Shown here: positions 1 through 64,000 of the stretch, in pieces
How the letters are laid out: each line of letters starts with the position of its first letter
How positions within the stretch are numbered: the stretch's first letter is position 1
The notes under the pieces: model-generated
The model's input: the letters and a program-made list of their open reading frames with translations, nothing else
The model's database searches: none
Told to the model about the DNA's origin: nothing
NCBI GenBank assembly: GCA_038210825.1
Contig: JBBQWG010000042.1
Location: forward strand, 145-64,144
Direction of reading: 5' to 3'
From: Verrucomicrobiales bacterium
Lineage (GTDB): Bacteria > Verrucomicrobiota > Verrucomicrobiia > Verrucomicrobiales > V1-33
Length of the DNA: 64,000 nt
Position numbers and translations under genes: made by a program

Positions 1-326
1 AGACGGATCGCCTCTTCCATCGCCGCAAAAGCCGTGGATTGCCCCAGTTTCAGATTCGCATTCCAGATCTTCGAAGCCGCAAATTTGGACGGCAGTTCCT
101 CAATCACCGCTCCCGGCACACAACCCCCGGCTTTGCTGCCGAAATGTTCATCCAAATGCAGCGCTTTGATCCCGTTGTGGGTGCGGATGCCGTGGGTGCT
201 GGCCATCTCGCAAAAACGCGCCGCATCCGCCGCTTCATCTGCAGTATATCCCCGGTGCAGGTAGGCGGCGGCGATGAGATCGCGGTGCAAGGCGTGCGGG
301 ACAACGTAAAATCCGGTGGCAGACAT
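1..326 (-). CDS. Ldh2-family (malate/L-lactate/sulfolactate-type) oxidoreductase, N-terminal part; 3' end runs off the window
   Basis: Absent from the ORF track because there is no stop in the window. Reverse-strand ATG at 326-324 opens a frame that stays open to position 1: MSATGFYVVPHALHRDLIAAAYLHRGYTADEAADAARFCEMASTHGIRTHNGIKALHLDEHFG... The S-x-HG-I-R-x-H block resembles the Ldh_2 family N-terminus as I remember it. Confidence 0.5.
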   Translation of the reverse strand, partial: MSATGFYVVPHALHRDLIAAAYLHRGYTADEAADAARFCEMASTHGIRTHNGIKALHLDEHFGSKAGGCVPGAVIEELPSKFAASKIWNANLKLGQSTAFAAMEEAIR

Positions 327-536
327 AAGGCCCTCTGCCGTAGGCGGATTTGCCTCCGGTGCAAGCCGGTTCCCGCAGGCGTTCCCTACCCACCATGTCG
401 TTAAACGCGTCTCTCAGGCTTGGGCGGGCGTTTTGGAAATTTGAAAGGACGGGTCTTCCCTGCCCGTCTTTTCACACGGTTTCCGGCACAGCATCCGCTT
501 CATTTTCGATTCCACCCCTTCCCCCTCCCTACCGCC

Positions 537-1889
537 ATGTCCCACGATTTTTCCCGCCGCCGTTTTCTCCGGGGTTTCGGAACCCTGATGGCGCTGCCTG
601 CCTTGGAGGCCACCGCTCCCTTTGCGGCCCGTGCCGCCACCGCCGCCAAAACCGGTGCCAATACCAGCCTGCCCCTGCGCATGGCATTCGTGTATTCGCC
701 CAATGGCAAGAACATGGAGCACTGGAAGCCGAAAAAGGACGGCTCTTCCTACGAACTGAGCCGCGCCCTTGCCCCGCTCAAGGACTATCAGTCCGATTTC
801 CAGGTCATTTCCGGCCTCAAACATGAAAAAGCCCGGGCCAATGGCGATGGCGGCGGGGACCATGCCCGGGCTAATGCCAGCTTCCTCACCGGGGTGCAGG
901 CCCGCAAGACCTCCGGGGCCGACATCCGCAATGGGATCTCCATCGACCAGGTGGCCGCCAATGACATCGGCCAGCTCACCCGCCTGCCTTCTTTGGAATT
1001 GAGCTGTGACGAAGCCCGCCGCGCCGGCAACTGCGACAGTGGCTATTCCTGTTCCTATCAATTCAATCTGGCATGGAAGAGCGAGACCACCCCCCTCGCC
1101 CCGGAACGCGATCCCAAACTCGCCTTCGAACGGCTATTCGGCGGTGGTCAGGGCACGGAAGAAGACGCCGCCCGCGCCAAACGCGAATTCTTCAACAAGA
1201 GCGTGCTCGACTTTGTCATGGACGACGCCAAGTCCCTCCAGCGCCACCTTGGTTATACGGACAAACAAAAGCTCGACGAATACCTGTCGTCGGTCCGCGA
1301 CATCGAACGCCGCCTGACCAATGCGGACAAGTTCTCCAAGAGCATGCCGGACTACAAAAAGCCCACCGGCATCCCCACGAGCTACGAAGAGCACATCCGC
1401 CTCATGTTTGATCTCCAGGTGCTCGCCTTCCAGACGGACACCACCCGGATCTCCACTTTCCTCCTGGCCCACGACGGCTCGAACCGCAGCTTCCCGGAAA
1501 TCGGGGTGCCGGATGCCCACCACGGCATTTCCCACCACCAGCACAATGCGGAAAAGCTTGAGAAGATCGCCAAGATCGACGAATTCTACAGCGGGCAGTT
1601 TGCTTATTTTCTGGGCAAGCTCAAAGGCATCAAGGAAGGCAACGGCACCTTGCTAGACAATTGCATGATCGTCTTCGGCAGCGGCATCAGCGATCCCGAC
1701 CGCCACAGCCACGATGATCTGCCCGTAATCCTCGCCGGCGGCGGTGGCGGCACCCTCAAAAAAGGACGCCACCTGCGCCTCCGCGAGGACACCCCAATGT
1801 GCAATCTATACCTTTCCATGATGGACCGCATGGGGGTCAAAACCGCGCGCTTTGGCGACAGCACGGGCAAGCTGGAAGCCATCGGCTAG
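537..1889 (+). CDS. DUF1552 domain-containing protein with twin-arginine signal peptide
   Basis: Lies in ORF 420-1889. The internal ATG at 537 gives MSHDFSRRRFLRGFGTLMALPALEA (Tat motif SRRRFL). The body (..HDGSNRSFPEIGVPDAHHGISHHQH..) matches the PVC-typical DUF1552 family. The usual large DUF1592-type partner is not upstream; a divergent Ldh2 gene is there instead. Confidence 0.85.
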   Translation: MSHDFSRRRFLRGFGTLMALPALEATAPFAARAATAAKTGANTSLPLRMAFVYSPNGKNMEHWKPKKDGSSYELSRALAPLKDYQSDFQVISGLKHEKARANGDGGGDHARANASFLTGVQARKTSGADIRNGISIDQVAANDIGQLTRLPSLELSCDEARRAGNCDSGYSCSYQFNLAWKSETTPLAPERDPKLAFERLFGGGQGTEEDAARAKREFFNKSVLDFVMDDAKSLQRHLGYTDKQKLDEYLSSVRDIERRLTNADKFSKSMPDYKKPTGIPTSYEEHIRLMFDLQVLAFQTDTTRISTFLLAHDGSNRSFPEIGVPDAHHGISHHQHNAEKLEKIAKIDEFYSGQFAYFLGKLKGIKEGNGTLLDNCMIVFGSGISDPDRHSHDDLPVILAGGGGGTLKKGRHLRLREDTPMCNLYLSMMDRMGVKTARFGDSTGKLEAIG

Positions 1890-1893
1890 GTTA

Positions 1894-2658
1894 ATGGAAA
1901 AGCCCCCCATCATCCGGCTGGAGCAGTTGGAAAAAACCTACACCAGCGGGGAGTCGAAGGTTCACGCGGTGCGTCAGCTCACCCGGGAAATCCATGCCGG
2001 GGAGTTTGTCGCCATCATGGGATCCAGCGGCTCCGGGAAGTCCACCCTTATGAATATCATCGGCTGCCTGGACCGCCCCACCGCCGGAAAATACTATCTG
2101 GACGGCCTCGACGTGTCCAAGCTGAACCGGAACCAGTTGGCAGATGTCAGAAACCAGAAGATCGGTTTTGTTTTTCAGGGGTTCAACCTGCTGAGCCGGA
2201 CCACGGCCCTTGAGAACGTGGAACTTCCCATGCTCTACCATCACGGTGGCCTGACCCCGCGCCAGCAGCATGACAAGGCCCGCCATGTCCTTGATCTGGT
2301 AGGACTGGCAGAGCGCTGGGATCATCTTCCCAACCAGCTTTCCGGCGGCCAGCAACAGCGGGTCGCCATCGCCCGGGCCCTCATCAATGATCCGGTGCTG
2401 CTGCTCGCCGACGAACCCACCGGCAACCTCGACAGCCGCACCAGCATTGAGATCATGGGCCTTTTCCAGAAGCTCAATGACCAGGGCATTACCATCGTGA
2501 TGGTCACCCACGAGCCTGACATCGCGGCCTTCACCCGCCGCAACATCCTCATGCGCGACGGCCAGATCCGCGAGGACTTCCCGGTCATGGTCCGCAGCAA
2601 TGCAGCACTCGAAATTGAACGCCTCAATGGGGCGGACTACGCCCTCGCCGCAGTCTGA
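1894..2658 (+). CDS. ABC transporter ATP-binding protein (MacB/LolD-like)
   Basis: Walker [10 protein letters not shown], signature [15 protein letters not shown], Walker [13 protein letters not shown] and H-loop VTHE. ATG 1894 ([12 protein letters not shown]) lies 4 nt after the upstream stop. No FtsX-type permease gene follows. Confidence 0.9.
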
Positions 2659-3045
2659 CCCGGAATAGGTGCAGAGATGGCATGCGCCGCACTAACACCT
2701 CCGAAGCCCGCACTGCCCCCCACAGAGCGCGGCCTTGCAGGCCGCCCCGGCAGCCCTGGATTGGACCGGTTCGAAGCTGCTGTCATCCTTCGGGCCACGA
2801 TGGCACAGCACACCCAAGGGCAAATCCGCCGCCCTTGGATCCACTGGGGTTTGCGACACCGACCCCGCCCTCGACGCCATGGGCAATGCCATGGTTCTGC
2901 CGGTGCTCCGGGGCGGACTGCAAGTCCGCGCTCCCGCAGAGTGGCCCCTTGCTGTGAGGCGGTTTTCCCGCTCTTGTTGCCGTTGGGCTTGTGCCGTTGC
3001 CTTTAGCCTTTTTCATTTTACCACGAGTCACTTCAAGCTCTCCCC

Positions 3046-4449
3046 ATGCCTCTGACCCTTTTTGACACCATGTCCCGCGCCGCGCGCGGGCTGACGCCTC
3101 TGGATGGCGCGACCTACCGGTTTTACGCCTGCGGGCCGACGGTTTACGGGCCGGCGCATATAGGGAATTTCCGCACCTTTGTGCTGCAGGATCTCTTCCG
3201 GCGGGTGCTGGAACTGGGAGGCACGCCGACCAAACATGTGCGCAACCTGACGGATGTGGACGACAAGACGATCCGGGCCTCGCAGGAACAGGGTCAAAGC
3301 CTGACAGATTTCACGGAGCACTGGACGAAGCTTTTCCATGCGGACTGCACCGCGCTGCACTGCCTGCCGCCTCATGTGGAACCCAGCGCGGTGGCACACA
3401 TCCCGCATCAGGTCATGATGATCCAGGATCTGATGGCCCGCGGGCATGCCTATGCGGCGGCGGATGGGTCGGTGTATTTCAAAATCGCCTCCTACCCGGA
3501 GTATGGCCGGCTTTCCCGGGTCAAGGAACGGGAACTGAAACAAGGGGTCTCGGTGGCGGAGGACGAATATGAAAAGGACACCATGGGCGACTTCGCGCTG
3601 TGGAAGGCGCGCAAACCGGAGGATGGACCTAACTTTTGGCCTTCGCCGTGGGGGGAGGGACGCCCGGGCTGGCATCTGGAGTGCTCGGCCATGATCCGCG
3701 AATATCTGGGAGATACGTTTGATCTGCACTCCGGCGGGGTGGATCTGGTCTTCCCTCATCACGAAAATGAGATCGCCCAGAGCGAATGCTGCGGCGGCAG
3801 GCCCGGATTTGCGGCGCACTGGTTTCACATCACCCATCTGCTGGTGGACGGCAAAAAAATGAGCAAGAGTTTGGGCAATCTCCACACCCTGGCCGATCTC
3901 ATGGCCAAAGGTTACAGCCCGGAGGAAGTGCGCTATGTCCTGACCGCTGCCCATTACCGCGCCCAGTTGAATTTTACCTTTGATTCGCTCGATGGAGCGC
4001 GTCAGGCCATGACCAAACTGTCCCGGGCCGAACAGGCTCTTGCCGCCCGTGCTGGTCAGGAGAAGGCTCCCGTTTATGAAGCCCTGACGGGTCAGGATCC
4101 CGGTCCTTTTGCGCTGGCGTGGACGGCGTTGCATCAGGACCTGAACACGGCTGAAGCCCTCGGTCACGTGTTCACGACCTTGAAGTCCCTGAAAGCTGAA
4201 GCCATGGCACCTGACACTGCCATGGCTGCGTGGCGCGGTCTTCATCTGATTCTTGCCGCGTTTGGCATGGTGCTGCCTCAGGAAATGGCAAGCGAGGTGC
4301 CGGATGAGGTCCGGGCAATCGCCGAATCCCGCTGGGCCGCCCGCACGTCGAAGAATTGGGCGGAATCCGACCGCTTGCGTGGTGAGTTGGATGCCATGGG
4401 CTGGGCCATGAAGGATGGCCGGGAGGATTACACGCTGAGCCGGAAATGA
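3046..4449 (+). CDS. cysS: cysteine--tRNA ligase
   Basis: Class I aaRS motifs HIGN (GPAHIGNFRT) and KMSKS (KKMSKSLGN), plus GWHLECS. Length is 467 aa. Confidence 0.97.
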   Translation: MPLTLFDTMSRAARGLTPLDGATYRFYACGPTVYGPAHIGNFRTFVLQDLFRRVLELGGTPTKHVRNLTDVDDKTIRASQEQGQSLTDFTEHWTKLFHADCTALHCLPPHVEPSAVAHIPHQVMMIQDLMARGHAYAAADGSVYFKIASYPEYGRLSRVKERELKQGVSVAEDEYEKDTMGDFALWKARKPEDGPNFWPSPWGEGRPGWHLECSAMIREYLGDTFDLHSGGVDLVFPHHENEIAQSECCGGRPGFAAHWFHITHLLVDGKKMSKSLGNLHTLADLMAKGYSPEEVRYVLTAAHYRAQLNFTFDSLDGARQAMTKLSRAEQALAARAGQEKAPVYEALTGQDPGPFALAWTALHQDLNTAEALGHVFTTLKSLKAEAMAPDTAMAAWRGLHLILAAFGMVLPQEMASEVPDEVRAIAESRWAARTSKNWAESDRLRGELDAMGWAMKDGREDYTLSRK

Positions 4450-4527
4450 GGCGGATCCCGGATTCCCGCTGCGGAGCAGCAGGAAGTCATGACCCGTCCC
4501 CGCAGCATAAACACCGGCTCTGCCGGT

Positions 4528-4586
4528 TGAGGAGGGTCAACATTCTGTTGACCCGGAACATGCGGACAGAATGTCCGCCCTCCTCA
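4528..4586. repeat. REP/MITE-like structured palindromic element, copy 1
   Basis: TGAGGAGG-GTCAACATTCTGTTGAC-CCGGAACAT-GCGGACAGAATGTCCGC-CCTCCTCA. It has 9-bp terminal inverted repeats around two hairpins. It is the reverse complement of the element at 13156-13210. Confidence 0.8.
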
Positions 4587-4675
4587 TGCGGAAGATCCCA
4601 TTTTTTCCGGCAAGTTTACCTGGCCATATTTTGTTAAATGCGGTTTCCCATGCGCTGGCGATGAGGGTTCAGCGC

Positions 4676-4725
4676 AAACAAAAAAGAGGGCGGAACCATG
4701 GGTCCGCCCTCTTTTAAAGTTTTTA
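4676..4725. terminator. bidirectional rho-independent terminator between convergent cysS and the lipoprotein gene
   Basis: The 10-bp stem AGAGGGCGGA (4685-4694) pairs with TCCGCCCTCT (4703-4712). It is preceded by an A-run (caaacaaaaaa) and followed by TTTT..TTTTT. Confidence 0.75.
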
Positions 4726-4750
4726 CAGGTGCTGTCGCGCAGCTTGATGC

Positions 4751-4957
4751 CTAGCGGGAAGTTGGCAATCCAAAGGGAGAGGAGATCTCGCTGGCTTTGG
4801 TAGGCCGGCTCCATGAGAGGTCGCTGGCCTCCTCGCCTGGCAACGGGGGGCGGGTTTTCTTTTTCTTGCGGCCGCCGTCGGTCGATTCGCAGGCACCCAG
4901 CAGCATTACGGCGCAGGAGGCCAGGAGAAAAAAACGGAACGGTTTCACGCCAATCAC
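4751..4957 (-). CDS. small lipoprotein (68 aa)
   Basis: MIGVKPFRFFLLASCAVMLLGAC|ESTDGG has a signal peptide with lipobox LLGAC. It starts 21 nt downstream of the 4979-5764 gene on the same strand. A longer overlapping ORF (4584-4961) has no such features. Confidence 0.45.
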   Translation of the reverse strand: MIGVKPFRFFLLASCAVMLLGACESTDGGRKKKKTRPPLPGEEASDLSWSRPTKASEISSPFGLPTSR

Positions 4958-4978
4958 GCACAGGGTTGGAAAGGTGCC

Positions 4979-5764
4979 TTAAGTCGGGCTGTTTTCGAAG
5001 ATGACTTGATCTCCAGGCTGGATGGCAAATCCGGGAGTGATGCTCTTGGTGATAATATCAGCGACGGTAGTGTTGCCGCCGATCTGGACAATATTGAGCT
5101 TGCCGATGAGTTGGGATCCGCGTTTCACGAGGAGCCGGGACTCGCTGGTGACGCCTTGATTCTGGCCGAGATTGACGATGACAAAACCGAAGTCAGGATT
5201 GACGGCCGAAATGGTGCCGGTGCGGCTGGCGAGGTTGATAGCCTTGGCCCGGGTTGCCTGCTGCTGCTTCAGGCGCGTGACGAGAGATTGGCTGTCAGCG
5301 GCGGCTTTCTTGGCAATTTCAGCTTCCTTCGAGACCTGATCCGTCTCTTCAACCTTGGCATCGTTTTCCTTTTTCAGGGCTTCGGTCTTGGCCGCGAGTT
5401 CTTCCGGGGTGCCGGAGGTTCCCAAAATGCGGGTGATTTCCTCCTGCATGGCCTGCTTTTTCGCCCCGATTTCTTCGGTCTCTTTCTTGGTGGCCTCAAG
5501 TTCTTCTTCCTTGCCTTTGGTTTCGCTGGCAAGAGACTTGGTTTGCAGATCTTCGTTTTTAGCGTTCTTGCTGGTCGAAACGAAGGTTTCGTCGATGGCC
5601 GAAGTTTCCGCATTTCGGGCGGTAACCTGCTCGTGCAGCGTGAGGGTCTCGCGGTTCAAACCGTCCTTTTGCAGGCGCAGGTCCTTGAGACTGGCGCGCG
5701 TCATGACGGAGAGAACCGCTCCGCCGATGGCACCAAGCATTCCGAGGATAATAAGAGGCTTCAT
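4979..5764 (-). CDS. membrane-anchored coiled-coil protein with conserved C-terminal beta-rich domain (paralog A)
   Basis: N-terminal TM helix MKPLIILGMLGAIGGAVLSVM, then a K/E/T-rich coiled-coil segment. The C-terminal module is ISAVNPDFGFVIVNLGQNQGV...LLVKRGSQLIGKLNIVQIGGNTTVADI...QPGDQV. It is a paralog of the 5803-6795 product. Confidence 0.75.
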   Translation of the reverse strand: MKPLIILGMLGAIGGAVLSVMTRASLKDLRLQKDGLNRETLTLHEQVTARNAETSAIDETFVSTSKNAKNEDLQTKSLASETKGKEEELEATKKETEEIGAKKQAMQEEITRILGTSGTPEELAAKTEALKKENDAKVEETDQVSKEAEIAKKAAADSQSLVTRLKQQQATRAKAINLASRTGTISAVNPDFGFVIVNLGQNQGVTSESRLLVKRGSQLIGKLNIVQIGGNTTVADIITKSITPGFAIQPGDQVIFENSPT

Positions 5765-5802
5765 AGAAAAATGGGAAAAAGGAAAAGAAGAATGGTGGCG
5801 GA

Positions 5803-6795
5803 TTACTGGGCCATCGGAGTCTCAGCCGGCTCGACTGGGGTGTCGGCAGCCGGAGCCTCCGGTGCGCCAGCGGGAGCCTCAGGAGCGGCAGGAGCCCCGT
5901 CGGTGGGAGGGGCAAAAGGATCGGCGGGGGCGGCTTCAGGGGCCGGGGCCGCACCTGGGGCAGCGGGCGTAGCGGGCCGGGGAGCGGCTGGAGCGGCTGG
6001 AACCCGGATATTCGAAGGCAAGGAGGCGGTCCCGGTCTTCACCTGGTCGCCTGGCAGGATGGAATCCCCGGGAGCGACCGAACCGGGAACGATCTCTGCC
6101 GAGGAGGAGCTGGGCGAAACGTGGGTCACGACCAATTTGCCAACCACAGAATTGCCACGGACGACATCCAGCTTGGCTTGGCGGGTGACAGAAGCCGAGT
6201 TCCCGGCACCGATCGTGACAAAACCCCAATCCGGATTGACGGCTGTGACCCGGCTGCGGAAAGTGGGAGCCATCGTTCCCGTCTGCTGCCAGAGGTCAAT
6301 GCGTTTGATCTCGGCAATTTGTTTGTCGAGGGTGGCCTTGGAGGCCAAACTATTCTCGATGGCCGCTTTGGCGGTGGCAATTTGTTTGTCGTATTCGATG
6401 CGTTTGGCTTCCTGGGCCTTGAGTTCCGCGACCATGGCTTCAATCCCGCCCAGATCCTTCATTTTGGCTTCCTGGTCTGCAAGATCCTTCGCGGCGGCTT
6501 CCTTGGCCACGGTCGCCTCTTCCACCATTTTGGCAATTTCTTCCTTCTTGGCGGCTGCTTCAGCCTTGGCCCGCTCGGCTTTGGACAATCCGTCCTTGGC
6601 TTTTTCGAGTTCTGTTTCCGCCGTTTTGAAAGCGGCTTCCGCATCCAGCTTCAGTTTTTCGGACTTCGCTTTATTTTCCTCGGCATTGGCCACCTGTGTC
6701 CGCTCGGCAATCAGAACGGGGCGCACTTGAGTGTAAGTGATGCCACCGGCGGCGAGGAGAGACACGCCTGAAACTATCGATAAGGGCTTCCACAT
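5803..6795 (-). CDS. membrane-anchored coiled-coil protein with conserved C-terminal beta-rich domain and Ala/Pro-rich tail (paralog B)
   Basis: TM helix MWKPLSIVSGVSLLAAGGITY, a long A/K/E coiled coil, then VTAVNPDWGFVTIGAGNSASV...LDVVRGNSVVGKLVVTHVSPSSSSAEI...LPGDQV, followed by a PAAPAAP-type tail. Confidence 0.75.
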   Translation of the reverse strand: MWKPLSIVSGVSLLAAGGITYTQVRPVLIAERTQVANAEENKAKSEKLKLDAEAAFKTAETELEKAKDGLSKAERAKAEAAAKKEEIAKMVEEATVAKEAAAKDLADQEAKMKDLGGIEAMVAELKAQEAKRIEYDKQIATAKAAIENSLASKATLDKQIAEIKRIDLWQQTGTMAPTFRSRVTAVNPDWGFVTIGAGNSASVTRQAKLDVVRGNSVVGKLVVTHVSPSSSSAEIVPGSVAPGDSILPGDQVKTGTASLPSNIRVPAAPAAPRPATPAAPGAAPAPEAAPADPFAPPTDGAPAAPEAPAGAPEAPAADTPVEPAETPMAQ

Positions 6796-7176
6796 AATCT
6801 TTTTGGGTCCGGGTCTGTTTTAAAAAAAATCGGTCTCTTCCGTTTAAAGAGGATCGGAATCGAACACAACACGAATTTCCGGGCCCGTGGCAAGATTTTT
6901 CATGCACCCCCATCGAAATCGTCCCGTTTCTGAAAGCACCATGAAAAAAGGGAGCTGCCGCATTTCCGGCTTGCTCCTGCCGTGTGCAGTGTCACGCTGG
7001 CACTGCTGTCAGGGGCTATGGAGTGCCGGCGGGCAAACCCCGCCAGGTCCTGACGGAAGCAACGGTAGTTCGTCCGGTTCTGCCGTAGTTCTCTGGCAGC
7101 ACCTCTTTTTCCATGGAGTTCTCCTTCGGGGAGTCCCGGCAGTTGACGCCCCCGTCCCACGCTTTACTTTCGGCCC

Positions 7177-7650
7177 ATGACCTCGTCCCTCAGCCCGGCT
7201 ATCCTTTCCAGGGTCGAAGAATTCATCGCCACCAAAGGACTGCGCCGCACCCGGCAGCGCGATGTGATCATTGAAGCCGCCTTCAATACCACAGACCACT
7301 TCACCGCCGATGAACTTTGGGAACGCGCCCGGAAGATTGATCCTACCGCATCCCGCGCCACCCTCTACCGCACCCTGAGCCTGCTGGTGGAAAGCGGGCT
7401 GCTCAAGGAAATTGACCTCGGCCGCGACCAGACTTATTATGACCCCAATTTTGTGGATCATCCTCACCACAACCACCTGATTTGCCTTGATTGCCAAAAA
7501 GTGGTGGAATTTGAGGACATGCACATGAGTCTGCTGGAAGACTGCATCACCCGCCGGCTGGGCTTCAGGCCGGAAACCAGTTCGGTGCGGATTGAGGCCA
7601 GTTGCGATGAATTGCGCGCCAAAGGAGTCTGCGAACGGCGTCGGGCTTGA
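7177..7650 (+). CDS. Fur family transcriptional regulator
   Basis: RRTRQRDVIIEAAF...HFTADELWERARKIDPTASRATLYRTLSLLVESGLL (winged helix) and the HPHHNHLICLDCQKVVEF metal site. Subfamily (Fur/Zur/PerR) is not resolvable by eye. Confidence 0.9.
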   Translation: MTSSLSPAILSRVEEFIATKGLRRTRQRDVIIEAAFNTTDHFTADELWERARKIDPTASRATLYRTLSLLVESGLLKEIDLGRDQTYYDPNFVDHPHHNHLICLDCQKVVEFEDMHMSLLEDCITRRLGFRPETSSVRIEASCDELRAKGVCERRRA

Positions 7651-7823
7651 ACAGCGGGTATCGCACCTGTGGGACGTTGGCCTGATTAAATTGACAGGCC
7701 CGGGCGGCCCAAAGCGTCTTCTGCCAAGGTCTTGCCGTCATTCCAGGAAAGCAGCTTGGCATTTTCGCCGCTGACCCTTAACGTCGTCCAGCGATCCTCC
7801 CCCAATACCGCCCCCTTTTCCCC

Positions 7824-9575
7824 ATGTCCGTCGCCGCCCCTGCCTCCGCTCTTTCCGCCGTGACTCTCCCGCCGGCGCTTCCTCCGACGACACGTCGTTT
7901 CCGCCAGCCGAAGAAAAACATCCCCCAGACCAAACCCGAACGCGACGCCCTGCTCCGCTACATCCGCGAGTTTGTGGAACGCGAAAAACCGGTTCCGCCG
8001 ATCCCCGGGGATGAACTCCGGGTCCTTGCTGAGCGGATTGTCAAGGAAACCGGCATCGACCCGATCCACCTCGATTACACCGGGGTCCTCCTCTCCAATG
8101 AAATCTGGCGCGAATCCCTCGCTACCATTCCCTACGAACGCCGGCTTCTGCTGATGCCCAAGTGCCTGCGGGTGGAGAGCAAATGCCCCGCACCCTTCGA
8201 TGAATTCGGCCTGCTTTGCAAACAGTGTGGACTCTGCACCATCCAGGACTTCCAGAACGAGGCCGAACGGCTGGGTTATGCCGTGCTGGTGGCGGAAGGC
8301 TCGGCCATTGTGATGTCCCTCATTCAGACTGGCAAAATTGAGGCCATCGTCGGAATTTCCTGCCTCCCCGTGCTGGAACGCACCTTCCCTTACGTCGAAG
8401 CCGCTGCGATCCCGGCCATCGCGGTGCCCCTGCTCCAGGACGACTGCATCGACACCACGGTGGATATCGACTGGGTGTGGGATTACCTCCATCTCACCAG
8501 CGAAGACAAAACCCGCCGTCTCAACCTCAATGCCCTGCACGAGGAAGTCCGCACATGGTTTACCCCGGAATCCCTGACTCACCTCGCCGGAGCCCCGGAA
8601 GGCGAAGCCGAAACCATGGCGCGCCAGTCCCTTACCGGCCCCGGCAACCGCTGGCGGCCCTATCTGACCACTGCGGTCAGTCAGGCGCTCCGCTCCGACC
8701 CCGCCGCCCCCTTTACTCCTTCCATCCAAAAACTCGCCGTCGCGGTCGAATGCTTTCACAAAGCTTCCCTTGTCCATGATGACATTGAGGACGGAGATGC
8801 CACCCGCTATGGCGAGCCTACCCTGCACGCCACCCACGGCCTGCCTGCCGCCCTCAATGCAGGCGACCTCCTGATAGGCGAAGGCTACCGCCTCATCGCC
8901 GACTGCGGCCTCCCCGCCCACCAAATCGCCCCGCTCATCCGCATCGCCGCCAATGGCCAGCGCGACCTCTGCCGCGGCCAAGGGGCGGAACTCGCCTGGC
9001 AACAAAACCCCAGCCCGCTCACCAGTGGCCAGATCCTCGAAATCTTCCGCCTCAAAACCGCCCCCGCCTTCTCCGTGGCCCTCCTCCTCGGAGCCGCCCA
9101 CGCCGGTGCCCTCGACGAAAACGAAGCCGCCCTCGTGGCCTTCAGTGAAGCCCTGGGCATTGCCTATCAAATCAAAGACGATCTCGAGGATCATCTCGGT
9201 GACGCTCCTGCCGGGCAGTCGGACTCGTCGGACTCGTCGGACACGTCGGACCAGTCGGACACGTCGGACCAGTCGGACCTGTCAGCCCAGTCCGACAAAT
9301 CCTCCGCTCCCCACCGCCCTGCCGTCAATCTCATCGCCTGCTTGACCCAGGAACGTTTCGCCGGCGACCGGGACAAAGCCCTCAACCACGCCCAGGACCT
9401 CCTCGACCGCTATAAGGAGCAGGCCATCCGCTCCCTCCAGGATCTGGATAACCCGAATTTGAAAGGCCTCCTGCGCCGCATCATCGGGAAAATCTTCTCC
9501 CCCCTGGAAGTCGGCTCGTGGTGCTCTGAAGCGACGCAGCGTGTAAAAGTTTCACCAGCCGCTCCCTTGGTATAA
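7824..9575 (+). CDS. DUF116 domain / polyprenyl (isoprenyl) diphosphate synthase fusion protein
   Basis: The N-terminal ~250 aa carry the Cys cluster LLLMPKCLRVESKCPAPFDEFGLLCKQCGLCTI and GYAVLVAEGSAIV (DUF116-like). The C-terminal half has the first Asp-rich motif LVHDDIEDGD and the second IKDDLED of trans-prenyltransferases. Confidence 0.85.
   Translation: MSVAAPASALSAVTLPPALPPTTRRFRQPKKNIPQTKPERDALLRYIREFVEREKPVPPIPGDELRVLAERIVKETGIDPIHLDYTGVLLSNEIWRESLATIPYERRLLLMPKCLRVESKCPAPFDEFGLLCKQCGLCTIQDFQNEAERLGYAVLVAEGSAIVMSLIQTGKIEAIVGISCLPVLERTFPYVEAAAIPAIAVPLLQDDCIDTTVDIDWVWDYLHLTSEDKTRRLNLNALHEEVRTWFTPESLTHLAGAPEGEAETMARQSLTGPGNRWRPYLTTAVSQALRSDPAAPFTPSIQKLAVAVECFHKASLVHDDIEDGDATRYGEPTLHATHGLPAALNAGDLLIGEGYRLIADCGLPAHQIAPLIRIAANGQRDLCRGQGAELAWQQNPSPLTSGQILEIFRLKTAPAFSVALLLGAAHAGALDENEAALVAFSEALGIAYQIKDDLEDHLGDAPAGQSDSSDSSDTSDQSDTSDQSDLSAQSDKSSAPHRPAVNLIACLTQERFAGDRDKALNHAQDLLDRYKEQAIRSLQDLDNPNLKGLLRRIIGKIFSPLEVGSWCSEATQRVKVSPAAPLV
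9219..9296 (+). repeat. in-frame 9-bp tandem repeat (TCGGACNNG, ~8.7 units) encoding an SD-rich insert
   Basis: tcggactcg tcggactcg tcggacacg tcggaccag tcggacacg tcggaccag tcggacctg tcagcccag tccgac. It is codon-aligned with the 7824 frame and gives SDSSDSSDTSDQSDTSDQSDLSAQSD directly after the second DDxxD motif. Confidence 0.9.
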
Positions 9576-9597
9576 CGATAGCAAGCAGGAATCGTGT

Positions 9598-10044
9598 TCA
9601 CTTCCCCCGGCTTCTTCCGCGAATCCAACACACCAGGAGAATGGATACAAACACCAGGACCACCGCGTGCAATTGCCATGGGTTGGAATACCGGAATAAT
9701 CTTTGATGGAACCCCGCATTCAGGGCAACCAGCAAGCCCAGGAACAAGAAGCTTTTCACCCCTCCCTCTTCAAGATGGATGAAGCGGAACCAAACGTATG
9801 GGGCCACCAATAGCGTTAAGTAACTCAATCGGCCGAGGATTACATAAGTGACTCCTCCGAACCTCAGAATCTCCTCCATATCAATTCGATACCCAACAGC
9901 CCACTGCCCGGCTACCGACGTAGCCACGAGGAATCCCCAGAAAAAAAGCACCCGCTTCCAAACTGCGGAGATTGAACCCAGCCAGGCATCCGCGATTTCC
10001 AAACCGAATTTCATGGCTCTTCTGTCACTTCCTTGACCGTCCAC
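9598..10044 (-). CDS. hypothetical integral membrane protein
   Basis: 148-aa ORF with about 4 hydrophobic helices (FFWGFLVATSVAGQWAV, TYVILGRLSYLTLLVAPYVWF, FLFLGLLVALNAGF, LHAVVLVFVSILLVCWI) in a locally AT-richer stretch. An alternative start is at 10014 (MKFGLEIADAW). Confidence 0.5.
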   Translation of the reverse strand: MDGQGSDRRAMKFGLEIADAWLGSISAVWKRVLFFWGFLVATSVAGQWAVGYRIDMEEILRFGGVTYVILGRLSYLTLLVAPYVWFRFIHLEEGGVKSFLFLGLLVALNAGFHQRLFRYSNPWQLHAVVLVFVSILLVCWIRGRSRGK

Positions 10045-10089
10045 TTCAACTCGATTGTCTTTATGGCCAAGCCGCCAGAGGAATCTCAG

Positions 10090-10548
10090 ATGTCAATGGT
10101 GGCTAGGCTCAATTTCCGCTAAATCCGCTCCGGTGAACTTCCGCAGCTCCTCACCCTATACCGTCACCTCCATCCTGAAGATCCCCAGCTTTCGCTCACT
10201 CCGGATCTGGATACCCTCTGGCAGCAGATTGCCGGCAACCCGCACCTGTTCTACTTTGTTGCGGACATCGCAGGCCAACTGGTCTCCACCTGCACTCTGA
10301 CTGTCATCCCGAATCTCACCCGCGCCGCCCGGCCCTACGGTTTGATTGAGAATGTGGTCACCCGCCCTGATTTCCGCCAGCACGGCCACGCCACAGCCCT
10401 CCTCCGCCTCGCGCTGCAGACGGCATGGGAACAAAATTGCTATAAAGTCATGCTTCTCACCAGCCGTAAGGACGAAGCCACCCTGCGGTTCTACCAAAAA
10501 GCCGGGTGCGAAACCGGGAGCAAAACCGCCTTCACCGCCAAACCCTGA
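10090..10548 (+). pseudogene. GNAT family N-acetyltransferase interrupted by an in-frame TAA at codon 11
   Basis: One frame reads MSMVARLNFR*IRSGELPQLLTLYRHLHPEDP...FYFVADIAGQLVSTCTLTVIPNLTRAARPYGLIENVVTRPDFRQHGHATALL...CYKVMLLTSRKDEATLRFYQKAG. The stop is at 10120-10122. No ATG/GTG/TTG occurs in frame between it and 10342, so about 73 conserved codons lack a start. Confidence 0.6.
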
Positions 10549-10660
10549 CGTTGATGTGGTATCTTCATTACCGTCACCGATACCGAACCTGCGTTGCATC
10601 TCCGGTAAACTTATCGCATCCTTCCGGGTGTATGGAATTGTTGGAATAGACCTCGTGAAT

Positions 10661-11473
10661 ATGCCTGCTCCCCTTCCAATCCGGTTTCTACTGCTCTTCA
10701 TGGTTCATGCCGGGACTTCCAACACTCCGGCCCAATCGCCAGCTCCGCCAACCAAAGTCATCCACGCCTTCGTCGCGCTGTGCGACAATGCCTCGCAGGG
10801 CATCGCGCCGGTGCCGGCGAAGATCGGGAATGGGGACGATCCCGGCCACAACCTGTATTGGGGCTGCAACGATGGCCTGCCCTCCGTGTTCACCCGGAGC
10901 AAAGCCTGGCAGAAGCTTCCGGTGGCTTCGCTGGATCCGGATGGAGAAGGCCCTATCCTTGAGCGCCTTGTTTTCCGCCACCGGAGCACCGGGGCGCTGC
11001 TGGTGGGCGATGCCTATCGGGGACGCGAGATCAAAACCTGCATGACCCATTATTTTGCGGCCCTTGCCGGCCATCATCCGGTGACTGTGAAGGCAGGCGA
11101 TCTTGAATTCGAGGCGGGCGGGGCTGCTGGATTGGTTGCTTACCTTGGGCACAATGGCCTGATGGAATTCAAAGTGGAGGTCCCCGTGCCCACGCCGGCG
11201 GTGAAAGCGGAGCCGCGTGCCACCATCGCCCTGTGCTGCATCAGCCAAAGTTACTTCCGGCCGTATTTGGAGACCGCTGGAGCCAAGCCTCTGATCCTGA
11301 CAAGGCAACTGATGTATCCGGCGGCCCAACTGCTGCATGAAGGCACCGCCGGCTGGCTGGCCGGGGCCGATGCCGCGGCCTGCACCGCCAAGGCCGCCTC
11401 AGCCTACGCCACCAACCAGAAAATCAGCCGCAAAGCCGCCGCCGGAGTGCTGGCCTCCGGATTCGCTGAATGA
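10661..11473 (+). CDS. secreted hypothetical protein (270 aa)
   Basis: ATG 10661 within ORF 10346-11473 gives MPAPLPIRFLLLFMVHAGTSNTPAQS (signal-like). See the finding on a possible His/Cys dyad (LVAYLGHNG ... IALCCISQS). Confidence 0.65.
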   Translation: MPAPLPIRFLLLFMVHAGTSNTPAQSPAPPTKVIHAFVALCDNASQGIAPVPAKIGNGDDPGHNLYWGCNDGLPSVFTRSKAWQKLPVASLDPDGEGPILERLVFRHRSTGALLVGDAYRGREIKTCMTHYFAALAGHHPVTVKAGDLEFEAGGAAGLVAYLGHNGLMEFKVEVPVPTPAVKAEPRATIALCCISQSYFRPYLETAGAKPLILTRQLMYPAAQLLHEGTAGWLAGADAAACTAKAASAYATNQKISRKAAAGVLASGFAE

Positions 11474-11506
11474 TTCGCCAGCGGAATTTCGGGAATGCTG
11501 GGGATG

Positions 11507-11629
<123 letters not shown>

Positions 11630-11750
11630 TTCCCTCCCTCCCGAAAACCGTTTGCCCCGCCCGCTGGCCTGTGGGAGAAAACCGGTTCCACCCGGCGATT
11701 GGGTCCGATCCGGCCCTGCTGCCCCTCACGCCTCCTCACGCCTCCATTTC

Positions 11751-12734
11751 ATGTCCAAGCATTACCTCGTTACCGGCGGCTGCGGTTTCATCGGCAGCAA
11801 TTACATCCGTCAGCAACTGCGGGCCCAACCGGACCTCCGCATCACCAACTTTGATGCCCTGACTTACGCCGGCAATCCGGAGAATTTGCGCGACGTCGAA
11901 GCCTCTGCGGGCGACCGGTATGCCTTTATCCACGCCGATCTGGCGGATGCCCCCGCCGTCGCTGCAGCCTTTGCGGGCCGAAGCTACGATGCCGTGGTCA
12001 ACTTTGCCGCAGAATCCCATGTGGACCGCAGCATCGAAGGCCCGGAAGTCTTTGTGCGTGCCAACATCACCGGCACCTACAACCTGTTGGAGGCTGCCCG
12101 CAAAAATAACGTCAGGCGCTACCTCCAGGTCTCCACCGATGAGGTCTATGGTTCCCTTGGCGATACGGGTTACTTTACCGAGACTACCCCGCTGGCCCCC
12201 AGCAGTCCTTACTCCGCCAGCAAGGCTGCCGCCGATCTCCTCGTCCTGGCCAATCACCACACCTTTGGTCAGGAAGTTGTGGTCACCCGTTGCTCGAACA
12301 ACTACGGCAAATACCACTATCCGGAAAAACTCATCCCTCTGATGATCATCAAAGCCATGCACAACGAGCCGTTGCCCGTCTACGGCGATGGCCTGAACGT
12401 GCGCGACTGGATCCACGTGGAAGACCATGCGGCTGGCATCCAGCGTGTCCTCGAGCAGGGCCGCTCCGGGGAGGTCTACAACCTCGGAGCCAGCCAGGAG
12501 TGGAAAAATATCGACATCGTGAAGCTCATCCTCCGCGTCCTCGGCAAACCGGAGAGCCTCATTTCTTTTGTCAAGGACCGTCCTGGCCACGACCGCCGTT
12601 ACGCCATCGACTCTGCCAAAACCAAAACCGAACTCGGTTGGACGGCCCAGCGCCAATTTGATGAGGCTATCGCCGAAACCATCCGGTGGTATCAGGAAAA
12701 TGAAGCCTGGTGGCGACCTTTGATGAAGAAGTAG
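11751..12734 (+). CDS. rfbB: dTDP-glucose 4,6-dehydratase
   Basis: MSKHYLVTGGCGFIGSNYI (Rossmann GxxGxxG), YSASKAAADLL (YxxxK), and a typical length of 327 aa from ATG 11751. Confidence 0.95.
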   Translation: MSKHYLVTGGCGFIGSNYIRQQLRAQPDLRITNFDALTYAGNPENLRDVEASAGDRYAFIHADLADAPAVAAAFAGRSYDAVVNFAAESHVDRSIEGPEVFVRANITGTYNLLEAARKNNVRRYLQVSTDEVYGSLGDTGYFTETTPLAPSSPYSASKAAADLLVLANHHTFGQEVVVTRCSNNYGKYHYPEKLIPLMIIKAMHNEPLPVYGDGLNVRDWIHVEDHAAGIQRVLEQGRSGEVYNLGASQEWKNIDIVKLILRVLGKPESLISFVKDRPGHDRRYAIDSAKTKTELGWTAQRQFDEAIAETIRWYQENEAWWRPLMKK

Positions 12735-12762
12735 CCCCGGCGGCTCCGCTTTCCCACCTGCC

Positions 12763-13158
12763 ATGAACCAACCCCAGAACCTGCCGGAATTGCTCCAGGC
12801 CCGGCTTAAGCTGGGCCTCTTCAACTGGGGAAAACGCACCATCACGTGGACATTGGTGCTGGGGCTGCTCACCGCTATGGCCCCCGGCCTGAGGTTCCTT
12901 CTGATCGCATGGCTCCTGTTCTCCGCGCTTTCCCTCGTCGCCCTGCTGGTCGGACTCAAATTGGCCAATAACCTGAAAGTCAACACTTCAGTTTTTCCTC
13001 AGGGCATGAACGAACCCCGCGACGTCGGCGGCACCCGCCCGGAACCCGCTGAAGTCGAAGACAACACTCCGCACCGCCATGCCCACTCCGGGCGGAATGA
13101 GGTGGGCGATGAGATCATCGAAATCGAAGCGGAAGTTTTGCCGCCGGAGCGCCACTGA
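12763..13158 (+). CDS. hypothetical membrane protein (131 aa)
   Basis: Two adjacent hydrophobic helices (ITWTLVLGLLTAMAPGLRFLLIAWLLFSALSLVALLVGL) and an acidic C-terminal tail. Its TGA stop is the first 3 nt of REP-like copy 2. Confidence 0.55.
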   Translation: MNQPQNLPELLQARLKLGLFNWGKRTITWTLVLGLLTAMAPGLRFLLIAWLLFSALSLVALLVGLKLANNLKVNTSVFPQGMNEPRDVGGTRPEPAEVEDNTPHRHAHSGRNEVGDEIIEIEAEVLPPERH

Positions 13159-13210
13159 GGAGGGCGGACATTCTGTCCGCCCGGAATAGGTCAACAGGTG
13201 ACCCTCCTCA
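13156..13210. repeat. REP/MITE-like structured palindromic element, copy 2 (inverted relative to copy 1)
   Basis: TGAGGAGG-GCGGACATTCTGTCCGC-CCGGAATAG-GTCAACAGGTGAC-CCTCCTCA. Confidence 0.8.
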
Positions 13211-13277
13211 CTTCCGGCCCGTTTTCTGCGGTTTCCCCGGCTCCCGAACTCCTCCAGTTTCGTTTCCTCCCTGTTCC

Positions 13278-14666
13278 ATGAACCGCCGTTCCATCACAGG
13301 CTCCAGCCACACTCCGATCCTCGTTTTTTTGGGCATCGTGGGGCTCAGTGTGGTCTTTTTCTTCATATTTACCGGGCGCACTCCGATCACCAAACAAGGC
13401 CCCAGTGCGGCCTCCACAGCAGCAGCACCGGAATCCGGGGTGACGCCAGCCGGCACCGGAATAAAGCCAGCGGCCGCCGCCAAGCCGCCTGTCCCGAAAA
13501 AAGCCCCGCCGGTCCCGGTCGTTTATGCCAGACCTGATTCTCTTTTTTCGGCCATCGCAGCCGAACTGCGGGCGGGTGACCTGGAAAATGCCATGAAGCT
13601 GGGGGGCAAGGAATTTGCCATCCTGCCCGGCACCAACTTTTTAAAACTTCTCCTGACCAAAGCGGGTTACCGGGTTCCAGCGGAAGGCCCGGTGTTCACC
13701 GATGCCGGAGCCATGAGTCAGGTGGCCCGGTATGCCGTGGCGCTGGAACCTGCCGCACCGGGAACCCCGCTGCCGGCCGGGCCGGTCTGGGTCAATGCCG
13801 AACGCAACCGGACCACCGGTTCATGGCAACTCACCAGCGTGACGATTTCCCCCAAATTGCTGGCCCAGGGCATCGAGGAACTGCGCCGCAACGGCGTGAT
13901 TCTCGATCCCAAAAACCTGACTGTTCCAGCTGATCCCCTGATGCAGGCTCATGATTTCCTCGCGGCGGTGCTCAGCCGCGACTTCCGCGCGGCGCGTCTC
14001 CTCACGGACAAACAAAAGGTGGCCCAGGAAAAACTGGCCGGCCTCTGCATTGTGTTTGAGGAAGGGGACTATCAACTCGCCAAAGAACGTCCCATTGTGG
14101 TCACAGCGGCCTCGAAAGAGGCGGCCATCGCTCTGGTCAGGGTGCGCTCGGAAAAATTGCAGGCCGACGCCGAAATCGGAATCACCCTGCAACCCGCAGC
14201 GGACGGCAACTGGAGCATCCAGGCCCTCGACTTCAGCCGCCTGCTCGAATCCTATGTCCAACAGTCCGGCGCAGGAAAAGTCTTTTACAGCCCCATTGTC
14301 AAATCCCCCCAGGGCGGGGAAAGTCTGGTGGTCTATTTTGATTTCAACAGTGCCACTCTGGTGCCCCGCGCGGTTGCCCAGTTGAATATTGTGGCCGGAC
14401 TGCTGGCCACGGACAAAGCGAAGAAGCTCCGGATCTCCGGCCACGCCGATGACCTCGGACCGGACGATTTCAACTTCAAACTCTCTGCCGCCCGCGCCAA
14501 AGCCGTCCGCGGACATCTGCATCAACTCGGGGTCAATCCCGCCCAGATCGAGACTCTCGGCTTCGGAGCTACGGCTCCGCTGGATCCCAATAAACAAAGT
14601 GATGGCAGTGACAACCCCGAGGGCCGCTCCCGCAACCGCCGCACCGAAATCTACCTCGATTTTTAA
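13278..14666 (+). CDS. OmpA/MotB C-terminal domain protein with N-terminal membrane anchor
   Basis: N-terminal TM PILVFLGIVGLSVVFFFIF. The C-terminus reads VYFDFNSATL...ISGHADDLGPDDFNFKLSAARAKAV...GRSRNRRTEIYL (OmpA-like peptidoglycan-binding domain). Confidence 0.85.
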   Translation: MNRRSITGSSHTPILVFLGIVGLSVVFFFIFTGRTPITKQGPSAASTAAAPESGVTPAGTGIKPAAAAKPPVPKKAPPVPVVYARPDSLFSAIAAELRAGDLENAMKLGGKEFAILPGTNFLKLLLTKAGYRVPAEGPVFTDAGAMSQVARYAVALEPAAPGTPLPAGPVWVNAERNRTTGSWQLTSVTISPKLLAQGIEELRRNGVILDPKNLTVPADPLMQAHDFLAAVLSRDFRAARLLTDKQKVAQEKLAGLCIVFEEGDYQLAKERPIVVTAASKEAAIALVRVRSEKLQADAEIGITLQPAADGNWSIQALDFSRLLESYVQQSGAGKVFYSPIVKSPQGGESLVVYFDFNSATLVPRAVAQLNIVAGLLATDKAKKLRISGHADDLGPDDFNFKLSAARAKAVRGHLHQLGVNPAQIETLGFGATAPLDPNKQSDGSDNPEGRSRNRRTEIYLDF

Positions 14667-14670
14667 CGCC

Positions 14671-15207
14671 ATGCTGAACCGACTCCTGATCCTTCTCTCT
14701 GCCGTCTTCCTAACCGCCTGTTCCAGTGGCGACAAGGCCCCGACAACAGACTACCGTGCTCTCGAAACGCCCACGGGCGAAGCGGTGCTCCGGCACCTTC
14801 TGGCAAACTGCCCTCACCGCACCGAAGCCAAACAACTCACCATCGTGCTCGGCCCCCTCCAGGATGAAGCCTCCACGGAGTTTGAAAACAAATTCGCCGA
14901 CACCGGCCTGACCGTCACCCCTTCCCGCCGCCTCGTGGCGGGCGCGGTGAATGGCGAGGTCCGCATTTTCGACGGCACCACCAACCAGGCCCCGATCATC
15001 CTTCAACTCTCCTCCCTGACCCCGGAAGCCTCCAATCCGGCCAACTGGGAAGCCATCGCCGCGTGGGCCTTTAAAGACAAAGCCCAGCGCTTCAAACTCC
15101 GCGTCCTGACCAAACCGGACAGCCCCCCCGAAATCCGCCGGATCGAAGAGATTCCCATCGCTCCGCGCAATCAGGACGGCATGCCTGCACCTCAGGCAGG
15201 GAAATAG
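14671..15207 (+). CDS. lipoprotein, function unknown (178 aa)
   Basis: ATG 14671, 4 nt after the OmpA-like stop, gives MLNRLLILLSAVFLTAC|SSGD (lipobox LTAC). Confidence 0.7.
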   Translation: MLNRLLILLSAVFLTACSSGDKAPTTDYRALETPTGEAVLRHLLANCPHRTEAKQLTIVLGPLQDEASTEFENKFADTGLTVTPSRRLVAGAVNGEVRIFDGTTNQAPIILQLSSLTPEASNPANWEAIAAWAFKDKAQRFKLRVLTKPDSPPEIRRIEEIPIAPRNQDGMPAPQAGK

Positions 15208-15245
15208 TTATTTGTTATGGGCTGTTTGTTATTGGGGTCAGCAGG

Positions 15246-16412
15246 ATGAAAAAAACCAGCCGGGCAAAACCCACCAGGGGGAGCACAGGCGTCCCGCCTG
15301 TCCCGCCGGGTGTCCCACCCGGTGCCGGACCTCCGGCTCCCCAGAGCCCCCTCTTTTCAACGTTCAAGGTTCAAGGTTCAACGTTCGACGTTAACACTTC
15401 AAAAATCCTTCCCCCCGGAATTCCCTGGGCTGCCGCCTTCCGCTCCCAACTCCTTGCCTGGTTCCGCGCCGAAGGCCGCGACTACCCATGGCGGCAGACT
15501 ACGGATCCCTATGCCATCCTCGTTTCGGAAATGATGCTGCAGCAGACCCAGATTGCCACGGTGCTGGGCCGCGGTTACTATCAACGCTGGATGGATACTT
15601 TCCCGGATGTGGCCACCCTTGCCGCAGCGGCGGAGCCTGACATCCTGCGCGTCTGGGAAGGACTGGGATATTACAGCCGGGCCCGGAACCTGCAGAAGGC
15701 CGCCCGGGCCGTGGTGGATGATTATGGCGGTGAGTTTCCCCGCAGTGTGGAAGGGCTGTTATCCCTTCCTGGCATCGGGCGATACACCGCAGGGGCCGTG
15801 GCCTCGTTTGCGTGGAATCTGCCCGCTCCCCTTGTGGATGGAAATGTGGCCCGGGTATTTGCGCGGCTTTTTGCCTGCGATGATCCCATCGACCGTCCCC
15901 CCATGCCGCAGCAGCTCTGGGAGTGGGCCGCAGTCCTGCTTTGTGAGGATGATGCCCGACGCTACAACAGCGCCCTGATGGAGCTGGGCCAGCGGATCTG
16001 CAGTCCCCGGGCACCGGCCTGTCTGATCTGCCCGGTGCGGACCTGCTGCGCCTCCGCCGGTCCTGCGGCCGCCAGCCGGCCCCGGAAGTCCCCGGCCCGG
16101 GCCACCGTGGCCGTAGTGGAACATGCCCTCTTCGCGCGGCGGAATGGAAAGATCCTGCTGCACCAGGAATCCGGAAAACGCCGCCATGGCCTTTGGAAGC
16201 TCCCCGAGCGTCCGGCTGCTGAAACCACCCCGCTCCGGAAAGTCCTGACGAATTCCTACGCGATCACGCACCATCGGGTAACCCTGCATATCCATGATGC
16301 GCCGGACGCAGAGGCCGGTCCCGGAGAAACCTGGCATTCCCTGTCAAAATTGCCGTCCCTGCCCATGCCCGGCCCCTACCGGAAGGCGTTGAATCAGTTG
16401 CTGGGCAGTTGA
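15246..16412 (+). CDS. mutY: A/G-specific adenine glycosylase
   Basis: HhH-GPD region LLSLPGIGRYTAGAVASF, a four-Cys segment CSPRAPACLICPVRTCC in the position of the MutY Fe-S cluster loop, and a NUDIX-like C-terminus. The only in-frame start upstream of the conserved core is ATG 15246, so the N-terminal ~60 aa, including the heptamer array, are provisional. Confidence 0.88.
   Translation: MKKTSRAKPTRGSTGVPPVPPGVPPGAGPPAPQSPLFSTFKVQGSTFDVNTSKILPPGIPWAAAFRSQLLAWFRAEGRDYPWRQTTDPYAILVSEMMLQQTQIATVLGRGYYQRWMDTFPDVATLAAAAEPDILRVWEGLGYYSRARNLQKAARAVVDDYGGEFPRSVEGLLSLPGIGRYTAGAVASFAWNLPAPLVDGNVARVFARLFACDDPIDRPPMPQQLWEWAAVLLCEDDARRYNSALMELGQRICSPRAPACLICPVRTCCASAGPAAASRPRKSPARATVAVVEHALFARRNGKILLHQESGKRRHGLWKLPERPAAETTPLRKVLTNSYAITHHRVTLHIHDAPDAEAGPGETWHSLSKLPSLPMPGPYRKALNQLLGS
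15354..15395 (+). repeat. heptanucleotide array (TTCAACG family, 6 units) inside the mutY 5' region
   Basis: TTTTCAA CGTTCAA GGTTCAA GGTTCAA CGTTCGA CGTTAAC, translated in the mutY frame as FSTFKVQGSTFDVN. Confidence 0.9.
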
Positions 16413-17443
16413 TTCGCCCATGCGGCGACCTGGGGGATGGCCGCATCAGGAAAGCCGGAATGGAGGGAACAGATGTCAGGATCAAGCTGGTCCACAGGCA
16501 TCAGGTGGCCCGCTTTCCAAACCGTCGTCCCGGGGTGCCATGGGCCGACCTTGCGGGGATCCGACCAGGTGTGGAGACTCAGCACGTGAGGTGTCAGGGC
16601 CGCCGCAATGTGCATGGGCCCGCTGTCCACACTGATGACCCCGCAGGCGCGGCGGATCAGCCAGATCAGTTCGGACAGGGTCGTCTGGTTGAGGAGATTG
16701 TGCGTGTTGGAAGGGAGCCCGGGGAGCGGGAGATCACTGCGGCCGACGAGAATCACCGGGAGTGGCGCCAATGCCTGACAAAGCGCGGCGGTTTGTGAGG
16801 TTGTCAGGGATTTTCCGGTGCCGCGGCTGAACGGGTGAAGGAGCAGGGGGGCCGGGTGGGGGGGAAGGGAAGGGTCATCGTTGAACGTTGAACATTGAAC
16901 GTTGAACGTTGAAGGATTCAGAGAGGCGGGGCAGGTGCCCTGCGGAAGAGGGAAGACTGTTGGCCCGTCAGCCCCAAGCGCCCGGGGCAACGCCAGGGAG
17001 CGGTCGATGGCGTGGGCGGCAGGATCGACGGGAATAAGGTGGGTGTGGAAAAAGCGGGCTCCTTCCCGGCTGTCGCTGAAGCCGATCCGGACCGGAGCCC
17101 GGCTGGCGCGGGCAGTCAGACCACTGCGGAGCAGGCCCTGGAAATCGAGAGCGATGTCCGGATGGAGGCTGGCGGGGAGCTGTTTCAGCCAGGCACAAAA
17201 GCGCCAGAGTCCGCCCATGCCCCGGAATTGCTCCCTGGGAAATGCCAGGACTCCCGCAAGATCGGGATTCCCCTCAAGCAGAGGGGCGAAAGCCGGATTG
17301 GCCAGCCATGTGAATTCAAGGTGGGGAAATTTCTGTTTCAACAAATGCACCGCTGGCAGCGTGTGAACGAGGTCGCCCAGCGAACTGGGCTTGATGACCA
17401 GCGCCCGCCGGGAGGAGCTGAAGTCAGGCAAAACGGAGGACAT
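16394..17443 (-). CDS. glycosyltransferase family 9 (LPS heptosyltransferase-like)
   Basis: RRALVIKPSSLGDLVHTLPAVHLLKQKFP...; C-terminal half LLLHPFSRGTGKSL...ISVDSGPMHIAAAL. It overlaps the mutY 3' end convergently by 19 nt. Confidence 0.9.
   Translation of the reverse strand: MSSVLPDFSSSRRALVIKPSSLGDLVHTLPAVHLLKQKFPHLEFTWLANPAFAPLLEGNPDLAGVLAFPREQFRGMGGLWRFCAWLKQLPASLHPDIALDFQGLLRSGLTARASRAPVRIGFSDSREGARFFHTHLIPVDPAAHAIDRSLALPRALGADGPTVFPLPQGTCPASLNPSTFNVQCSTFNDDPSLPPHPAPLLLHPFSRGTGKSLTTSQTAALCQALAPLPVILVGRSDLPLPGLPSNTHNLLNQTTLSELIWLIRRACGVISVDSGPMHIAAALTPHVLSLHTWSDPRKVGPWHPGTTVWKAGHLMPVDQLDPDICSLHSGFPDAAIPQVAAWANQLPSN
16879..16913 (-). repeat. heptanucleotide array (5 units; TTCAACG on the coding strand) inside the GT9 gene
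   Basis: The plus strand reads CGTTGAA CGTTGAA CATTGAA CGTTGAA CGTTGAA. The coding strand translates as PSTFNVQCSTFND, between the two GT-B halves. Confidence 0.9.
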
Positions 17444-17477
17444 GCAGAAAAACCAAATAAGGGGCCGCCAGGATCTA

Positions 17478-17587
17478 AACCGCGAATGGACGCGAAAAAA
17501 CGCGAATCGGTGCAGAGGCCTGCCAGGGACTCACCAGCGTTTTTCTTTAAACCTTGAATTCGCGTTCATTCGCGTTCATTCGCGGTT
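17478..17587. promoter_or_regulatory. 30-bp imperfect inverted repeat built from 10-bp-phased CGCGAA/TTCGCG hexamers
   Basis: Left arm AACCGCGAATGGACGCGAAAAAACGCGAAT (17478-17507). Right arm ATTCGCGTTCATTCGCGTTCATTCGCGGTT (17558-17587). 26 of 30 positions are complementary and the spacer is 50 nt. It lies between the phosphoesterase stop (17596) and the GT9 start (17443). Confidence 0.6.
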
Positions 17588-17595
17588 AAAACGGT

Positions 17596-18318
17596 TTATT
17601 TCCCCAGCGCCAGCCGCTCGGCCAGGGCATCGGGCAGCCCGGCAGCCCGGATTTTGCGCTGGGTGGTCTCGATGTCGTAGGGGAGGCGGCGGATGGAGAT
17701 TTCCTGGTTGTCGTGGTCGTAAATGGCGTAGGCGCAGCGCCAGTCGCCATCGCGGGGCTGGCCAACACTGCCGACGTTGATGAAATACTTCCGTCCGGGT
17801 TCGAGGCGGGTGTATTCGGTGTTCTCCACGGTAACAGTAGTGCCTTTTTTGTAGACCTTGGGGGTGTGGGTGTGGCCGAAAAAGCAAACCTGGGTGAATT
17901 GATAGGAAAAGCTGGCCATGGCGTCGAACTTGTTCATGACGTAAGCCCAGCTGGTAGGAGTATCGAGGGTGCTGTGGACGATGGTGAAGTCGCGCACCTG
18001 ACGCACCATGCGCAGAGAGCGCAGCCATGCCTTGTCTTCCTCGGACAGGGCGCGGCGGGTCCATTCCAGCGCGGCCTGGGCCAAGGGGTTGAGCCCGACG
18101 ATATCAGTGTCGGCAGAAGCCTCCTCGTCGTGATTGCCCTTGACGACGGGACAGCCCATTTCCTGAAGGCGGTGAACACATTCGGCGGGGTTGGCATTGT
18201 AGCCGACTACATCGCCAATACAGACATAATCGGTCGCACCCTGCTCGGAAGCATCAGCCATGACAGCATCAAAGGCTTCAAGGTTGGCGTGGATGTCGCC
18301 GAAGATCGCAAACTTCAT
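17596..18318 (-). CDS. metallophosphoesterase family protein
   Basis: MKFAIFGDIHAN, GDVVGYNANP, VKGNHDEE and FFGHTHTP, the canonical calcineurin-like phosphoesterase motifs. Confidence 0.9.
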   Translation of the reverse strand: MKFAIFGDIHANLEAFDAVMADASEQGATDYVCIGDVVGYNANPAECVHRLQEMGCPVVKGNHDEEASADTDIVGLNPLAQAALEWTRRALSEEDKAWLRSLRMVRQVRDFTIVHSTLDTPTSWAYVMNKFDAMASFSYQFTQVCFFGHTHTPKVYKKGTTVTVENTEYTRLEPGRKYFINVGSVGQPRDGDWRCAYAIYDHDNQEISIRRLPYDIETTQRKIRAAGLPDALAERLALGK

Positions 18319-18424
18319 CGGATGGGGCGCAAAAGGTTGACCGAATCGGCTGGAAACCGGCGGAATGCAAGAGTCGATTCCTTGGTTCTCCCGGCAGGGG
18401 AGACCCGGGCCGGTCAGGCAGTGG

Positions 18425-19030
18425 TCAGGCTTTGCGCTTGGCGGGTTTCGCCCCGGCCTTCACGGCGGTCTTCACCGCAGTCTTGGCAGCCGGTTTTGCC
18501 GGGGCAGGCTTGGCGACGGGTTTGGGCGGGGTTTTGACGGCGGCCACCGCTTTTAGCTCCTCCTTGGGAGCGGCAGCCGGTTTCGGCGCCTCTGTGGCGG
18601 GGTTGGGGACCGGGGCCGCGGGGGGTGCGGCGGCGGGTGCGGCGGCGGGTGCGGCGGCGGGGGCTGGAGCAGGGGCTTCAGCAGGGGCTGCAGCGGCGGC
18701 TTTGGCGGCAGGGCGGGCGGCCGCCTTGACGACGGGAGGTCCGGCGGCAATGCCGCGCTTCATCACCGCAAAAAGGCGCTGCACTTCCAGTTTTTTCTGG
18801 GGAGGAATCTGATTCCAGTGGGTGTCCGTCAGGGCACCTTCAATGGCATAAGCGGCGACGAGGGAAACCGGATGACCGGCCAGCAGCATGCGGCGGCAGA
18901 CTTCGATAGCACCGAGTTTGGCCATTTCGCTGCGGCTGCGGACGCCAGCGTCCACCAGCCACAGGGCGGTCTTTTCTCCAAGGTTCTTCAAGGCGGCGAG
19001 TTCGAGGACAACGGGATCGGTAGCGGACAT
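18425..19030 (-). CDS. TfoX C-terminal-domain protein fused to an Ala/Pro/Lys-rich histone-H1-like tail
   Basis: LKNLGEKTALWLVDAGVRSRSEMAKLGAIEVCRRML resembles the TfoX/Sxy C-terminal domain. Residues ~95-201 are low complexity (AAPAAAPAAAP..., KPVAKPAPAKPAAKTAVKTAVKAGAKPAKRKA). Confidence 0.7.
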   Translation of the reverse strand: MSATDPVVLELAALKNLGEKTALWLVDAGVRSRSEMAKLGAIEVCRRMLLAGHPVSLVAAYAIEGALTDTHWNQIPPQKKLEVQRLFAVMKRGIAAGPPVVKAAARPAAKAAAAAPAEAPAPAPAAAPAAAPAAAPPAAPVPNPATEAPKPAAAPKEELKAVAAVKTPPKPVAKPAPAKPAAKTAVKTAVKAGAKPAKRKA

Positions 19031-19264
19031 AAGGATGGCGGTGGCCGGACGAGGGCCTTTTATCGCCGATAGAAAAGCAGAGTATTCGGAAAATTTCAGC
19101 CACTATTTTGCAGGAATCTACGGAAGTGTTTCCGGCTGCGGCCGCTTTGCCGGCTTCCGGGCAGAATTGTTCCCTAAATTATGGCATGGATAGTGCTTAA
19201 ATTTCATGTGAATTTTGCAGGATTGGCCCCCGGGGCGTCCTGCAGCAGAATCGGGGGTTGCTGC

Positions 19265-19305
19265 AAAAAACTGTGCCCGGGCCGGGGAAACCTGCCCGGG
19301 CACAG
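19265..19305 (-). terminator. strong intrinsic terminator on the minus strand in a divergent intergenic region
   Basis: A perfect 12-bp stem CTGTGCCCGGGC (19271-19282) pairs with GCCCGGGCACAG (19294-19305). On the minus strand it is followed by T6 (plus-strand A-run 19265-19270). Confidence 0.6.
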
Positions 19306-19381
19306 CCTTGTCCATGCGCAGGCAGCGAACCATGGAAAATCGGATGCGCCCAGGGCAGGAAGCGGCACGTTTTCAGGCTTT

Positions 19382-19939
19382 ATGGGACTATCAATCACCA
19401 CCAAACGGGGCGATGCCGGGCAGACGGATCTATTATTCGGGGGCCGCGTGGGAAAAGCCCACCCGCGGCTGCACGCGGTGGGTGAAGTGGATGAACTGAA
19501 TGCCGTGCTGGGCATGGTGCGCGTTTACGTGCAGGAAGGGGAAATCCGGGAAATGGCGCGCCGGGCTCAATCTGACTTGGTGGCGCTGATGGGCATTCTC
19601 TCGGCCGGACCGGAAAATGCTGAACGATACGGAGGACAGGGATTTAAAGGACTTGAGGCGGAGGCCGTCCAGCGCCTGACGGCAGAATCCGCCGGGCTGG
19701 AGGCCCAGTTTCCCGGGGGATTCCATGGCTGGTCCATGCCGGGTGATGCCGGGGGGGCGGGAACGGCGTGGTTGGAAATGGCCCGCTGCATTTGCCGCCG
19801 GGCGGAGCGCGCGGTGGCCGCCCTTGCTGCCGCCGACACCCCGCCAAATCCGCACCTCATCCCGTGGCTGAACCGCTTGAGTGATTTGCTATGGTTGGCC
19901 GCCCGGGTCGAAGAGAAACGCCACACCCCACACGGCTGA
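19382..19939 (+). CDS. cob(I)yrinic acid a,c-diamide adenosyltransferase, PduO type
   Basis: MGLSITTKRGDAGQTDLLFGGRVGKAHPRLHAVGEVDELNAVLG is the characteristic PduO-type N-terminus. It is 185 aa from ATG 19382. Confidence 0.9.
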   Translation: MGLSITTKRGDAGQTDLLFGGRVGKAHPRLHAVGEVDELNAVLGMVRVYVQEGEIREMARRAQSDLVALMGILSAGPENAERYGGQGFKGLEAEAVQRLTAESAGLEAQFPGGFHGWSMPGDAGGAGTAWLEMARCICRRAERAVAALAAADTPPNPHLIPWLNRLSDLLWLAARVEEKRHTPHG

Positions 19940-20086
19940 AGCTTGCGGGGTCCTGCCGATCCAGTGAACTGAAGTCCTTCCCCAGCTCCCCATCACCCGG
20001 ATTCACCCTGGCGGGCAACGATTTCCCGTTTTCAGGCCCGGGCACTGCCTTTACACCGGACAGAATGTGTTCCACCATCCCGGTTC

Positions 20087-22012
20087 ATGGCTTTCCCTGA
20101 CTCTTTTTCTCCACCCGGAGAGGCGACGGCACCCGGATTTGACCGGGTGGCCGGGGACTTCACGGGCATGCCGCAGGACCTTCCCGCCCCCCAGGAACGG
20201 AAGCCGGTCGTTGCCTTTTGGCCTCCCGCTGCGGGCGGACCCGCAAGCCCGCAAGGGGAAGGGGAAGCACCGGAGGCCACCCGGACCAGGACGTCGCCCC
20301 CAGCCGCCGCATATCCGGAATTGCCAGGGGACCATGGGGCTGGCCGGCCTAACGATTGGCAGACCGGTTCCGCCCTGCCGCTCCCTTCCCTCCTGCCCGC
20401 CGAAACCGCCTTGAGTCTGCAGCAATGGTCGGCGGCTTTGGTGGGTGCTGCTGCGGCAGAACACGGACCGGTGCCCCCGGTTCGGCCGCCGGTGGTTCCC
20501 GGCCAAGGGGTATCCTTGGCGGCTCTCGCCGAGCATTTAAGGGCTCGCCTGGTGCATGGCGACCCCAAATCGCCCGGAGCAATAGACTTTTGGCAGCCCG
20601 ACCCCCAGGGTCCTGGTGAGGCAGCCCCTTCCAACAGTCTGCTGGAAGGCATGGATTGGGACACGATCCGCCCCACGAGCGTGGAGCCAGCCGGCGATGA
20701 TACCCCCGGCCAGCCGGCATCATCGGCTGCAACCGATGCGGCCCGGACCAGGCTGGGGGAAGGGGAGGGATCCCCGGTGGCCGCCGTGTCTTCACCTGCC
20801 GGAATCCGGGCCGCGGCAGGACTGCTGGCCCATCCTCCGAAATCCCTGGCCGAGCCGCGCCAGGGGGACGTGTTTTTCCTCGATCATCCCGTGGCGGCCC
20901 AGCCACCGGCGGTGACCTCCGGGCTGGAACCGGAAGATTTTCTTCTCCTCCCCACTGCCGCACAGACTCCGATGCCATCCCCTAACACCCCCCGGGCCAT
21001 GGCTTTGGCCGGACCGGCAGGAAGCGTGGAAAGACTGCCTGACAGGGGGGAATTGCCGGTTCCGGCAGTTGCCGAAGCCCCCGCCTCATCGCAGCCCCCT
21101 CCTTTGCCCGCGCTCAAACCGGTTTTGCCCACGGCCACCGCCGACCCCGGGTCGGGCGGCACCGGTCTGGTGATCGGCGGCACCGGGTTGGTTTTGTTAG
21201 GGATTTATCTCGCTTGCCGCCTGCCGCTGATCTGGCTGGATTACCGGGCGGCGGTGGATTGGCCTCAGCAACTGGCGGCCTCCTCCCTGCTGTTGCATGC
21301 GGGGGGCAGCGGAGTGGCCCTGCTCGCGGGGGTGGGTTCCCTTTATCTGCAGCGCTGGGCTGTGACCCTGGTGCTGGCGGCGGGTTGGCTCAGTGTCTTC
21401 ACTGCGGCTCTGCTGATCGGCATCGCGGCATTTTTGCTGGGATCGGATACTCCGGTCCACTTTCATCCCGCCTCTGCCGTCCTGCTCCTCGGCGGTCTTT
21501 TGGTGCCTCTGGCGTATTTGCTATATTATGAAAAACAATCGCCCGGGCTCAGTCCGGGAACGCCGGTTCCACCCGATGAATGGGGGCGCAGCGTTCCTTT
21601 GCTGATGCTGGTCCTGACCGGCCTTGCGCTGGCCATGGGCGCGGCCGCCATGCTCCAGCATACCCCTGCCCTGCCATGGCCGGACGGCCGGGTCATCACC
21701 GGTCCGCCGGCGGAAGCGGCTTGGACCGCCCTTCTGGTGGCAGGGGGAATCACCGCCTTTTCTGCCTGGCACCGCCGGCCCGTGGCGTGGTGGCTGCTTC
21801 TCCTTGCCACGGGCGGACTCTGCGCCACCCTCAGCGTCTCCAGCCTTTCCGGCACCCCCCCGTGGGAATCCTTCCTCACCGCCATGGGACGCCCGGACGG
21901 TGCCGGCCTGCCTGACCCCTTCTGGCGGGTGTCGGCCGGCCTGGCCCCCCTGATCCCTGCGCTGGTGCTGTTGATGACCCGACGCTCCCTTGCCTCTTCC
22001 CCTCCCCCCTGA
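20087..22012 (+). CDS. hypothetical protein: Pro-rich disordered N-terminal half plus polytopic membrane C-terminal half
   Basis: 641-aa ORF. Residues ~1-370 are P/A/G-rich. Residues ~375-640 contain about 8 hydrophobic helices. The stop TGA (22010-22012) overlaps the psd ATG (22012) by 1 nt. The start is uncertain. Confidence 0.6.
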   Translation: MAFPDSFSPPGEATAPGFDRVAGDFTGMPQDLPAPQERKPVVAFWPPAAGGPASPQGEGEAPEATRTRTSPPAAAYPELPGDHGAGRPNDWQTGSALPLPSLLPAETALSLQQWSAALVGAAAAEHGPVPPVRPPVVPGQGVSLAALAEHLRARLVHGDPKSPGAIDFWQPDPQGPGEAAPSNSLLEGMDWDTIRPTSVEPAGDDTPGQPASSAATDAARTRLGEGEGSPVAAVSSPAGIRAAAGLLAHPPKSLAEPRQGDVFFLDHPVAAQPPAVTSGLEPEDFLLLPTAAQTPMPSPNTPRAMALAGPAGSVERLPDRGELPVPAVAEAPASSQPPPLPALKPVLPTATADPGSGGTGLVIGGTGLVLLGIYLACRLPLIWLDYRAAVDWPQQLAASSLLLHAGGSGVALLAGVGSLYLQRWAVTLVLAAGWLSVFTAALLIGIAAFLLGSDTPVHFHPASAVLLLGGLLVPLAYLLYYEKQSPGLSPGTPVPPDEWGRSVPLLMLVLTGLALAMGAAAMLQHTPALPWPDGRVITGPPAEAAWTALLVAGGITAFSAWHRRPVAWWLLLLATGGLCATLSVSSLSGTPPWESFLTAMGRPDGAGLPDPFWRVSAGLAPLIPALVLLMTRRSLASSPPP

Positions 22013-22911
22013 TGCCCTCCGACCCTATCCAATTTTTCGACCGCTACACCCAATCAATTGGGCAGGAGCAGATCTACGGCGAACGTTTCCTCCGCCTCGC
22101 CTATCAAACCCCGCCCGGCCGCCTCGCCGTCGCCTGGGCCATCAAACGCGCCTGGTTTTCCCGCTGGTATGGGGCCCGCATGGACCGCTGGAAAAGTTCA
22201 GTCCGGGTCCGCCCGTTCATCGAAAAATACGGACTCAACCCGGACGATTTCACCCAACCGCTCGGCAAATACCATACCTTCAACGAATTTTTCTACCGCA
22301 AGCTCAAGCCGGAAGCCCGGCCCATTGATCCGAATCCCAAATCGGTCGTCTTCCCGGCAGACGGTCGGCATCTCGGCTTTGCCAAAGCCTCGGCCATCGA
22401 CTCCGTTTTTGTCAAAGGCCAGCGGTTTGACCTGCCGGCGCTGCTCGGCAACAAGGAACTGGCGGAGCGGTATGCCGATGGCCCGCTCATCCTGAGCCGC
22501 CTCTGTCCGGTGGACTACCACCGCTTCCACTTTGTCACGGCCGGCACACCGGTTTCCCCCAAGCTGATCAATGGCCTGCTCTACTCCGTCAGCCCCATCG
22601 CCCTGCGGCGCAATCTGGGCTACCTCTGGCAAAACAAACGGGTCGTCACCGTAGTCCGCACGGCCCACCTGGGGGAAGTGCTCCAGATCGAGATCGGGGC
22701 CACCAATGTAGGCACCATCGTGCAGACCGCCATTCCCTATCAACCCGCTGCCAAGGGCAGCGAAAAGGGTTATTTCCGTTTTGGCGGCTCCAGCACCATC
22801 ACCCTCTTCGAACCCGGCAAAATCACCCTCGATGACGACCTGCTGCACCACAGCAGCGAACAGCGCGAACTTTATGCCCACGTGGGCGACCACATGGGCA
22901 TCACCGTCTGA
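22012..22911 (+). CDS. psd: phosphatidylserine decarboxylase proenzyme
   Basis: LSRLCPVDYHRFHF, and the self-cleavage region GYFRFGGSSTITLF (G-S-[ST] motif) near the C-terminus. Confidence 0.9.
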   Translation: MPSDPIQFFDRYTQSIGQEQIYGERFLRLAYQTPPGRLAVAWAIKRAWFSRWYGARMDRWKSSVRVRPFIEKYGLNPDDFTQPLGKYHTFNEFFYRKLKPEARPIDPNPKSVVFPADGRHLGFAKASAIDSVFVKGQRFDLPALLGNKELAERYADGPLILSRLCPVDYHRFHFVTAGTPVSPKLINGLLYSVSPIALRRNLGYLWQNKRVVTVVRTAHLGEVLQIEIGATNVGTIVQTAIPYQPAAKGSEKGYFRFGGSSTITLFEPGKITLDDDLLHHSSEQRELYAHVGDHMGITV

Positions 22912-23018
22912 GGCTCCAGGCCATTCCGGACCCTGTTTCCGGCATCCGGATGCTGTTTGTCTGCATCCTGTGACGGGGCATCCGCGTTGCACATGGGGCT
23001 GCCCGTTTTCTCCATTAA

Positions 23019-23633
23019 ATGAATGCCCTCTTTCTCCGACTGATCCCCGTGGCGGCTGCGCTCGCCCTCAGCGCCTGCGCCTCCACTCCCGCTCCCACCA
23101 CCGCTTCCGCCCCGTCCCCTGCCGCCATGGCTTCGCCATCTCCACTCCGCACCGTTCCCAAGGTAGACCTTCCCCGTTTCATGGGCGATTGGCGGGTCAT
23201 CGCCAACATCCCGTATTTTGCGGAGCGGGGCAATGTGGACTCCGTGGAATCCTATCAACTTCGCCCCGATGGCAGGATCGACAACGGCTTCGCCTTCCGG
23301 AAGGAATCCTTCGACGCCCCGCTGAAGAAAATGAACTTCACGGCCGAAGTAAAAAACAAGGAAACCAATGCAGAATGGCGCGTCCGCTTTCTGCCCTTGC
23401 TCAAGGTGGCCTATCTGGTGATCGACCTTGACCCGGACTATCAATGGACTGTCATCGGTCATCCATCGCGAAAATATGGCTGGATCATGGCCCGCGGAAA
23501 AACCCTTCCCGAAGCGACCTGGCAGGGCATTCTGGAGCGCCTGGAACAGCAGGGATATGATCCGGAAAAGTTTGCCAAAGTTCCCCAAACCCGGGAGCAA
23601 CTCGCCAGCGGGGAGGTCAAAATCGCCCGCTGA
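23019..23633 (+). CDS. blc: lipocalin family outer-membrane lipoprotein (Blc-like)
   Basis: Lipobox LALSAC; VDLPRFMGDWRVIANIPYFAERG (lipocalin SCR1 G-x-W); DPDYQWTVIGHPSRKYGWIMAR. Confidence 0.85.
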   Translation: MNALFLRLIPVAAALALSACASTPAPTTASAPSPAAMASPSPLRTVPKVDLPRFMGDWRVIANIPYFAERGNVDSVESYQLRPDGRIDNGFAFRKESFDAPLKKMNFTAEVKNKETNAEWRVRFLPLLKVAYLVIDLDPDYQWTVIGHPSRKYGWIMARGKTLPEATWQGILERLEQQGYDPEKFAKVPQTREQLASGEVKIAR

Positions 23634-23758
23634 CGGCCGGGAGCCCCCCCGCACAAGGCCCTAATTTCGCCGTTTGGCAAATCATAAAACACAGCTTATA
23701 GACCCGCCGCCGAACCTCCAGCCCCTCTGTTTTCCGCGTCTTTCCCTTACCCGTCCCC

Positions 23759-24727
23759 ATGTCCGAGCACCGCACCTACCGCCGCGCCTCCCTGCTGACC
23801 CGCGCGGGAATCACCGTCCGTCAGTGGTTCGATTCCGACCATTTCCCCGGTGGCTCCGAAGCCACCCGCTCCAAACCGGACCGGTTTGAGTGGCGGCGTT
23901 CCCTTCCCTTTGTCTTTCTACACCTCGGCTGCCTTGGCGTCATCTGGACTGGCTGGAGCTGGACCGCGGTTGCGGTGGCGGCCTTTCTTTATGTCTTCCG
24001 CATGTTCGCCATCACCGGATTCTATCACCGGTATTTTTCCCACCGCACTTTCCAGACCTCGCGGTTTATGCAGTTTATTCTGGCCTGCTGGGGGAATCTC
24101 TCCGTTCAGCGTGGGGCCCTTTGGTGGGCCAGCACCCACCGCCATCACCATAAACACAGCGATACGCCCGAAGACCCGCACTCCGCTTTGATCTATGGAT
24201 TTGTCTGGAGCCACATCGGCTGGATGACCAGCAGCAAGAACTTCCCCACCGACTACCGCGCCGTCAAAGACCTCGCCAAATATCCCGAACTGGTTTTCCT
24301 GAACCGCTTCGATCTCATCATCCCTGCCCTCCTGGGCATCACTCTCTACATCACCGGCTGGCTCCTGGAAAAATTTGCGCCTGGCCTCGGGACTAGCGGC
24401 GGACAACTTTTCGTCTGGGGCTTTTTTGTCAGCACGGTCTTCCTGCTTCACGGCACGCTCTTTATCAACAGCCTCGCCCATGTGTGGGGCAAACAGCGCT
24501 TCAAAACCACCGACCAGAGCCGCAACAATTTCTGGCTGGCCCTCATCACCCTGGGCGAAGGCTGGCACAACAACCACCACCGCTACATGGGCAGCACCCG
24601 TCAGGGATTTTACTGGTGGGAAATCGATCTCACCTACTACGGCCTCAAACTCATGGCCAAACTCGGTTTGATCTGGGACTTGAAACCCGTGCCCCGCTCC
24701 GTCTATGGCGAAGCGCACCAGCACTGA
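23759..24727 (+). CDS. acyl-CoA (delta-9-type) fatty acid desaturase
   Basis: Three His boxes are present: HRYFSH, HRHHHKHSD and HNNHHRY. TM helices lie between them. Confidence 0.93.
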   Translation: MSEHRTYRRASLLTRAGITVRQWFDSDHFPGGSEATRSKPDRFEWRRSLPFVFLHLGCLGVIWTGWSWTAVAVAAFLYVFRMFAITGFYHRYFSHRTFQTSRFMQFILACWGNLSVQRGALWWASTHRHHHKHSDTPEDPHSALIYGFVWSHIGWMTSSKNFPTDYRAVKDLAKYPELVFLNRFDLIIPALLGITLYITGWLLEKFAPGLGTSGGQLFVWGFFVSTVFLLHGTLFINSLAHVWGKQRFKTTDQSRNNFWLALITLGEGWHNNHHRYMGSTRQGFYWWEIDLTYYGLKLMAKLGLIWDLKPVPRSVYGEAHQH

Positions 24728-24781
24728 CCGCAGCAAGGCCCCTCCCGGCCCTGCTCAATGCTCCGCGCCCCCTTCCCCACA

Positions 24782-24814
24782 GCCTGCTCCCCGCAAAGGA
24801 GCAGGCCTTTTTTT
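24782..24814 (+). terminator. rho-independent terminator after the desaturase gene
   Basis: GCCTGCTCC (24782-24790), 7-nt loop, GGAGCAGGC (24798-24806), then C and T7 (24808-24814). Confidence 0.8.
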
Positions 24815-24972
24815 GCCCGCGCTCCCCATCCAAACCCTCCCCTCCCCCGTAGCAAAAACACCCCCCCACGTTTTCTTAAAACCTGAGCCGGAGCGCAGCG
24901 GAGACAGACGTGCCAATTCCTTCAACCAATCGAGTCGAATACTGACATCCTGAAAACCTTCCACGCCTTACC

Positions 24973-26235
24973 ATGTCCACCATCGCCATCATCGGCACCG
25001 GCATCGCCGGCCTCGGAGCCGCCCACGTTCTCCACGCCCATCATGAGATCACCCTCTTCGAAAAAAACGACTACACCGGCGGCCACACCAATACCATCAC
25101 CGTCGATGAGAACGGGCGCTCCGTGCCCATCGACACCGGGTTTATGGTCTTCAACCACGCCACATATCCAAACCTCGTCCGCCTTTTCAACGAACTCGGC
25201 ATCGCTACCCAGAAAACTGAAATGGCCTTCAGCGTCCAGCACCGGCCCACGGACCTGGAATACAACGGAGGCAGCCTGAACCTCCTCTTTGGTCAGCGGC
25301 GCAATCTCCTGCGCCCGCGCCACTGGAAAATGCTCATGGCCATCAACCGCTTCAACACCGAAGCCATCCCCGCCCTCACCGATCCCAAATGGGCCGACAT
25401 GTCCCTCCGTCAATACATTGATGCCCGCAATTATGGCGAGGACATGTTCCAGCACTACCTCGTGCCCATGAGCAGTGCCGTCTGGAGCGCCCCGCCCGAC
25501 AAGATGGAAGCCTTCCCTGCCCTGACATTGCTCCGCTTCTGGCACAATCACGGCTTCCTCGGCCTCAGCACCCAGCACCAGTGGTGGACCGTCACCGGCG
25601 GCTCCCAAAGCTACGTCAGGAAAATCACCCGCCCCTTTGCAGACCGCATCCACAAAAACCGTCCCGTCACCAAGGTCAGCCGCACCGCCACCCGCGCCAC
25701 CGTCCATTTTGCCGATGGCTCCCCGCAAACCTTCGACAAAGTCCTCCTCGCCTGTCACGGAGACCAGGCTCTCGCCCTTCTCGCAGACCCCACCCCGCAG
25801 GAAACCCGCCTCCTTTCCAAATTCCACTATCAACCCAACACCGCCACCCTCCACACCGATCCCTCCCTCATGCCCCGCACCCCCCGGTGCTGGGCTGCAT
25901 GGAACTACCGGATCGATCACGGCCCCCACGGCGAAATCCTCCCCACCACCCACTACTGGATGAACCGCCTCCAGCGTGTCAGTGACAGGCAAAACTACTT
26001 CGTCTCCCTCAACTGCCTGGACCGCATCGACCCCACAAAAGTCCTCCGTCACCTCCATTACGAACACCCCCTCTTCGACCTCCCCGCCATCCGCGCCCAG
26101 GCCGGCCTCCCCGCCCTCAATAACATCTCCCCCGCCCAGACCACCTACTACGCCGGAGCATGGTTCAAATACGGCTTCCACGAGGACGGCTTCACCAGCG
26201 GCCTCCACGCCGCCCAGGCTATCCTGCACCCGTAG
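24973..26235 (+). CDS. NAD(P)/FAD-dependent oxidoreductase (amine-oxidase-like, COG2907-type)
   Basis: MSTIAIIGTGIAGLGAAHVL (GxGxxG), LFEKNDYTGGHTNT, then DTGFMVFN. Members of this family often accompany cyclopropane-fatty-acid genes, which are not present here. Confidence 0.85.
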   Translation: MSTIAIIGTGIAGLGAAHVLHAHHEITLFEKNDYTGGHTNTITVDENGRSVPIDTGFMVFNHATYPNLVRLFNELGIATQKTEMAFSVQHRPTDLEYNGGSLNLLFGQRRNLLRPRHWKMLMAINRFNTEAIPALTDPKWADMSLRQYIDARNYGEDMFQHYLVPMSSAVWSAPPDKMEAFPALTLLRFWHNHGFLGLSTQHQWWTVTGGSQSYVRKITRPFADRIHKNRPVTKVSRTATRATVHFADGSPQTFDKVLLACHGDQALALLADPTPQETRLLSKFHYQPNTATLHTDPSLMPRTPRCWAAWNYRIDHGPHGEILPTTHYWMNRLQRVSDRQNYFVSLNCLDRIDPTKVLRHLHYEHPLFDLPAIRAQAGLPALNNISPAQTTYYAGAWFKYGFHEDGFTSGLHAAQAILHP

Positions 26236-26393
26236 CAGGGCCGTCCCGGCCTTGATCACACGCCGGACAGGAAATGCCCGGGCCTGCCGGCGAAAGAGCG
26301 GATCTTCATCACGGAACCCTCTTCCAGGGACACGCACAAGCCTGGGGACCGCCTGCTTGCGACCGGCGGCTCCTTCGGCCATAGCTTAAGCGC

Positions 26394-27260
26394 ATGCCTC
26401 CGGTCCCTTCAGAGCCTTCCATCCCCGCCATCGTTCAGGTCCCGGTCCGCCGGGCAAGGCTGGATCCGGCCGATGCCTTTTCCTGGCAGGACACATCCGA
26501 TCAGGTTGCCGCGGAATCCCCCCTGACACTGCGGGTGGAAGGCCGGGCGGTTGCCGTGGTCATGCGCACCCCCGGGCACGACCGCGAACTCGCTGCCGGT
26601 TTTCTGCTCACGGAAGGGGTGATCCGGTCCAGGTCCGATGTTTTTGAAATCTCCGTCTGCCCTTCCGTCAGCGAATGCGGCGACAGCGTGGACGTGCTTC
26701 TGGCCAACCCGGCGGACTTTGATCCTGACCAACTCACCCGCCATGTCTTTACCTCGTCCAGTTGCGGCATCTGCAGCAAGACCAGCCTCACCACCGCCAT
26801 CCCGCCGGACCGGATCCTGACACCTCTGGCGGAGCCCCTGATCACCGGGCCGGAGCTGGCCGGCCTGCCCGATCAATTGCGTCAGGCCCAGCCCGCTTTT
26901 GCCGCGACCGGCGGACTGCATGGCTGCGCGTGGTGGGACGGCACCCGGCATGCCCTCGTCCCCGGTTTGTTATTTGAGGACGTGGGACGTCACAATGCCC
27001 TCGATAAACTGCTGGGCCATGCCCTGCTCACCGGCCAACTCCCCCTGGCCCATGGTGCCCTCATGCTCAGCGGCCGCATCTCCTTCGAACTCGTGCAGAA
27101 GGCCCACGCCGCCCGCATCCCCCTCATCGCCGCCGTCGGAGCCCCCAGCAGCCTCGCCATCGCCTATGCACAAACCGCCGGCATCACCCTCTGCGGATTT
27201 GTCAGGGAAGACCGGTTCAATGTCTATACGCATCCCGGCCGCATCGGGTTGGGCGTTTGA
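26394..27260 (+). CDS. fdhD: formate dehydrogenase accessory sulfurtransferase FdhD
   Basis: FTSSSCGICSKTSL (catalytic Cys loop), GGLHGCAW, EDVGRHNALDKLLG. No formate dehydrogenase subunit gene is in the window. Confidence 0.9.
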   Translation: MPPVPSEPSIPAIVQVPVRRARLDPADAFSWQDTSDQVAAESPLTLRVEGRAVAVVMRTPGHDRELAAGFLLTEGVIRSRSDVFEISVCPSVSECGDSVDVLLANPADFDPDQLTRHVFTSSSCGICSKTSLTTAIPPDRILTPLAEPLITGPELAGLPDQLRQAQPAFAATGGLHGCAWWDGTRHALVPGLLFEDVGRHNALDKLLGHALLTGQLPLAHGALMLSGRISFELVQKAHAARIPLIAAVGAPSSLAIAYAQTAGITLCGFVREDRFNVYTHPGRIGLGV

Positions 27261-27370
27261 GCTGTGCCGACTACCGTGGCGGCGTGAGCATGGAAACGGG
27301 ATGAAGGATCCGAAATACGAGCCCGGAGGTTGACGCCAGCGCATTCGCCGCTTTTTGGTTGTGTTGGAGT

Positions 27371-27808
27371 TTATGCTGGGTCTTCTGGGCTGTGCTCATC
27401 CGGTGACGGACGGATAAAAGTAACCTCTCCACTCGTGGCGTTAAATCTGCCGCACAAGTCACCTCCTATGGCCGATTCTAATTCCACCTGAAACTGACCA
27501 CTATTTTGATAGTGCGAGACCGGAGAAAAGGCCAACTCAAATAGAATGTTGTTTGGAATGGAAATGAAGTCCTCCAAGTCGGCCGAAATGATGCCTGAAA
27601 ATCGAAATCCAATCTCGTGCTTCTTTGTGAGAACGAAAAATCCGCGAGAATCGATCTCAGACGTCATCTCCCATGCCTCAACCTGAAGATCGATGAACTC
27701 TGACGTTCGTGTGAAACTCAAAACGGGGGAATCATGGAAGTCAGGCCAATAACCGTAAGCTCCTACAACGCCCTCAAATCCAATAATATAGCTAGGTGTT
27801 TCATCCAT
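27371..27808 (-). CDS. hypothetical cytoplasmic protein (145 aa), possibly immunity-protein-like
   Basis: Clean ORF in the AT-richer island with no signal peptide or TM helix. The N-terminal motif GYWPDFHDSPVLSF recalls small polymorphic-toxin immunity proteins, but I cannot assign a family with confidence. Confidence 0.55.
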   Translation of the reverse strand: MDETPSYIIGFEGVVGAYGYWPDFHDSPVLSFTRTSEFIDLQVEAWEMTSEIDSRGFFVLTKKHEIGFRFSGIISADLEDFISIPNNILFELAFSPVSHYQNSGQFQVELESAIGGDLCGRFNATSGEVTFIRPSPDEHSPEDPA

Positions 27809-28398
27809 GACGTTGAACTTGTGCGAACTGGATGATCACCGTCAATATCGCTGGTTTCTTATCTCCGCTATCTCCTGCAGAAGGGTCGGAAGAGCACGGC
27901 ATTTTGGGAAAAGCATGGGAATGGCCTGTCAGTTCAGGCGGGTATTTGCACTAAAATGGGCAGGTCTGCAAGATCTCCCTCATCAAGGCGCGAAAAAGCG
28001 TGGTCGGATCGTACCGCGGTGCGTCACGCGGGAACGCGTCACAGTCACGGCTATGTTGCCGCGCCCCTGGACGGCAGTGAAAAGGACGTGGGCTTCGCTG
28101 GGGGCGGCCTGGCAGGGGGCGGGGAAGGCGAAAGTTGAATCCGGAGTGCGGTGGCCGTAACGCAAAGTCACCGGCGTGGTCCACGTTTTTTGGGCGGCCG
28201 TGCCCAAGGAGAGGCGATTTCTGAATCGCCTCACAGCGGCCCGGCACCTTGCCGTTTCTTAAATCCAGTCGTCTCTGACAAACCCCACTCCCTTCCTCGT
28301 CCCAAGGACGGCGCAGGGCGATTCAGGGATCGCCCCTCCTTGTTGCGGATTCGACCGGGCCATCCGGAAATTACCCGGTAATTAGATTGCTGAATGCG

Positions 28399-28696
28399 TT
28401 ATCTTCGATTGAGACCATACGACGGGTGTCTCCGATTATGGCGCAGCACCAGGACACGAATTCCATGAACGTCTCGCGGGAGAGAAAGTGATAAGAAAAT
28501 CCCGGAATATCAGCGCGCCGCAGGACAGAAGAAATGAGATGAAATTTCCCCGGGTTGTGGAGTGCCCTCTCAACAACTTCGAGGAATGCTCTGAAAAAGC
28601 GATCCCCGACCGAAGCTGGACCTCTTCAGTGTGGTAACTCAAAATCCCGCTCATGTCCCGCTGGACGAGTCTGTGAAAGATGACCTTCACTCCCAT
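28399..28696 (-). pseudogene. RelE/ParE-family toxin disrupted by two frameshifts
   Basis: Three successive reading frames give MGVKVIFHRLVQRDMSGILSYHTEE, then GPASVGDRFFRAFLEVVERALHNPGKFHLISSVLRRADIPGFSYHFLSRE, then DVHGIRVLVLRHNRRHPSYGLNRR*. Shifts are near 28622 and 28473. Joined, they make a ~99-aa ParE-like sequence, whereas the annotated 86-aa ORF ends in nonsense. Confidence 0.65.
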
Positions 28697-28908
28697 CAGC
28701 GTCCGAACGATGTTCTGAACTCATCCAGTGACATTCCTGCCGCCGGGTCGCGGTCAAGCTCCGCATCTCTGCGCAAGGCCTCTGCCACGCCACCGTCATC
28801 GTCATGAAGAATGGCGGGTAGCGACTCCAAGAGTTGGGCAGCCAAAAATGCCCGTTGATCTTCAGGTAGCTGCATTGCCTGTTCCTCGAGTTCTGTCAAC
28901 GTGGCCAT
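28696..28908 (-). CDS. addiction-module antitoxin (putative addiction module component family)
   Basis: MATLTELEEQAMQLPEDQRAFLAAQLLESL...RRDAELDRDPAAGMSLDEF. The LP-x3-R-x2-LA-x2-LL-x-SL pattern is typical of antitoxins paired with RelE/ParE. Its stop overlaps the toxin ATG (TGATG). Confidence 0.75.
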   Translation of the reverse strand: MATLTELEEQAMQLPEDQRAFLAAQLLESLPAILHDDDGGVAEALRRDAELDRDPAAGMSLDEFRTSFGR

Positions 28909-28991
28909 GGGCAGACAATACCCCGCACTTGTTGTGCTGCATAGGGGTATTTACTCTTCCACAGGAAGGGGCAGGACTTTTGTGCATTCTC

Positions 28992-29462
28992 TTACCGTGC
29001 CTGCCACTCGCTCCAGTAATCGTCCGAAAGTCTCATCAAATCCTCCAAGGTCCATTCGCGGTGCGACTCATCGAAAACTCTGCATCCTCCGGCCGCCATC
29101 TCAATGATTCCTCCGCAATAGCCCAATTTGGGACGGTTTTGCGTGCAGGCGATCCTTACCATCTGTCCATCCGGCTCTGCGCTCAGCACTCCAAGGCCCA
29201 AGGATGTGATCTCCGTGAAATCTGTGACGTCGGGAATCAAGGGGTGCCCCTCGTCTGTCCAAGGCATAAACCTCACATGAGTGAGACCGTCCATCCGAAT
29301 CGTGAGCTTCCGGTCACCTGGCCTGATCCGCTCCGCCAGATACGCAATCTCAACAACCAACTCAGCGGTGCGCTCTACCTTAGTGCCTCCTGCGATGCAC
29401 CCATCGTGCAAGAAGCCGAAAACCTCTGCGATTTCTTCGGGCCCGGTCATTGTCGGCAACAA
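28992..29462 (-). CDS. hypothetical cytoplasmic protein (156 aa)
   Basis: Clean ORF with no signal or TM helix. The N-terminal FGFLHDGCIAGG loosely parallels the FHDSPV motif of the 27371-27808 product. No family was recognised. Confidence 0.55.
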   Translation of the reverse strand: MLPTMTGPEEIAEVFGFLHDGCIAGGTKVERTAELVVEIAYLAERIRPGDRKLTIRMDGLTHVRFMPWTDEGHPLIPDVTDFTEITSLGLGVLSAEPDGQMVRIACTQNRPKLGYCGGIIEMAAGGCRVFDESHREWTLEDLMRLSDDYWSEWQAR

Positions 29463-29707
29463 ACGCTTCGGACTAGGCGGCGGCGAGCGAAAAGTGCCGA
29501 TGACATGACTTACCCCATAGGAGCCGTTGCCTGCATTCTGTTTTGTTACACCTTTGGAGGTTCACACATCACGTAAGTAGTGCCAAATGCAACTAGAAGA
29601 GGAGCACTACGAACCACCAGAATGCGATGGCAGAGGGGCCAGCATCTCGCGGGGTGCCACCCATGCTGAAGAATCTGTTTTATTCAAACCCGCCTGGATT
29701 TCCCCTC

Positions 29708-29840
29708 CGCTATAGGCCAGCAGCCGGGAGGGCGTCAAGCAGGCGCGTGAAGAAGGCCGTGTCCGGCTTCTGCTCCGGAAACTGGCGGTCACTGGCCGGG
29801 ACGGAAGCCGCCGAGGATTTTGACAAAGTCGAGGTGCTTG
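29708..29840. repeat. direct repeat D: decayed copy of the 3' end plus downstream flank of the 30892-31911 gene
   Basis: ...gtcaagcaggcgcg...ggcttctgctccggaaactggcggtcactggccgggacggaagccgccgaggattttgacaaagtcgaggtgcttg aligns with 30821-30943. It encodes ..LDFVKILGGFRPGQ*, compared with ..LDLRKILGGLRPGQ*. Confidence 0.8.
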
Positions 29841-30022
29841 GGGCCGGGAAGAGTAGATGCCGCTCCTACTGAGCCCAAACCCCATGGCGCGCCCCCCTGC
29901 CATAAAGATCCCGCCACCACGGGGCGGTGCCTTCCGTGCTCTGAAGAACTCAACTCTGGCAACCACGACCGGGCGGCCAGCGGGGAAAGCACAGAGAAGG
30001 TTCGAGCCAAGCTGAGCATGGA

Positions 30023-30307
30023 TCACGGATAGGCAGGGCGGGTGTTGCCAGCAGTATTTGTTGCCCGTGCCCTGCGAATCGTTGCCCGGACGAGAAAGCC
30101 AGCGGCAGCTACCCCGCAGATGGTCCATCCGATCTGGTAGAGCCGATCAGCTACAGCTATCTGCGGCAAAAACGGTTCGACCAATTCAGGCGGATCATCC
30201 CAGCTAATGCCGCCCGCTCGCGATAGGTCGTAGTGGAATGCATATAAGAGCATACCTCCGCCCAACAAGAAGAGGGCTCGAATCCAGTATTTGGAGATCA
30301 TCTGCAT
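30023..30307 (-). CDS. hypothetical small membrane protein (94 aa from ATG 30307)
   Basis: MQMISKYWIRALFLLGGGMLLYAF plus a second helix IGWTICGVAAAGFLV. The ORF track gives a longer 30023-30388 version. Confidence 0.45.
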   Translation of the reverse strand: MQMISKYWIRALFLLGGGMLLYAFHYDLSRAGGISWDDPPELVEPFLPQIAVADRLYQIGWTICGVAAAGFLVRATIRRARATNTAGNTRPAYP

Positions 30308-30406
30308 AACGGAGGACGCTGTAAGTAGGCGGAACGACTCAAGCGCTGGCCCCGCTGGGGCGGCACAGCGCGTCGACGGCGGGGTCAATGTTGAAGTTAG
30401 GGAAAA

Positions 30407-30769
30407 TCATGGAGGCAAAGCAGAACCCCCCAGCGGTTGTCCAGCCGCGCCTTGGTCCTGAGCAGACACCGTGCGCACTTGCTCCACAATAGTCGCGTGC
30501 AGTTCAGAATATAAGGATTGCTCGAAGGTCGCGGGGCTGGTTTCTGGCGAAAGATAATCCTTGTTCACGGCTTCAACAAAAGGAGCAAATACGTGATGGG
30601 ATTTGCTCAAGTGCTCGACTAGGTTCTTGAGTAGCGTCAGCCGTGCCGGACTAACATTCAGACGCTCAGGATCATGACGATAGCGAAATCCCGATTTATC
30701 TGACTGCAGAACCTCCAAATTATCTTTCAAGACGAGCAAGCCCTCAAGATAGTTGTTCCAACGGGACAT
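30407..30769 (-). CDS. hypothetical protein (120 aa)
   Basis: AT-richer ORF MSRWNNYLEGLLVLKDNLEVLQSDKSGFRYRHDPERL... No recognisable motifs. Confidence 0.5.
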   Translation of the reverse strand: MSRWNNYLEGLLVLKDNLEVLQSDKSGFRYRHDPERLNVSPARLTLLKNLVEHLSKSHHVFAPFVEAVNKDYLSPETSPATFEQSLYSELHATIVEQVRTVSAQDQGAAGQPLGGSALPP

Positions 30770-30820
30770 AGATTTAACAGGGGCACGAACGTTCTGATAT
30801 CCAAACTCATTTGGGGATTC

Positions 30821-30943
30821 ACGCTGCGATAGGCTGCCGGGTGGGGGTCAAGCAGGCGCGGGAGGCCGGCTTCCTCACGGGAAACGGGCAGTCACTGGCC
30901 GGGGCGGAGGCCGCCGAGGATTTTGCGGAGGTCGAGGTCCTTG
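30821..30943. repeat. direct repeat C: functional 3' end (last ~16 codons) plus 71-nt downstream flank of the 30892-31911 gene
   Basis: Partner of repeat D (29708-29840). The best-conserved core is gtcactggccgggRcggaRgccgccgaggatttt. Confidence 0.8.
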
Positions 30944-31911
30944 AATTTTTCGCTGAGTTCCGCGGCTTTGGCGGTGATGTCGCCGCTGTATTGGGTGCCC
31001 TTGGATTTGGCGGTTTCGAGGAGTTTGTGGAACTCGGCCTTCAGGGTGGGGATGTCCATCTGGCGGCCGGAGGCGTAGTAGCGGTCCGCCACGGTGCCGA
31101 GGGCATAGGTGGTGGCAAAGGTGAGGGCGGTGCCGGCCACGCCGCCGGTGAGGCCGCCTGCGGTTTCGCCGGATTTGCCGCCGAGGCCGCCCATGACACC
31201 TGACAGGAGTTTGCGCAGCCCGCCTTCCAGGACCTGGCTCACGGCTCCGATGCCGAGGGCGGCCCCGAAGTCCTTCAGGGAATTGCGGTCGAGGGAGATG
31301 CCGTGGCGTTTGCCGATGTCGTAGACCATCTTCATCTGAGTGGGCACGATGGCGAGGGAGCCGGTGGTTTGCGGCAGCAGCTCCAAGGCGGCGGTGAGGA
31401 TGGCGTATTTCAGCAGCACAGGATCGAGGTCCTCCGCCGGGGCGGCGGGGATCTCCGGCATGTCGTCCGGAAAGACGGGGGTCGCGACGGGCACCACCGC
31501 CGCCGGAGGGACCGTGGCGGTGCCCCGGGAGAGCAGCGCTGCGGCCAGACTGGCGAGAAATTGTTGTTCCTCGGGCACGGCGGGGCCGCTGGCCTCGCAG
31601 ACGGACCTCGCCAGTTCATAGGCCAGGCTTTTGGCTTCGGGGGATTCCAGGGCGGCGGCGGCACTGGCCAGGGTGACCTGTTTGGTGAGGACCTTCTGGC
31701 AGGTCGCCCCGAGGTCTACGGCATCCATCTGGAAGCCTTCGGCGACGCGGCGCACGGCGGCATGCTCGGCTTCCTGTTTACTCTGATCCGCAAAGGCCGC
31801 CAGCAGGGCGACGGCGAGGATGGCTTCTTTTTCCTGGGGTGTCATGGCGGCGGGTGGGGTGGGGGCCGAAGGGCCGGTGGAAGAAAACCTGTAAAGGTGT
31901 CCTGCCATCAA
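30892..31911 (-). CDS. TerB-like N-terminal / DUF697-like C-terminal domain protein
   Basis: N-terminus EKEAILAVALLAAFADQSKQEAEHAAVRRV (TerB-like). C-terminus LLKYAILTAALELLPQTTGSLAIVPTQMKMVYDIGKRHGISLDRNSLKDFGAALG (DUF697-like). An alternative start at 31845 (MTPQEKEAIL) is at least as plausible. Confidence 0.65.
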   Translation of the reverse strand: MMAGHLYRFSSTGPSAPTPPAAMTPQEKEAILAVALLAAFADQSKQEAEHAAVRRVAEGFQMDAVDLGATCQKVLTKQVTLASAAAALESPEAKSLAYELARSVCEASGPAVPEEQQFLASLAAALLSRGTATVPPAAVVPVATPVFPDDMPEIPAAPAEDLDPVLLKYAILTAALELLPQTTGSLAIVPTQMKMVYDIGKRHGISLDRNSLKDFGAALGIGAVSQVLEGGLRKLLSGVMGGLGGKSGETAGGLTGGVAGTALTFATTYALGTVADRYYASGRQMDIPTLKAEFHKLLETAKSKGTQYSGDITAKAAELSEKFKDLDLRKILGGLRPGQ

Positions 31912-32124
31912 CCTGCAGAGGCAAATGAAATTTTGAACAGAAGGTCACAAAGCCCCGGAAGTCAGAAACTTACGTTGTTGAAAACTCATCCTCGAACCCG
32001 GCACGGAAGGTGAACCACGAAATCATCGCTACCCCTTCTCATGGTGTCCTTCGTGCCCTTCTGTTCAAATTCATCGCCGTTTTCAGGATGAAATGGCCAA
32101 CGCTGCCAACCCGGCACTTCAGAA

Positions 32125-34281
32125 TCAGTCCGTGCCTCGGAGCAGCGCCAGTTTTTCGCAGGCTTTCAGGTCCAGTTTGCCACTGGCCAGCACGGGGATT
32201 TGTTCGATCCGCACGAGGCGGCGGGGAATCCAGAGAGACGGCACTCCCTGCTCCAGCAGGGTGTATCGGAGCTGGATGATCTCCTGTTTGACGGCTTCGC
32301 TGGCGACGGTGCTGAGGAGGACCAAGGCCTCTCCCTTGTCATCGTCCGGCACCCCCACGACGGCGATGCGGCGTTCGCTTTCCCCTTCCAGATGGAGGGC
32401 GCGGGTGATGTGTTCCTCCACGATTTCATGCGGCACCATTTCGCCTCCGATCTTGGAAAAGCGGCTGAGGCGTCCTTCGATAAAAAGAAATCCATCCTCA
32501 TCGAGCCGTCCGATGTCCCCGGTGCGGAACCAGTCATTCTGGAGGACTTCCTCGGTTTTGCGGGGTTGTTTGAGGTATCCCTTGAAGACGTTAGGGCCCT
32601 TGAACCAGATCATACCGGACTGGTTGACGGATAGTTCGGCATCGGTGGAGGGATCCGTGATCCGGATGGCGAGACCCGGGAGCAACTGACCCACGGAGCC
32701 GACCCGGCGCACCGGCAGCACCGGCCATGGGGAATTGTCAGGTTCGGGCAGATTGAAGTTGGTGGCGGGGGTGGTTTCGGTGAGGCCGTATCCCTCCATG
32801 ACCGGTTTGCCGAATTTCTTGAGAAATTCCTCCTCCAGGTTGAGCGGCAGTTTTTCGGCTCCGGTGACGATGAGTTTGAGACTCGCCAACTGCTCGACCT
32901 TGACCCGTTTCAGATAGCCGCGCAAAAAGGTAGGGGTGCTGAGCATGAGGGCTACCCGGTGCTGGTCCACCAGTTCGGACAGTTTGACCACCTCCAGCGG
33001 GCTGGGATAGGTGACGAGGGGATGCCCCTGCATGATAGGGAACCACAGGGTGACGGTGCCACCCAGGGAATGAAAGAGCGGGAGGGAGCCGAGAATTTTA
33101 TCCTCGGGCGGCAGTCCGAGGCGGAGGGCAAACTGGGTGACGTTGCTGACAATATTCCGGTGGCTGAGGGCCACGCCCTTGGGCTCACCCGAACTGCCGC
33201 TGGTGAAAAGCAGGGCCGCTTCCCGGTCGCCGCCTTCCGCGGAAAGGCCTAGCAATTTCGCAAGGATGGACACCGGCAGCAGTTTGAGGGCAATGAGCCA
33301 CTGGATGATCTTCGGCTTCAACTGCGGCATGATGCGCTCCAGAAACATCAGTTGTTTGGTGGGCGGCCATGGAAAGCTCTGCACTTTCCTGACAAAGGCA
33401 TCGGCGGTGAGGAACCGGTCGATCCCGCTTTGCCGCATGGCGCTTTCGACGGCTTCCTTGCCGGCGGTGAAGTTGAAGTTGACCGGGATTTTTCCGGCGA
33501 GGACGGCAGCCATGTTGGCGACCAGTCCGGCGCGCCCGGGCGGCAGGGCGATCCCAATCCGGGGCTGCTGGGTTTCCTTTTTGATCAACTGGGAAAGCGC
33601 GGCCGCCGCCGCGAAGATTTTGCCATAGGAGGTCACGCTGCCATCCATGCCATCCACGATATGCCCGTGGGTGCCATGTTTTTTGAATCCCGCAAGCAGC
33701 ATGCGGCCCAGGGGAACATTGAGCGCCGGCCGGGTGGCGAAGGCCTCGGCACTCGCAGCAATCAGGGCGGCCTGCACGGCGGCGAACGTGACCCCGGCTG
33801 CGGGAATCACGGGCGCGATAGCATAAACGACCTCCGCGCTGGAGAGACCCGGGTCGATGGATAGCACTTCGCTGCGCGGGTAATCCACGCCGATGGCCTG
33901 AATGGGCATGCCGGACCGGCAGAGATCCTCCAACAGCAGGCGGGGAATAGCGTGATTGGCCACGGGCGGGGCCGTGACCGTGGGTGGCACATAAAGAACC
34001 ACGTTGCCAGCCTGGATGGCCGCATGCAGCGCCTCGTGAGCCCCGGGGGAACCGCGTTCGATCACCGGCAGGTTCAGTGCGGCAATGGCATGGGCCGTAT
34101 CGTTGGCGTAGGCCGCGCCGGGTTCCGTCAGCAAGGTCAGGGCACGTCCGGCCGCCAGTTTGGCCAACCGGGGCAAATCCCCAGGAGCCAGCCGGGCCGG
34201 GAGGAGCAGGACTCCGTCAGAGGATAATAAATCGGTGTGGAGCACCGTAACACCGCGGGAAGTAGTAGTGGCGTGGGCCAT
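32125..34281 (-). CDS. AMP-binding acyl-ACP/acyl-CoA synthetase-like protein (Aas C-terminal-domain homolog) with extra N-terminal domain
   Basis: LLFTSGSSGEPKGVALSHRN (AMP-binding core), MEGYGLTETTP, WFRTGDIG, ASGKLDLK. Start is ATG 34281 (MAHATTTSRGV). The ORF-track N-terminal extension to 34794 runs through intron domains V/VI and is rejected. Confidence 0.85.
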   Translation of the reverse strand: MAHATTTSRGVTVLHTDLLSSDGVLLLPARLAPGDLPRLAKLAAGRALTLLTEPGAAYANDTAHAIAALNLPVIERGSPGAHEALHAAIQAGNVVLYVPPTVTAPPVANHAIPRLLLEDLCRSGMPIQAIGVDYPRSEVLSIDPGLSSAEVVYAIAPVIPAAGVTFAAVQAALIAASAEAFATRPALNVPLGRMLLAGFKKHGTHGHIVDGMDGSVTSYGKIFAAAAALSQLIKKETQQPRIGIALPPGRAGLVANMAAVLAGKIPVNFNFTAGKEAVESAMRQSGIDRFLTADAFVRKVQSFPWPPTKQLMFLERIMPQLKPKIIQWLIALKLLPVSILAKLLGLSAEGGDREAALLFTSGSSGEPKGVALSHRNIVSNVTQFALRLGLPPEDKILGSLPLFHSLGGTVTLWFPIMQGHPLVTYPSPLEVVKLSELVDQHRVALMLSTPTFLRGYLKRVKVEQLASLKLIVTGAEKLPLNLEEEFLKKFGKPVMEGYGLTETTPATNFNLPEPDNSPWPVLPVRRVGSVGQLLPGLAIRITDPSTDAELSVNQSGMIWFKGPNVFKGYLKQPRKTEEVLQNDWFRTGDIGRLDEDGFLFIEGRLSRFSKIGGEMVPHEIVEEHITRALHLEGESERRIAVVGVPDDDKGEALVLLSTVASEAVKQEIIQLRYTLLEQGVPSLWIPRRLVRIEQIPVLASGKLDLKACEKLALLRGTD

Positions 34282-34407
34282 GCCGGATAGAGGGGGGAGG
34301 AAAAAGAAAGGAAAAATCAGCAGAAGCGGGGATCGCAGGGGCTGGAAGACCCGCAGTATCCCCAGTGGCGAAGAAATCTCAATGAAGAACCGCTGAAGGG
34401 AATCTTG

Positions 34408-36470
34408 ATAGGGGGTAGGGATGGCGCATTGGTTTGCGCCACCCCTCCCTCCGAACCGGACGTGCAGATTTCCCGCATCCGGCTCTCCGGTCAACATGTT
34501 GCTCCTTCTTTTCGGAGACTCATCACGAATTCGTCCCGGGCCGAGACCAGACTGTATAACCCGAGTTTCCCGAAGTAGCGGTTGGGCCACCGGAAGTGGT
34601 CTGGGCCGTGGCCCCGACCCTTTCCTTTGTGCCTTTTGCGCAGGATCGACCGCAGGCGCATTCTCACCCACTGGTCCATTTTCACATGTTCTCCCCGCAG
34701 CGCCTGCTGGAAGTAGTTCCCCCAGCCCCGCAGCACCGGATTGATGCCCGCGATGATGGCCGGGAGGCTTTTCCCGCTGGTGCGCCGCGTCCATGGTCTC
34801 AGCGTGCCACGCAGTTTCTGCTGGCTTTTGGGTCTGATGAGCCGCAGCAGCTTGCCTTTCCCGGACCGCTGGAAGCGGTAGCCAAGGAAGTCGAAGTAGC
34901 TGCCGCCCGGGACCATGTCCACGATCCGGGTTTTGTCAGGATGCAGGGTAAGCTGCGCTCCTTCCATCCACCCTTGCACAAGGGCGAGCGCCTGCCGGGC
35001 GGCTTCCCCGCTTTCGGTCAGGATGACAATGTCATCCGCATACCTCACGCTTCGGATGCCGTTGGCAGCGAGGAGGTGGTCGAGGGGATCAAGATAGAGG
35101 TTGGCCAGCAAGGGGCTTATGACACCCCCCTGCGGACTGCCTTTGTCAGGCGTTTCCAGCTCTTTCCCTTCTTCCTGGACGGGCTGTTTGAGGAACCCTT
35201 CGATGAGGTCCAACACTTTGCCGTCCGCGATGCGCTCTTTGACCAGCGCCATCAGCGGAGCGTGCGGGATGTTGTCGAAGTAACCCTTGATGTCCACGTC
35301 CACTACATGTGTCAGGCCGCTGCACAGCAGTCTTTCGACTTCGCGCAGGGCGTCCTTGCAGCCGCGTCCGGGCCGGAACCCATAGCTGCCATCCGCAAAC
35401 TGGCTCTCGAAGATTGGTTCGATCACCATTTTCAGCGCCGCCTGCACCACGCGGTCGGTGACCGTGGGGATGCCCAGCGGACGCCGTTCACGGCTGCCTG
35501 CTTTGGGGATTTGGACCCGTCGGACTGCCTGGGGCCGGTAGCTGTTCTTCGTTAGGCGCTCATTCACGGCGAGCAGCCGGTTTTGGCTGTCTTGGTCGAA
35601 GAACTCCACGCTGATCCGGTCCACGCCGGCAGCCCCGGCATTGGACCGGACGGCTTCCCAGGCCATCCCAAGGGTTTTGACGGCCCTCACTTTGTCGATC
35701 AGGCTGAACCACTTGTTTCCTTCTTTCCCTCTTCCGAGGGCGATGAGCATGGCTTCCGTCCATACCCCGCGTTCGGCCCCGTAGCGTTGCCACAGGTCCT
35801 CTTCAGCTTGCTTATCCCCTGCGGGAACTGACGCTGATGGTTCGTCGCGGTTCATGGCTTTAGTCCATTTGTTTTCCTGCCGCCCTTCGCTCCACCGGCG
35901 TTACCCGGCTTCCGCGCTACTACGGCGGCTCTGACTCCTGACAGGCACCGTCTCCGGTGGTCTTTCCGGTCAGGTCTCCCATCTTCACGCGCACTACCCC
36001 TGCTCAACCTACTGCCACCAACCACCCAAAACGCGCCGCCACTCCCACCATGTTCACGGGGGGACGGTTCCTGCGGATGCGCAGCTTGCCCCAGCCGCAG
36101 GAGGACTTCGCCGTTCACTCGCGGGCTCGTCCACGTTTCCGGCCGAATCGTGTTCACTTGCGTTGCGGTCGATTGAGTTCTCCTCACGATGCTCCCCACC
36201 CCACCTCGCGGTGACGCAGTTTCGTTTGAGTTATTTACGGTTTTAATGGGTTCGTTATGCCGGGTCTCCCACCCGGCGGGGTGGTGCGGCTCGATGGCGC
36301 ACGAGTGCGCGGGGCTTGCCGCCGCATTACAGTTTGGAGTGCGCGCGGCCCTCCGCCGCTTTTCGGGCGAGATAGCTTGCTGATAGTGGGTGAAGGTCCG
36401 CTTCAAGGCCGCCGCGGCTCCGCGCCCTATGCCTCCGGCATCCTCCTAAAGCGGCAGGGGGCTGCCGCAC
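34408..36470 (-). mobile_element. bacterial group II intron (~2.06 kb) with intron-encoded RT/maturase
   Basis: The 5' end is GTGCGGCAG at 36470. Domain V is GAGCCGGATGCGGGAAATCTGCACGTCCGGTTC (34485-34453). Domain VI has a bulged A and ends ...CCCCCTAT at 34408. The RT ORF sits in domain IV. Boundaries are hand-derived. Confidence 0.85.
34491..35855 (-). CDS. group II intron reverse transcriptase/maturase
   Basis: RT motifs RPLGIPTVTDRVVQ, GSPQGGVISPLLANLYL and RYADDIVIL. Maturase X domain INPVLRGWGNYF. No HNH endonuclease domain follows. Confidence 0.95.
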   Translation of the reverse strand: MNRDEPSASVPAGDKQAEEDLWQRYGAERGVWTEAMLIALGRGKEGNKWFSLIDKVRAVKTLGMAWEAVRSNAGAAGVDRISVEFFDQDSQNRLLAVNERLTKNSYRPQAVRRVQIPKAGSRERRPLGIPTVTDRVVQAALKMVIEPIFESQFADGSYGFRPGRGCKDALREVERLLCSGLTHVVDVDIKGYFDNIPHAPLMALVKERIADGKVLDLIEGFLKQPVQEEGKELETPDKGSPQGGVISPLLANLYLDPLDHLLAANGIRSVRYADDIVILTESGEAARQALALVQGWMEGAQLTLHPDKTRIVDMVPGGSYFDFLGYRFQRSGKGKLLRLIRPKSQQKLRGTLRPWTRRTSGKSLPAIIAGINPVLRGWGNYFQQALRGEHVKMDQWVRMRLRSILRKRHKGKGRGHGPDHFRWPNRYFGKLGLYSLVSARDEFVMSLRKEGATC

Positions 36471-36492
36471 TATCTCCAAAACATGACGTGCC

Positions 36493-37086
36493 TCACTCCC
36501 CGCCACCCAGCAGGCCGAGGGAAGCCAGCAGATAATAAAATCCGCCCAGGCTGATCAGCACCGATCCGCCAATGAGGGCGGCCCGGTGGAACTTTTCCCC
36601 CCATTGATCCCGGCCGATTTTAAGCACGCCGGAGAGCGGGGCCACCACACAGAGGTGGCCTACTTCAACGCCCACGCAGAACAGCACCACCGCCCAGCCC
36701 ACCACCGCTCCGGACAAACCGCTCAGGCTTTCCAATAAATACCCGGCCAGTCCCATGCCGTGGATCAGGCCGAAAAGGAATGCCACCGCGAGCCGTCGCA
36801 CACTGGCCGCCGCTCCGGGCAGGAAGATGTTTTCCAAGGCCACAAAAATAATGCTGGCCGCGATACAAGGCTCCACAAACCAGCCGGGCAGCAAGGGCGC
36901 GCCCCGCACCACCGTCAGGGCTGCGGTCAGGGAATGGGCAATGGTAAACACCCCGATCACCTTGAAAACCTCCCAAAATCCGCGCAGCGCCAGCACGAGG
37001 GCGCAGGCAAACAACAAATGATCCCAGCCCGTCAGCACGTGGTTGACGCCGAGATTAAAATAGGTGCCGAGGCTGTTCCAGTCCAT
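36493..37086 (-). CDS. HupE/UreJ family metal (Ni/Co) transport-associated membrane protein
   Basis: GVNHVLTGWDHLLFACALVLAL (H-x3-G-x-DH signature), TIAHSLTAAL, LFGLIHGMGLAG. ATG 37086 is preferred over the 37152 ORF start. Confidence 0.75.
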   Translation of the reverse strand: MDWNSLGTYFNLGVNHVLTGWDHLLFACALVLALRGFWEVFKVIGVFTIAHSLTAALTVVRGAPLLPGWFVEPCIAASIIFVALENIFLPGAAASVRRLAVAFLFGLIHGMGLAGYLLESLSGLSGAVVGWAVVLFCVGVEVGHLCVVAPLSGVLKIGRDQWGEKFHRAALIGGSVLISLGGFYYLLASLGLLGGGE

Positions 37087-37215
37087 AAGAGTTGATACGC
37101 CGGTAACAGCCGGCTGCCAGTGAAACGAGCCCTCAGCACCAATCCCACGCAAAAAATTCAGAAAACCAAATCCCGGCTTGTCCTCCCGCCGCCTCTGCCT
37201 AGGATTGGCCCGTCC

Positions 37216-37305
37216 GGAAGGGTGGCTGAGCTCGGTTTAAGGCACTCGACTCGAAATCGAACGTGGGGCAACTCACCGTGGGTTCGAATCCCACCCCTTC
37301 CGCCA
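37216..37305 (+). tRNA. tRNA-Ser (anticodon CGA)
   Basis: Acceptor stem GGAAGGG/CCCTTCC, D arm GCT-GAGCTCGGTTTAA-GGC, anticodon loop CT-CGA-AA. The long variable arm is GTGGG-GCAA-CTCAC and the T arm is GTGGG-TTCGAAT-CCCAC. Discriminator G and an encoded CCA follow. Confidence 0.9.
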
Positions 37306-37396
37306 TCTTTGATTTTTGATTCTCCGGCGAACCGTTCAGGGCCTGACGCATTCTGAATCGCTGTCAGCCCCCGGTCAAAGCATCGGATGTCAGAAT

Positions 37397-38344
37397 TCAG
37401 GATCCCTCCTCCACCAAGGCCCGCGGGGCCAGCAGAGGGAGGGCGCGGGGGCGGATTTTTACGGTAAAGGGAACGGAAAGTTTGGTGACTTCGCCATCCC
37501 GCATCACCGGGATGCGGCGGCGGCGGCGGGCGCTGATGGTGAGTTCGGTGGCTTGGAGCGCGGTCATTTCCCGGTCCTGACGCCACCAGCCGAACAGCCA
37601 TGACACAAAAGTCAGGAACAGCCCCCATCGGGTGCGGTGACGGGAGAGATACACCGTAAAATAACCGCCATCGAGGGATCGGCGCTTTGGGATAAGCCCA
37701 AACAGGTCCTCAAAATCGTTATTCGCGAGAACCGCCATGCTGGTCTTGATTTGCAGGGATTGTTGGTTGCTCTGGATCTCCAGATGCAGGGGAGGAAAGG
37801 TCGCGGCATTGGTGAAAACCGACCATGCAGTGCGCGCCGCCCGCACCATCCACGGTCCCTCATAGGATCGGCGGCCGAGGGCAAGGGCCGGATAAAATCC
37901 AAGGACCATGACACAACAAAACAGCTTGCCGTCAAAATCCAACAAATCCGAAAGCACCACCGGAGCGGTCAGGAGGGACGGCACGGCGGCTTCCCACTCC
38001 AGGGGTATGCCGGCATCCCGGGCGGCCAGATTGAAGGTGCCGAGGGGCAGAATCCCGAGGGGTTTGTCCTGCCCGGCCATGGCCGTGGCGGCGGCCGCAA
38101 CGGTGCCGTCCCCGCCGCCCACCATGACCACTTCTGCCGGACCGTCACGTGCTGCTTGGAGGGCGGCTTCGACTTCGGCTCCGGACACCAAAGACACCTC
38201 TGCCATGATACCCTCAAGGGAGAACAGCTCCTGCAACCGGGCGGCCACGTGATCGGGCCCAAGGCGGCCGATCGTTCCGGAGTCGCGGTTCAGCACGATA
38301 GCCACGCGGGACCAACGGGGCGGGGAGGAAGTGAGGGGCAGCAC
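37397..38344 (-). CDS. diacylglycerol kinase family lipid kinase (YegS-like)
   Basis: VMVGGGDGTVAAAATAM (GGDGT), LGILPLGTFNLAARDAGIP. Confidence 0.85.
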   Translation of the reverse strand: MLPLTSSPPRWSRVAIVLNRDSGTIGRLGPDHVAARLQELFSLEGIMAEVSLVSGAEVEAALQAARDGPAEVVMVGGGDGTVAAAATAMAGQDKPLGILPLGTFNLAARDAGIPLEWEAAVPSLLTAPVVLSDLLDFDGKLFCCVMVLGFYPALALGRRSYEGPWMVRAARTAWSVFTNAATFPPLHLEIQSNQQSLQIKTSMAVLANNDFEDLFGLIPKRRSLDGGYFTVYLSRHRTRWGLFLTFVSWLFGWWRQDREMTALQATELTISARRRRRIPVMRDGEVTKLSVPFTVKIRPRALPLLAPRALVEEGS

Positions 38345-38501
38345 CCGCAGGCAGCGTGGCCCGGGACGCTTGTTGCCTGACGAGTTTTAAAAGATTGCTC
38401 TCATGCCGGGATCCGCCAACGGTGCGGGAAGCCGTTTCAAGGCCTGCCCGGTGGGCGGCATGGCCCCGGCTGCTGGTCCGTCAGGGTCACCGGCTGTTGG
38501 A

Positions 38502-38921
38502 TCAATATTGCGCAAGAAGATACTTGATGAGATCTGTCGAGGTCACCATGCCGACCAGTTTACGGCCGGACACCACGGGCACACAGTGGAACTGGCCTTC
38601 CGCCAACAGCTCCGCTGCCTGACGGACATAACCATCGTGGGGCAAAGTAACCGGATCCTTCTTCATGGCCTGCTCAAGGGTGATGGAGTGATCCAGCACC
38701 GCATCCACCGCCCGGTGGTCGGTCCCAAAGGCCTCGCCGAAACTCAGATTCAGGATATCGGACCAACTGATGATGCCGGTCAGATCGTCGCCACTAACCA
38801 CCGGGATATGGTGCACTCCGGTGGTGAGCATCAACTGGCGCACTTTCGAAAGGGGAGCCCCATGGTGGACGGTGACCAGTTCCTTGCTCATGATGTGGCT
38901 GAAGGGTTCGTTCTGTTTCAT
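38502..38921 (-). CDS. CBS domain pair protein
   Basis: Two CBS repeats (IMSKELVTVHHGAPL...HHIPVVSGDDLTGIISWSDI and MKKDPVTLPHDGYV...HCVPVVSGRKLVGMVTSTDL). ATG 38921 (MKQNEPF) is preferred over the long ORF start at 39095. Confidence 0.85.
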   Translation of the reverse strand: MKQNEPFSHIMSKELVTVHHGAPLSKVRQLMLTTGVHHIPVVSGDDLTGIISWSDILNLSFGEAFGTDHRAVDAVLDHSITLEQAMKKDPVTLPHDGYVRQAAELLAEGQFHCVPVVSGRKLVGMVTSTDLIKYLLAQY

Positions 38922-39091
38922 AGGGTGGTATGATGACAGAACCCACCGTCCCCGGCTCCGCATTTCAGGCCAAAGCCTGCGCATTCCATGCGGCCACCGC
39001 CGGACAAACCCGCAACCTCCGGCTAACCCCGGGGGGTGCTGCCGGACTGGAAATGCCCGCCGGGCCCCCACGGCAGAGGGCAGGATGAATC

Positions 39092-39760
39092 TCACACCGC
39101 CCGCATGGCCGAGACCGCCGCGGTCATGTCAGGAGCGCCGAACAGGGAACTCCCGGCCACCAGAACGTTCGCCCCGGCCGCCGTGGCCAGTGCAGCAGTT
39201 TCCTGGGTAATGCCGCCGTCCACTTCGATGTGATACTTCAAGCCATGGGCCCCGCGGTAATCCCGCGCCGCCCGCACCGTCTCAAGGGTATGCGGGAGCA
39301 GGGGCTGACCTCCAAAGCCGGGCACGACGGTCATCACCAGCAGCAGATCGATCTGATCCAGATAGGGGATGACCATGGAAAAATCCGTTTCCGGCCGCAG
39401 GGAAAGGCCGGCCTTGCAGCGCGCCTCCCGGATCCGGCGCAGGGTTTCGCCCACCTCATGCCGGGCCTCCACGTGCACCGTGATGCCATCGGCCCCGGCC
39501 TTGATAAACCGTGGCAGATAGTGGTCCGGCCGCTCGATCATGAGATGCACATCCAGATAGATATCGTTCGTCTTCGACAGGCACTCGATGAATTGCGGGC
39601 CGAAAGTGATGTTATCCACAAAGTGCCCGTCCATGACATCACAATGCAGCCAGTCAGCCCCGGCGCGGATGGCGCGGGAACATTCGTCAGGAAGACGGCT
39701 CCAATCCGCCGCGAGCAGCGAAGGAGCGATGATGCGGGACGTGCAGGGATGCTGGATCAT
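39092..39760 (-). CDS. rpe: ribulose-phosphate 3-epimerase
   Basis: IAPSLLAADWSRL, LHCDVMDGHFVDNITFG, MTVVPGFGGQ, EVDGGI. ATG 39760 (MIQHPCTSRII). Confidence 0.93.
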   Translation of the reverse strand: MIQHPCTSRIIAPSLLAADWSRLPDECSRAIRAGADWLHCDVMDGHFVDNITFGPQFIECLSKTNDIYLDVHLMIERPDHYLPRFIKAGADGITVHVEARHEVGETLRRIREARCKAGLSLRPETDFSMVIPYLDQIDLLLVMTVVPGFGGQPLLPHTLETVRAARDYRGAHGLKYHIEVDGGITQETAALATAAGANVLVAGSSLFGAPDMTAAVSAMRAV

Positions 39761-39829
39761 GATAGAAGAGGTTCCGGAAGGAGCCCACTCATGGCATGTC
39801 ATGGCCCGCCGGGCAACGTCAAGTCGGAG

Positions 39830-39934
39830 GCAGCGGGCAGCGGGCAGCGGGCAGCGGTCGGCAGTCGGCAGTCGGCAGTCAGCAGTCAGCAGTCAGCAGT
39901 CAGCAGTCAGCGGTCAGCGGTCAGCAGGCAGCGG
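39830..39934. repeat. blocky heptanucleotide tandem array (15 units; reverse complement of the CCGCTGA family), intergenic
   Basis: 4x GCAGCGG, 3x TCGGCAG, 4x TCAGCAG, 2x TCAGCGG, 1x TCAGCAG, 1x GCAGCGG. It lies 70 nt upstream of the rpe start. Confidence 0.9.
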
Positions 39935-39973
39935 CGGCCAGCGGTTGCCGGGCACCGGCCAGCTGCCAGCGTC

Positions 39974-40346
39974 CAGCGCCAACGGCGCATCCCATGACAG
40001 CCTGGGGTTTCAACCCCAGGAAACCCGGCCCCCCCCGATCCGGAGCGCCATCGGCGCGTTCCATGATGGCGATGTGGATGGCGACGACCAGGCGGGGAAA
40101 TCGGCTTGCTCCGGCCAATCATGAAACGCGCTTTCAGCGCTGGGAAATGGGGAGGGATGATAACCTGGGGTTGAAACCCCAGGCTGTCATGGAATGCGTC
40201 GTTGGCGCTGAAGCGTGTGCATCAAGTGCAACTCGTCTGCCCCCCGAGGCTGTCATGGAATGCGCCGTTGGCGCTGAAGCGTGTGCATCAAGTGCAACTC
40301 GGTCTGCCCCCCGAGGCTGTCATGGAATGCGCCGTTGGCGCTGAAG
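39974..40346. repeat. composite repeat region: 47-bp inverted repeat arms plus 2.5 tandem copies of a 66-67 bp unit
   Basis: Left arm 39974-40020 (cagcgccaacggcgcatcccatgacagCCTGGGGTTTCAACCCCAGG) is the reverse complement of 40164-40210. Tandem units start at 40182, 40248 and 40315 (ggctgtcatggaatgcgYcgttggcgctgaagcgtgtgcatcaagtgcaactcg(g)tctgccccccga). Confidence 0.85.
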
Positions 40347-41099
40347 GGGAACTTGCCGGCGACGCTTCAGCCAGATCCCCAACGGCAGGGCCAGCACCAG
40401 GGCCAGCAGTCCTGCGGTCATCACGGCAAGCCGGCCTCGTCCTCTGATTTCCCGGGAGAGGACCGTACCAGTGGTCAGATCAAAGGTATATAATTCCTGA
40501 TAGCCCAGATCAAGGATCCGATCCCATCCCCGCCACAAGCCCCGCCGTGCCGTGGACAACAGGAGGCGGTCTCCCAACACTTCAAATTCATCATACCATA
40601 CCGAGTGCCAATCAAGACTGGTAAACCTGAAAAAGGGTCCCTGCCGCAGGCCGGTCAACAATTGATGGCGGCTATACTCCCGGATGGGAAGTCCGTCCCG
40701 GTAAAAAGCCAGGGCCCAGGACGCCCGCAAATCAAGAGCCCCGATATTGCGCCGGACGACACTTCTAAAATCGTCCGACCATTTCATATCGTCCTTCTGG
40801 CTGAACCAATCCACCTGCCAGACGGGCTGGAGGGTCACGGCATCATAAACCCCCGATTTCGGGAAAGTCTCATGCAAGGCTATTCTCCTTCCCTCTGGTA
40901 GCGTGAATCTGACCGGCTGCAGGACTTCGCGACTGCTATCCCGGGGCAACATCACCAGAACCTGTCGCCCATCCGCCGTGATCCTCGCATGGGAAACGTC
41001 AACGGAGGTTTTGGCCAGCAAGTTCCCCGTGCCTGCCCACACCAAGAGGAACACCAGACCACACTGGCACCAGTTTGCTGCCGCCAAGGACAGGCTCAT
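40320..41099 (-). CDS. hypothetical exported protein with C-terminal TM anchor (259 aa)
   Basis: N-terminal signal-like WCQCGLVFLLVWAGTGNLLA, C-terminal helix LAVMTAGLLALVLALPLGIWL followed by KRRR. The last 8 codons and the stop (..QRQRRIP*) lie inside the third tandem repeat unit. Confidence 0.6.
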   Translation of the reverse strand: MSLSLAAANWCQCGLVFLLVWAGTGNLLAKTSVDVSHARITADGRQVLVMLPRDSSREVLQPVRFTLPEGRRIALHETFPKSGVYDAVTLQPVWQVDWFSQKDDMKWSDDFRSVVRRNIGALDLRASWALAFYRDGLPIREYSRHQLLTGLRQGPFFRFTSLDWHSVWYDEFEVLGDRLLLSTARRGLWRGWDRILDLGYQELYTFDLTTGTVLSREIRGRGRLAVMTAGLLALVLALPLGIWLKRRRQVPLQRQRRIP

Positions 41100-41224
41100 A
41101 ATTCAAGTTAGGGAATAGCCGGTAATTTCAACCCGGCATCCTTGCCTCGGCAAGGACGGTCGAAGGACGTGCCGGAAGCGTTATAACCGACACTTAGCCA
41201 ACGAGTATAGAAAAGGAAGGTTTT

Positions 41225-42127
41225 TCATGAGGAGAAATCGGGTGGAAAAGCAGCCGCGCGGCACTGCTTCAGATAATCCAGGGCATTCACCTGCCCTTCC
41301 ATTTCGCGGTCCCCGCGGAAGACCGGATCGTGCCCGCCTTCAATATCAATCACGCCCTGATAGCCGGCCGCAGCGAGTTTTTGGAAAATCACCGTCCAGT
41401 CGGAGTCGCCGAGGCCGGGGAAGCGGTGCCGAACCACGTGGTCCGGTCCATGGGTGCCCGAAGCCGCCAGCAGCGTGCGGTTGAGTTGCCCATCTTTGCC
41501 ATGCACGTGCAGGATGCGCCCGGCATAACGATCCAGCACCGGCAGGGGATCCATCAACTGGCACATCAGATGGCAGGGTTCCCATTCCAGACCGAGAGCC
41601 GGCGAGGGCACCGCGTCAAACATCAGCTCCCATGCCGCAGGGTGGAAGCCGATATTGATGTCGCCGCGCTCCCAGTTTCCACCCTGCAGGCAGTTTTCAA
41701 AGGCAAGGCCGACGCCCTCTCCTTCTGCAATCCTGGCAAGTTCGGTGAAGACCTGCTGGAAGCGGGGGATCGAATCCGGCACCGGCGTGCCGGGGATCCG
41801 CCCCGCAAAACAGCCTACCACACTGGTGCCAAAAGCCCGCGCCGCGAGGAGGGCCCGGCGCAGTCCGTCGCGCGCGGCCTCCCCGGCGGCATCCATGCGC
41901 AGCGGGTTGCCATAGACCCCAAGCGCAGAAATGGAGGCCCCGCGCCCCTCCGCGGCTTCCCGGACAGCGGATGCCGGTCCTGACAAATCAGGCACCCCGC
42001 CGCCATGCTTCAATGACCAGATCAATTGGAAACAAGCCATGCCTTCCGGCCATGAGGCGAGGGAGGCGGCCATCTCCGGACCTGGCCGGACCACGGTGCC
42101 GATGGAGAATGGGGACAGCGGTGACAT
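41225..42127 (-). CDS. sugar phosphate isomerase/epimerase family (xylose isomerase-like TIM barrel) protein
   Basis: ATG 42127 (MSPLSPFSIGTVV). Blocks ISALGVYGNPL, LAFENC, LHVHGKDG and IDIEGGHDP resemble the AP-endonuclease-2/xylose-isomerase-like TIM barrel family. Confidence 0.65.
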   Translation of the reverse strand: MSPLSPFSIGTVVRPGPEMAASLASWPEGMACFQLIWSLKHGGGVPDLSGPASAVREAAEGRGASISALGVYGNPLRMDAAGEAARDGLRRALLAARAFGTSVVGCFAGRIPGTPVPDSIPRFQQVFTELARIAEGEGVGLAFENCLQGGNWERGDINIGFHPAAWELMFDAVPSPALGLEWEPCHLMCQLMDPLPVLDRYAGRILHVHGKDGQLNRTLLAASGTHGPDHVVRHRFPGLGDSDWTVIFQKLAAAGYQGVIDIEGGHDPVFRGDREMEGQVNALDYLKQCRAAAFPPDFSS

Positions 42128-42147
42128 GGCGGCCAACCAATCATGCC

Positions 42148-45100
42148 ATGCCCCCTGGCTCCACCCCGAATATCCCGCAGGAATGTCCGGCCGGTGGCAC
42201 CCCGGCGTCAGCTTCCCGACCTTTACTTTTTCCCGGCCCTTTGGCATGTTGTCAGCGGCATTCCTTCCACCCCCCCTCCCCGGTGCTTCCTTCCTGTCCC
42301 TCCCGCCGCCCTGCGCCGAGCCTGCCATGGCGCGGCGTCCGTGGACTGCTTGCCGGAGCGGGCCTGATCCTGACAAGTTTGCTCCCGGTCCCGGCGGCCC
42401 CGCGCCTGACGGAATTTCTCGCGGACAATGCCGAAGTCATCCGGGATGAGGACGGCGACGCTTCCGACTTCATCGAAATTTACAATCCTGACTCCGGGCC
42501 CTGCAACCTCGCCGGCTATACCCTGACCGATGATCCGGCCCTGCCCCGCCGCTGGATTTTCCCGGCCGTGGTGCTGCAGCCGGGCGAATACCGGGTGGTG
42601 TGGGCATCCGGCAAGGACCGCACGGCTCCCAAACGGCCGCTGCACACCAATTTCCGGCTCGCCAAAAGCGGAGGTTACCTCGCCCTGTCCGCGCCGGAGG
42701 GAGGAATTCCCCTAACTGTTTTTGACGGCTACCCTCCCCAGGAGAAGGACCGGAGTTATGGCCGCTATCAGCCGGAAACGGCAAACCCTGTCATCACCCC
42801 GGGAGCGTCCTGCCGCTGGACTGTGCCCACGGGTCCCCTGCCCGGCTGGGAAAGCACCGGGTTTGATGATGCCGCCTGGCAACGCGGAACGAGCGGGATC
42901 GGCTTTGACCGCGATGGCCCGACCGGGCCCTATACTGCCCTGCTGGGACCCGGAGGCGACACCACGGAACTGATGTATACCGTCAACGCCACGGCCTTTG
43001 TGAGGTTCCCCTTCACCCTCGCCCGGCGGAATGCCCTGAGCAGCCTGATCCTGCGCGTCAAATGTGATGACGGATTTGTCGCCTGGATCAACGGGGCGCG
43101 GGTCGCCAGCCGGCTGGCCCCGGACACCCTGACATGGAACTCCTCCGCCACTGGTCTGTATGACGATACCGATGCACTGGCCTGGGAGGAATTTGCTATT
43201 CCCGCCGGGCTCGGCTCGCTGCGCGATGGGGAAAACATCCTGGCAATCCAGTTGCTGAACGGAGATGCCGGCAATGTCGACGTCCTGATGGTGCCGGAAC
43301 TCGAGGTCCGCTCCCTTGATGAGTCAATGCCCCTCCAGACCGGCTACTTCCTCACCGCGACCCCCGGAGCGGCGAATTCCCTGCCGGAGGCGGGTTTTAC
43401 GGAGGACATCCGGTTCAGTCCGGAGCGCGGGATTTATACCGGTCCAGTGTCCCTGACCATTTCCTGCGGCACGCCGGGAGCCACCATTTATTACACCACG
43501 GATGGTTCCACGCCCCGTCCCCGCACCGCACGGATTTACACCGGGCCCATCTCCCTCAGCCGCACCACGGTGGTGCGGGCCATGGCAGACGCGGATGCCC
43601 GTCATCCTACCAACGTGGGGACCCAAAGCTACCTTTTTCCGGCCGACAGCATCCGGCAAACCCGCCCGCCAGACTATCCCTCCACCTGGGGAGTGGAGGA
43701 CAACGGGTTCGGCAGCTTGTTTCCCATTCCTGCGGATTATGCGATGGATCCCGGGGTGGTGTTTGCCCCGCAATACGCCGGCCTTGCAGAAAAAGCCCTG
43801 CGGGAGTCGCTGCCCGTGGTCTCCCTGACCACGGGCAAGGAATGGCTGTTTGATCCGGAGGGACTTTATGCCAACGGCCGGAACGGATCGGAGGAAGCCC
43901 CGGTCTCCGTGGAACTGCTGGGACCAGGCTGGCCGGCGGATCTTCAGATCGACGGTGGAGTGCGCATCCATGGCGGCAATGCGCGGGAACATCCCAAAAA
44001 GCCCTTCCGGCTTTATTTCCGGAATCGTTATGGCACCGACAAACTGCGGTATCCCCTCTTTGCGGAGTCCGCCGTGCAGCGCTTTGACCAGTTGATCCTC
44101 CGGCCGGGCGGGCATGATGGCTGGGCCGTGCCGTTCGGCAATTCCAGCGCTCTGCTCGCCTATCACGGAACTTATGTCAGGGACCAGTTCCTGCGGCTGA
44201 CGGAAACGGACATGGGACGCCTCAGCCCGCGGGGCCGTTATGTCCACCTCTACCTCAACGGTCTTTACTGGGGGATCTACGACCTGCATGAGCGGGCCAA
44301 TGCCGACTTCTATGCTTCCCATCTGGGAGGAGATCCGGGAGACTGGGATGTGGTGCACCATCCCACCTTCGTGGGGGAAAATTATTCCCAGGTGGACGGC
44401 TCCGGGGAGTCATGGGAAGAGGTGCTCGCCCTCGCTGACCGGGGCATCCGCAATGCCGCCGACTACCAGGCGCTCGATGCCCTGGTGAACCTTGAGGATT
44501 ACATCGACTATCTGATCGTAAGGATCTGGTCAGGCGACTATGACTGGTGCGGGCCGATCTATCTCAAGAACGGGACCCAGGAGGCCGAGGCCGGTTATTT
44601 TGACAACAAGAACTGGTATGCCGCCCGCCGCAGCCGTGGCGAGGCCGGACGCTATCTGTTCCATGTCTGGGATGCGGAGATGAGCATGGGCACGCACCTG
44701 ATGCTGAACCGGGGACTGGGCCAGCAGCCCCCATGGCTGAGCTACTACCCGCCGCAGCGCATTGCCGGCTTTGACAGCACCCGCGTGGGCACCCAGGGAA
44801 GTCAGGTGTGGCCATATGCGGCGCTGCGGAGCTATCCACCCTTCCGCCAGAAGTTTGGGGACCGGCTGCAGAAACACTTCTTCCATGATGGGGCCATGAC
44901 CACCGCCGCCAATCAGGCCAGGCTGGATTCCCTGACCTCCCAGTTGGACTTGCCCCTCGTCGCCGAGTCCGCCCGCTGGGGCGATGTGAACCGCTTTGAT
45001 CCCTTCGATCTGGCCTTGAACCCGGATGAGCATTGGAAACCGGAGATTCAGTGGCTGCGGGACACTTTTATCGCCGGCCGCAATGCCCTCGTGCTGCAAC

Positions 45101-46872
45101 AGTTTCAAAGCACCGGTCTCTTCCCGGCGATTCCGGCTCCCGGGGTGTGGCCGGCCGGCGGAACCATTGCACCCGGCACCCGCGTGGAACTCCGTCAGCC
45201 GGGGGGAACCACGGCGGCCCTGTATTATACCCTGGACGGCAGCGACCCCAGCACCTTCTCCCCTATCAACCGCCGCCATCTGGTGGATGCAGGCACCCCC
45301 TGCCGGTGGTGGGTGCCTTCCAACAGCATCGGCACCACGTGGCGCAGCTTCGATGGGCCTTCCAATCCTGCTCTTTGGCAAAACGGAACCAACGGGCTCG
45401 GTTATGACCTCGATCCCGATTTCCGTCCTCATTTCCTGACTGATGTGGGTGCCGCGATGCGAGGCTTGCGGGCTTCGGTCTATTTCCGCATGGAATTCAA
45501 CATGGAGAGCCAGGCGGAAATCGACCAGCTGGGTTCCGTGTCCCTTGAAGCCCAGTATGATGACGGCTTTATCGCTGCCATCAATGGAACCGTAGCCGTG
45601 CGGGCCAGTGCCCCGACCAACGAAACCTTTGCCTCCACGGCCACCAGTGCCCGCAATGACGCCGCCGCCATTGGGTTCACTCCTTTTGCCCTGAATCCGG
45701 CCACCGTGCGTCCCCTGCTCCGGGTAGGACGCAATGTTATTGCCATCCAGGCGCTGAACCAGTCGGCTTCCAGCTCGGATCTCCTGTGCACGGTGCGGCT
45801 GGTAGTCCAGTCGGGAGGGAGTCTCTCCCCGGCTCCCGGCGCTTTGTTATACGATCCCGCGCATCCTCCCTTGCTGACGGGCGATGTCACCCTCAAGGCC
45901 CGTGCCCTAGCCAATGGCGAGTGGTCGGCCCTGACGGAAACCCGCTACTTCAGCACCACTCCGGCCTCTGCCCGGAATCTGGTGCCCAGCCAGATCCACT
46001 ACCACCCCGCTGCGCCGGGTGCGGCGGAAGCCGCCGCCGGCTATGCCGATGAGGGGGCCTTTGAGTTCATTGAATTGCTGAATGTCTCGCGGGCACCGGT
46101 GGATTTGTCAGGATGCTTTTTCACTCATGGGATCCAGTTTGACTTTGCGCAGGCTGCCTTCCAGCAACTTGCCGCCGGAGCCCGGCTGATCCTGGCCCGG
46201 AATCCGGATGCCCTCCGCTTCCGCCATCCGGGGATCACAGGCATTGCCGGAACGTTTGCCGGCGGATCGGCGCTGTCCAACGGTGGTGAACGCCTCCGCC
46301 TCCAGGCCCCTGACGGCAGCGCTATTTTTGATCTCACCTATGGTGACCATCCGCCATGGCCGGCGGCAGCGGATGGCACCGGCCCCAGCCTCATGCTGGT
46401 CAATCCCTCCGGCCTCACCAATCCGGCCAATCCCCTCCACTGGCGGCCCAGCACCGGCATGGCCAATCCCGGACGCCCTGACACAGCGGGTTTTGGGGCA
46501 TGGATGGCCCGGTTCCTCAGCAGCCCATCCTCCACGCCCGTCACCATGGCCGGTCCGCTGGATGATCCCGATGCCGATGGATTTCCCAATCTCCTTGAAT
46601 ATGCATCGGGCACCCATCCCCTCGATTTCAATTCCTTCCCGGTCCTGACCCTGACGGCAATCGACAAAGTCTGGCATCTCAGTTTCCCCCTGAACCCGGC
46701 CGCCTCCGATGCCGCCCTGATTCTGGAGGAAGCCGCCACCCCCGGTGGACCATGGACCACCAGCCGCCAGCTCACGGATATACCCGTCCCCTCCGACCCC
46801 ACCCTGCGTCAGTATGAGACGGGGGGCTCCGGACCCATCCGGTTCTACCGCCTCCGGGCCACCTTGCCCTGA
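42148..46872 (+). CDS. giant secreted CotH kinase-family protein with lamin-tail (LTD) and Fn3-associated domains
   Basis: N-terminal LTD FIEIYNPDSGPCNLAGYTLTDD; GATIYYTTDGSTP (Fn3-associated); CotH core VHLYLNGLYWGIYDLHERANADFY; second LTD FEFIELLNVSRAPVDLSGCFF; DPDADGFPNLLEYASG near the C-terminus. The listed start is the first in-frame ATG that does not overlap the divergent gene. The real start is probably near 42327-42346 (see finding). Confidence 0.8.
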   Translation: MPPGSTPNIPQECPAGGTPASASRPLLFPGPLACCQRHSFHPPSPVLPSCPSRRPAPSLPWRGVRGLLAGAGLILTSLLPVPAAPRLTEFLADNAEVIRDEDGDASDFIEIYNPDSGPCNLAGYTLTDDPALPRRWIFPAVVLQPGEYRVVWASGKDRTAPKRPLHTNFRLAKSGGYLALSAPEGGIPLTVFDGYPPQEKDRSYGRYQPETANPVITPGASCRWTVPTGPLPGWESTGFDDAAWQRGTSGIGFDRDGPTGPYTALLGPGGDTTELMYTVNATAFVRFPFTLARRNALSSLILRVKCDDGFVAWINGARVASRLAPDTLTWNSSATGLYDDTDALAWEEFAIPAGLGSLRDGENILAIQLLNGDAGNVDVLMVPELEVRSLDESMPLQTGYFLTATPGAANSLPEAGFTEDIRFSPERGIYTGPVSLTISCGTPGATIYYTTDGSTPRPRTARIYTGPISLSRTTVVRAMADADARHPTNVGTQSYLFPADSIRQTRPPDYPSTWGVEDNGFGSLFPIPADYAMDPGVVFAPQYAGLAEKALRESLPVVSLTTGKEWLFDPEGLYANGRNGSEEAPVSVELLGPGWPADLQIDGGVRIHGGNAREHPKKPFRLYFRNRYGTDKLRYPLFAESAVQRFDQLILRPGGHDGWAVPFGNSSALLAYHGTYVRDQFLRLTETDMGRLSPRGRYVHLYLNGLYWGIYDLHERANADFYASHLGGDPGDWDVVHHPTFVGENYSQVDGSGESWEEVLALADRGIRNAADYQALDALVNLEDYIDYLIVRIWSGDYDWCGPIYLKNGTQEAEAGYFDNKNWYAARRSRGEAGRYLFHVWDAEMSMGTHLMLNRGLGQQPPWLSYYPPQRIAGFDSTRVGTQGSQVWPYAALRSYPPFRQKFGDRLQKHFFHDGAMTTAANQARLDSLTSQLDLPLVAESARWGDVNRFDPFDLALNPDEHWKPEIQWLRDTFIAGRNALVLQQFQSTGLFPAIPAPGVWPAGGTIAPGTRVELRQPGGTTAALYYTLDGSDPSTFSPINRRHLVDAGTPCRWWVPSNSIGTTWRSFDGPSNPALWQNGTNGLGYDLDPDFRPHFLTDVGAAMRGLRASVYFRMEFNMESQAEIDQLGSVSLEAQYDDGFIAAINGTVAVRASAPTNETFASTATSARNDAAAIGFTPFALNPATVRPLLRVGRNVIAIQALNQSASSSDLLCTVRLVVQSGGSLSPAPGALLYDPAHPPLLTGDVTLKARALANGEWSALTETRYFSTTPASARNLVPSQIHYHPAAPGAAEAAAGYADEGAFEFIELLNVSRAPVDLSGCFFTHGIQFDFAQAAFQQLAAGARLILARNPDALRFRHPGITGIAGTFAGGSALSNGGERLRLQAPDGSAIFDLTYGDHPPWPAAADGTGPSLMLVNPSGLTNPANPLHWRPSTGMANPGRPDTAGFGAWMARFLSSPSSTPVTMAGPLDDPDADGFPNLLEYASGTHPLDFNSFPVLTLTAIDKVWHLSFPLNPAASDAALILEEAATPGGPWTTSRQLTDIPVPSDPTLRQYETGGSGPIRFYRLRATLP

Positions 46873-46931
46873 CAAGGATTCCGCATGGCATCGGCCTTGT
46901 GCCCCGGGGGATTCCGGCTCATCATCGGACC

Positions 46932-47480
46932 ATGTCCACGGCTCCGGTCCGCCCGCTCAATGTCATCCTCATCGGCTTCATGGGGTGCGGGAAAACCACG
47001 GTCGGCCAATTGCTGGCCCGTCAGTTAGGTTTCCGGTTCCTCGATACGGACCAGCTGATCGTCAAAAAGGCCCGGCGCAGCATCCCGGACATCTTCAGTC
47101 AGGAAGGCGAGGCCGGGTTCCGTGCCCTCGAGTCGTCGGTGCTGGAGGATCTGGCAGGCACCCAGCGCAGCGTCATCGCCACCGGCGGCGGCATCATCAC
47201 GGTTCCTGACAATGTCCCGCGGCTGCGCGCCCTTGGTCTCGTGATCTGGCTGAATCCCCCGGAAGAAGTGCTCTTCCAGCGTATCATGCGGAATCATGAC
47301 CGCCCGCTGGTCCGCACTCCCAACCCCCGCCAGACCGTCCGGGAACTCCTTGCCGTCCGCCGTCCGCTCTACACCAGCGCGGCCGATCTCGATGTCGATG
47401 TCTCCGACGTGACCCCCGGCGAAGCCGCCTACGGCCTGGCAGAATCTGTCCGCGTCCACTACTCCCAGCCATTGGTGTGA
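46932..47480 (+). CDS. aroK: shikimate kinase
   Basis: NVILIGFMGCGKTTVGQLLA (Walker A), FLDTD, ATGGG. ATG 46932. Confidence 0.9.
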   Translation: MSTAPVRPLNVILIGFMGCGKTTVGQLLARQLGFRFLDTDQLIVKKARRSIPDIFSQEGEAGFRALESSVLEDLAGTQRSVIATGGGIITVPDNVPRLRALGLVIWLNPPEEVLFQRIMRNHDRPLVRTPNPRQTVRELLAVRRPLYTSAADLDVDVSDVTPGEAAYGLAESVRVHYSQPLV

Positions 47481-48592
47481 CTCCCCCGCCTGACATGATT
47501 GCCGGCGGGCTCCGCGGGATGGCGGCTGCCCTTGGGCTGGCCGATTGCCGCGTGGCCGCCCTCACCGGCCCCGCGCCCCACGCGGAGACCTTCCAAGCAT
47601 GGCTGGATGCCGGTCATCATGGCTCCATGCAGTGGATGGAAAAAAACCCCAAGCGCCGCAAGGATCCCCGGGAAGTTCTGCCCGGTGCCCAATCTGTTGT
47701 CACCGTTGCCCTCAATTATTACCAGGATCCGCCAGAGTGGGTCACGGTGGCCGGTCCGGGCACGGCATCCGGAGCCCCGGACTCGGCCCCGGCCCCGGCC
47801 ACCGGCCAAATCGCCCGTTATGCCTGGGGAGACGACTACCATGCCGTCCTCGAAGAAAAGCTAACTGATCTCTGCCATTACCTCGAAACCTGCGGCGGCA
47901 CCCAGAAGCTCTATGCCGATACCGGACCGGTGCTCGAACGGGACTGGGCCACCGCCGCCGGGCTGGGCTGGAATGGCAAATCCACCGTCCAGATCCATCC
48001 AAAGCTGGGCTGCTATTTTTTTCTGGCCGAAATCCTGACAACTCTTGCCATCACCCCGGACCAGCCCATGGCCGGGCACTGCGGCAAATGCACCCGCTGC
48101 CTTACCGCCTGCCCGACCCAGGCCATCCTTGCTCCGCATCAGTTGGATGCCCGGCGCTGCATCTCCTACCTCACCATTGAGCACAAGGGCCCCATCCCCC
48201 ACGAATTCCGCCGCGCCATCGGCGGACGGATCTACGGCTGCGACGACTGCCTCGCCGCCTGCCCGTGGAACCGCTTCGCCCTGGCTTCCACCGAAGCCGC
48301 CTTTGCCGCCCGCCCGTTCGTCCACCAGTGGCCGCTCCGCGACTTCCTCCGCCTGACTGATGCTACCTTCCTGAACCTTTTCCGCCACAGCCCCATCCGC
48401 CGCATCAAACGCCCCGCCTTCCTCCGCAACGTCTGCATCGCCCTCGGCAACACCGGATCCCCCGAAGACCTCCCCGCCCTCCAAACCGCCGCCCGGGATC
48501 CCGACGCACTGATCTCCGAACACGCTGCCTGGGCGATCAATGAATTGCAGCTCCGCAGCAGCATGGATCCTGGCACTTCCTGCCAAAGCTGA
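47477..48592 (+). CDS. queG: tRNA epoxyqueuosine(34) reductase
   Basis: Two ferredoxin-type clusters, CGKCTRCLTACP and CDDCLAACPWN, and a HEAT-like C-terminus. GTG 47477 overlaps the aroK stop (GTGA). ATG 47495 is an alternative start. Confidence 0.9.
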   Translation: MTPPPDMIAGGLRGMAAALGLADCRVAALTGPAPHAETFQAWLDAGHHGSMQWMEKNPKRRKDPREVLPGAQSVVTVALNYYQDPPEWVTVAGPGTASGAPDSAPAPATGQIARYAWGDDYHAVLEEKLTDLCHYLETCGGTQKLYADTGPVLERDWATAAGLGWNGKSTVQIHPKLGCYFFLAEILTTLAITPDQPMAGHCGKCTRCLTACPTQAILAPHQLDARRCISYLTIEHKGPIPHEFRRAIGGRIYGCDDCLAACPWNRFALASTEAAFAARPFVHQWPLRDFLRLTDATFLNLFRHSPIRRIKRPAFLRNVCIALGNTGSPEDLPALQTAARDPDALISEHAAWAINELQLRSSMDPGTSCQS

Positions 48593-48770
48593 CGGCTGTC
48601 ATGCGTCGCGGCGCCGCCTTTCACCAGCCCCAGGCTCCTCATCCCGGTCAGGAGATGGCCCTGACATCATTCAACCAATCCGCACCCTCCTGCGGTCCAG
48701 TTTTTCGATGGCACGTGTTTTCGCCAACAACGCAAAAGACAGCCGGGAGAGTCCGGCCCAGTTCCATTGC

Positions 48771-49136
48771 TTAAAACCGCCCCGTCCGCAGCAGGACCAG
48801 AGTGCAGGCCTCCTGCCAGGGAATCCCCGCCGCATCCAGCGCCGCCTGCAACTCTGCGGACTCCGTACCCGGATTGAAAATCACCCGCCCCGGTTTCAAC
48901 CCCACAATCTCACCCGCCAGCGCGGTCAGGCGGGCGGCGGCGACGTAAAGGGTCAGGGTGTCCACCTGAGTCAGTTCTGTCAGCGATTTCGCTGCCGGCA
49001 AACCATGGACTTCCTCGAGGGAGGGATTCACCGGAAGGACCCGGTGCCCCTGCTCCGCCAATAAAACCACCGCCTGATGCGAATAACGCTCCCGGTCGGC
49101 GGAAGCTCCCAACACGGCCACAGTTTGGTTCCTCAT
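48771..49136 (-). CDS. CoA-binding domain protein (YccU-like)
   Basis: MRNQTVAVLGASADRERYSHQAVVLLAEQGHRVLPVNP. 121 aa from ATG 49136. Confidence 0.8.
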   Translation of the reverse strand: MRNQTVAVLGASADRERYSHQAVVLLAEQGHRVLPVNPSLEEVHGLPAAKSLTELTQVDTLTLYVAAARLTALAGEIVGLKPGRVIFNPGTESAELQAALDAAGIPWQEACTLVLLRTGRF

Positions 49137-49431
49137 TCTGCCCGATACGGCCACGCCGGCGGCTTTGCACCCGCAGAAAACGCCACTACAAAACTTTGGC
49201 ATGGCATCGCTGTCGTGATCGGGCTTCCAAGGGAACCCATGAGCCTCAACCGCCGTAAATCCAGCGGGGAGTGTCTCCGCACGTCCTGCCGTCACCTGAC
49301 TTTCCCCCAGAAAAACACGTCACTTGACCTATTCTCCTAATTTCCTGTAGGGAATAGGGATTTTTCAGTTGCCCCTTGCTGACTGCGGGCTACCCTGCAT
49401 GGTCCGCTTCCCTTTCCACCCACCGCAAATC

Positions 49432-51228
49432 ATGTCCAAAGCCAGCGTCGAAGAAATCAAGCTTGAGTCCCAGGGCCTCCGTGGCGTCATCGCCGAAAAC
49501 TTCGCTGACCCGGCCCTGACGCATGTGGATGATGCGGAAAATGTGCTTCTGAAGTTCCATGGATCCTACCAACAGGACGACCGCGACCTCCGGCCGATTC
49601 TGACCAAAGAGAAAAAGGAAAAGGCCTGGTCCTTCATGGTGCGTTCCAAAATGCCGGGCGGCCGGATTTCGGCCCGGCAGTGGCTGATCCATCACGAGCT
49701 GTGTGTCCTTTCAGAAGGTTCGCTGCGCCTCACGAACCGCCAGGGAATTCAGTTGCACGGTGTGCTGAAGGGCAACCTGAAGGCAGTCATCGCGGGGATT
49801 TGCCGCAGCGGCCTGACCACGATGGGAGCCTGCGGCGATGTGGTGCGCAATACCATGGCCCCGGCGGCTCCGATCAAGGATGCCGCCCGGCTTGATGCCC
49901 AGCTCCTCTCCGAGGAACTCAGCCAGCGTTTCCTCTGGCGCTCCTCCGCCTATGCCGACATCTGGCTCGACGGGGAAAAGATTGATCTCGACTGGGCGCA
50001 GACCGGCGTGAATCCCGAAGTCCGCGCCCGGACCATCGCCAAGGATGAAAAGGCGGCCGAGGACCCGATCTACGGCAAGCTGTATCTCCCCCGCAAATTC
50101 AAGATCGGCATCGCCATCCAGCCGCAGAATGATGTTGATGTTTTCAGTCAGGATCTTGGCTTTGTGCCACACGTCGAGAACGGGGCCGTCGAAGGTTACA
50201 CCATTACCGTGGGCGGCGGGTTCGGCATGAGCCATGGCCAGCTGAATACACGGCCCTTCCTTGCCCAACCCTTGTTTTATGTTAAGCGCCCCCACGCGGT
50301 GGATGCCGCCGAAGCCATCGTCACCACGCAGCGCGACCACGGCAACCGGACCGAGCGCAAACACGCGCGCATGAAATACACGGTGCAGACCATGGGCATC
50401 GACGGGTTCCGGGCGGAAGTGGTGAGCCGCCTGCCCGGCATCAAAACCTTCCCGGCCAAGCCGATTCCCTTCGACACCGTGGAGGACAACCTCGGCTGGC
50501 ACGAGCAGGGCGACGGCAAACTCTTCTGCGCCGTTTACGTCAGTATGGGCCGCATCACCAACCGTGAGGGAGGCCCGCAGTATCTCGACTGCTTCAATGA
50601 AATCGCAAGGGATCTGGAGCTGCCCTTTATTATTACCCCTAACACCAACGTGATCATTGCTGATGTCGCGCCGGAACAAAAAGGTGCGGTCGAAGCCATC
50701 CTCGCCAAATACCACGTCCCGCACGCCGACGCCATGACCGCCACCCGCCGTGTCGCCCACGCGTGTGTGGCGCTGCCTACCTGCGGCCTCAGCTTGTCTG
50801 AATCCGAACGCGCGCTCCCCGGCGTGCTCGATGAATTTGATGGCATTCTGCGCGAACTCGGACTCGAAAACGACCCCATTCTGGTGCGCATGACAGGCTG
50901 CCCGAACGGCTGCGGCCGCCCCTACAATGCCGACTTTGGTTTTGTGGGGCGTGCTCCCAACAAATACGCCCTCTTCGTTGGCGGCAGCATCGCGGGCGAC
51001 CGCCTGGCCGGTCTCGAAATCAAATCCGTGCTACGCGCCGACATCGCGGCCACCGTCCGCCCCTACTTGGAAGCTTACAAAGCGGAACGACTGGCTGGCG
51101 AGACCTTCAGCGCCTGGTTCGGCCGCACCCGCACCACCGGCGAAGCCCCGACCCCGGAACAGTTCCACATTGAACTCACCGAACGCGCCGCCCGGCTCGC
51201 CGGGGAAAAGGTCACCGCAGCCGGCTGA
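49432..51228 (+). CDS. cysI: assimilatory sulfite reductase hemoprotein (siroheme/4Fe-4S)
   Basis: Collinear with E. coli CysI as I recall it: LRGVIAENF, FHGSYQQDDRDLR, LTNRQGIQLHGV, YLPRKFKIGIA, TTQRDHGNRTERKHARMKYT, CVALPTCGLSLSESER, TGCPNGCGRP. Confidence 0.93.
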   Translation: MSKASVEEIKLESQGLRGVIAENFADPALTHVDDAENVLLKFHGSYQQDDRDLRPILTKEKKEKAWSFMVRSKMPGGRISARQWLIHHELCVLSEGSLRLTNRQGIQLHGVLKGNLKAVIAGICRSGLTTMGACGDVVRNTMAPAAPIKDAARLDAQLLSEELSQRFLWRSSAYADIWLDGEKIDLDWAQTGVNPEVRARTIAKDEKAAEDPIYGKLYLPRKFKIGIAIQPQNDVDVFSQDLGFVPHVENGAVEGYTITVGGGFGMSHGQLNTRPFLAQPLFYVKRPHAVDAAEAIVTTQRDHGNRTERKHARMKYTVQTMGIDGFRAEVVSRLPGIKTFPAKPIPFDTVEDNLGWHEQGDGKLFCAVYVSMGRITNREGGPQYLDCFNEIARDLELPFIITPNTNVIIADVAPEQKGAVEAILAKYHVPHADAMTATRRVAHACVALPTCGLSLSESERALPGVLDEFDGILRELGLENDPILVRMTGCPNGCGRPYNADFGFVGRAPNKYALFVGGSIAGDRLAGLEIKSVLRADIAATVRPYLEAYKAERLAGETFSAWFGRTRTTGEAPTPEQFHIELTERAARLAGEKVTAAG

Positions 51229-51253
51229 ACGAGGGCGGCCTTCCTGCGGGAAG
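51160..51253. repeat. direct repeat A: last 22 codons, stop and 25 nt downstream of cysI
   Basis: cagttccacattgaactcaccgaacgcgccgcccggctcgccggggaaaaggtcaccgcagccggctgaacgagggcggccttcctgcgggaag. Partner at 52158-52254. Confidence 0.85.
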
Positions 51254-52036
51254 TTAATTGAGCCGTTTTACCCGGATGTTGCGGTAGCGCACAAATTGCC
51301 GGGTATGGTCGCCGCCGCCATGGACTTGGAGGGCAATGCGGCCTTTGGCGGGATGCCGGACCTCCTTCTCCTGCCACTCCATGATCTTCACGCCATTGAT
51401 CCATGTCGTGATGTTAGGGGGATTGCCTTCAATGCGGGCACGCAGTTCGTTCCACTGGCCGGCACGCCAGAAATACGGCCAGCTGGCCGGTTTGACCGGC
51501 AATGGAGTGGGCGGCTCTCCGGTCTTTTTATCGGTGATCTCCGTCACTTTGTCCGTGAAGCTGTAATTCCTGACATGGGGTTTGCCGCCCAGACCCTCGC
51601 CATAGATCCCCATCAGATTCCCGCCGCTGTGATAATCAATCATGGCCTGCCAGGCCTTGCCGTCCACGGTGCTGCGCAGGAAAAGCCCGCTGTCCGGACC
51701 GAAGTCGTTGTTCATTTCCATCGCCACCTCAAAGTCCCCGAATTCCTCCTTGGTCATCACCAGACCCCCGTTGCCTGGCACATCCTGACTGCCGGTGATG
51801 GCCCCATTCTCCACGACCCAGCGCCCGCCGCTAGTGTGGTTGCTGGTGCGGGAATGCCCGCTTTTGGCACTGACCTCCCACCCTGCAAGGGACTGGCCGT
51901 CAAACACCCGGACAAAACCTTCTTCCAGCCCCGCCTGCGGTCCTTCCGGCACCGGTTTGGTGTCCTGCTGCGCGATGGCGACCACGGCGGCGAGGAAGGA
52001 AAGAAGCAGAAGAGAAACGGAAACGCGGGTTTTCAT
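51254..52036 (-). CDS. DUF1080 domain-containing (3-keto-disaccharide hydrolase-like) secreted protein
   Basis: Signal peptide MKTRVSVSLLLLSFLAAVVAIA; FVRVFDGQSLAGWE; RWVVENGAITG; GRIALQVHGGG...VRYRNIRVKRL. Confidence 0.9.
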   Translation of the reverse strand: MKTRVSVSLLLLSFLAAVVAIAQQDTKPVPEGPQAGLEEGFVRVFDGQSLAGWEVSAKSGHSRTSNHTSGGRWVVENGAITGSQDVPGNGGLVMTKEEFGDFEVAMEMNNDFGPDSGLFLRSTVDGKAWQAMIDYHSGGNLMGIYGEGLGGKPHVRNYSFTDKVTEITDKKTGEPPTPLPVKPASWPYFWRAGQWNELRARIEGNPPNITTWINGVKIMEWQEKEVRHPAKGRIALQVHGGGDHTRQFVRYRNIRVKRLN

Positions 52037-52157
52037 AAGGTCCCTCTACGCTGGCTGCGGTCCGGTATTTCGAACGGGCCATGACTGAATCCCGGCTCCC
52101 TGCCCTTCCGCCCGGTCCGTAATAGGCTAAATTCCACTCCCTCCTCGGACCGCCTTC

Positions 52158-52254
52158 CAGTTCCCACGTTGAATTCACCGAACGCGCCGCCCGCCTCGCC
52201 GCGGGAAAAGGTCAGCGCAGCCGGCTGAACCATGGCGGCTTTCCTGCTGGAAAG
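52158..52254. repeat. direct repeat B: decayed second copy of the cysI 3' end
   Basis: cagttcccacgttgaattcaccgaacgcgccgcccgcctcgccgcgggaaaaggtcagcgcagccggctgaaccatggcggctttcctgctggaaag. My hand alignment to repeat A gives 8 substitutions and 3 single-base indels, and the indels break the cysI frame. Confidence 0.85.
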
Positions 52255-52280
52255 AAAACCGGCAGCCTCTATCGTCAGAC

Positions 52281-52799
52281 GTGCGATCTTTGACTACTGC
52301 CCGGAAAATTCATGATTTCATGGATTCGCTCGGAAAGGCGGTTCCTGCCCCGGGCCGGATCTATGTCACGGGAGGTGTCTCCGCCGTTTTAATGGGATGG
52401 CGGGAAATGACGGTAGATATTGATATCAAAGCCGACCCCGAACCCGCAGGACTTTTTCAAGCTTTACCGGAACTGAAGGAAAAACTGGACATCAATCTCG
52501 AATTGGCTTGTCCTTCAGACTTCATCCCGCCGCTGCCTGGCTGGGAGAGCCGAAGCCTTTTTGTCCAGCGTTGTGGCAAAATCGATTTTTACCACTACGA
52601 TTTCTACAGTCAGGCCCTGTCCAAATTGGAACGTTTCCACTCCCGCGACCAATTTGATATCGCCCACATGCTGGCGGATGCATTGATTGAAAAACCGCGC
52701 CTGAGTTCACTCTTCACCGCCATTCTGCCTGATTTGATTCGTTTCCCCGCCATTGATATTCCCACCTTCACCCAACGGGTAGCCGACTTCACAGGATGA
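52281..52799 (+). CDS. minimal nucleotidyltransferase-fold protein (DUF6036/MNT-like)
   Basis: IYVTGGVSAVLMGWREMTVDIDIKAD fits the Pol-beta NTase signature hG[GS]-x9-13-DhDh. 172 aa from GTG 52281, with ATG 52320 as an alternative. Locally AT-richer. Confidence 0.6.
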   Translation: MRSLTTARKIHDFMDSLGKAVPAPGRIYVTGGVSAVLMGWREMTVDIDIKADPEPAGLFQALPELKEKLDINLELACPSDFIPPLPGWESRSLFVQRCGKIDFYHYDFYSQALSKLERFHSRDQFDIAHMLADALIEKPRLSSLFTAILPDLIRFPAIDIPTFTQRVADFTG

Positions 52800-53125
52800 A
52801 TATACCCAGCCACGATCTGCTCCACAATCTGCCTGGTGCTGACATCGCCGAAGCTGGGTTGGCCGACCTGGCAGCCCATCGGGAAACCGTGGCTTCCCTG
52901 CTTTTGGAGATCGGATCGCCTCGCCTCACCAAGGCCGGTCTGGCCATTCCCCTTCCCATCAAGTCCGGAACAGGGCCGCCGGATGCCGAACTCCGGCTTT
53001 ATGCTTTGCTGGGCCGGGAGCATGGCTCCGCAGCCTACAGTCAGTATGGGGCGTGGATGCGCCGTCTGGGCAAGCTGTGCCGTAGCTTGGAACAGCGCGC
53101 CCGCCTGCGGCCTGCGCCAAATTGA
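52796..53125 (+). CDS. hypothetical protein (109 aa), start/stop-overlapped with the NTase gene
   Basis: Its ATG overlaps the upstream TGA (ATGA at 52796-52799). Probably helical. No HEPN R-x4-6-H motif or other signature was recognised. Confidence 0.5.
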   Translation: MNIPSHDLLHNLPGADIAEAGLADLAAHRETVASLLLEIGSPRLTKAGLAIPLPIKSGTGPPDAELRLYALLGREHGSAAYSQYGAWMRRLGKLCRSLEQRARLRPAPN

Positions 53126-53166
53126 AGCACCCGGTGCAGCCTTTTTCTGAAGGCTTCCCGTCCTCA

Positions 53167-53952
53167 TCACGGCACTGCCAGCACCAGACGAGGCTCCCGG
53201 GCTGGATCGATCCAGGCGAGGATTGTCCTGACATTTTCACGGGAGAGCGCCGTGCAGCCGGCCGTGCCCTCGCCCGGCCCTTTCCAAAGGTGGAGAAAAA
53301 TGCAGGAGCCGCCTCCGGGGACGCGGGCGGGATTGTGGCCGATCATGATGCCGGTTTCGTAGGCGCCGTCGTCCCGCCTCATGATTTCCGCACTGTCCCA
53401 ATCCTTGTCAGGAACTATGGTTTCATCGACTACGAGGTTATAATAGCGCGACTTCACGTCATCCACCCCGCGCAGGGAGGGGGTGCATTCCCGCCATGGG
53501 AGTTTCACCCCGGGTGGTGCGGAAACCGCTGAACCAAAGGCAAAGGGCAGCCGGAAGATGCCCGCCGGGCTGCGCCCGTCCCCCTCTTTTTTGTCAGGAT
53601 AGCCTCCCGGATTCGGCAGATCCGGATCACCGGTGCCCCAGCCCACTCCATTTCGTCCCACCACCGCTTCCATGGGTCCTGCGGCAATTTTCCACTCAGG
53701 GAGCCCGGGGTGCCGCTCCAAAAGCCACACTTGGGCCGCCGGCCCATCCATCCCTGGCGGGCGCACCACCACCAATTGCCCGCACTCTGCCGGAACCGCG
53801 CCGCGCAGCCCGCCCGGGATCAGGCGCTGCCCTTCTCCCGTCTTCCACCACACGACCAGAAAGATTCCCAGCGCGACTGAAATGCCCAGTAAAATCACTT
53901 TGTGAAATCGTTTCACCGGCCCACACCAAACGGCAACACGGCAGGATTGCAC
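53167..53952 (-). CDS. L,D-transpeptidase (YkuD-like) family protein
   Basis: N-terminal anchor FHKVILLGISVALGIFLVVWW. C-terminal SCIFLHLWKGPGEGTAGCTALSRENV resembles the H...G-C active-site region of YkuD-type enzymes. Confidence 0.6.
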   Translation of the reverse strand: MQSCRVAVWCGPVKRFHKVILLGISVALGIFLVVWWKTGEGQRLIPGGLRGAVPAECGQLVVVRPPGMDGPAAQVWLLERHPGLPEWKIAAGPMEAVVGRNGVGWGTGDPDLPNPGGYPDKKEGDGRSPAGIFRLPFAFGSAVSAPPGVKLPWRECTPSLRGVDDVKSRYYNLVVDETIVPDKDWDSAEIMRRDDGAYETGIMIGHNPARVPGGGSCIFLHLWKGPGEGTAGCTALSRENVRTILAWIDPAREPRLVLAVP

Positions 53953-54035
53953 CTGGAAACCGGCCAGGAATACGACTTGACCAACCAGTCAACAACCTCC
54001 ACCCGTGAACCGATTCTGCTTTTTCCTTCTGCCTC

Positions 54036-54641
54036 ATGGCCCGCCCCAGTCAAGCCAAAGAAAACCTGATCAAGGCCGCCTATGATCTGATCTGGGAGAA
54101 CAGTTATGGCTCGACCAGTGTGGATGACATCTGCGCGCGCGCCGGGGTGCGCAAAGGCAGCTTCTACCACTTTTTCGAATCCAAAGCCCATCTCGCCATC
54201 GCCACGATTGATTCGGCATGGACCAAACGGCTTCCGGTCCTCAATGAAATTTTTTCCCCGGTGGTGCCCCCTTTGGAACGCTTTGGACGTTATGCCTTGC
54301 TAATGCTGGAATATCAGGAGGAACGCTGCGCCTTGACCGGTCATGTCTGCGGCTGTCCCCTGTCCTCTCTGGGCAGCGAAGTGGGGACCCAGGACGAATT
54401 GATCCGGGCCAAGGTAGCGGAGATCTTTGCCCACCACCTGCGCTTCTATGAATCCGCCATCCGGGATGCCGCAAGCGAAGGCTTGATTGATGGCACAGAT
54501 TCCGCCTTCAAGGCCCGCACCCTGCAAACCTACATCCAAGGAGCCTTTACGCAGGCCAGGGTGCTCAATGATCTGGGACCTATCCGGCAGTTGGACCGGG
54601 CCATTCTGGCGATCCTCGGCGCGGTTCCGGAAGCTGCTTGA
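54036..54641 (+). CDS. TetR/AcrR family transcriptional regulator
   Basis: LIKAAYDLIWENSYGSTSVDDICARAGVRKGSFYHFFESK (TetR HTH). It is followed on the same strand (71-nt gap) by the efflux genes. Confidence 0.9.
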   Translation: MARPSQAKENLIKAAYDLIWENSYGSTSVDDICARAGVRKGSFYHFFESKAHLAIATIDSAWTKRLPVLNEIFSPVVPPLERFGRYALLMLEYQEERCALTGHVCGCPLSSLGSEVGTQDELIRAKVAEIFAHHLRFYESAIRDAASEGLIDGTDSAFKARTLQTYIQGAFTQARVLNDLGPIRQLDRAILAILGAVPEAA

Positions 54642-54712
54642 GTGCCGTGGCGGGACATTCAGTCAACATACCCAGCTAACCCATCCCTCTTTTCCTCCTC
54701 CTTTCCCTCCCC

Positions 54713-55876
54713 ATGAAGCACTTCCTGCCTCTCCTCGCTGGCGCCACCCTCCTGCTGCCCGCCTGCGAAAAAGCCGTTCCGCCTCCCGCGATGGGCGGGT
54801 TGCCCAATCCCATGCCAGTCATGACCCTGGTGCCGGAAAGCCGGAAAATCAATGATTGGGACGAATTTTCCGCCCGCATTGAAGCCACGGATTCCGTCGA
54901 AATCCGGCCGCGCGTCACCGGGTATATCGAACGGGTCGTTTTTGAAGCGGGCCAGTTGGTGCGGGAAGGCGATGTCTTGTTTGAGATTGATCCCCGGTTC
55001 GAACAAGCCGCGCTGGATGTCGCCGATGCCGCGGTGGCCCAGGCCAAGGCCCGCCTCCTGAGCGCCCAAAGTGAGGCTGACCGTGTGGAATCCCTGCTCA
55101 AGGCCCGGGCCATTTCCCACGAAGAAGCTGACACGAGGCGCAACGCCCTCGCGGTGGCCAAAGCCGCAGTCCAGTCCGCTGAGGCCAGCCGCAACGGGGC
55201 CATCCTGAACATGGAATTCACCAAAGTCAGGTCCCCCATCAATGGCCGCGTCAGCCGCGCCCTCCAAACCAAAGGCAATTACATCAGCGGGGTGGCTGGT
55301 TTCACCACCCTGCTCACCTCCGTCGTCAGTGTGGACCCCATGCATGTCTATGCCTCGATTGATGACGCCACCTACCTCCGCTACTCTAAGTTGATCCGGG
55401 AGAAAAAGCTCGCTGATTCCAATTCCGTGAGGGTGACGGTGGATCTCAAGATCGAAGGTGATACCGGCTGGTCACACAAGGGCTGGATAGAATCCTTTGA
55501 CAACCGCATCGACCCAACCACCGGCAGCATTACGGTGAGGGCCGTTTTCCCCAACGAAGAAGGCATTCTCACTGCCGGATCCTTCGCCCGCATCCGCCTG
55601 CCCGGAAGCGGGGAATATGAAGCCATTCTGATCGATGAAAAATATGTCAGCACCAATCAGGACGTGAAGTTTGTCATGGTCGTCGGCAGCGATGGTGCTT
55701 CCGAAGTCCGGCCTATCCAGCTCGGCCGCAGCCATGACGGCCAGCGCGTGGTCCTCAGTGGCCTCTCCTCTTCCGACAAAGTCATCATCAGCGGTCTGCA
55801 GATGCTCCCTCCCGGCTGGCCCGTGCAGGCTATTGCCCCGCTGCCTGAGGCCCCCAAGCCCATCGCCCGGAACTAA
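54713..55876 (+). CDS. efflux RND transporter periplasmic adaptor subunit (pair 1)
   Basis: Lipobox LLLPAC. Biotinyl-lipoyl/HlyD-like blocks RPRVTGYIERVVFEAGQLVREGDVLFEID and FTKVRSPINGRVS. Confidence 0.9.
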   Translation: MKHFLPLLAGATLLLPACEKAVPPPAMGGLPNPMPVMTLVPESRKINDWDEFSARIEATDSVEIRPRVTGYIERVVFEAGQLVREGDVLFEIDPRFEQAALDVADAAVAQAKARLLSAQSEADRVESLLKARAISHEEADTRRNALAVAKAAVQSAEASRNGAILNMEFTKVRSPINGRVSRALQTKGNYISGVAGFTTLLTSVVSVDPMHVYASIDDATYLRYSKLIREKKLADSNSVRVTVDLKIEGDTGWSHKGWIESFDNRIDPTTGSITVRAVFPNEEGILTAGSFARIRLPGSGEYEAILIDEKYVSTNQDVKFVMVVGSDGASEVRPIQLGRSHDGQRVVLSGLSSSDKVIISGLQMLPPGWPVQAIAPLPEAPKPIARN

Positions 55877-55888
55877 CAGGAGTCCGCC

Positions 55889-58800
55889 GTGAATATCAGT
55901 AATTTCTTTATCACGCGCCCGATTTTCGCAGGGGTGCTGTCCGTGCTGATCACCGTCGTGGGTTTCATTTCCCTGCGGTCTCTGCCCATCAGTGAGTATC
56001 CGGAAATCGTGCCGCCCACCGTGGTGGTCATCGCCGCCTACCCCGGGGCCAGTCCCGACGTCATCGCCACCACCGTCTCCTCGCCGCTGGAGGAAGCCAT
56101 CAATGGCGTGGAAAACAGCCTCTACATGTCCTCCCAGGGCACGGCGGATGGGACCATGACCCTCACCGTCACTTTCAAGCTGGGCACCGACCTCGACAAA
56201 GCCCAGGTGCAGGTGCAAAACCGGGTCAACCAGGCTCTGCCCCGCCTGCCGGAGGAGGTCCGCCGCATCGGCGTCACTGTGAACAAGCAGTCACCGGACC
56301 TGACCATGGTGGTGCATCTCATTTCCACTGGCAACAAATACGACGAAATTTTTGTCAGGAATTATGCCAGCCTTCAAGTCAAGGATGTGCTTGCCCGCAT
56401 TCCTGGCGTCGGCCAGGTCGCCCTTTTCGGCTCGGGCGACTACTCCATGCGCATTTGGCTGGATCCGGAAAAAGCCGCCTCCCGCAACATCACCGCCACC
56501 GATGTGGTGGCGGCCCTGCAGGAACAGAATGCCCAGGTTGCCGCAGGGTCGGTCGGAGCCCCGCCCCTCTCCAATCCCGCCAACCTGACCCTCACCATCA
56601 ACGCCAAAGGAAGACTGGTTTCCGAAGAGGAATTCCAGCGCGTGGTCATCAAGATCGGGGAACAGGGCAATCCGGTTTACCTCCGCGACATTGCCCGCAT
56701 CCAGCTCGGGGCCAGTGACTACGCCCTGCGTTCCCTGCTCAATAACGAGCCCGCCGTCGCCATCCCCATCTTCCAGCTCCCCGGGTCCAACGCCCTCGCC
56801 CTTTCCGCCGCCGTCCGCGCCGCCATGGAGGATCTCTCGCAGGCCTTCCCCGACGGCATCGAATACCGCATTGCCTACGACCCCACGGTCTTCGTCAACA
56901 AGTCCATCGACGCCGTCATTTTCACTTTGCTCGAGGCCGTGATCCTGGTGGTGCTGGTCGTCATCATCTTCTTGCAGACTTGGCGCGCTTCCATCATCCC
57001 GCTGGTGGCGGTGCCCGTCTCCCTGATCGGCACCTTTGCGGTGATGCACGCGCTGGGTTTTTCCATCAATAACCTGTCGCTTTTCGGCCTCGTGCTGGCC
57101 ATCGGAATTGTGGTCGATGACGCCATTGTGGTAGTGGAAAACGTGGAACGGAACATCGGGCTGGGAATGGCACCCCACGCGGCCACGGTGCAGGCCATGA
57201 AGGAGGTCACCGGGCCGATCATCGCCACGGCCCTCGTGCTCTGCGCGGTGTTCGTCCCTACGGCCTTCATCAGCGGCCTGACCGGTCAATTCTACAAGCA
57301 ATTTGCCATCACCATCGCCATCTCCACGGTGATCTCCGCCTTCAATTCCCTGACTTTGTCCCCCGCCCTGAGCGCCATGCTGCTCCAGCCGCACGGCGCG
57401 AAAAAGGATCTGGTCTCGCGTTTTCTAGATGCCATGCTTGGGTGGTTCTTCCGGGCCTTCAACAAATTTTTTGAAGCCTGCGCCCGCCTTTACACTTGGA
57501 TCGTGGGACACCTGCTCCGCTTCAGCGCGGCGGTGATCCTCGTCTATTTCGGGCTGGTCTGGCTCACTGCGTTTATCTTCACCAAAGTCCCGGTGGGATT
57601 CATTCCCGCCCAGGACAAACAATACCTTGTCGCCTTCTGCCAACTGCCGGTCGGCTCCTCCCTCGACCGCACCGAAAAAGTCGTCAACATCATGGGCGAC
57701 CTCGCCCGCCAAACCCCGGGCGTCACCGGCTCCATCGCCTTCCCCGGGCTTTCCATCAACGGTTTCACCACCAGCGCCAACTCCGGGATCGCCTTCATCA
57801 GTCTCGATGAATTTGAAAACCGCAGGACGCCTGAAACCAGCGGACCGGCCATCACCGCCGCACTTCAGGCGAAGCTAAGCATGGCGATCCCCGACGCCAT
57901 CGTTTTTGTCAGTGGACCGCCCGCCGTGCAGGGCCTGGGCTCGCTCGGAGGTTTCCGTCTGCAGATTCAGGACCGGGGCAACCTTGGTTATACCGAACTC
58001 CACCGGGTCACCCAGGAAGTGCTGAATAAAATCCGGATGCAAAGCCAGACCTTCAGTCCGCTCGCCTTTACCAGCTTCGAAGTGAATGTCCCGCAATTGT
58101 TTGCCGACGTCGACAAGGTCAAAGCCAAAGCCCAGGGCGTCAATCTCAAGGAACTGTATGCGACCCTGCAAATCTATCTGGGTTCGCTGTATGTGAACGA
58201 CTTCAACCGCTTTGGCCGCACCTATAAAGTGGTCCTGCAGGCGGACGAACCCTTCCGCCGCACCAAGGACGACATCAGCAAACTCAAAGTCCGCAACGCC
58301 GACGGGGTCATGATTCCCCTTTCTTCCCTCGTGGAGGTCCGGGACTCCTATGGTCCGGACCGCGTAATGCACTACAACGCCTTCCCCACCGCCGAAGTCT
58401 CCGGAGGACCCGCGCCTGGCGTCAGCTCCGGCCAGGCAGAGGAAGCGGTCACCCGGATTCTCAGGGAAACCCTGCCCCGGGGGATGTCCTATGAGTGGAC
58501 TGAACTGAAATATCAGCAGATTCTTGCCGGCAATACCGCCGTTTACATCTATCCGTTATGCCTGCTGCTCGTTTTCCTCGTGCTGGCCGCGCAATACGAA
58601 AGCCTGCGCCTGCCGCTGGCGATCATCCTCATCGTCCCAACCTGTCTGCTCAGCGCCATGCTGGGTGTGTTGCTTGATGGCGGCGATAACAACATTTTCA
58701 CCCAGATCGGCCTGATCGTGCTGGTCGGGCTGGCATGCAAGAACGCCATTTTGATTGTCGAGTTTGCCAGGGAAAAACAGGATCATGGCATGAGCGCCGC

Positions 58801-59074
58801 CGAGGCCGCGCTGGAAGCCTGCCGCTTGCGCCTGCGCCCGATTCTGATGACTTCCATCGCCTTCATCGCCGGCGTTTTTCCGCTGGTCGTCAGCACCGGA
58901 GCCGGCAGCGAAATGCGTCAGGCGATGGGTGTAGCCGTTTTCAGCGGCATGATCGGTGTGACCATCTTCGGCCTCTTCCTGACACCCGTATTTTACTTCC
59001 TCCTCATGAAGTGGGGCGAGGACCGCAAGAAGACCCGGCCGCCCACCGTTCCCTCGCCCGTTCCGGGGCATTGA
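55889..59074 (+). CDS. efflux RND transporter permease (AcrB/MexB-like, pair 1)
   Basis: MNISNFFITRPIFAGVLSVLI. 1061 aa with 12-TM HAE1 architecture and conserved VVDDAIVVVENVER and AKNAILIVEFA blocks. Starts at GTG 55889. Confidence 0.95.
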   Translation: MNISNFFITRPIFAGVLSVLITVVGFISLRSLPISEYPEIVPPTVVVIAAYPGASPDVIATTVSSPLEEAINGVENSLYMSSQGTADGTMTLTVTFKLGTDLDKAQVQVQNRVNQALPRLPEEVRRIGVTVNKQSPDLTMVVHLISTGNKYDEIFVRNYASLQVKDVLARIPGVGQVALFGSGDYSMRIWLDPEKAASRNITATDVVAALQEQNAQVAAGSVGAPPLSNPANLTLTINAKGRLVSEEEFQRVVIKIGEQGNPVYLRDIARIQLGASDYALRSLLNNEPAVAIPIFQLPGSNALALSAAVRAAMEDLSQAFPDGIEYRIAYDPTVFVNKSIDAVIFTLLEAVILVVLVVIIFLQTWRASIIPLVAVPVSLIGTFAVMHALGFSINNLSLFGLVLAIGIVVDDAIVVVENVERNIGLGMAPHAATVQAMKEVTGPIIATALVLCAVFVPTAFISGLTGQFYKQFAITIAISTVISAFNSLTLSPALSAMLLQPHGAKKDLVSRFLDAMLGWFFRAFNKFFEACARLYTWIVGHLLRFSAAVILVYFGLVWLTAFIFTKVPVGFIPAQDKQYLVAFCQLPVGSSLDRTEKVVNIMGDLARQTPGVTGSIAFPGLSINGFTTSANSGIAFISLDEFENRRTPETSGPAITAALQAKLSMAIPDAIVFVSGPPAVQGLGSLGGFRLQIQDRGNLGYTELHRVTQEVLNKIRMQSQTFSPLAFTSFEVNVPQLFADVDKVKAKAQGVNLKELYATLQIYLGSLYVNDFNRFGRTYKVVLQADEPFRRTKDDISKLKVRNADGVMIPLSSLVEVRDSYGPDRVMHYNAFPTAEVSGGPAPGVSSGQAEEAVTRILRETLPRGMSYEWTELKYQQILAGNTAVYIYPLCLLLVFLVLAAQYESLRLPLAIILIVPTCLLSAMLGVLLDGGDNNIFTQIGLIVLVGLACKNAILIVEFAREKQDHGMSAAEAALEACRLRLRPILMTSIAFIAGVFPLVVSTGAGSEMRQAMGVAVFSGMIGVTIFGLFLTPVFYFLLMKWGEDRKKTRPPTVPSPVPGH

Positions 59075-59105
59075 CCCGCTTCCCCCCCCCACAAACAGCA
59101 ATCCC

Positions 59106-60275
59106 ATGTCCGGACGATTTCCCCTGCTTGCCGCGATGATGGCGATGTTCCCCGCCTGCTCTAAAAGCACCAGCGGACCGCCTGCCGCGCCTCCCCCTGC
59201 CAAGGTCACGGTGGCCACTCCTCTGGTGAAAAAGGTGATCGAGTGGGACGAATTCACCGGCCGGTTGGAATCCCCCCAGATGGTCAGCCTGCGGGCCAGG
59301 GTGGGCGGCTATCTGGAAAAGATCCACTTCAAGGAAGGCACCGAAATCAAGGCCGGTGACCTGCTGGTGACCATCGACCCCCGACCCTATCAAGCTGCTG
59401 TGGAGGGTGCCAAAGCGGAACTGGACCGCAGCCGGGCCCATGCCGCCCTCGCCAAAAACGAGGCTGTCCGCGCGGAAACCCTCATCAAGTCCCGCGCCAT
59501 CGCCACGGAGGAATACGATTCCCGCCTGAATGCCGCCGCAGAGGCCGATGCCGCCGTCCGGGTCGCCGAAGCCACCCTGAAAAAGGCCGAACTCAACTTC
59601 GAATTTACCAGCGTGCGCGCACCCATCGGCGGTCGCATCAGCTATGCCCAGGTGACTGAAGGCAATCTCGTCACCGGCGGCGAAAAGGACTCCACCCTGC
59701 TCACCACCATCGTTGCCCTCGATCCATTATACTGCTACTTTGAGGTCAATGAGCAGTCCGCCCTGAAATACCGGGAAATGCACAAGCAGGGTCAACGGGT
59801 CAGTCCCTTGTTCCAGGCTGTGCCCGCCGAAATCGGACTCGCCAACCAGCAGGGTTTTCCCCGCAAGGGAATGGTGGATTTTGTGGACAACGTGCTGCGC
59901 CCCGATACCGGCACCATCCGGGCCCGCGGCACCTTTGCCAATCCTGACAAACTGATGGCACCAGGATTTTTTGCCAGGATCCGCATCCCCGGCTCGGGGG
60001 AATATGAAGCCCTCCTGATCCGCGACGAAGCCATCGGCAGCGACCAGGGCCGGTCCTATGTTTATGTGGTGGGAGATGACCGCAAGGCCGTCTACCGGCC
60101 CATTGAAACCGGCCCTATCGAGGATGGCCTGCGCATTGTGCGCTCCGGATTGAAAGCCGGCGAAAAAATCGTCATCAATGGAGTCATCAACCTGCGGGAC
60201 GGCACTCCCGTCGAGCCCGGGGACGGCCCCATGGCCCTGCCCGCTCCTCCCCAAACGGCCCGGACTGACCGTTAG
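59106..60275 (+). CDS. efflux RND transporter periplasmic adaptor subunit (pair 2)
   Basis: Lipobox MFPAC; LRARVGGYLEKIHFKEGTEIKAGDLLVTID; FTSVRAPIGGRIS. Paralog of 54713-55876. Confidence 0.9.
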   Translation: MSGRFPLLAAMMAMFPACSKSTSGPPAAPPPAKVTVATPLVKKVIEWDEFTGRLESPQMVSLRARVGGYLEKIHFKEGTEIKAGDLLVTIDPRPYQAAVEGAKAELDRSRAHAALAKNEAVRAETLIKSRAIATEEYDSRLNAAAEADAAVRVAEATLKKAELNFEFTSVRAPIGGRISYAQVTEGNLVTGGEKDSTLLTTIVALDPLYCYFEVNEQSALKYREMHKQGQRVSPLFQAVPAEIGLANQQGFPRKGMVDFVDNVLRPDTGTIRARGTFANPDKLMAPGFFARIRIPGSGEYEALLIRDEAIGSDQGRSYVYVVGDDRKAVYRPIETGPIEDGLRIVRSGLKAGEKIVINGVINLRDGTPVEPGDGPMALPAPPQTARTDR

Positions 60276-60356
60276 GACCACCGTACTCCCCGGGCTCTCC
60301 AGTGAGCCGGGCGGCCCGCTGCTCCCGGCCACGGCCTGCCCCCATTCCCCTCCTCC

Positions 60357-63300
60357 ATGAATCTTCCCCGCTTCTTTGTGGACCGCCCGGTATTCGCGGC
60401 GGTGCTGAGCATTGTGATTACCCTGCTGGGTGGTCTGGCCTATTTCACCCTGCCGGTTTCACAGTATCCGGAAGTGATTCCACCTACCGTCGTCGTCAGC
60501 GCCACTTATCCAGGAGCCAATGCCTCCGTGCTGGCAGATACCGTGGCCACCCCATTGGAACAGGAAATCAACGGCGTGGAGGACATGTTGTATCTGTCAT
60601 CCTCCTCAACTTCCGACGGACGCCTGCAGATCACCGTTACCTTTAAACATGGTATTGATCTCGATAAAGCTCAGGTGCTGGTGCAGAACCGCGTCAATGC
60701 TGCCCTGCCCCGTCTGCCGGAGGAAGTGCGACGCATGGGGGTCAGTGCCCTGAAGCGCTCGCCTGACCTCACCATGGCGATTCAATTCTATTCGCCTGAC
60801 GGTTCCCGCGATGTGCTTTACCTTGCCAATTACGTCAACATCCAGGTCCAGAACCGCATCGCGCGGGTCCCCGGCGTGGCCGAAGCCTCGTCCCTCGGCG
60901 GCTTGGATTTCACCATGCGCGTCTGGCTGGATCCGGAAAAGCTGGCGGTGCGTGGCCTGACTGCCACCGATGTGGTGGGAGCCATCCGCGAGCAGAATAT
61001 CCAGGTGGCAGCCGGCCAGTTGGGCCAGCCGCCGGCGCCTTCGGGCCAGCAATTCCAATACACGCTGACCACCCAGGGACGCTTGAAAACTGCAGAGGAG
61101 TTTGACCGCATCGTGCTGCGTACCGGAGCCAGCGGCGATGTGATCCGGCTAAAGGACGTAGCCCGGGTGGAACTGGGCGGCAAGGACTACGCCCAGAAAA
61201 GTTACCGGGATGGAGCCAATGCCATTTCCCTGCGCGTCTTTCAGCTCCCTGGCTCGAATGCCCTTGAGACCGCAGATGCCGTGCGCGCCGAGATGAAACG
61301 CATCGAAGCCCGATTCCCACCCGGGGTGGACTACAGCATCAACTACGATCCTACCCAATTCATCCGTGATTCCATGAAAGCGGTCATGCTTACTCTCGTG
61401 GAAGCCGTCCTGCTGGTGGTGCTGGTGGTGGTAGTCTTTCTGCAGAGCTGGCGCGCCTCCATCATTCCGCTGATCGCAGTGCCGGTTTCCCTCATCGGGA
61501 CCCTCGCGGTGCTGGCCGTCTTCGGCTTCTCACTGAATAACCTTTCCCTCTTTGGCATCGTTTTGGCCATCGGGATTGTGGTGGATGATGCCATCGTGGT
61601 GGTGGAAAATGTGGAACGTTATCTGGAGAAGGGATTTCCCCCCCGGGAAGCCACGATCCGGGCCATGAAGGAAGTGAGTGGCCCTATCATTGCCATCGCG
61701 CTCGTCTTGTGCGCCGTCTTTATTCCCACCGCCTTCCTCAGCGGCATCACCGGCCAGTTTTACAAGCAGTTTGCCATCACCATCGCCGCCTCCACCGTCA
61801 TCTCGGCCATCAATTCCCTGACGCTGTCCCCGGCCCTGGCCGCCCTGCTGCTGAGGCCCCACGGTGCCAAACCAGACTGGTTTTCCCGGATCATCAATGC
61901 CGTGCTGGGATGGTTCTTCCGGCTCTTCAACAAATCCTTCGACGCCCTGTCCCGCGTTTATGCCAAGAGCATTGCCAAAATCATCCGTCATGCCGTGATG
62001 GCGCTCGTGCTCTACGGCGGCCTGATCGGACTGGCCTTTTATGCCTTCAAAAAAGTTCCCACCGGCTTCATTCCCCAACAGGACATGGGTTATTTCATGA
62101 CCGTGATCCAGCTTCCGGACGGAGCCAGTTTTGAACGCACGGATGCCATTGTGAGGCAGGTGGATGCCATGGCCCGGGACACGCCCGGCATCGCCCACAC
62201 CTTCGCGATTTCCGGTTATTCCAACGTCCTCCAGGCCAATCAGAGCAACCTCGGGGCCTGCTTCATGATTCCCGCCCCATTCGATCAGCGCAAGGATCCT
62301 TCCCTGCACGCCAATGCGCTGATGGCGACGCTGCGGAACAAGTTCGCCGGCATCAAGGAAGCCCGCGTCCTGGTGCTGCCCCCGCCGCCGCTGCGCGGCC
62401 TCGGCAATGCCGGGGGATTCAAACTTCAGGTGGAGGACCTCAACAATGCCGGTCTGCCCGCCCTCGAAGCGGCCACCCGCCGTTTCGTGGATGCCATCGC
62501 TGCCGAGCCAGGCTTCAACTCCATCATCACCGGCTTCCGCGCCAACAATCCGCAATACAATCTGGTGATCGACCGCGAGAGGGCCAAGACCATGGGGGTT
62601 CCCATTACTTCGATCAACGAAACCTTGTCCACCTTTCTGGGGTCCACCTACGTGAATGACTTCAATCTCTTCGGCCGCACCTGGCAGGTCATGGCCATGG
62701 CTGAACCGGACTACCGCATGAAACCGGAAGATGTCGGCCGCCTCCATACCCGCAACAACAAAGGCGATATGGTGCCTCTGGGCGCGCTCGTGAAAACGGA
62801 AAAGATCGGCGGCGCGGACCGGGTGCAGCGGTATAACATGTTCGTCTCCGCCGACATCAGCGGCAATACCGACGCCGCCATCAGCTCCGGGGACATGATC
62901 CGGCGCGTCTCCGAAATTGCCAAAACCGCCCTGCCCGGCGGCTTTGACTACGAGTGGACCGATTTGACCTACCAGCAAATTCTCGCCGGCAATTCCATCG
63001 CCTACATCTTCCCGCTGTGTATTCTATTCGTCTTTCTTGTGCTGGCCGCCCAGTATGAAAGCTGGTCCCTGCCCCTCGCCGTCATTCTCATCGTGCCCAT
63101 GTGCCTGCTCAGCGCCATCGGCGGGGTCTGGCTCAGCGGCCAGGACAATAACATTTTCACCCAGATCGGGCTGGTGGTGCTGATCGGCCTCGCTGCCAAG
63201 AACGCCATTCTCATCGTCGAGTTCGCCCGCCAGCAGCAGGACGAGGGCATGGACCGCTTCTCCGCTGCCGTGGAGGCCTGCCGCCTCCGCCTGCGCCCCA

Positions 63301-63527
63301 TCCTCATGACCAGCTTCGCCTTCATCCTCGGCGTGCTCCCCCTCGTCCTCGCCGACGGAGCCGGCGCAGAAATGCGCAACGCCCTCGGCACCGCCGTCTT
63401 CTACGGCATGATCGGCGTCACCTTCTTCGGACTCATCTTCACCCCGGTATTCTACATCGTCCTGCGGAGGGACCGGCCCAAAAACTCTTCCACCGCTCCG
63501 CCCCCGCAGGCCGAGCCCCTCACTTGA
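60357..63527 (+). CDS. efflux RND transporter permease (AcrB/MexB-like, pair 2)
   Basis: MNLPRFFVDRPVFAAVLSIVI. 1056 aa, collinear paralog of 55889-59074. Confidence 0.95.
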   Translation: MNLPRFFVDRPVFAAVLSIVITLLGGLAYFTLPVSQYPEVIPPTVVVSATYPGANASVLADTVATPLEQEINGVEDMLYLSSSSTSDGRLQITVTFKHGIDLDKAQVLVQNRVNAALPRLPEEVRRMGVSALKRSPDLTMAIQFYSPDGSRDVLYLANYVNIQVQNRIARVPGVAEASSLGGLDFTMRVWLDPEKLAVRGLTATDVVGAIREQNIQVAAGQLGQPPAPSGQQFQYTLTTQGRLKTAEEFDRIVLRTGASGDVIRLKDVARVELGGKDYAQKSYRDGANAISLRVFQLPGSNALETADAVRAEMKRIEARFPPGVDYSINYDPTQFIRDSMKAVMLTLVEAVLLVVLVVVVFLQSWRASIIPLIAVPVSLIGTLAVLAVFGFSLNNLSLFGIVLAIGIVVDDAIVVVENVERYLEKGFPPREATIRAMKEVSGPIIAIALVLCAVFIPTAFLSGITGQFYKQFAITIAASTVISAINSLTLSPALAALLLRPHGAKPDWFSRIINAVLGWFFRLFNKSFDALSRVYAKSIAKIIRHAVMALVLYGGLIGLAFYAFKKVPTGFIPQQDMGYFMTVIQLPDGASFERTDAIVRQVDAMARDTPGIAHTFAISGYSNVLQANQSNLGACFMIPAPFDQRKDPSLHANALMATLRNKFAGIKEARVLVLPPPPLRGLGNAGGFKLQVEDLNNAGLPALEAATRRFVDAIAAEPGFNSIITGFRANNPQYNLVIDRERAKTMGVPITSINETLSTFLGSTYVNDFNLFGRTWQVMAMAEPDYRMKPEDVGRLHTRNNKGDMVPLGALVKTEKIGGADRVQRYNMFVSADISGNTDAAISSGDMIRRVSEIAKTALPGGFDYEWTDLTYQQILAGNSIAYIFPLCILFVFLVLAAQYESWSLPLAVILIVPMCLLSAIGGVWLSGQDNNIFTQIGLVVLIGLAAKNAILIVEFARQQQDEGMDRFSAAVEACRLRLRPILMTSFAFILGVLPLVLADGAGAEMRNALGTAVFYGMIGVTFFGLIFTPVFYIVLRRDRPKNSSTAPPPQAEPLT

Positions 63528-63596
63528 GTTGCATGCGCTGCGGCGTCAGGTCCGCCGCCAGCCACAGGACCGAACACCGGCTCAAGACCCCTTGCA

Positions 63597-64000
63597 CTAT
63601 GTGCAGCCTGCTGCCGCTTTCGGCCATGGGCGGCCTGCTGCCGGCGGGAGAGATGCAGCAATGGTCTCGCCCGTGCCGGCTGATCCAAAGACGCGGGCGG
63701 GGCCGGCGTAGTCGCGTTCCACCCATTGCTGCTGCTCCCGGTGCAGGAAGACGGTCCACTTGTCCCAAGGAAACTCCAAGGCCCGTTCCAGTTCCTCCCC
63801 ATTCGTCATGACGCGGAACCGGCGTTGCGCATCCGGGTGATCGAAAGGATCCGCAGTCGCAGTCGCCGGTTTCGGCATCCGGGGTTTGCCGCCCGTAGCC
63901 AGTTCCAGCAGCGCCTCCGCGCTTCCGCTGGCAGGTGATCCGCCAGAATCAGCAGCGTGTCTTCCGTATCCGTCAAGCGTAGCCCCATTGGAAACGCCGT
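63597..64000 (-). pseudogene. N-terminal fragment of a UvrD-like (superfamily 1) helicase, probably degraded; 5' end outside the window
   Basis: The frame is open from the window edge: ..SAEALLELATGGKPRMPKPATATADPFDHPDAQRRFRVMTNGEELERALEFPWDKWTVFLHREQQQWVERDYAGPARVFGSAGTGETIAASL..*. The Walker A motif carries E in place of the invariant K (GSAGTGET). The ORF stops 23 codons later, 70 nt from the RND gene end. Confidence 0.4.

Follow-up and report, generated by a model that had tools for sequence, protein, structure and literature searches.

The window analysed here is a stretch of 64,000 nucleotides from a Verrucomicrobiales MAG. It carries a mutY gene with a short array of seven-nucleotide units near its 5' end, and a convergent gene of the GT9 family whose 3' end overlaps that of mutY by 19 nt and which holds a second array of the same type. 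The features of this locus are as follows.

15208..15245, plus strand: spacer of 38 nt separating the mutY ATG from the preceding gene's stop codon (TAG, 15205-15207) (sequence reading)
15246..16412, plus strand: mutY coding sequence, 388 aa, with an HhH-GPD glycosylase core and a C-terminal NUDIX-like domain (Pfam, homologues, model)
15246..15419, plus strand: N-terminal extension of MutY, residues 1-58 (ORF, conservation of the N-terminus and spacer, AlphaFold2)
15354..15395, plus strand: heptamer array of 6 degenerate units, 15356-15397 in the TTCAACG register (sequence reading, Tandem Repeats Finder)
16394..17443, minus strand: GT9 heptosyltransferase gene (Pfam Glyco_transf_9, E 2.5e-21; ORF)
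16879..16913, minus strand: second TTCAACG array, 5 units (pattern search, Tandem Repeats Finder)

The mutY of the window is an ordinary, intact repair gene. Pfam places the HhH-GPD domain (PF00730, E 3.7e-19) at residues 93-227 of the product and also matches HHH (PF00633) in the ORF. There are 6834 MutY homologues, and those with a source name are A/G-specific adenine glycosylases; the protein of the window itself forms a cluster with a single member. The catalytic residues E95 (in VSEMMLQQT) and D198 (in VDGNV) correspond to E37 and D138 of E. coli; neither varies in 48 homologues, and nor do the four cysteines of the Fe-S cluster loop (C252, C259, C262 and C268). The NUDIX_4 match (PF14815) in this protein is weak, at 26 bits against a curated cut-off of 35. 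PF14815 is precomputed in many MutY homologues, and residues 288-387 appear in the AlphaFold2 model as a confident beta-rich C-terminal domain.

The heptamer array and the amino-terminal tail of MutY

Reading the sequence reproduced exactly the six heptamers that the first-pass annotation had placed at 15354-15395 in the mutY frame: TTTTCAA CGTTCAA GGTTCAA GGTTCAA CGTTCGA CGTTAAC. The array lies 108 nt from ATG 15246 and thus in the same frame as the ORF at 15246-16412, where it encodes the peptide FSTFKVQGSTFDVN, residues 37-50 of MutY; a predicted tryptic peptide from the array is VQGSTFDVNTSK. Tandem Repeats Finder reports a repeat of period 7 at 15356-15392, with 5.3 copies and 90% matches. 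A search of the window with the two-unit pattern for TTCAACG-type arrays, GTTCAASGTTCAA, allowing at most one mismatch, returned 8 matches against 0.05 expected from shuffled sequence, of which four fall in the mutY array and four in the second array at 16879-16913. The units had also been described as imperfect, and they are: the array is 83% identical to (TTCAACG)6, and its longest perfect period-7 tract, GTTCAAGGTTCAAGGTTCAA at 15362, spans 20 nt (2.9 units).

The first two canonical start codons in frame are ATG 15246 and ATG 15531, and the second lies inside the conserved SEMMLQQT helix. The earlier statement that no ATG, GTG or TTG occurs between 15246 and the core is therefore correct, the next canonical in-frame start being ATG 15531. 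Between these two ATG codons the sole non-canonical candidates are ATC 15405 and ATT 15420. The extension that begins at ATG 15246 consists of a basic tip (MKKTSRAKP), then a Pro-rich segment, then the array-encoded residues. In the AlphaFold2 model of MutY, built with 48 homologues and with a mean pLDDT of 87.9, residues 1-58, in particular 1-46 and 50-54, have a pLDDT of about 40 and no secondary structure, and values rise above 90 from about residue 61. Because of the low pLDDT over residues 1-58, the array is considered to encode part of a predicted disordered tail.

MKKTSRAKP is identical in the window and in locus L204 despite three synonymous changes between them (CGG/AGG, GCA/GCT and AAA/AAG). 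The N-terminus of MutY at L205, MKQPRAKAS, resembles it and leads straight into the core. This comparison suggests a short ancestral tail into which the Pro-rich segment and the array were inserted. The spacer ahead of the start codon (15208-15245) is itself a decayed heptamer array, TTATTTG TTATGGG CTGTTTG TTATTGG GGTCAGC, followed by AGG. Units of the TTATYGG type are present at the equivalent spacer position in L003, L004, L124 and L204, and the layout is kept in five lineages: the stop of a conserved 179-aa gene, four TTATTGG-like units, a GGG-rich stretch and the ATG.

Taken with the structural model, these comparisons favour translation of the array from ATG 15246 as part of the MutY tail. 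The first-pass annotation had left the 5' end as a choice between a translated Pro-rich extension and a non-canonical start. Conservation of MKKTSRAKP and of the spacer upholds the former, and nothing supports the latter.

A non-canonical start would have made the array an untranslated leader, with translation beginning at ATC 15405 or ATT 15420 and the heptamers binding an S1- or Csp-like RNA regulator. The placement of heptamer arrays lends this idea some appeal, as they stand immediately 5' of three genes in the window: mutY (15208-15242), rpe (39820-39940) and a dehydratase gene (11535-11640). TTCAACG arrays listed from other genomes are likewise enriched at ORF edges (43 observed, 32 expected). 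The position of the arrays in the window is similar to that of the TAACTGA repeats, which lie just upstream of start codons and have been proposed as a platform for an RNA-binding regulator (MacGregor 2015). Yet the DNA upstream of the mutY array behaves as coding sequence, with MKKTSRAKP kept through synonymous changes and with indels in multiples of three. The array-less relatives L205 and L207 start at an ATG 4-14 codons before the core, not at ATT or ATC, and the ATY codon at the I-P-W position encodes a conserved Ile, replaced by Leu (CTC) in L124. We consider a leader function very unlikely.

Searches for regulatory elements at the mutY 5' end gave little. No known RNA in Rfam matched it, and a sigma-70 scan of this region returned a sole site inside the core (15553-15581) and was uninformative for this phylum. 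Two weak terminator-like hairpins were noted near the mutY 5' end, from the same promoter scan with the same limitation for this phylum.

Orthologous mutY 5' ends and the question of a mutator switch

For relatives with MutY proteins at 72-84% identity to that of the window, the mutY 5' ends were aligned from the upstream gene to the conserved DYPW motif. In the TTCAACG register the units read as follows.

Window: TTCAACG TTCAAGG TTCAAGG TTCAACG TTCGACG TTAACAC
L001/L002/L209: TTCGACG TTCAATG TTCAACG TTCAACG TTCGATG TTAACAC
L003: TTCAACG TTGGACG TTCAAAG TTCGACG TTCGACG TTACCAC
L004: TTCAACG TTCGATG TGCAACG TTCAGCG TTCCACC TTGGCAC

In the window, L001/L002/L209, L003 and L004, six units (42 nt) occupy the same place in the same register and differ by substitutions alone. 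Identity of the array to that of the window is 90.5% in L001/L002/L209, 85.7% in L003 and 78.6% in L004, and the DNA of the mutY core is about 75% identical.

Length is also steady at closer range. Seven proteins in the P0003 cluster (at least 90% identity) have an array peptide of equal length: five of the seven, full-length proteins, share the N-terminus of P0003 exactly, and the other two carry the identical array peptide behind a longer upstream ORF. The array peptide of P0131, which clusters with P0009, is equal in length to that of P0009. Elsewhere the array is eroded or missing. At L204 two or three degenerate units are left and the region is 36 nt (12 codons) shorter, with the frame kept. 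The array is absent in frame at L124, the sole close relative among the matches listed from a MutY protein-guided scan of metagenome contigs with the EMMLQQTQ pattern; the other 79 loci of that scan served as a control for repeat periods only. MutY at L205 and L207 has short N-termini, MKQPRAKASPTPGEILWA and MSNILWA respectively, and at L208 the region upstream of mutY has been replaced wholesale. P0123 is nearly identical to P0003 elsewhere and has an entirely different upstream region; that region carries an array of its own, (GTTGAGA)x8, about 200 nt upstream. In five lineages, every indel from the position of ATG 15246 to the core has a length divisible by three. No array variant of ±7 or ±14 nt (one or two units) was seen among the orthologues compared, in a survey based on proteins, which under-samples frameshifted OFF alleles that would be called truncated or missing genes.

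These lengths bear directly on the mutator-switch reading of the array, in which slipped-strand gain or loss of one unit shifts the mutY frame and so generates a reversible subpopulation of G:C to T:A mutators. Seven is not divisible by three, and the array separates the core from the sole usable start, so gain or loss of one unit would abolish MutY. The perfect tract of 20 nt could still slip at a low rate. There is also a precedent in mutY itself, as frameshifts in a homonucleotide tract of Helicobacter pylori mutY bring an increase of about 26-fold in mutation rate (Huang, Kang and Blaser 2006, as summarised in PMC8875331). Like that tract, the array of the window is a repeat inside the mutY ORF in which a change of length would cause a frameshift and a mutator phenotype. 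Unlike it, a perfect mononucleotide run with observed frameshifts, the array has 7-nt units that are imperfect and constant in number.

Phase variation is also possible for heptanucleotide SSRs. In Haemophilus influenzae an (ATCTTTC)n repeat lies between two promoters of hmw1A/hmw2A and modulates expression, and its copy number varies within patients. The likeness to mutY lies in the tandem repetition of a 7-nt unit: the hmw repeat is inter-promoter, whereas the mutY array lies in an ORF and has six degenerate units in invariant number. Constructs and derivatives of the hmw1A promoter carry 13-24 tandem units; the mutY units, by contrast, reach at most 2.9 in a perfect tract and 83% identity to the consensus.

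Several observations count against switching. The unit number is constant at six in four lineages in which core DNA identity is about 75%, and array length is equal within one species cluster, judged from the encoded peptides. Every observed change of length in mutY is a multiple of 3 nt, and the sister array in the GT9 gene is likewise constant at five units. No special hairpin was found in the mutY array, whose single-stranded DNA fold is unremarkable (z = -1.0). A comparison of orthologous mutY 5' ends had been named at the outset as a check on phase variation, with a unit number fixed across strains as a refuting result, and its outcome, six units throughout four lineages, speaks against it. 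The proposal of a switchable mutY with a mutator phenotype thus fails on a unit number fixed across lineages and on the absence of any ±7 variant among the orthologues seen, and of the readings weighed here we hold it to be extremely unlikely.

The array does share some properties with contingency loci, in that its unit is not divisible by three and the tract lies in an ORF. It lacks the run of identical units long enough for frequent slippage, and its unit number does not vary among relatives in the expected manner, the array being present with six units, shortened in frame, absent or replaced.

The GT9 array and heptamer arrays in other genomes

The second array lies 1.5 kb from the first on the opposite strand. 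It is in frame in the GT9 gene, in the linker joining the two halves of the enzyme, and reads STFNVQCSTFN. Compared with the orthologues at L205 and L207 (79 and 78% amino acid identity) it belongs to a 45-nt in-frame insertion. The array has five units in the window, L210 and L211, which differ by substitutions alone in a DNA comparison. The array peptide is present in the closest GT9 homologues (P0134-P0136 and P0139), whereas the linker is short in those further removed. An ancestral CAAACG is the counterpart of the last unit in the alignment, which hints that this hexamer may have served as a microhomology seed for the array. The GT9 gene is an independent second case of a translated array that is fixed in length and decaying. 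The gene downstream of mutY at L003 was considered as a possible GT9 gene and set aside as unrelated, at 30% identity in the alignment.

The presence of two such arrays raises the possibility that the peptide STFxVQxSTFDV, or the array as DNA or RNA, is a selected module common to mutY and the GT9 gene, and that the inverted copies might pair or recombine. The two TTCAACG arrays are inverted, 1.5 kb apart, and flank the mutY core in the same phase (TCA ACG TTC), and both are retained in several lineages. Two of the three comparisons show the mutY array a little better conserved than the gene as a whole (90.5 and 85.7% identity, the average being about 75%; n = 42 nt), which could hint at weak constraint. 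On the other side, substitutions in the array are often non-synonymous, giving FKVQG, FNVQR, LDVQS and FDVQR at equivalent positions, and close relatives do without the array (L124, L205, L207, and P0123 in the P0003 cluster). The inverted pair is specific to the window, because mutY and the GT9 gene are non-adjacent in seven other loci (L001, L003, L205, L207, L209, L210 and L211). No chimeric or inverted array arrangement was seen among the loci compared. A shared, selected module is in our judgement most unlikely. A role of the two inverted arrays in inversion or recombination was rejected, as both genes are collinear with their orthologues and only their adjacency is particular to the window.

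Two further arrays of this class lie in intergenic DNA of the window.

11535..11640, minus strand: mixed heptamer array with GGGACAG, CGTTCAG and CGGTCAG blocks (Tandem Repeats Finder)
39820..39940, plus strand: mixed heptamer array with GGCAGCG, GTCGGCA, GTCAGCA and GTCAGCG units (Tandem Repeats Finder)

The first is just upstream of an epimerase/dehydratase ORF (11652-12734), and its CGTTCAG unit is one base off the mutY unit CGTTCAA. The second is directly 5' of rpe (39092-39802, minus strand); a Tandem Repeats Finder row of period 21 at 39831-39934 is also made of heptamers. The heptamer-class arrays of the window are thus those at 11535-11640, 15208-15242 (decayed), 15354-15395, 16879-16913 and 39820-39940. 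Once overlapping Tandem Repeats Finder rows are removed, three of the five arrays in the window whose period is not a multiple of three have period 7.

TTCAACG arrays are widespread outside this genome. In a scan of one genome per species, exact (TTCAACG)3 was found at no fewer than 119 loci, which span Verrucomicrobiota, Bacteroidota, Chloroflexota and Acidobacteriota. Among the matches listed, judged by record title, about 36 are from Verrucomicrobiota or other PVC, 24 from Bacteroidota (mostly Prevotella), 20 from Chloroflexota and 10 from Acidobacteriota; Geomonas and others are also among them. The TTCAACG loci listed contain 204 period-7 arrays in 843 kb; 118 of them belong to the TTCAACG class, and a variety of other units makes up the remainder. 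In the control set, distant MutY loci, there are 6 period-7 arrays in 421 kb.

Of the 123 TTCAACG arrays listed, 37 fall inside sense ORFs with a minimum of 200 codons, where random placement in these loci would give 62.5. Long-ORF edges hold 43 (32.4 at random), and a further 43 lie outside long ORFs (28.1 at random). The arrays are therefore depleted from gene interiors, yet far from excluded. Pfam domains were found in eight of ten embedded ORFs tested, with the arrays in linkers or loops. The sites include one before a GT2 domain, one between PP-binding and reductase domains, and others inside the segments that Pfam assigns to PSD1, glycogen-synthase, DUF6298 and HATPase_c.

The composition of the unit bears on where such arrays persist. 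(TTCAACG)n has no stop codon in the three sense frames, which read F-N-V-Q-R-S-T cyclically, and has TGA in every antisense frame; arrays therefore survive in genes only in the sense orientation. Survival within a gene also needs a site that tolerates the added residues and an insert whose total length is divisible by three, as here (6 x 7 = 42 nt).

Relation to known heptanucleotide repeats and a proposed origin

Short tandemly repeated repetitive (STRR) sequences with the units CCCCAGT, TTGGTCA and CAACAGT were reportedly described from heterocystous cyanobacteria by Mazel and colleagues in 1990. The closest class for the mutY array is that of the heptanucleotide long SSRs, which includes the cyanobacterial STRR (Calothrix/Nostoc), the TAACTGA repeats and the Xanthomonas GGGAATC repeats. 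As summarised in PMC4679880 and PMC4692102, heptanucleotide SSRs form the most abundant class of long SSR in many bacteria (Mrazek 2007), and Mrazek et al. 2007 put forward that polymerase slippage is favoured at a 7-nt register. TAACTGA repeats occur in Beggiatoaceae, Cyanobacteria and Bacteroidetes.

The arrays of the window have tandem 7-nt units and are several and related, with period 7 prominent. Like the heptanucleotide long SSRs, they consist of head-to-tail units, with several units per genome and blocks of variants. They are mostly intergenic and often lie before start codons, with occasional read-through in the stop-free orientation, and their distribution across phyla is patchy. 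They differ in that TTCAACG is not among the described units and the host is a member of the Verrucomicrobiales. Unlike the long intergenic SSR arrays, the mutY copy is short and decayed and forms part of the reading frame of a housekeeping gene. Assignment of the mutY array to the cyanobacterial STRR sensu stricto was rejected on its unit, TTCAACG, and on its Verrucomicrobiales host. Two other units of the window, CGGTCAG and CAGCAGT, merely resemble STRR units. Searches of the literature for TTCAACG array strings or the peptide strings matched unrelated plant papers only.

As a protein segment, the array-encoded part of MutY resembles other repeat-derived tails and linkers of bacterial proteins in being disordered, poorly conserved and tolerated by the fold. 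It differs from other in-frame repeat tails in its DNA period of 7, which is not a multiple of three. The peptide accordingly repeats every seven residues (21 nt), and an array can persist only if its unit number or its flanks restore the frame.

The reading we prefer, with a probability of roughly 0.8, is that the mutY array is an old, decayed heptanucleotide SSR of fixed length, of a type frequent in this bacterial lineage, that is translated and has no role in switching. A TTCAACG repeat would have arisen, or been copied, between the mutY start and core in the ancestor of a Verrucomicrobiales subclade, probably by replication slippage or array expansion, and would then have become fixed. 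Its survival may be owed to a length (42 nt) and an orientation that left the frame open, and to a site within a disordered tail. Translation from ATG 15246 through the array would supply 14 residues of a tail of roughly 58 residues ahead of an otherwise normal MutY. Point substitution would since have decayed the array, with loss of its slippage-prone behaviour. The encoded peptide is probably neutral and most likely has no function beyond being tolerated.

A broader proposal sees in the TTCAACG arrays not independent slippage products but the traces of an active burst process that crosses lineages, for example by templated insertion at breaks or microhomologies, or by copying between arrays. 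We regard this as unlikely. If true, such a process would have hit both mutY and the GT9 gene in the ancestor of the subclade, and it would have written STFNVQR-type peptides into enzyme loops and linkers across at least four phyla.

The preferred reading, a decayed and translated SSR, bears on annotation and on the biology of these repeats. The long mutY ORF from 15246 should be kept. A period-7 repeat in an ORF does not by itself make a contingency locus; the perfection of the units and their counts between strains decide. The recurrence of TTCAACG carries a long-standing puzzle, the excess of heptanucleotide repeats in bacteria, into new phyla, and heptamer repeats contribute to the tails and linkers of proteins.

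The 5' region of mutY

The gene for MutY (ORF 15246-16412) carries six degenerate units of the TTCAACG type (15354-15395), in frame in the N-terminal tail of the protein. A further heptamer array, itself decayed, occupies the spacer that precedes the gene, and its position is conserved in four loci from other genomes (L003, L004, L124 and L204). It resembles the TAACTGA repeats, whose placement is likewise just before start codons.

15208-15245: spacer from the stop codon of the upstream gene to the mutY ATG; decayed array TTATTTG TTATGGG CTGTTTG TTATTGG GGTCAGC
L208, 2816-2873: (GTTGAGA)x8 heptamer array, carried by the segment that replaces the mutY upstream region

The strain represented by L208 encodes a MutY nearly identical to P0003, a homologue in whose cluster seven proteins carry the array peptide, yet the mutY array is missing because all sequence upstream of the IPWA core has been replaced. 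In the L208/P0003 group, the 5' boundary of mutY looks like a rearrangement breakpoint.

The convergent heptosyltransferase gene

A second array of the same type lies within the GT9 heptosyltransferase gene (ORF 16394-17443, minus strand), which is convergent with mutY.

16879-16913, minus strand: 5-unit TTCAACG heptamer array, in frame with the GT9 ORF and placed in its inter-domain linker
17558-17584: perfect 10-nt tandem ATTCGCGTTC, 2.7 copies, upstream of the GT9 gene

The GT9 array is inverted relative to that in mutY, and the codon phase in which the two are read is identical. More distant GT9 orthologues are without the array, and the unit count is fixed at 5 in L210 and L211. The ATTCGCGTTC motif is also found upstream of GT9 in L210 (about 4180-4205), so the tandem is a candidate for a regulatory direct repeat that has been conserved.

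Other repeats and a group II intron in the window

11535-11640, minus strand: long mixed intergenic heptamer array (GGGACAG x3, CGTTCAG x3, CGGTCAG x4 and variants)
34410-35855, minus strand: group II intron, with RT/maturase ORF and Rfam Intron_gpII match
39820-39940: heptamer array directly 5' of rpe (39092-39802, minus strand)
39975-40020, minus strand: Acido-Lenti-1 RNA motif match, 39.5 bits, above gathering
40164-40209, plus strand: Acido-Lenti-1 RNA motif match, 29.3 bits
40177-40346: 66-nt tandem repeat, 2.6 copies, 97% identity

The mixed array, whose GGGACAG block has G-quadruplex potential, is immediately upstream of a GDP-mannose-dehydratase/epimerase-like gene (11652-12734). Both Acido-Lenti-1 matches come after the rpe heptamer array, in opposite orientations. 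An 889-codon AMP-binding ORF (32125-34794) overlaps at its 5' end with the intron's RT/maturase ORF (34491-35855; domains RVT_1 and GIIM) and with the Intron_gpII match (34410-34487); the AMP-binding ORF is therefore probably over-extended, or its gene interrupted.

TTCAACG arrays in other genomes

In-frame TTCAACG arrays are also found within catalytic domains that are otherwise well-matched, the hosts being a CHASE2-PAS histidine kinase (HATPase_c domain, peptide RSTFNVQRST) and a glycogen synthase.

L117, 431-2731: region with an in-frame array within a catalytic domain
L018, 1189-2889: region with an in-frame array within a catalytic domain

L065 (Limisphaerales) and L059, L112 and L114 (a Verrucomicrobiae MAG) contain very long arrays, 26-34 units in length, in which variant units form blocks; these genomes hold several arrays per 8 kb. 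Their block patterns include TTCAACG followed by TTCAAAG x16, and TTCAACG interleaved with TTCAGCG. In contrast to the decayed mutY copy, these long arrays look recently active.

Follow-up and report, generated by a model that had tools for sequence, protein, structure and literature searches.

A run of five heptanucleotide units lies in frame inside a GT9 glycosyltransferase gene of a Verrucomicrobiales genome, and it raises the question of how a repeat that is not built of triplets came to be translated there and whether it acts as a switch. The original prediction for this locus leaned towards phase variation: because 7 nt do not make a whole number of codons, gain or loss of a single unit would by simple arithmetic shift the frame, so that slippage could truncate the GT9 protein after its N-terminal half and turn a step in the making of a surface glycan reversibly on and off. 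We analysed the array within the window, that is, the whole 64,000-nt (64-kb) stretch of DNA; its features, and related arrays from elsewhere, are collected in Table 1.

Table 1 Features of the window, with positions counted from its first letter, and array-bearing orthologs and genes found outside it
Feature	Position	Strand	Description
GT9 glycosyltransferase gene, 349 aa	16394..17443	-	Predicted N- and C-terminal halves linked by coil 156-199
Heptanucleotide array in GT9 gene	16879..16913	-	Five units: TTCAACG x2, TTCAATG, TTCAACG x2; residues about 177-189, (P)STFNVQCSTFN(D)
C-rich, Pro-rich stretch (DDPSLPPHPAP)	16846..16878	-	Adjoins the array, after it; only 3-6 residues in orthologs (VAP, APP or VHAASAP)
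mutY gene, 388 aa	15246..16412	+	MutY homology from about residue 62; 3' end overlaps GT9 gene 3' end
Sister array in mutY	15356..15392	+	TTCAACG TTCAAGG TTCAAGG TTCAACG TTCGACG; STFKVQGSTFDV in MutY N-terminal extension
Intergenic graded period-7 array	11507..11629	+	CTGACCG, CTGAACG, CTGTCCC units, wider family; upstream of MSKHYLVTGG ORF at 11752
Intergenic graded period-7 array	39831..39934	+	GGCAGCG, GTCGGCA, GTCAGCA, GTCAGCG; 28 nt upstream of ORF 39092-39802(-)
GT9 array DNA, window			TTCAACG TTCAACG TTCAATG TTCAACG TTCAACG
GT9 array DNA, L001			TTCGACG TTCAACG TTCAAGG TTCAACG TTCAATG
GT9 array DNA, L002			TTCAACG TTCAATA TGCAACG TTCGACG TTCGACG
GT9 array DNA, L003			TTCGACG TTGGATG TTCCTTG TTCGATG TTCGATG
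GT9 array DNA, L004			TTCAATG TTCCATG GTGATCC TGCCTCG TTCAACG
GT9 array peptide, P0002			PSTFNVQGSTFN
GT9 array peptide, P0004			PSTFNMQRSTFD
GT9 array peptide, P0003			PSMFHGDPASFN
GT9 array peptide, P0007			PSTLDVPCSMFD
leuS (leucyl-tRNA synthetase)			In-frame TTCAANG array; linker or loop
trpE (anthranilate synthase I)			In-frame TTCAANG array; same site in two Nitrospirota
ddl (D-Ala-D-Ala ligase)			In-frame TTCAANG array; same site in two Nitrospirota
GT4 glycosyltransferase			In-frame TTCAANG array; inter-domain linker, exactly between halves
NRPS			In-frame TTCAANG array
PSCyt2/PSD1 protein			In-frame TTCAANG array
tilS/TilS			Other heptamer unit, in frame
ligA/LigA			Other heptamer unit, in frame
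CCA-adding-type enzyme			Other heptamer unit, in frame
NuoE-NuoF fusion			Other heptamer unit, in frame; fusion linker

Read on the plus strand the array is CGTTGAA CGTTGAA CATTGAA CGTTGAA CGTTGAA, in which Tandem Repeats Finder sees 5.0 copies of period 7 with 92% matches; on the minus strand all five units are of TTCAACG type, the middle one being TTCAATG. This exceeds the three head-to-tail 7-nt copies that we take to define a heptanucleotide repeat, and it exceeds chance, since a two-unit motif with at most two mismatches has 11 matches in the 64-kb window where 0.31 would be expected, and in 100 shuffles the count always stayed below 11. Stops occur in all three frames of the plus strand of the array and in none of the minus strand, in agreement with the prediction that the antisense orientation (CGTTGAA) carries a TGA in every frame. 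The TTCAACG-type strand is translated within the GT9 open reading frame, and here the original description of the sequence proved right throughout: the 349-aa frame reads ASLNPSTFNVQCSTFNDDPSLPPHPAPLLLHPFSRGTGKSL and, in a second excerpt, CPASLNPSTFNVQCSTFNDDPSLPPHPAPLLLHPFSRGTGKSL, and the array peptide itself is PSTFNVQCSTFND, directly ahead of the strand with which the C-terminal Rossmann half begins.

The encoded protein matches the GT9 family model well above its cut-off (Pfam PF01075, E 2.5e-21, 76.5 bits against 22). Among NCBIfam models the highest score, 110 bits, goes to TIGR02193 (heptosyltransferase I); as this is under the curated cut-off of 185.3, no equivalog model among those compared with the frame assigns it to heptosyltransferase I, II or III, and the safe name is GT9 family, with no acceptor specified. 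By sequence the protein appears nearest to heptosyltransferase I, yet below that cut-off. An AlphaFold model built on the ortholog alignment has a mean pLDDT of 93.3 and a pTM of 0.90, and its sole weak block is residues 181-190 (mean pLDDT 54). The secondary-structure string and the pLDDT of the model are compatible with two alpha/beta halves and a coil at residues 156-199, which strand 200-203 (LLLH) follows directly as the beginning of the C-terminal half, so that the predicted position of the array just ahead of the C-terminal GT-B half holds in the model. The E. coli heptosyltransferase I structures (2GT1, 2H1F/2H1H, 6DFE) match in sequence at residues 13-161 and 259-310, flanking the insert. 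In the model, the array would thus be read as a floppy, unstructured 12-residue segment of the linker.

To place the segment among its relatives we aligned 44 GT9 orthologs, outgroups included; the close homologs carry Verrucomicrobiaceae and Verrucomicrobiales MAG annotations. In 39 of the 44, outgroups too, the segment is lacking and the linker is shorter and non-repetitive (PAxLxxGxVPxxA-[IV]LLHPFSRG), while the heptad-derived peptide is found only in the query and four relatives (P0001-P0004 and P0007). Since most orthologs lack it, the segment is derived, and together with the coil and the low pLDDT the alignment bears out the earlier proposal of an insertion in the inter-domain linker. 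Relative to insert-free orthologs, P0002 is longer by 7 aa, or 21 nt, which equals three units, and locus L001 shows the same gain of 7 aa (21 nt) over the insert-free ortholog in L125. The empty site of L125 holds a possible two-unit proto-repeat (GACAAAA GACAAGG), from which growth in situ would fit the gain of three units, but the similarity is too weak and this origin was rejected. Neighbour joining divides the array-bearing proteins into two groups parted by very short internal branches, and a single gain of the array is for this reason likely on the sequences at hand rather than proven.

At the DNA level the window and the four array-bearing orthologs have five units each, in one register and at one site, and differ by substitutions only (Table 1). 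The five lineages share 75-83% amino-acid identity outside the array and identity inside it is 0.50, against 0.75-0.83 elsewhere in the protein; at the protein level the constraint on the array appears weak. P0002 and P0121, identical at 341 of 343 residues, have the same array peptide. A search for GT9 alleles with other unit numbers gave only one insert-free ortholog from metagenome contigs, the first of two scans being empty, and look-ups in the GT9 cluster added one member with an identical array. From these comparisons the array appears to be old and static, decaying by point substitution. A contingency locus would be expected to differ in unit number among relatives and to carry a long perfect run; here the number is five in all five GT9 lineages and in P0121, one of the five units is a variant and the orthologs are more degenerate. 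The last two units of L002 and of L003 do have common derived changes, a hint of some turnover within the array that counts in favour of a contingency locus.

Immediately next to the GT9 gene, mutY carries a sister array whose peptide, STFKVQGSTFDV, is a variant of the GT9 heptad as had been noted. Inspection of the sequence between this array and the MutY core revealed no ATG, GTG or TTG, so the array must be translated and a mutY start downstream of it, which would make the array mere 5' UTR, can be discarded. The 12-aa array peptide is retained in P0123, P0124 and P0130, other orthologs having short N-termini without an array, and its length is 12 aa in four lineages; seven members of P0124's 90% cluster retain it at unchanged length. 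L127/L128 and L371/L372 have the same DNA in the five units, at 94% identity between their cores. The protein P0244 (L369/L370), by contrast, has a mutY core that is 98.2% identical in nucleotides to that of L127, yet has no array: its entire 5' segment is swapped up to the IPW core, so that the protein begins MREPSRPPPAISQE. The array-encoded extension of MutY is therefore dispensable, and this sole presence/absence polymorphism that we found is a block replacement, not slippage. About 190 nt upstream in L369 lies an intergenic (GAGTTGA)x7 array, equivalent to TCAACTC in the opposite, TGA-containing orientation.

The original prediction further held that only the stop-free orientation can survive inside genes. 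The arithmetic of this rule is right, since 7 and 3 are coprime and each trinucleotide of the unit therefore occurs in every frame within 21 nt, but the rule is forced in any intact open reading frame, such that intact genes cannot refute it, and it had already been stated for TAACTGA repeats (PMC4679880). Computed for all 7-mers as arrays, 37% have just one strand free of stops, 50% have both free and 13% have neither. Beyond the window the rule held in the matches listed, where, with coding-like defined as an open stretch on the sense strand that extends 40 or more codons to either side of the array, 26 of 141 arrays (18%) lie in sense coding-like stretches, against 75% of random 30-nt segments, and none antisense. 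Arrays are depleted in coding sequence. The 64 kb of this genome examined hold related-unit arrays at two intergenic sites besides that in mutY, and at both intergenic sites the stop-containing strand is the sense strand of the downstream gene; the (GAGTTGA)7 array of L369 likewise has its stop-containing strand towards the downstream gene, which brings the intergenic cases to n=3. The Rfam motif Acido-Lenti-1 adjoins the array at 39831-39934, but it is present in 0 of 18 array-bearing acidobacterial loci and a link between motif and arrays was dropped.

To see how far such arrays reach, we scanned species-representative genomes for three tandem copies of TTCAANG and obtained at least 120 stretches in many phyla, among them Acidobacteriota, Desulfobacterota, Nitrospirota, Bacteroidota, Verrucomicrobiota, Planctomycetota and Cyanobacteria. 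Pfam domains flanking the TTCAANG array on either side identify the hosts as genuine genes, and the in-frame cases, with this and with other heptamer units, are included in Table 1. In viral contigs at least 120 stretches matched TTCAANG, and three control heptamers of the same composition matched 83, 19 and 17. One of these controls is itself frequent. The literature searched contained no earlier account of the TTCAANG family translated in leuS, trpE, ddl and glycosyltransferase linkers across phyla, or of other heptamer units translated in ligA and tilS.

Taken together, the reading we favour, with a probability of roughly 0.68, is that of a heptanucleotide repeat born of slippage and fixed in a linker that tolerates it, where it forms a passive 12-residue extension of constant five units without on/off switching. 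Replication slippage would have generated the array, and it would have become fixed in the GT9 gene because three circumstances held together: its stop-free strand was the sense strand of the gene, the net change in length kept the frame (+21 nt, a multiple of three and equal to three units, by comparison with orthologs that have no insert), and the site was an unstructured linker between two Rossmann-like halves. It is translated as part of that linker and would have been inherited vertically, with five units throughout and slow decay by point mutation. Units grade into one another within the intergenic arrays of the window and also in L031, L037, L082 and L098, the pattern expected from slippage plus mutation; for the GT9 array, we infer both the origin by slippage and the selective near-neutrality. 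Some points count against the favoured reading. A purely neutral passenger of such age should have drifted further at third codon positions, pure local slippage gives no account of the same unit in many phyla, and the two groups on the tree leave a single gain short of proof.

The first of these points could mean that the nucleic acid is selected and not the peptide, whether as an array of sites for a heptamer-binding protein, as a weak mRNA hairpin or as a rare-codon patch that slows the ribosome at a domain boundary. Over 11 codons per gene and phylogenetically non-independent pairs, third-position identity is 0.64 in the GT9 array against 0.54 in the rest of the gene, and 0.70 against 0.52 for mutY; the signal is not extreme, as 14% (GT9) and 5% (mutY) of windows have equal or higher identity. 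The gap between positions 1-2 and 3 is nearly gone in the arrays, equally extreme windows amounting to 2% (GT9) and 9% (mutY), and A/T-ending codons (TCA, GTT, CAA) persist, with a GC3 that is 0.55 for the arrays and 0.70-0.80 for the genes. Furthermore, the TTCAACG version is quasi-palindromic, AACGTT recurring at intervals of 7 nt, and its fold has an energy of -7.3 kcal/mol (z = -2.8), whereas that of the mutY array (z = -0.39) is no more stable than the folds of shuffled sequences. The sites are domain boundaries in several proteins, and PMC4679880 mentions reported binding of cold-shock proteins to direct repeats of heptamers. Neither array, however, contains a promoter-like or terminator-like site, antisense included; L003 and L004 have lost most repeat identity and kept the gene, and P0244 manages without the mutY array. 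Third-position conservation could reflect a nucleic-acid role or homogenisation within the array, to which the twin derived units of L002 and L003 may testify and which would yield the same pattern without function. We consider selection on the nucleic acid unlikely.

The second point, the breadth of distribution, invites the proposal that TTCAANG arrays are a pan-bacterial family that has a way of spreading or maintaining itself, and not a set of products that slippage made locally and independently. The candidate mechanisms are a factor of host or mobile origin able to recognise or produce 7-nt units and gene conversion between arrays; the family would colonise domain boundaries in frame and persist for long under constraint at the nucleotide level. 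We regard such a family as doubtful. A related proposal, which we hold to be decidedly improbable, is that a preformed array of about five units moves as a cassette, by mobility or recombination, colonising intergenic and coding DNA and passing between lineages in the manner of in-frame selfish elements. The neighbouring GT9 and mutY genes do carry five-unit arrays with the same starting codon phase, the heptamer recurs in many phyla and viral contigs, some genomes hold many copies with conserved flanks (L034, L069, L110), the 5' region of mutY was swapped as a block between 98%-identical relatives, and horizontal spread has been suggested for TAACTGA repeats (PMC4679880). Nevertheless, the GT9 and mutY arrays have unrelated flanks, neither target duplication nor terminal motifs are evident, and the GT9 site has grown by a net 21 nt instead of the 35 nt that a cassette would give, so that pure cassette insertion needs an extra 14-nt deletion. 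The grading of units within arrays is that of slippage plus mutation, and the cross-phylum counts are of the matches listed, with a control heptamer frequent too.

Coding heptanucleotide switches do exist. In neuO of the E. coli K1 phage CUS-3, perfect AAGACTC units number 3-53, 66% of genomes are out of frame (OFF) and mixtures of 20, 21 and 22 units are measurable within a single culture (PMC13001214). The GT9 gene resembles neuO, the gene of a surface-polysaccharide-modifying enzyme that is full length only at certain unit numbers, in having a 7-nt unit inside the coding sequence, and differs from it in that its units are five, imperfect and invariant in number in all relatives seen. The LPS glycosyltransferase genes lic2A and lgtC of Haemophilus and Neisseria carry tetranucleotide repeats that are long, perfect, 5'-proximal and variable between strains, traits not found in the GT9 array even though both are repeats in glycosyltransferase genes. 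With a short array of constant unit number in five GT9 and four mutY lineages and no out-of-frame allele seen (in a small gene-based sample that would tend to miss them), with the same array type in leuS, trpE and ddl, where an OFF state would be lethal, and other units in ligA and tilS, with a sister array in mutY, which is not a surface gene, and with mutY, a metallophosphoesterase-type frame and an alanine/proline-rich frame as neighbours and no LPS cluster around the GT9 gene within the 64-kb window, the phase-variable locus of the original prediction is very improbable, and a tempting but wrong annotation as a phase-variable LPS gene can be removed.

The array is best read as a new unit and a new host clade for a known, poorly understood class of heptanucleotide repeats. 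As summarised in PMC4692102 and PMC4679880, heptanucleotides rank first in abundance among the long simple-sequence repeats of most prokaryotic genomes, and the roughly 7 nt contacted by the polymerase have been proposed as the reason that slippage favours them (Mrazek 2007); three tandem heptanucleotides are reported for Calothrix PCC 7601 (cited in PMC4692102). The arrays described here are like that class, as those summaries present it, in being short, in comprising several related units per genome, in lying mostly between genes with depletion in coding sequence and in forming inverted pairs. They differ from the cases these sources describe in the TTCAANG unit (with GTCAGCG and CTGTCCC as relatives) and in the Verrucomicrobiaceae MAG host, and the GT9 array differs in being translated and conserved across species. 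The TAACTGA direct repeats of Beggiatoaceae, Cyanobacteria and Bacteroidetes are a close parallel (MacGregor 2015, PMC4679880): their 'forward' sets, with a stop in each frame, are found immediately before start codons, 10 of 10 sets inside open reading frames are 'reverse' and encode LSVISYQ, and one of these lies in a loop on the surface of a protein like RNA polymerase beta-prime. Both families thus place the stop-bearing orientation upstream of starts, here in three intergenic cases, and the stop-free one inside frames, with LSVISYQ as the heptad of TAACTGA and STFNVQR as that of the TTCAACG unit. The units here are nevertheless TTCAACG and TTCAAGG, and MacGregor 2015 (PMC4679880) does not report intra-ORF sets conserved in diverged orthologs or sites in linkers of housekeeping enzymes.

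The GT9 array is a clean example of a non-triplet repeat absorbed into a protein, with a stop-free strand, a net length in multiples of 21 nt and a disordered linker as filters that must all be passed together. Rickettsia palindromic elements, reportedly described by Ogata et al. in 2000 as dispersed elements of 100-150 bp with defined ends that lie in frame in protein genes, resemble it in that repetitive DNA is tolerated in conserved genes as a translated, surface-exposed extra segment, whereas the GT9 array is a 35-nt tandem without defined termini. The likeness of GTTCAAA and GTTCGAA to a tRNA T-loop is not shared by other units of the family and was treated as coincidence. Long persistence in frame and the cross-phylum arrays in linkers of housekeeping enzymes add a modest further interest. 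Period 7 is the commonest tandem-repeat period in the sampled loci, with 414 Tandem Repeats Finder rows where periods 6 and 8 have 39 and 87, a dominance that stands after taking out the approximately 167 arrays of the searched unit, and the translated arrays across phyla provide a data set for asking why bacteria favour 7-nt repeats.

Among the matches listed from a scan of species-representative genomes for three consecutive TTCAANG units (genome-contig loci L005-L124), arrays are present in many phyla, and about one-fifth of them sit in frame within conserved genes. The hosts found among these matches include leuS, trpE, ddl, a GT4 linker and an NRPS gene, and inter-domain placement is the usual one for the in-frame arrays listed. 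In Nitrospirota, the trpE array occupies an identical site in two different species, as does the ddl array. Heptamer arrays of other units were observed in frame in tilS, ligA, a gene for a CCA-adding-type enzyme and nuoEF.

In the GT9 gene, the array is followed immediately by a C-rich segment (window 16846-16878, minus strand) that is translated as DDPSLPPHPAP. This segment is limited to the lineage of the window, the GT9 orthologs having just 3-6 residues there (VAP, APP or VHAASAP), and it may represent a second, degenerate repeat-derived extension. The same linker region is also interrupted in two ortholog proteins, P0029 and P0030, but elsewhere along it and by another insert of repeat origin, DGMDGMDRVDRVDRVD. 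The interval that separates the GT9 start from the metallophosphoesterase-type ORF holds two inverted 10-nt arrays, which could form a long hairpin.

In L369:1300-1560, and also in L370, the entire mutY 5' region is replaced, the core being 98.2% identical to that of the array-bearing relative L127. The replaced allele has a short N-terminus, and upstream of it lies an intergenic (GAGTTGA)x7 array in the opposite orientation. Comparison of L369/L370 with L127 suggests that heptamer arrays at gene 5' ends turn over rapidly.

Other repeats in the window are translated as well. The 9-nt array in the 583-aa ORF is read as SDSSDSSDTSDQSDTSDQSD; this ORF also contains a DDIEDGD motif, which we take to be polyprenyl-synthase-like. 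Orthologs of the 201-aa ORF in L002 and L003, the loci of array-bearing GT9 orthologs, feature a TfoX_C domain.

Features of the window and example loci elsewhere
Feature	Position	Detail
9-nt array GTCGGACxC	9216-9297	within ORF 7824-9575 (+), 583 aa
Intergenic period-7 array	11507-11629	CTGACCG to CTGAACG to CTGTCCC along array
10-nt arrays, inverted	17476-17507; 17558-17584	TTCGCG-containing units
201-aa ORF	18425-19030 (-)	long Ala/Pro-rich low-complexity tail; 12-nt repeats at 18611-18701
Group II intron catalytic domain (Rfam)	34410-34487 (-)	54.7 bits (gathering score 40)
Intergenic period-7 array	39831-39934	GGCAGCG to GTCGGCA to GTCAGCA to GTCAGCG
Acido-Lenti-1 RNA motif (Rfam)	39975-40020 (-); 40164-40209 (+)	39.5 bits against a gathering score of 37; second copy inverted and weaker, at 29.3 bits
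TTCAANG arrays	L012:4781-4810; L053:1815-1841; L120:1729-1759; L113:3863-3897; L075:3835-3860; L116:4317-4348	examples
Inverted pairs	L020:4103-4178; L026; L048; L050; L056; L062; L065; L073; L110:42-149

In both long intergenic period-7 arrays, whose unit shifts along their length, the strand with stops in all frames faces the downstream gene, the start codon lying 122 nt from the first array and 28 nt from the second. The Acido-Lenti-1 copies are neighbours of the second of these heptamer arrays, and they overlap 2.6 tandem copies of a 66-bp unit (40177-40346); the motif was found in none of 18 array-bearing acidobacterial loci.

In Acidobacteriota, Binatia and others, arrays often occur as inverted pairs separated by a few tens of nucleotides. 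The outer flanks of the L110 pair are identical, and such a pair would be predicted to form long hairpins. L034 and L069 each hold 5-6 arrays inside 8 kb with conserved flanks, those of L069 being spaced at about 100 nt.

Follow-up and report, generated by a model that had tools for sequence, protein, structure and literature searches.

In the 64-kb window analysed here, the whole stretch of DNA taken from an uncultured member of the Verrucomicrobiales, two loci carry about 0.9-1.0 kb of accessory DNA that appears to have been added directly behind a conserved gene, with some 95-160 bp of gene end and flank on both sides (Table 1). The duplicated unit spans the last 16-22 codons, the stop codon and the proximal 3' flank. 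Judging from the sequence, the copy joined to the gene stays functional, and the distal one, which adjoins the old downstream DNA, looks like a decaying pseudo-3'-end. This type of rearrangement has already been described as insertion with long target duplication. The reading that fits best, and in which we place about even confidence, is that both loci are insertions of this kind made by host recombination anchored on the gene end.

Table 1. Position and content of the features at the two loci (coordinates in the window)
Feature	Position	Strand	Remarks
Repeat C, proximal copy	30800..30943	(-)	Final 52 coding nt with the stop, then ~70-90 nt of 3' flank
Repeat D, distal putative pseudo-3'-end	29684..29840	(-)	Diverged copy: last 16 codons, stop, flank
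Conserved host gene, TerB-N / DUF697-DUF533-like, 338-339 aa	30892..31911	(-)	Weak TerB Pfam match
Insert 1, ~0.96 kb, GC 0.56	29841..30799	(-)	ORF120, ORF121 and terminator-like hairpin
ORF120, orphan small protein	30407..30769	(-)	No known family
ORF121, hydrophobic small protein	30023..30307	(-)	No known family; 94 aa from ATG, 121 aa from an upstream TTG
Terminator-like GC hairpin, then T-rich tail	29911..29927	(-)	Closes insert 1
Lower-GC accessory zone downstream of D, remainder	27371..29462	(-)	
ORF156, accessory zone	28992-29462	(-)	
Unstab_antitox antitoxin, accessory zone	28696-28908	(-)	
86-aa ORF adjoining the Unstab_antitox antitoxin	28436-28696	(-)	
ORF145, accessory zone	27371-27808	(-)	
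cysI, sulfite reductase hemoprotein	49432..51228	(+)	Pfam NIR_SIR and NIR_SIR_ferr; last 22 codons and stop inside the proximal repeat
Locus 2 proximal repeat	51160..51252	(+)	cysI end, stop, 24 nt of flank
Locus 2 distal repeat	52158..52252	(+)	Frameshifted putative cysI pseudo-3'-end
Insert 2, ~0.9 kb, GC 0.60	51253..52157	(-)	Single gene with ~125 nt of the DNA upstream of it
DUF1080 / 3-keto-disaccharide hydrolase family protein with signal peptide	51254-52036	(-)	PF06439, E 5e-29
Accessory pair beyond the distal repeat	52281..53125	(+)	DUF6036 nucleotidyltransferase-like gene and 109-aa partner

At the first locus, repeats C (30800/30821-30943) and D (29684/29708-29840) are direct copies, about 80% identical, that differ by indels of 10 nt and 4 nt. 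The first-pass annotation had reported them from reading the letters, and formal alignment bears it out: column identity is about 80% in the MAFFT alignment, and self-BLAST of the window gives 76.9% over 121 columns with an E value of 2.8e-20. The repeat search of the window returned the pair as two matches, one of 78 nt at 83% identity (29763-29840 versus 30866-30943) and one of 38 nt at 82% identity (29720-29757 versus 30833-30870), whose spacings of 1103 and 1113 imply the 10-nt indel. Fainter similarity stretches the unit to about 29684-29840 and 30800-30943, and the longest identical run between the copies, counted by eye on the alignment, is about 16 nt. A profile of the two copies found no third one in the window (next-best match, E 0.05), and no extra copies of the repeat of either locus occur within the 64 kb. 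As had also been stated, the host gene contributes its final 16 codons, its stop and 71 nt of flank to C, and D still encodes ..KHLDFVKILGGFRPGQ*. C is without 10 nt of a small hairpin and without another 4 nt, both of which are present in D and in a relative (L004); the 10 nt are also kept in a second relative (L005), whose contig stops before the position of the 4 nt. D retains the ancestral hairpin, together with a promoter-like motif, TTGACG-N18-TATAGC, read directly from the sequence. RNAalifold found a single small hairpin only in the repeat, the one lost in C, and a structured RNA or regulatory element in the repeat was rejected as a candidate, Rfam having given nothing relevant across 27000-32500.

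The host gene of the first locus has 933 homologs, named DUF697, DUF533 or TerB by the source databases, and orthologs were found in L004, L005, L011 and L014. Its GC content is 0.67, against 0.51 for ORF120 and 0.56 for ORF121, in keeping with the earlier description of two AT-richer reading frames between the repeats. Neither ORF120 nor ORF121 has a match in Pfam, NCBIfam, PADLOC or PHROGs. The ORF120 family is tiny, with nine cluster representatives among 1.84 billion proteins; the homologs P0241-P0244 are 99-62% identical to ORF120, no relatives were found in viral contigs, and a first metagenome scan with ORF120 as query found nothing. An AlphaFold2 model predicts, with low confidence (pLDDT 61), a 4-helix bundle.

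The same architecture had been claimed for cysI. This holds for the duplicated gene end, the two repeats being 89.5% identical over 95 columns (self-BLAST, E 2.5e-27), but not for the cargo, which at this locus is one native-like gene on the opposite strand. Homologs of cysI reach 93% identity. The longest identical run between the two copies is about 19 nt, again counted by eye on the alignment, and two 1-nt indels disrupt the frame of the distal copy. A derived Thr codon common to both copies was seen in none of the 14 close cysI homologs checked. The composition of the cargo gene is native-like (GC 0.60, GC3 0.74), and its DUF1080 product clusters with no other protein at 90% identity. Neither an empty site nor a donor arrangement was found for cysI, and all four known neighbourhoods differ; those of L009, L010 and L025 have only the coding part in common with the window. 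The pentamer GTTAA occurs at the proximal-repeat/insert junctions of both loci, probably by coincidence, because at cysI it includes the stop codon of the cargo gene.

No integrase or transposase was found among the approximately 45 main ORFs of the window, in either insert or nearby; the cargo ORFs of the two inserts (0.96 and 0.9 kb) have no recombinase match in Pfam, NCBIfam, PADLOC or PHROGs, and the genes neighbouring both inserts are ordinary. The earlier statement that the window lacks a recombinase therefore stands for integrases and transposases but needs amending for a group II intron reverse transcriptase/maturase at 34491-35855, 2.6 kb away, which is the only mobile-element enzyme in the window. 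The traits of a DNA transposon or insertion sequence (transposase, terminal inverted repeats, a duplication of <15 bp) were absent, the duplication being 95-160 bp, and neither terminal inverted repeats nor a motif common to both inserts emerged at their ends with the score threshold applied. The two repeat pairs are unrelated in sequence and so define no common target site. Short microhomologies, CAAG and CAG, lie at the insert/distal-repeat junctions, where they might just as well be the opening bases of the repeat itself.

These observations weigh against the site-specific integrative island put forward in the first-pass annotation, a proposal that we do not uphold. In one version of this reading, the inserts would be remnants or satellites of elements integrated at a gene 3' end in the manner of e14 and icd, the integrase having been lost or acting in trans, and C and D would be attL and attR. 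The layout is indeed identical to that of icd-e14-icdC, where a functional gene with a complete proximal 3' end reaches into the element and a diverged, direct C-terminal pseudo-copy lies at the far side (PMC13626634). Furthermore, the GC content of insert 1 is below that of the genome, the ORF120 cargo family is mobile elsewhere, and the site adjoins a variable accessory zone. However, e14 is 15 kb long, has its own integrase and undergoes site-specific excision, whereas the inserts described here are of about 1 kb, have no recombinase and are flanked by a duplication that runs deep into non-coding DNA (PMC13626634). Neither an integrase gene nor an integrase pseudogene was seen in either 0.9-1 kb insert or in the scanned ORFs of the 64 kb. 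The similarity extends 24 to about 100 nt beyond the stop, although a surrogate coding end needs none, the longest identical runs, in copies now 10-20% diverged, are only about 16-19 nt by eye, and the two loci have no core sequence in common. Besides, at cysI the cargo amounts to a single gene of native appearance that brings its own upstream region, and a double loss of all mobility genes that left tidy single modules would be unparsimonious. An origin from such elements is in our view unlikely.

A member of the ORF120 family, 63% identical to ORF120, is a true integron cassette in the metagenome contig L012, whose array is genuine (five full attC sites, GCCTAAC...GTTAGGC, with 30 consensus pairs, 9 of them compensatory). 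The first locus might accordingly be thought to hold cassettes that an integron integrase inserted into a secondary site behind the gene, and to represent a CALIN, a degenerate attC cluster with no integrase. Like integron cassettes and CALIN, it has small, promoterless genes on the same strand with a toxin-antitoxin module nearby; 3 nt separate a GTTAAAT from the start codon of ORF120, and the window and L013 are strongly homologous (85% nucleotide identity) only over the gene and about 15 nt upstream, with a weaker resemblance, judged by eye, running into both flanks. A covariance model (R1) built from the five L012 attC sites was used to search the window and nine loci. Its best match, just 3' of ORF120, is marginal (16.9 bits, E 0.04; the next reached 13.4 bits with partial coverage of the model), and with the filters off ordinary coding regions give equally good scores. 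A sequence-only attC profile (nhmmer) had no match, neither the flanks of C and D nor the 3' flank of ORF120 showed R''/R' pairing or a significant hairpin (z-scores -0.3 to -1.3), and the folding of both cassette 3' flanks was not significant. The window contains neither an intI gene nor a recognisable, functional attC, and nothing at cysI is integron-like. To our knowledge, integron recombination makes no 100-bp target duplications. The integron reading is thus largely refuted for the window, and we find it hardly credible.

Relatives of the first locus were compared for alleles lacking the cassette, as the first-pass annotation had suggested. L004, a relative with 84% protein identity, has one copy of the gene end with about 50-75 nt of flank, no module and then unrelated genes, and its DNA past the flank bears no relation to that of the window; an extended match between its intergenic region and the sequence beyond D was considered and rejected as not significant, 114 of 500 shuffles having scored equally well. 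The gene end and flank are also present in L005, but there the contig stops 56 nt after the stop codon and is therefore silent on what follows. The single copies of L004 and L005 align to both C and D. In contrast to L004, L011 contains both repeats and the full module, and presence of the module thus appears to be polymorphic among relatives. Insert 1 is 98.8-99.2% identical in L011, where the flanking gene is only 90.8% identical, and the block 29377-30960 differs from L011 by about 1.5% as against about 10% for the flanks. This mosaic fits exchange by homologous recombination in the flanks, although it could also be a chimera of metagenome assembly. No strict empty site with both flanks aligning, and no donor arrangement with the cargo beside the same gene, was found in any of the relatives recovered. 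The genome-contig scan gave only relatives at <=41% identity, and a second metagenome scan added L014 alone (71% identity, unrelated downstream gene). Among about 118 kb of other loci, the same architecture was recognised only in L011, at the same locus, setting aside one pair of 43 nt in L018 and the repeat pairs of L022.

The comparison with L011 also bears on whether the structure might be spurious. D and the distal cysI copy could be stumps of tandem duplicates whose bodies were deleted or overwritten, tandem paralogs being present in the window in the RND efflux operons, or they could be artefacts of assembly, since the window comes from a metagenome-derived contig. Yet nothing upstream of D resembles the gene body, as had been claimed, and no nucleotide trace of a body precedes the distal cysI copy either; homology begins abruptly 51-69 nt before the stop at both loci, and a two-step scenario must yield the same tidy layout twice. 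The remnant of a tandem paralog is in this way ruled out for D. As for assembly, copies that are 10-20% diverged cannot be collapsed or duplicated k-mer paths, and L011, an independent assembly from a different sample that is 95% identical, spans both repeats, with the C/insert junction confirmed by L003. We regard both origins as most improbable.

The substitutions in the two copies are consistent with the claim that the intact copy is the one on the gene and that the distal copy is decaying. Between the window and L011, the two changes in the coding part of C are synonymous and the two in the matching part of D are non-synonymous; unique substitutions in the coding part number none in C and seven in D. 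The gene-attached copy thus appears to be under purifying selection while the distal copy decays. In the non-coding part the unique changes are balanced, with five substitutions and two deletions in C and seven substitutions in D. Site patterns over about 100 sites gave a star-like tree (unique changes: C 0, D 10, L004 12, L005 7), this number of sites being too small to resolve the reciprocal-chimera pattern predicted for crossover between diverged partners.

Unique non-coding changes that are similar in both copies, with the coding part changed only in D, would also be compatible with a duplication of the target in situ, in which a double-strand break with ends staggered by about 100-150 nt, or an MMBIR/FoSTeS template switch, captured or copied a 1-kb segment and fill-in produced copies that were identical at birth. 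The cysI copies are mutually closest and share the derived codon, the insert fills the space between the copies exactly, nothing else being present, the junctions show 3-4 nt of microhomology, and the DUF1080 cargo has the native composition expected for a copy of another locus of the same genome. In addition, the involvement of double-strand breakage was proposed by the authors who described the class (PMC2853133). However, a source copy of neither insert is present in the window, and insert 1 is compositionally foreign, with relatives of ORF120 in mobile cassettes of other organisms. Moreover, identity at birth combined with about 20% divergence would place the event close to, or earlier than, the divergence from L005 and L004, so that a secondary loss would be needed for L004, which has no module. 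All this makes a duplication in situ rather unlikely.

We return to host recombination anchored on the gene end, for which a single-crossover or one-sided event is the preferred mechanism and, we infer, the most likely one. The conserved gene end alone would serve as the homology anchor, with no element-encoded enzyme involved, and the donor DNA would come from a related lineage with the cargo beside the same gene. One option would be a Campbell-type single crossover with a circularised fragment, which the first-pass annotation had mentioned and which stays viable and is the one we prefer, albeit as a deduction from the layout; another would be a one-sided event, homology-facilitated illegitimate recombination, with the non-homologous end joined to the chromosome upstream of the end of the homology. 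Afterwards the module would persist and could move between lineages by ordinary double-crossover in the flanks. RecA-type crossover is inefficient within about 100-150 bp, and the present 80% identity between C and D is no guide to the similarity of the partners when the event took place.

Experimental precedent exists in E. coli conjugation, where single crossovers gave duplications of the homologous segment of 109-950 bp; at both of our loci the direct duplication of a single anchor flanks heterologous DNA, with a size within that experimental range (PMC3240628). As in Campbell-type and homology-facilitated illegitimate recombination, one stretch of homology would be enough and the insert is flanked by a direct duplication, and the illegitimate joints of the latter process use a few bases of microhomology (PMC3240628). 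Those events were laboratory-selected and involved plasmids, whereas in our case the donor, the circular intermediate and the pathway are what we infer for an event fixed in natural lineages (PMC3240628).

The class itself is defined by unique direct repeats of >30 bp, a single copy of the sequence in a related genome, no mobility genes and an insert of <20 kb; the insert of the first locus is bracketed by direct repeats of about 125-160 bp and that of the second by repeats of about 95 bp, all above the 30-bp criterion and, within the window, without further copies. Insertion with long target duplication was reportedly described by Nobusato et al. 2000. The resemblance to the cases of Furuta, Abe and Kobayashi 2010 is close: a short gene unit lies between unique direct repeats of >30 bp that may overlap the 3' end of the neighbouring gene, a related genome has the sequence once, and integrase, transposase and other mobility genes are absent (PMC2853133). 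Repeat size is variable, from 46 to about 420 bp in the published examples against about 95 and about 125-160 bp here, but the present repeats are older, being 10-20% diverged when the published ones are mostly >90% identical (PMC2853133). The cargo also differs, since the published inserts are restriction-modification units suspected of causing DNA breakage themselves, whereas ours encode, at one locus, an orphan protein of 120 aa together with a small hydrophobic one and, at the other, a DUF1080 family member (PMC2853133). Unlike the published cases, the host is an uncultured verrucomicrobium whose relatives show no strict empty site.

If this assignment is right, insertion with long target duplication extends beyond restriction-modification genes and beyond the proteobacterial and other cultured genomes of the original catalogue, with two independent events carrying unrelated cargo in 64 kb from an uncultured Verrucomicrobiales bacterium, and with one module common to lineages about 10% apart and possibly exchanged between them. 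Two events in such a short stretch could in principle reflect a dedicated genome-wide process, in which a trans-acting enzyme making cuts staggered by 90-160 bp would place modules of about 1 kb behind conserved genes, and that enzyme could conceivably be linked to the ORF120 integron-cassette pool or to the group II intron reverse transcriptase. Such a process, which we hold to be very unlikely, would account both for the two events in 64 kb and for how insertion with long target duplication arises, a puzzle for 25 years. Should insertions of this class prove common across the genome, the ends of conserved genes would provide portable homology by which small accessory modules could enter and travel without a mobile-element enzyme, and pseudo-3'-ends would be useful markers for them. 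The distal copies are best treated as pseudogene fragments and kept out of gene annotation. Insertion with long target duplication has been seen mostly in naturally competent species (PMC2853133). As a separate observation, a TfoX_C-domain protein is the only competence-related protein seen in the window.

The two copies that bracket the locus-1 insert, repeat C (proximal, attached to a TerB-N/DUF697-DUF533-like host gene) and repeat D (distal), proved significantly similar in the formal alignment (self-BLAST E 2.8e-20; ~80% column identity by MAFFT, with weaker similarity reaching ~29684 and ~30800), as the first-pass annotation had supposed. The repeat search resolved the pair into a 78-nt segment with 83% identity and a 38-nt segment with 82%, offset by a 10-nt indel, and a profile built from both copies revealed no additional copy anywhere in the window. 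C takes in the final 16 codons of the host gene with its stop codon and continues for ~70-90 nt into the flank, and D closes an otherwise meaningless ORF with ..KHLDFVKILGGFRPGQ and a stop, which bears out the view of C as the 3' end of the host gene and of D as a diverged end of the same type. The AT-richer character ascribed to the ORFs between them agrees with a GC content of 0.56 in insert 1 against 0.67 in the host gene (0.54 in the remaining accessory zone). The same architecture, also suspected at cysI, was recovered there: the repeats are 89.5% identical (E 2.5e-27) and extend from the final 22 codons of cysI through its stop into 24 nt of flank, and the frame of the distal copy is broken by two 1-nt indels. 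No similarity was detected between the repeat pairs of the two loci.

Main features of the two loci and other elements of the window, locus 1 being listed in the direction of its host gene
Feature	Position	Strand	Remarks
Locus-1 host gene	30892-31911	-	large family; DUF697, DUF533 or TerB in source databases
Repeat C	30866-30943; 30833-30870		includes host gene end
ORF120	30407-30769		after C
ORF121	30023-30307		after ORF120
Terminator-like hairpin	29927-29911		after ORF121
Spacer			~70 nt, between hairpin and D
Repeat D	29763-29840; 29720-29757
Lower-GC accessory zone			beyond D; ORF156, Unstab_antitox antitoxin and adjacent 86-aa ORF, ORF145
fdhD			convergent, beyond accessory zone
Group II intron, full length	34405-36470	-
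Intron RT/maturase	34491-35855	-	RVT_1 E 3e-38; GIIM E 7e-17
Intron domain V/VI RNA	34410-34487		Rfam Intron_gpII
cysI	49432-51228	+
Proximal cysI repeat	51160-51252
Insert-2 gene	51254-52036	opposite to cysI	DUF1080/3-keto-disaccharide hydrolase family, signal peptide; PF06439, E 5e-29
Distal cysI repeat	52158-52252
DUF6036 nucleotidyltransferase-like gene and small partner gene			after distal cysI copy
TfoX C-terminal domain protein	18425-19030	-
12-nt GC-rich tandem repeat	18605-18714		adjoins TfoX C-terminal domain protein
Acido-Lenti-1 RNA match	39975-40020	-	within 39831-40346
CAGCGGT x15 heptamer array	39831-39934		flanks Acido-Lenti-1 match
66-nt tandem repeat	40177-40346		other flank; 2.6 copies, 97% identity
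Two RND-type efflux operons	54713-63527		tandem paralogs, membrane-fusion and pump genes

In both cases a ~95-160 bp target containing a gene 3' end is present in two copies with the insert exactly between them, the two events involve unrelated targets and unrelated cargo, and element-encoded machinery is absent from both. Kobayashi's group named such an arrangement "insertion with long target duplication", with repeats of >30 bp and variable length, no other mobile element and a comparison genome carrying a single copy; some of the repeats overlap the 3' end of a neighbouring gene, and the class was mostly seen in naturally competent species (PMC2853133). Both loci fit this class, and the gene-end duplications are real and recurrent, an additional case of an already described class.

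Pfam scans of the ~45 main ORFs of the window revealed no integrase, transposase or resolvase, in line with the earlier remark that neither locus has a recombinase. An integrative element of the e14 type, its integrase lost or acting in trans, would share the architecture of icd-icdC (PMC13626634), but the enzyme is missing, the repeats reach well beyond the coding sequence and the cysI cargo is native-looking; the integrative-island reading initially offered for both loci is unsupported. We consider host recombination, with the conserved gene end as its anchor, the likeliest mechanism. A single crossover with a circular molecule would leave a duplicated homologous segment; alternatively, a one-sided homologous event, with the free end joining upstream of the end of homology, would give the same product. 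In E. coli, conjugation experiments set up to reveal one-sided recombination mostly yielded single crossovers with a circular molecule, which duplicated the homologous segment over 109-950 bp (PMC3240628). The junctions between insert and distal repeat share 3-4 nt (CAAG and CAG), which is compatible with one-sided joining and non-diagnostic.

The sole mobile-element enzyme found was the RT/maturase of a group II intron 2.6 kb upstream of the locus-1 host gene, and nothing indicates a link between this intron and the duplications. It sits just after a GC hairpin and TTT, downstream of a HupE gene, a position reminiscent of class C introns, which insert close to terminators, and it lengthens ORF 32125-34794 to 889 aa; the probable start codon of the AMP-binding gene is the ATG at 34281.

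Comparison with relatives, as had been recommended, showed that the insert-1 module is present in some and absent from others. In contig L004 (84% protein identity) the host gene is followed by one flank copy (~50-75 nt recognisably conserved) and an unrelated antitoxin-toxin pair, and neither the module nor a second repeat copy is found; contig L005 (89%) stops 56 nt past the stop codon. The Unstab_antitox-type pairs of the window (28436-28908) and L004 (2658-3145) are non-orthologous and both follow the same conserved gene, which marks the site as an accessory-gene hotspot. In the four-way alignment of C, D, L004 and L005, the tree implied by the site patterns is star-like (0, 10, 12 and 7 unique substitutions, respectively). 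Within the coding part these number 0 in C and 7 in D, consistent with the proposal of an intact copy on the gene and a decayed distal one, and outside the coding part C has acquired 5 substitutions and 2 deletions, against 7 substitutions in D. This split fits a proximal copy constrained only in its coding part and a distal copy drifting throughout. We disfavor D as the stump of a tandem paralog.

One C deletion removed a 10-nt piece, kept in D, L004 and L005, that completes a small hairpin (GAAGCCGG-ACAC-GGCMTTC); the other removed 4 nt within a promoter-like TTGAC-N-TATNGC motif, and D keeps TTGACG-N18-TATAGC. Given these deletions, the module may be read through from the host gene, and D may still provide the original promoter to the downstream genes. 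Such a duplication would keep both the end of the upstream gene and the control region of the downstream genes, which may explain the survival of such insertions.

L011, from an independent JGI assembly, is collinear with 28765-31772 across 3 kb (94.7% identity) and contains both repeats and the module; the two differences in the coding part of C are synonymous and the two in the matching part of D non-synonymous. Mismatch density is ~9-10% in the gene body and ~10% below 29377, and only ~1.5% from ~29377 to ~30960, a block spanning C, the insert, D and ~300 nt past D. This suggests recent exchange of the block by double crossover in the flanks, although the mosaic could also be an assembly chimera; since the block extends beyond D, its last transfer would not have been a Campbell integration. 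The C/insert junction was independently confirmed by L003 (Logan, 100% identical), and an assembly artefact is disfavored as the source of the duplications.

At locus 2, the insert also holds ~125 nt of DNA upstream of the DUF1080 gene and has a native-like composition (GC 0.60, GC3 0.74). Clustering at 90% identity leaves the cargo protein on its own, whereas it places 24 proteins in the cluster that has the closest cysI homolog as its seed, and no close copy of the cargo gene was found anywhere in the searched collection. Three contigs with 90-93% identical cysI (L009, L010 and L025) carry other genes on both sides and their nucleotide homology to the window (49369-51228) ends at the stop codon, so none offers an empty site. 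The cysI neighbours were wholly different in every contig examined, reflecting either a very fluid gene order in the clade or relocation of cysI. The names given to the cysI homologs place the organism in the Verrucomicrobiales. Both repeat copies share a Thr codon (ELTERAARL) absent from all 14 close homologs checked, and the distal copy alone carries most of the polarisable differences, which argues that the duplication arose within this lineage or between ones very close to each other. An in-situ staggered break or replication template switch would account for this common derived codon and for the balanced non-coding divergence of C and D, but is harder to reconcile with the foreign composition of insert 1, and no source copy turned up.

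Concerning the insert-1 cargo, ORF120 has only four close homologs, and among 1.84 billion proteins its family is represented by nine clusters at the 50% level. It matched nothing in any family library searched, and AlphaFold2 models it, at low confidence, as a four-helix bundle. L013 (81% protein identity) shares strong homology with the window (85% nucleotide identity) only across the gene and ~15 nt upstream, with weaker resemblance by eye over ~25 nt upstream and ~80 nt downstream. L012 (1-2578, ENA ERZ22857436 NODE_36619) contains a genuine integron array that includes a 63%-identical homolog as one of its cassettes; in this array five complete attC sites and one partial (GCCTAAC...GTTAGGC, ~105 nt) lie between small same-strand ORFs and the consensus hairpin has 30 pairs, 9 with compensatory changes. 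An integron origin was therefore tested in the window and rejected: the attC covariance model gave 16.9 bits (E 0.04) just 3' of ORF120 and, with filters off, equally good scores inside coding regions, the sequence-only attC profile had no match in the window, none of the locus-1 flanks folds better than shuffled sequence, and no intI gene is present. Integron recombination would not produce the long duplication. The cargo derives from the pool of mobile small genes, yet it is no integron cassette here.

A 43-nt direct repeat in L018, a distant relative (414-455 and 1219-1261, 93% identical, 805-bp spacing), may represent another small duplication-flanked insertion. The two RND-type operons (~67-73% nucleotide identity, 4.46-kb spacing) are an ordinary tandem duplication, different in kind from the short gene-end repeats. 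Tandem repeats also adjoin the Acido-Lenti-1 RNA match and the gene for a protein with a TfoX C-terminal domain, a domain that belongs to competence regulators in other bacteria.
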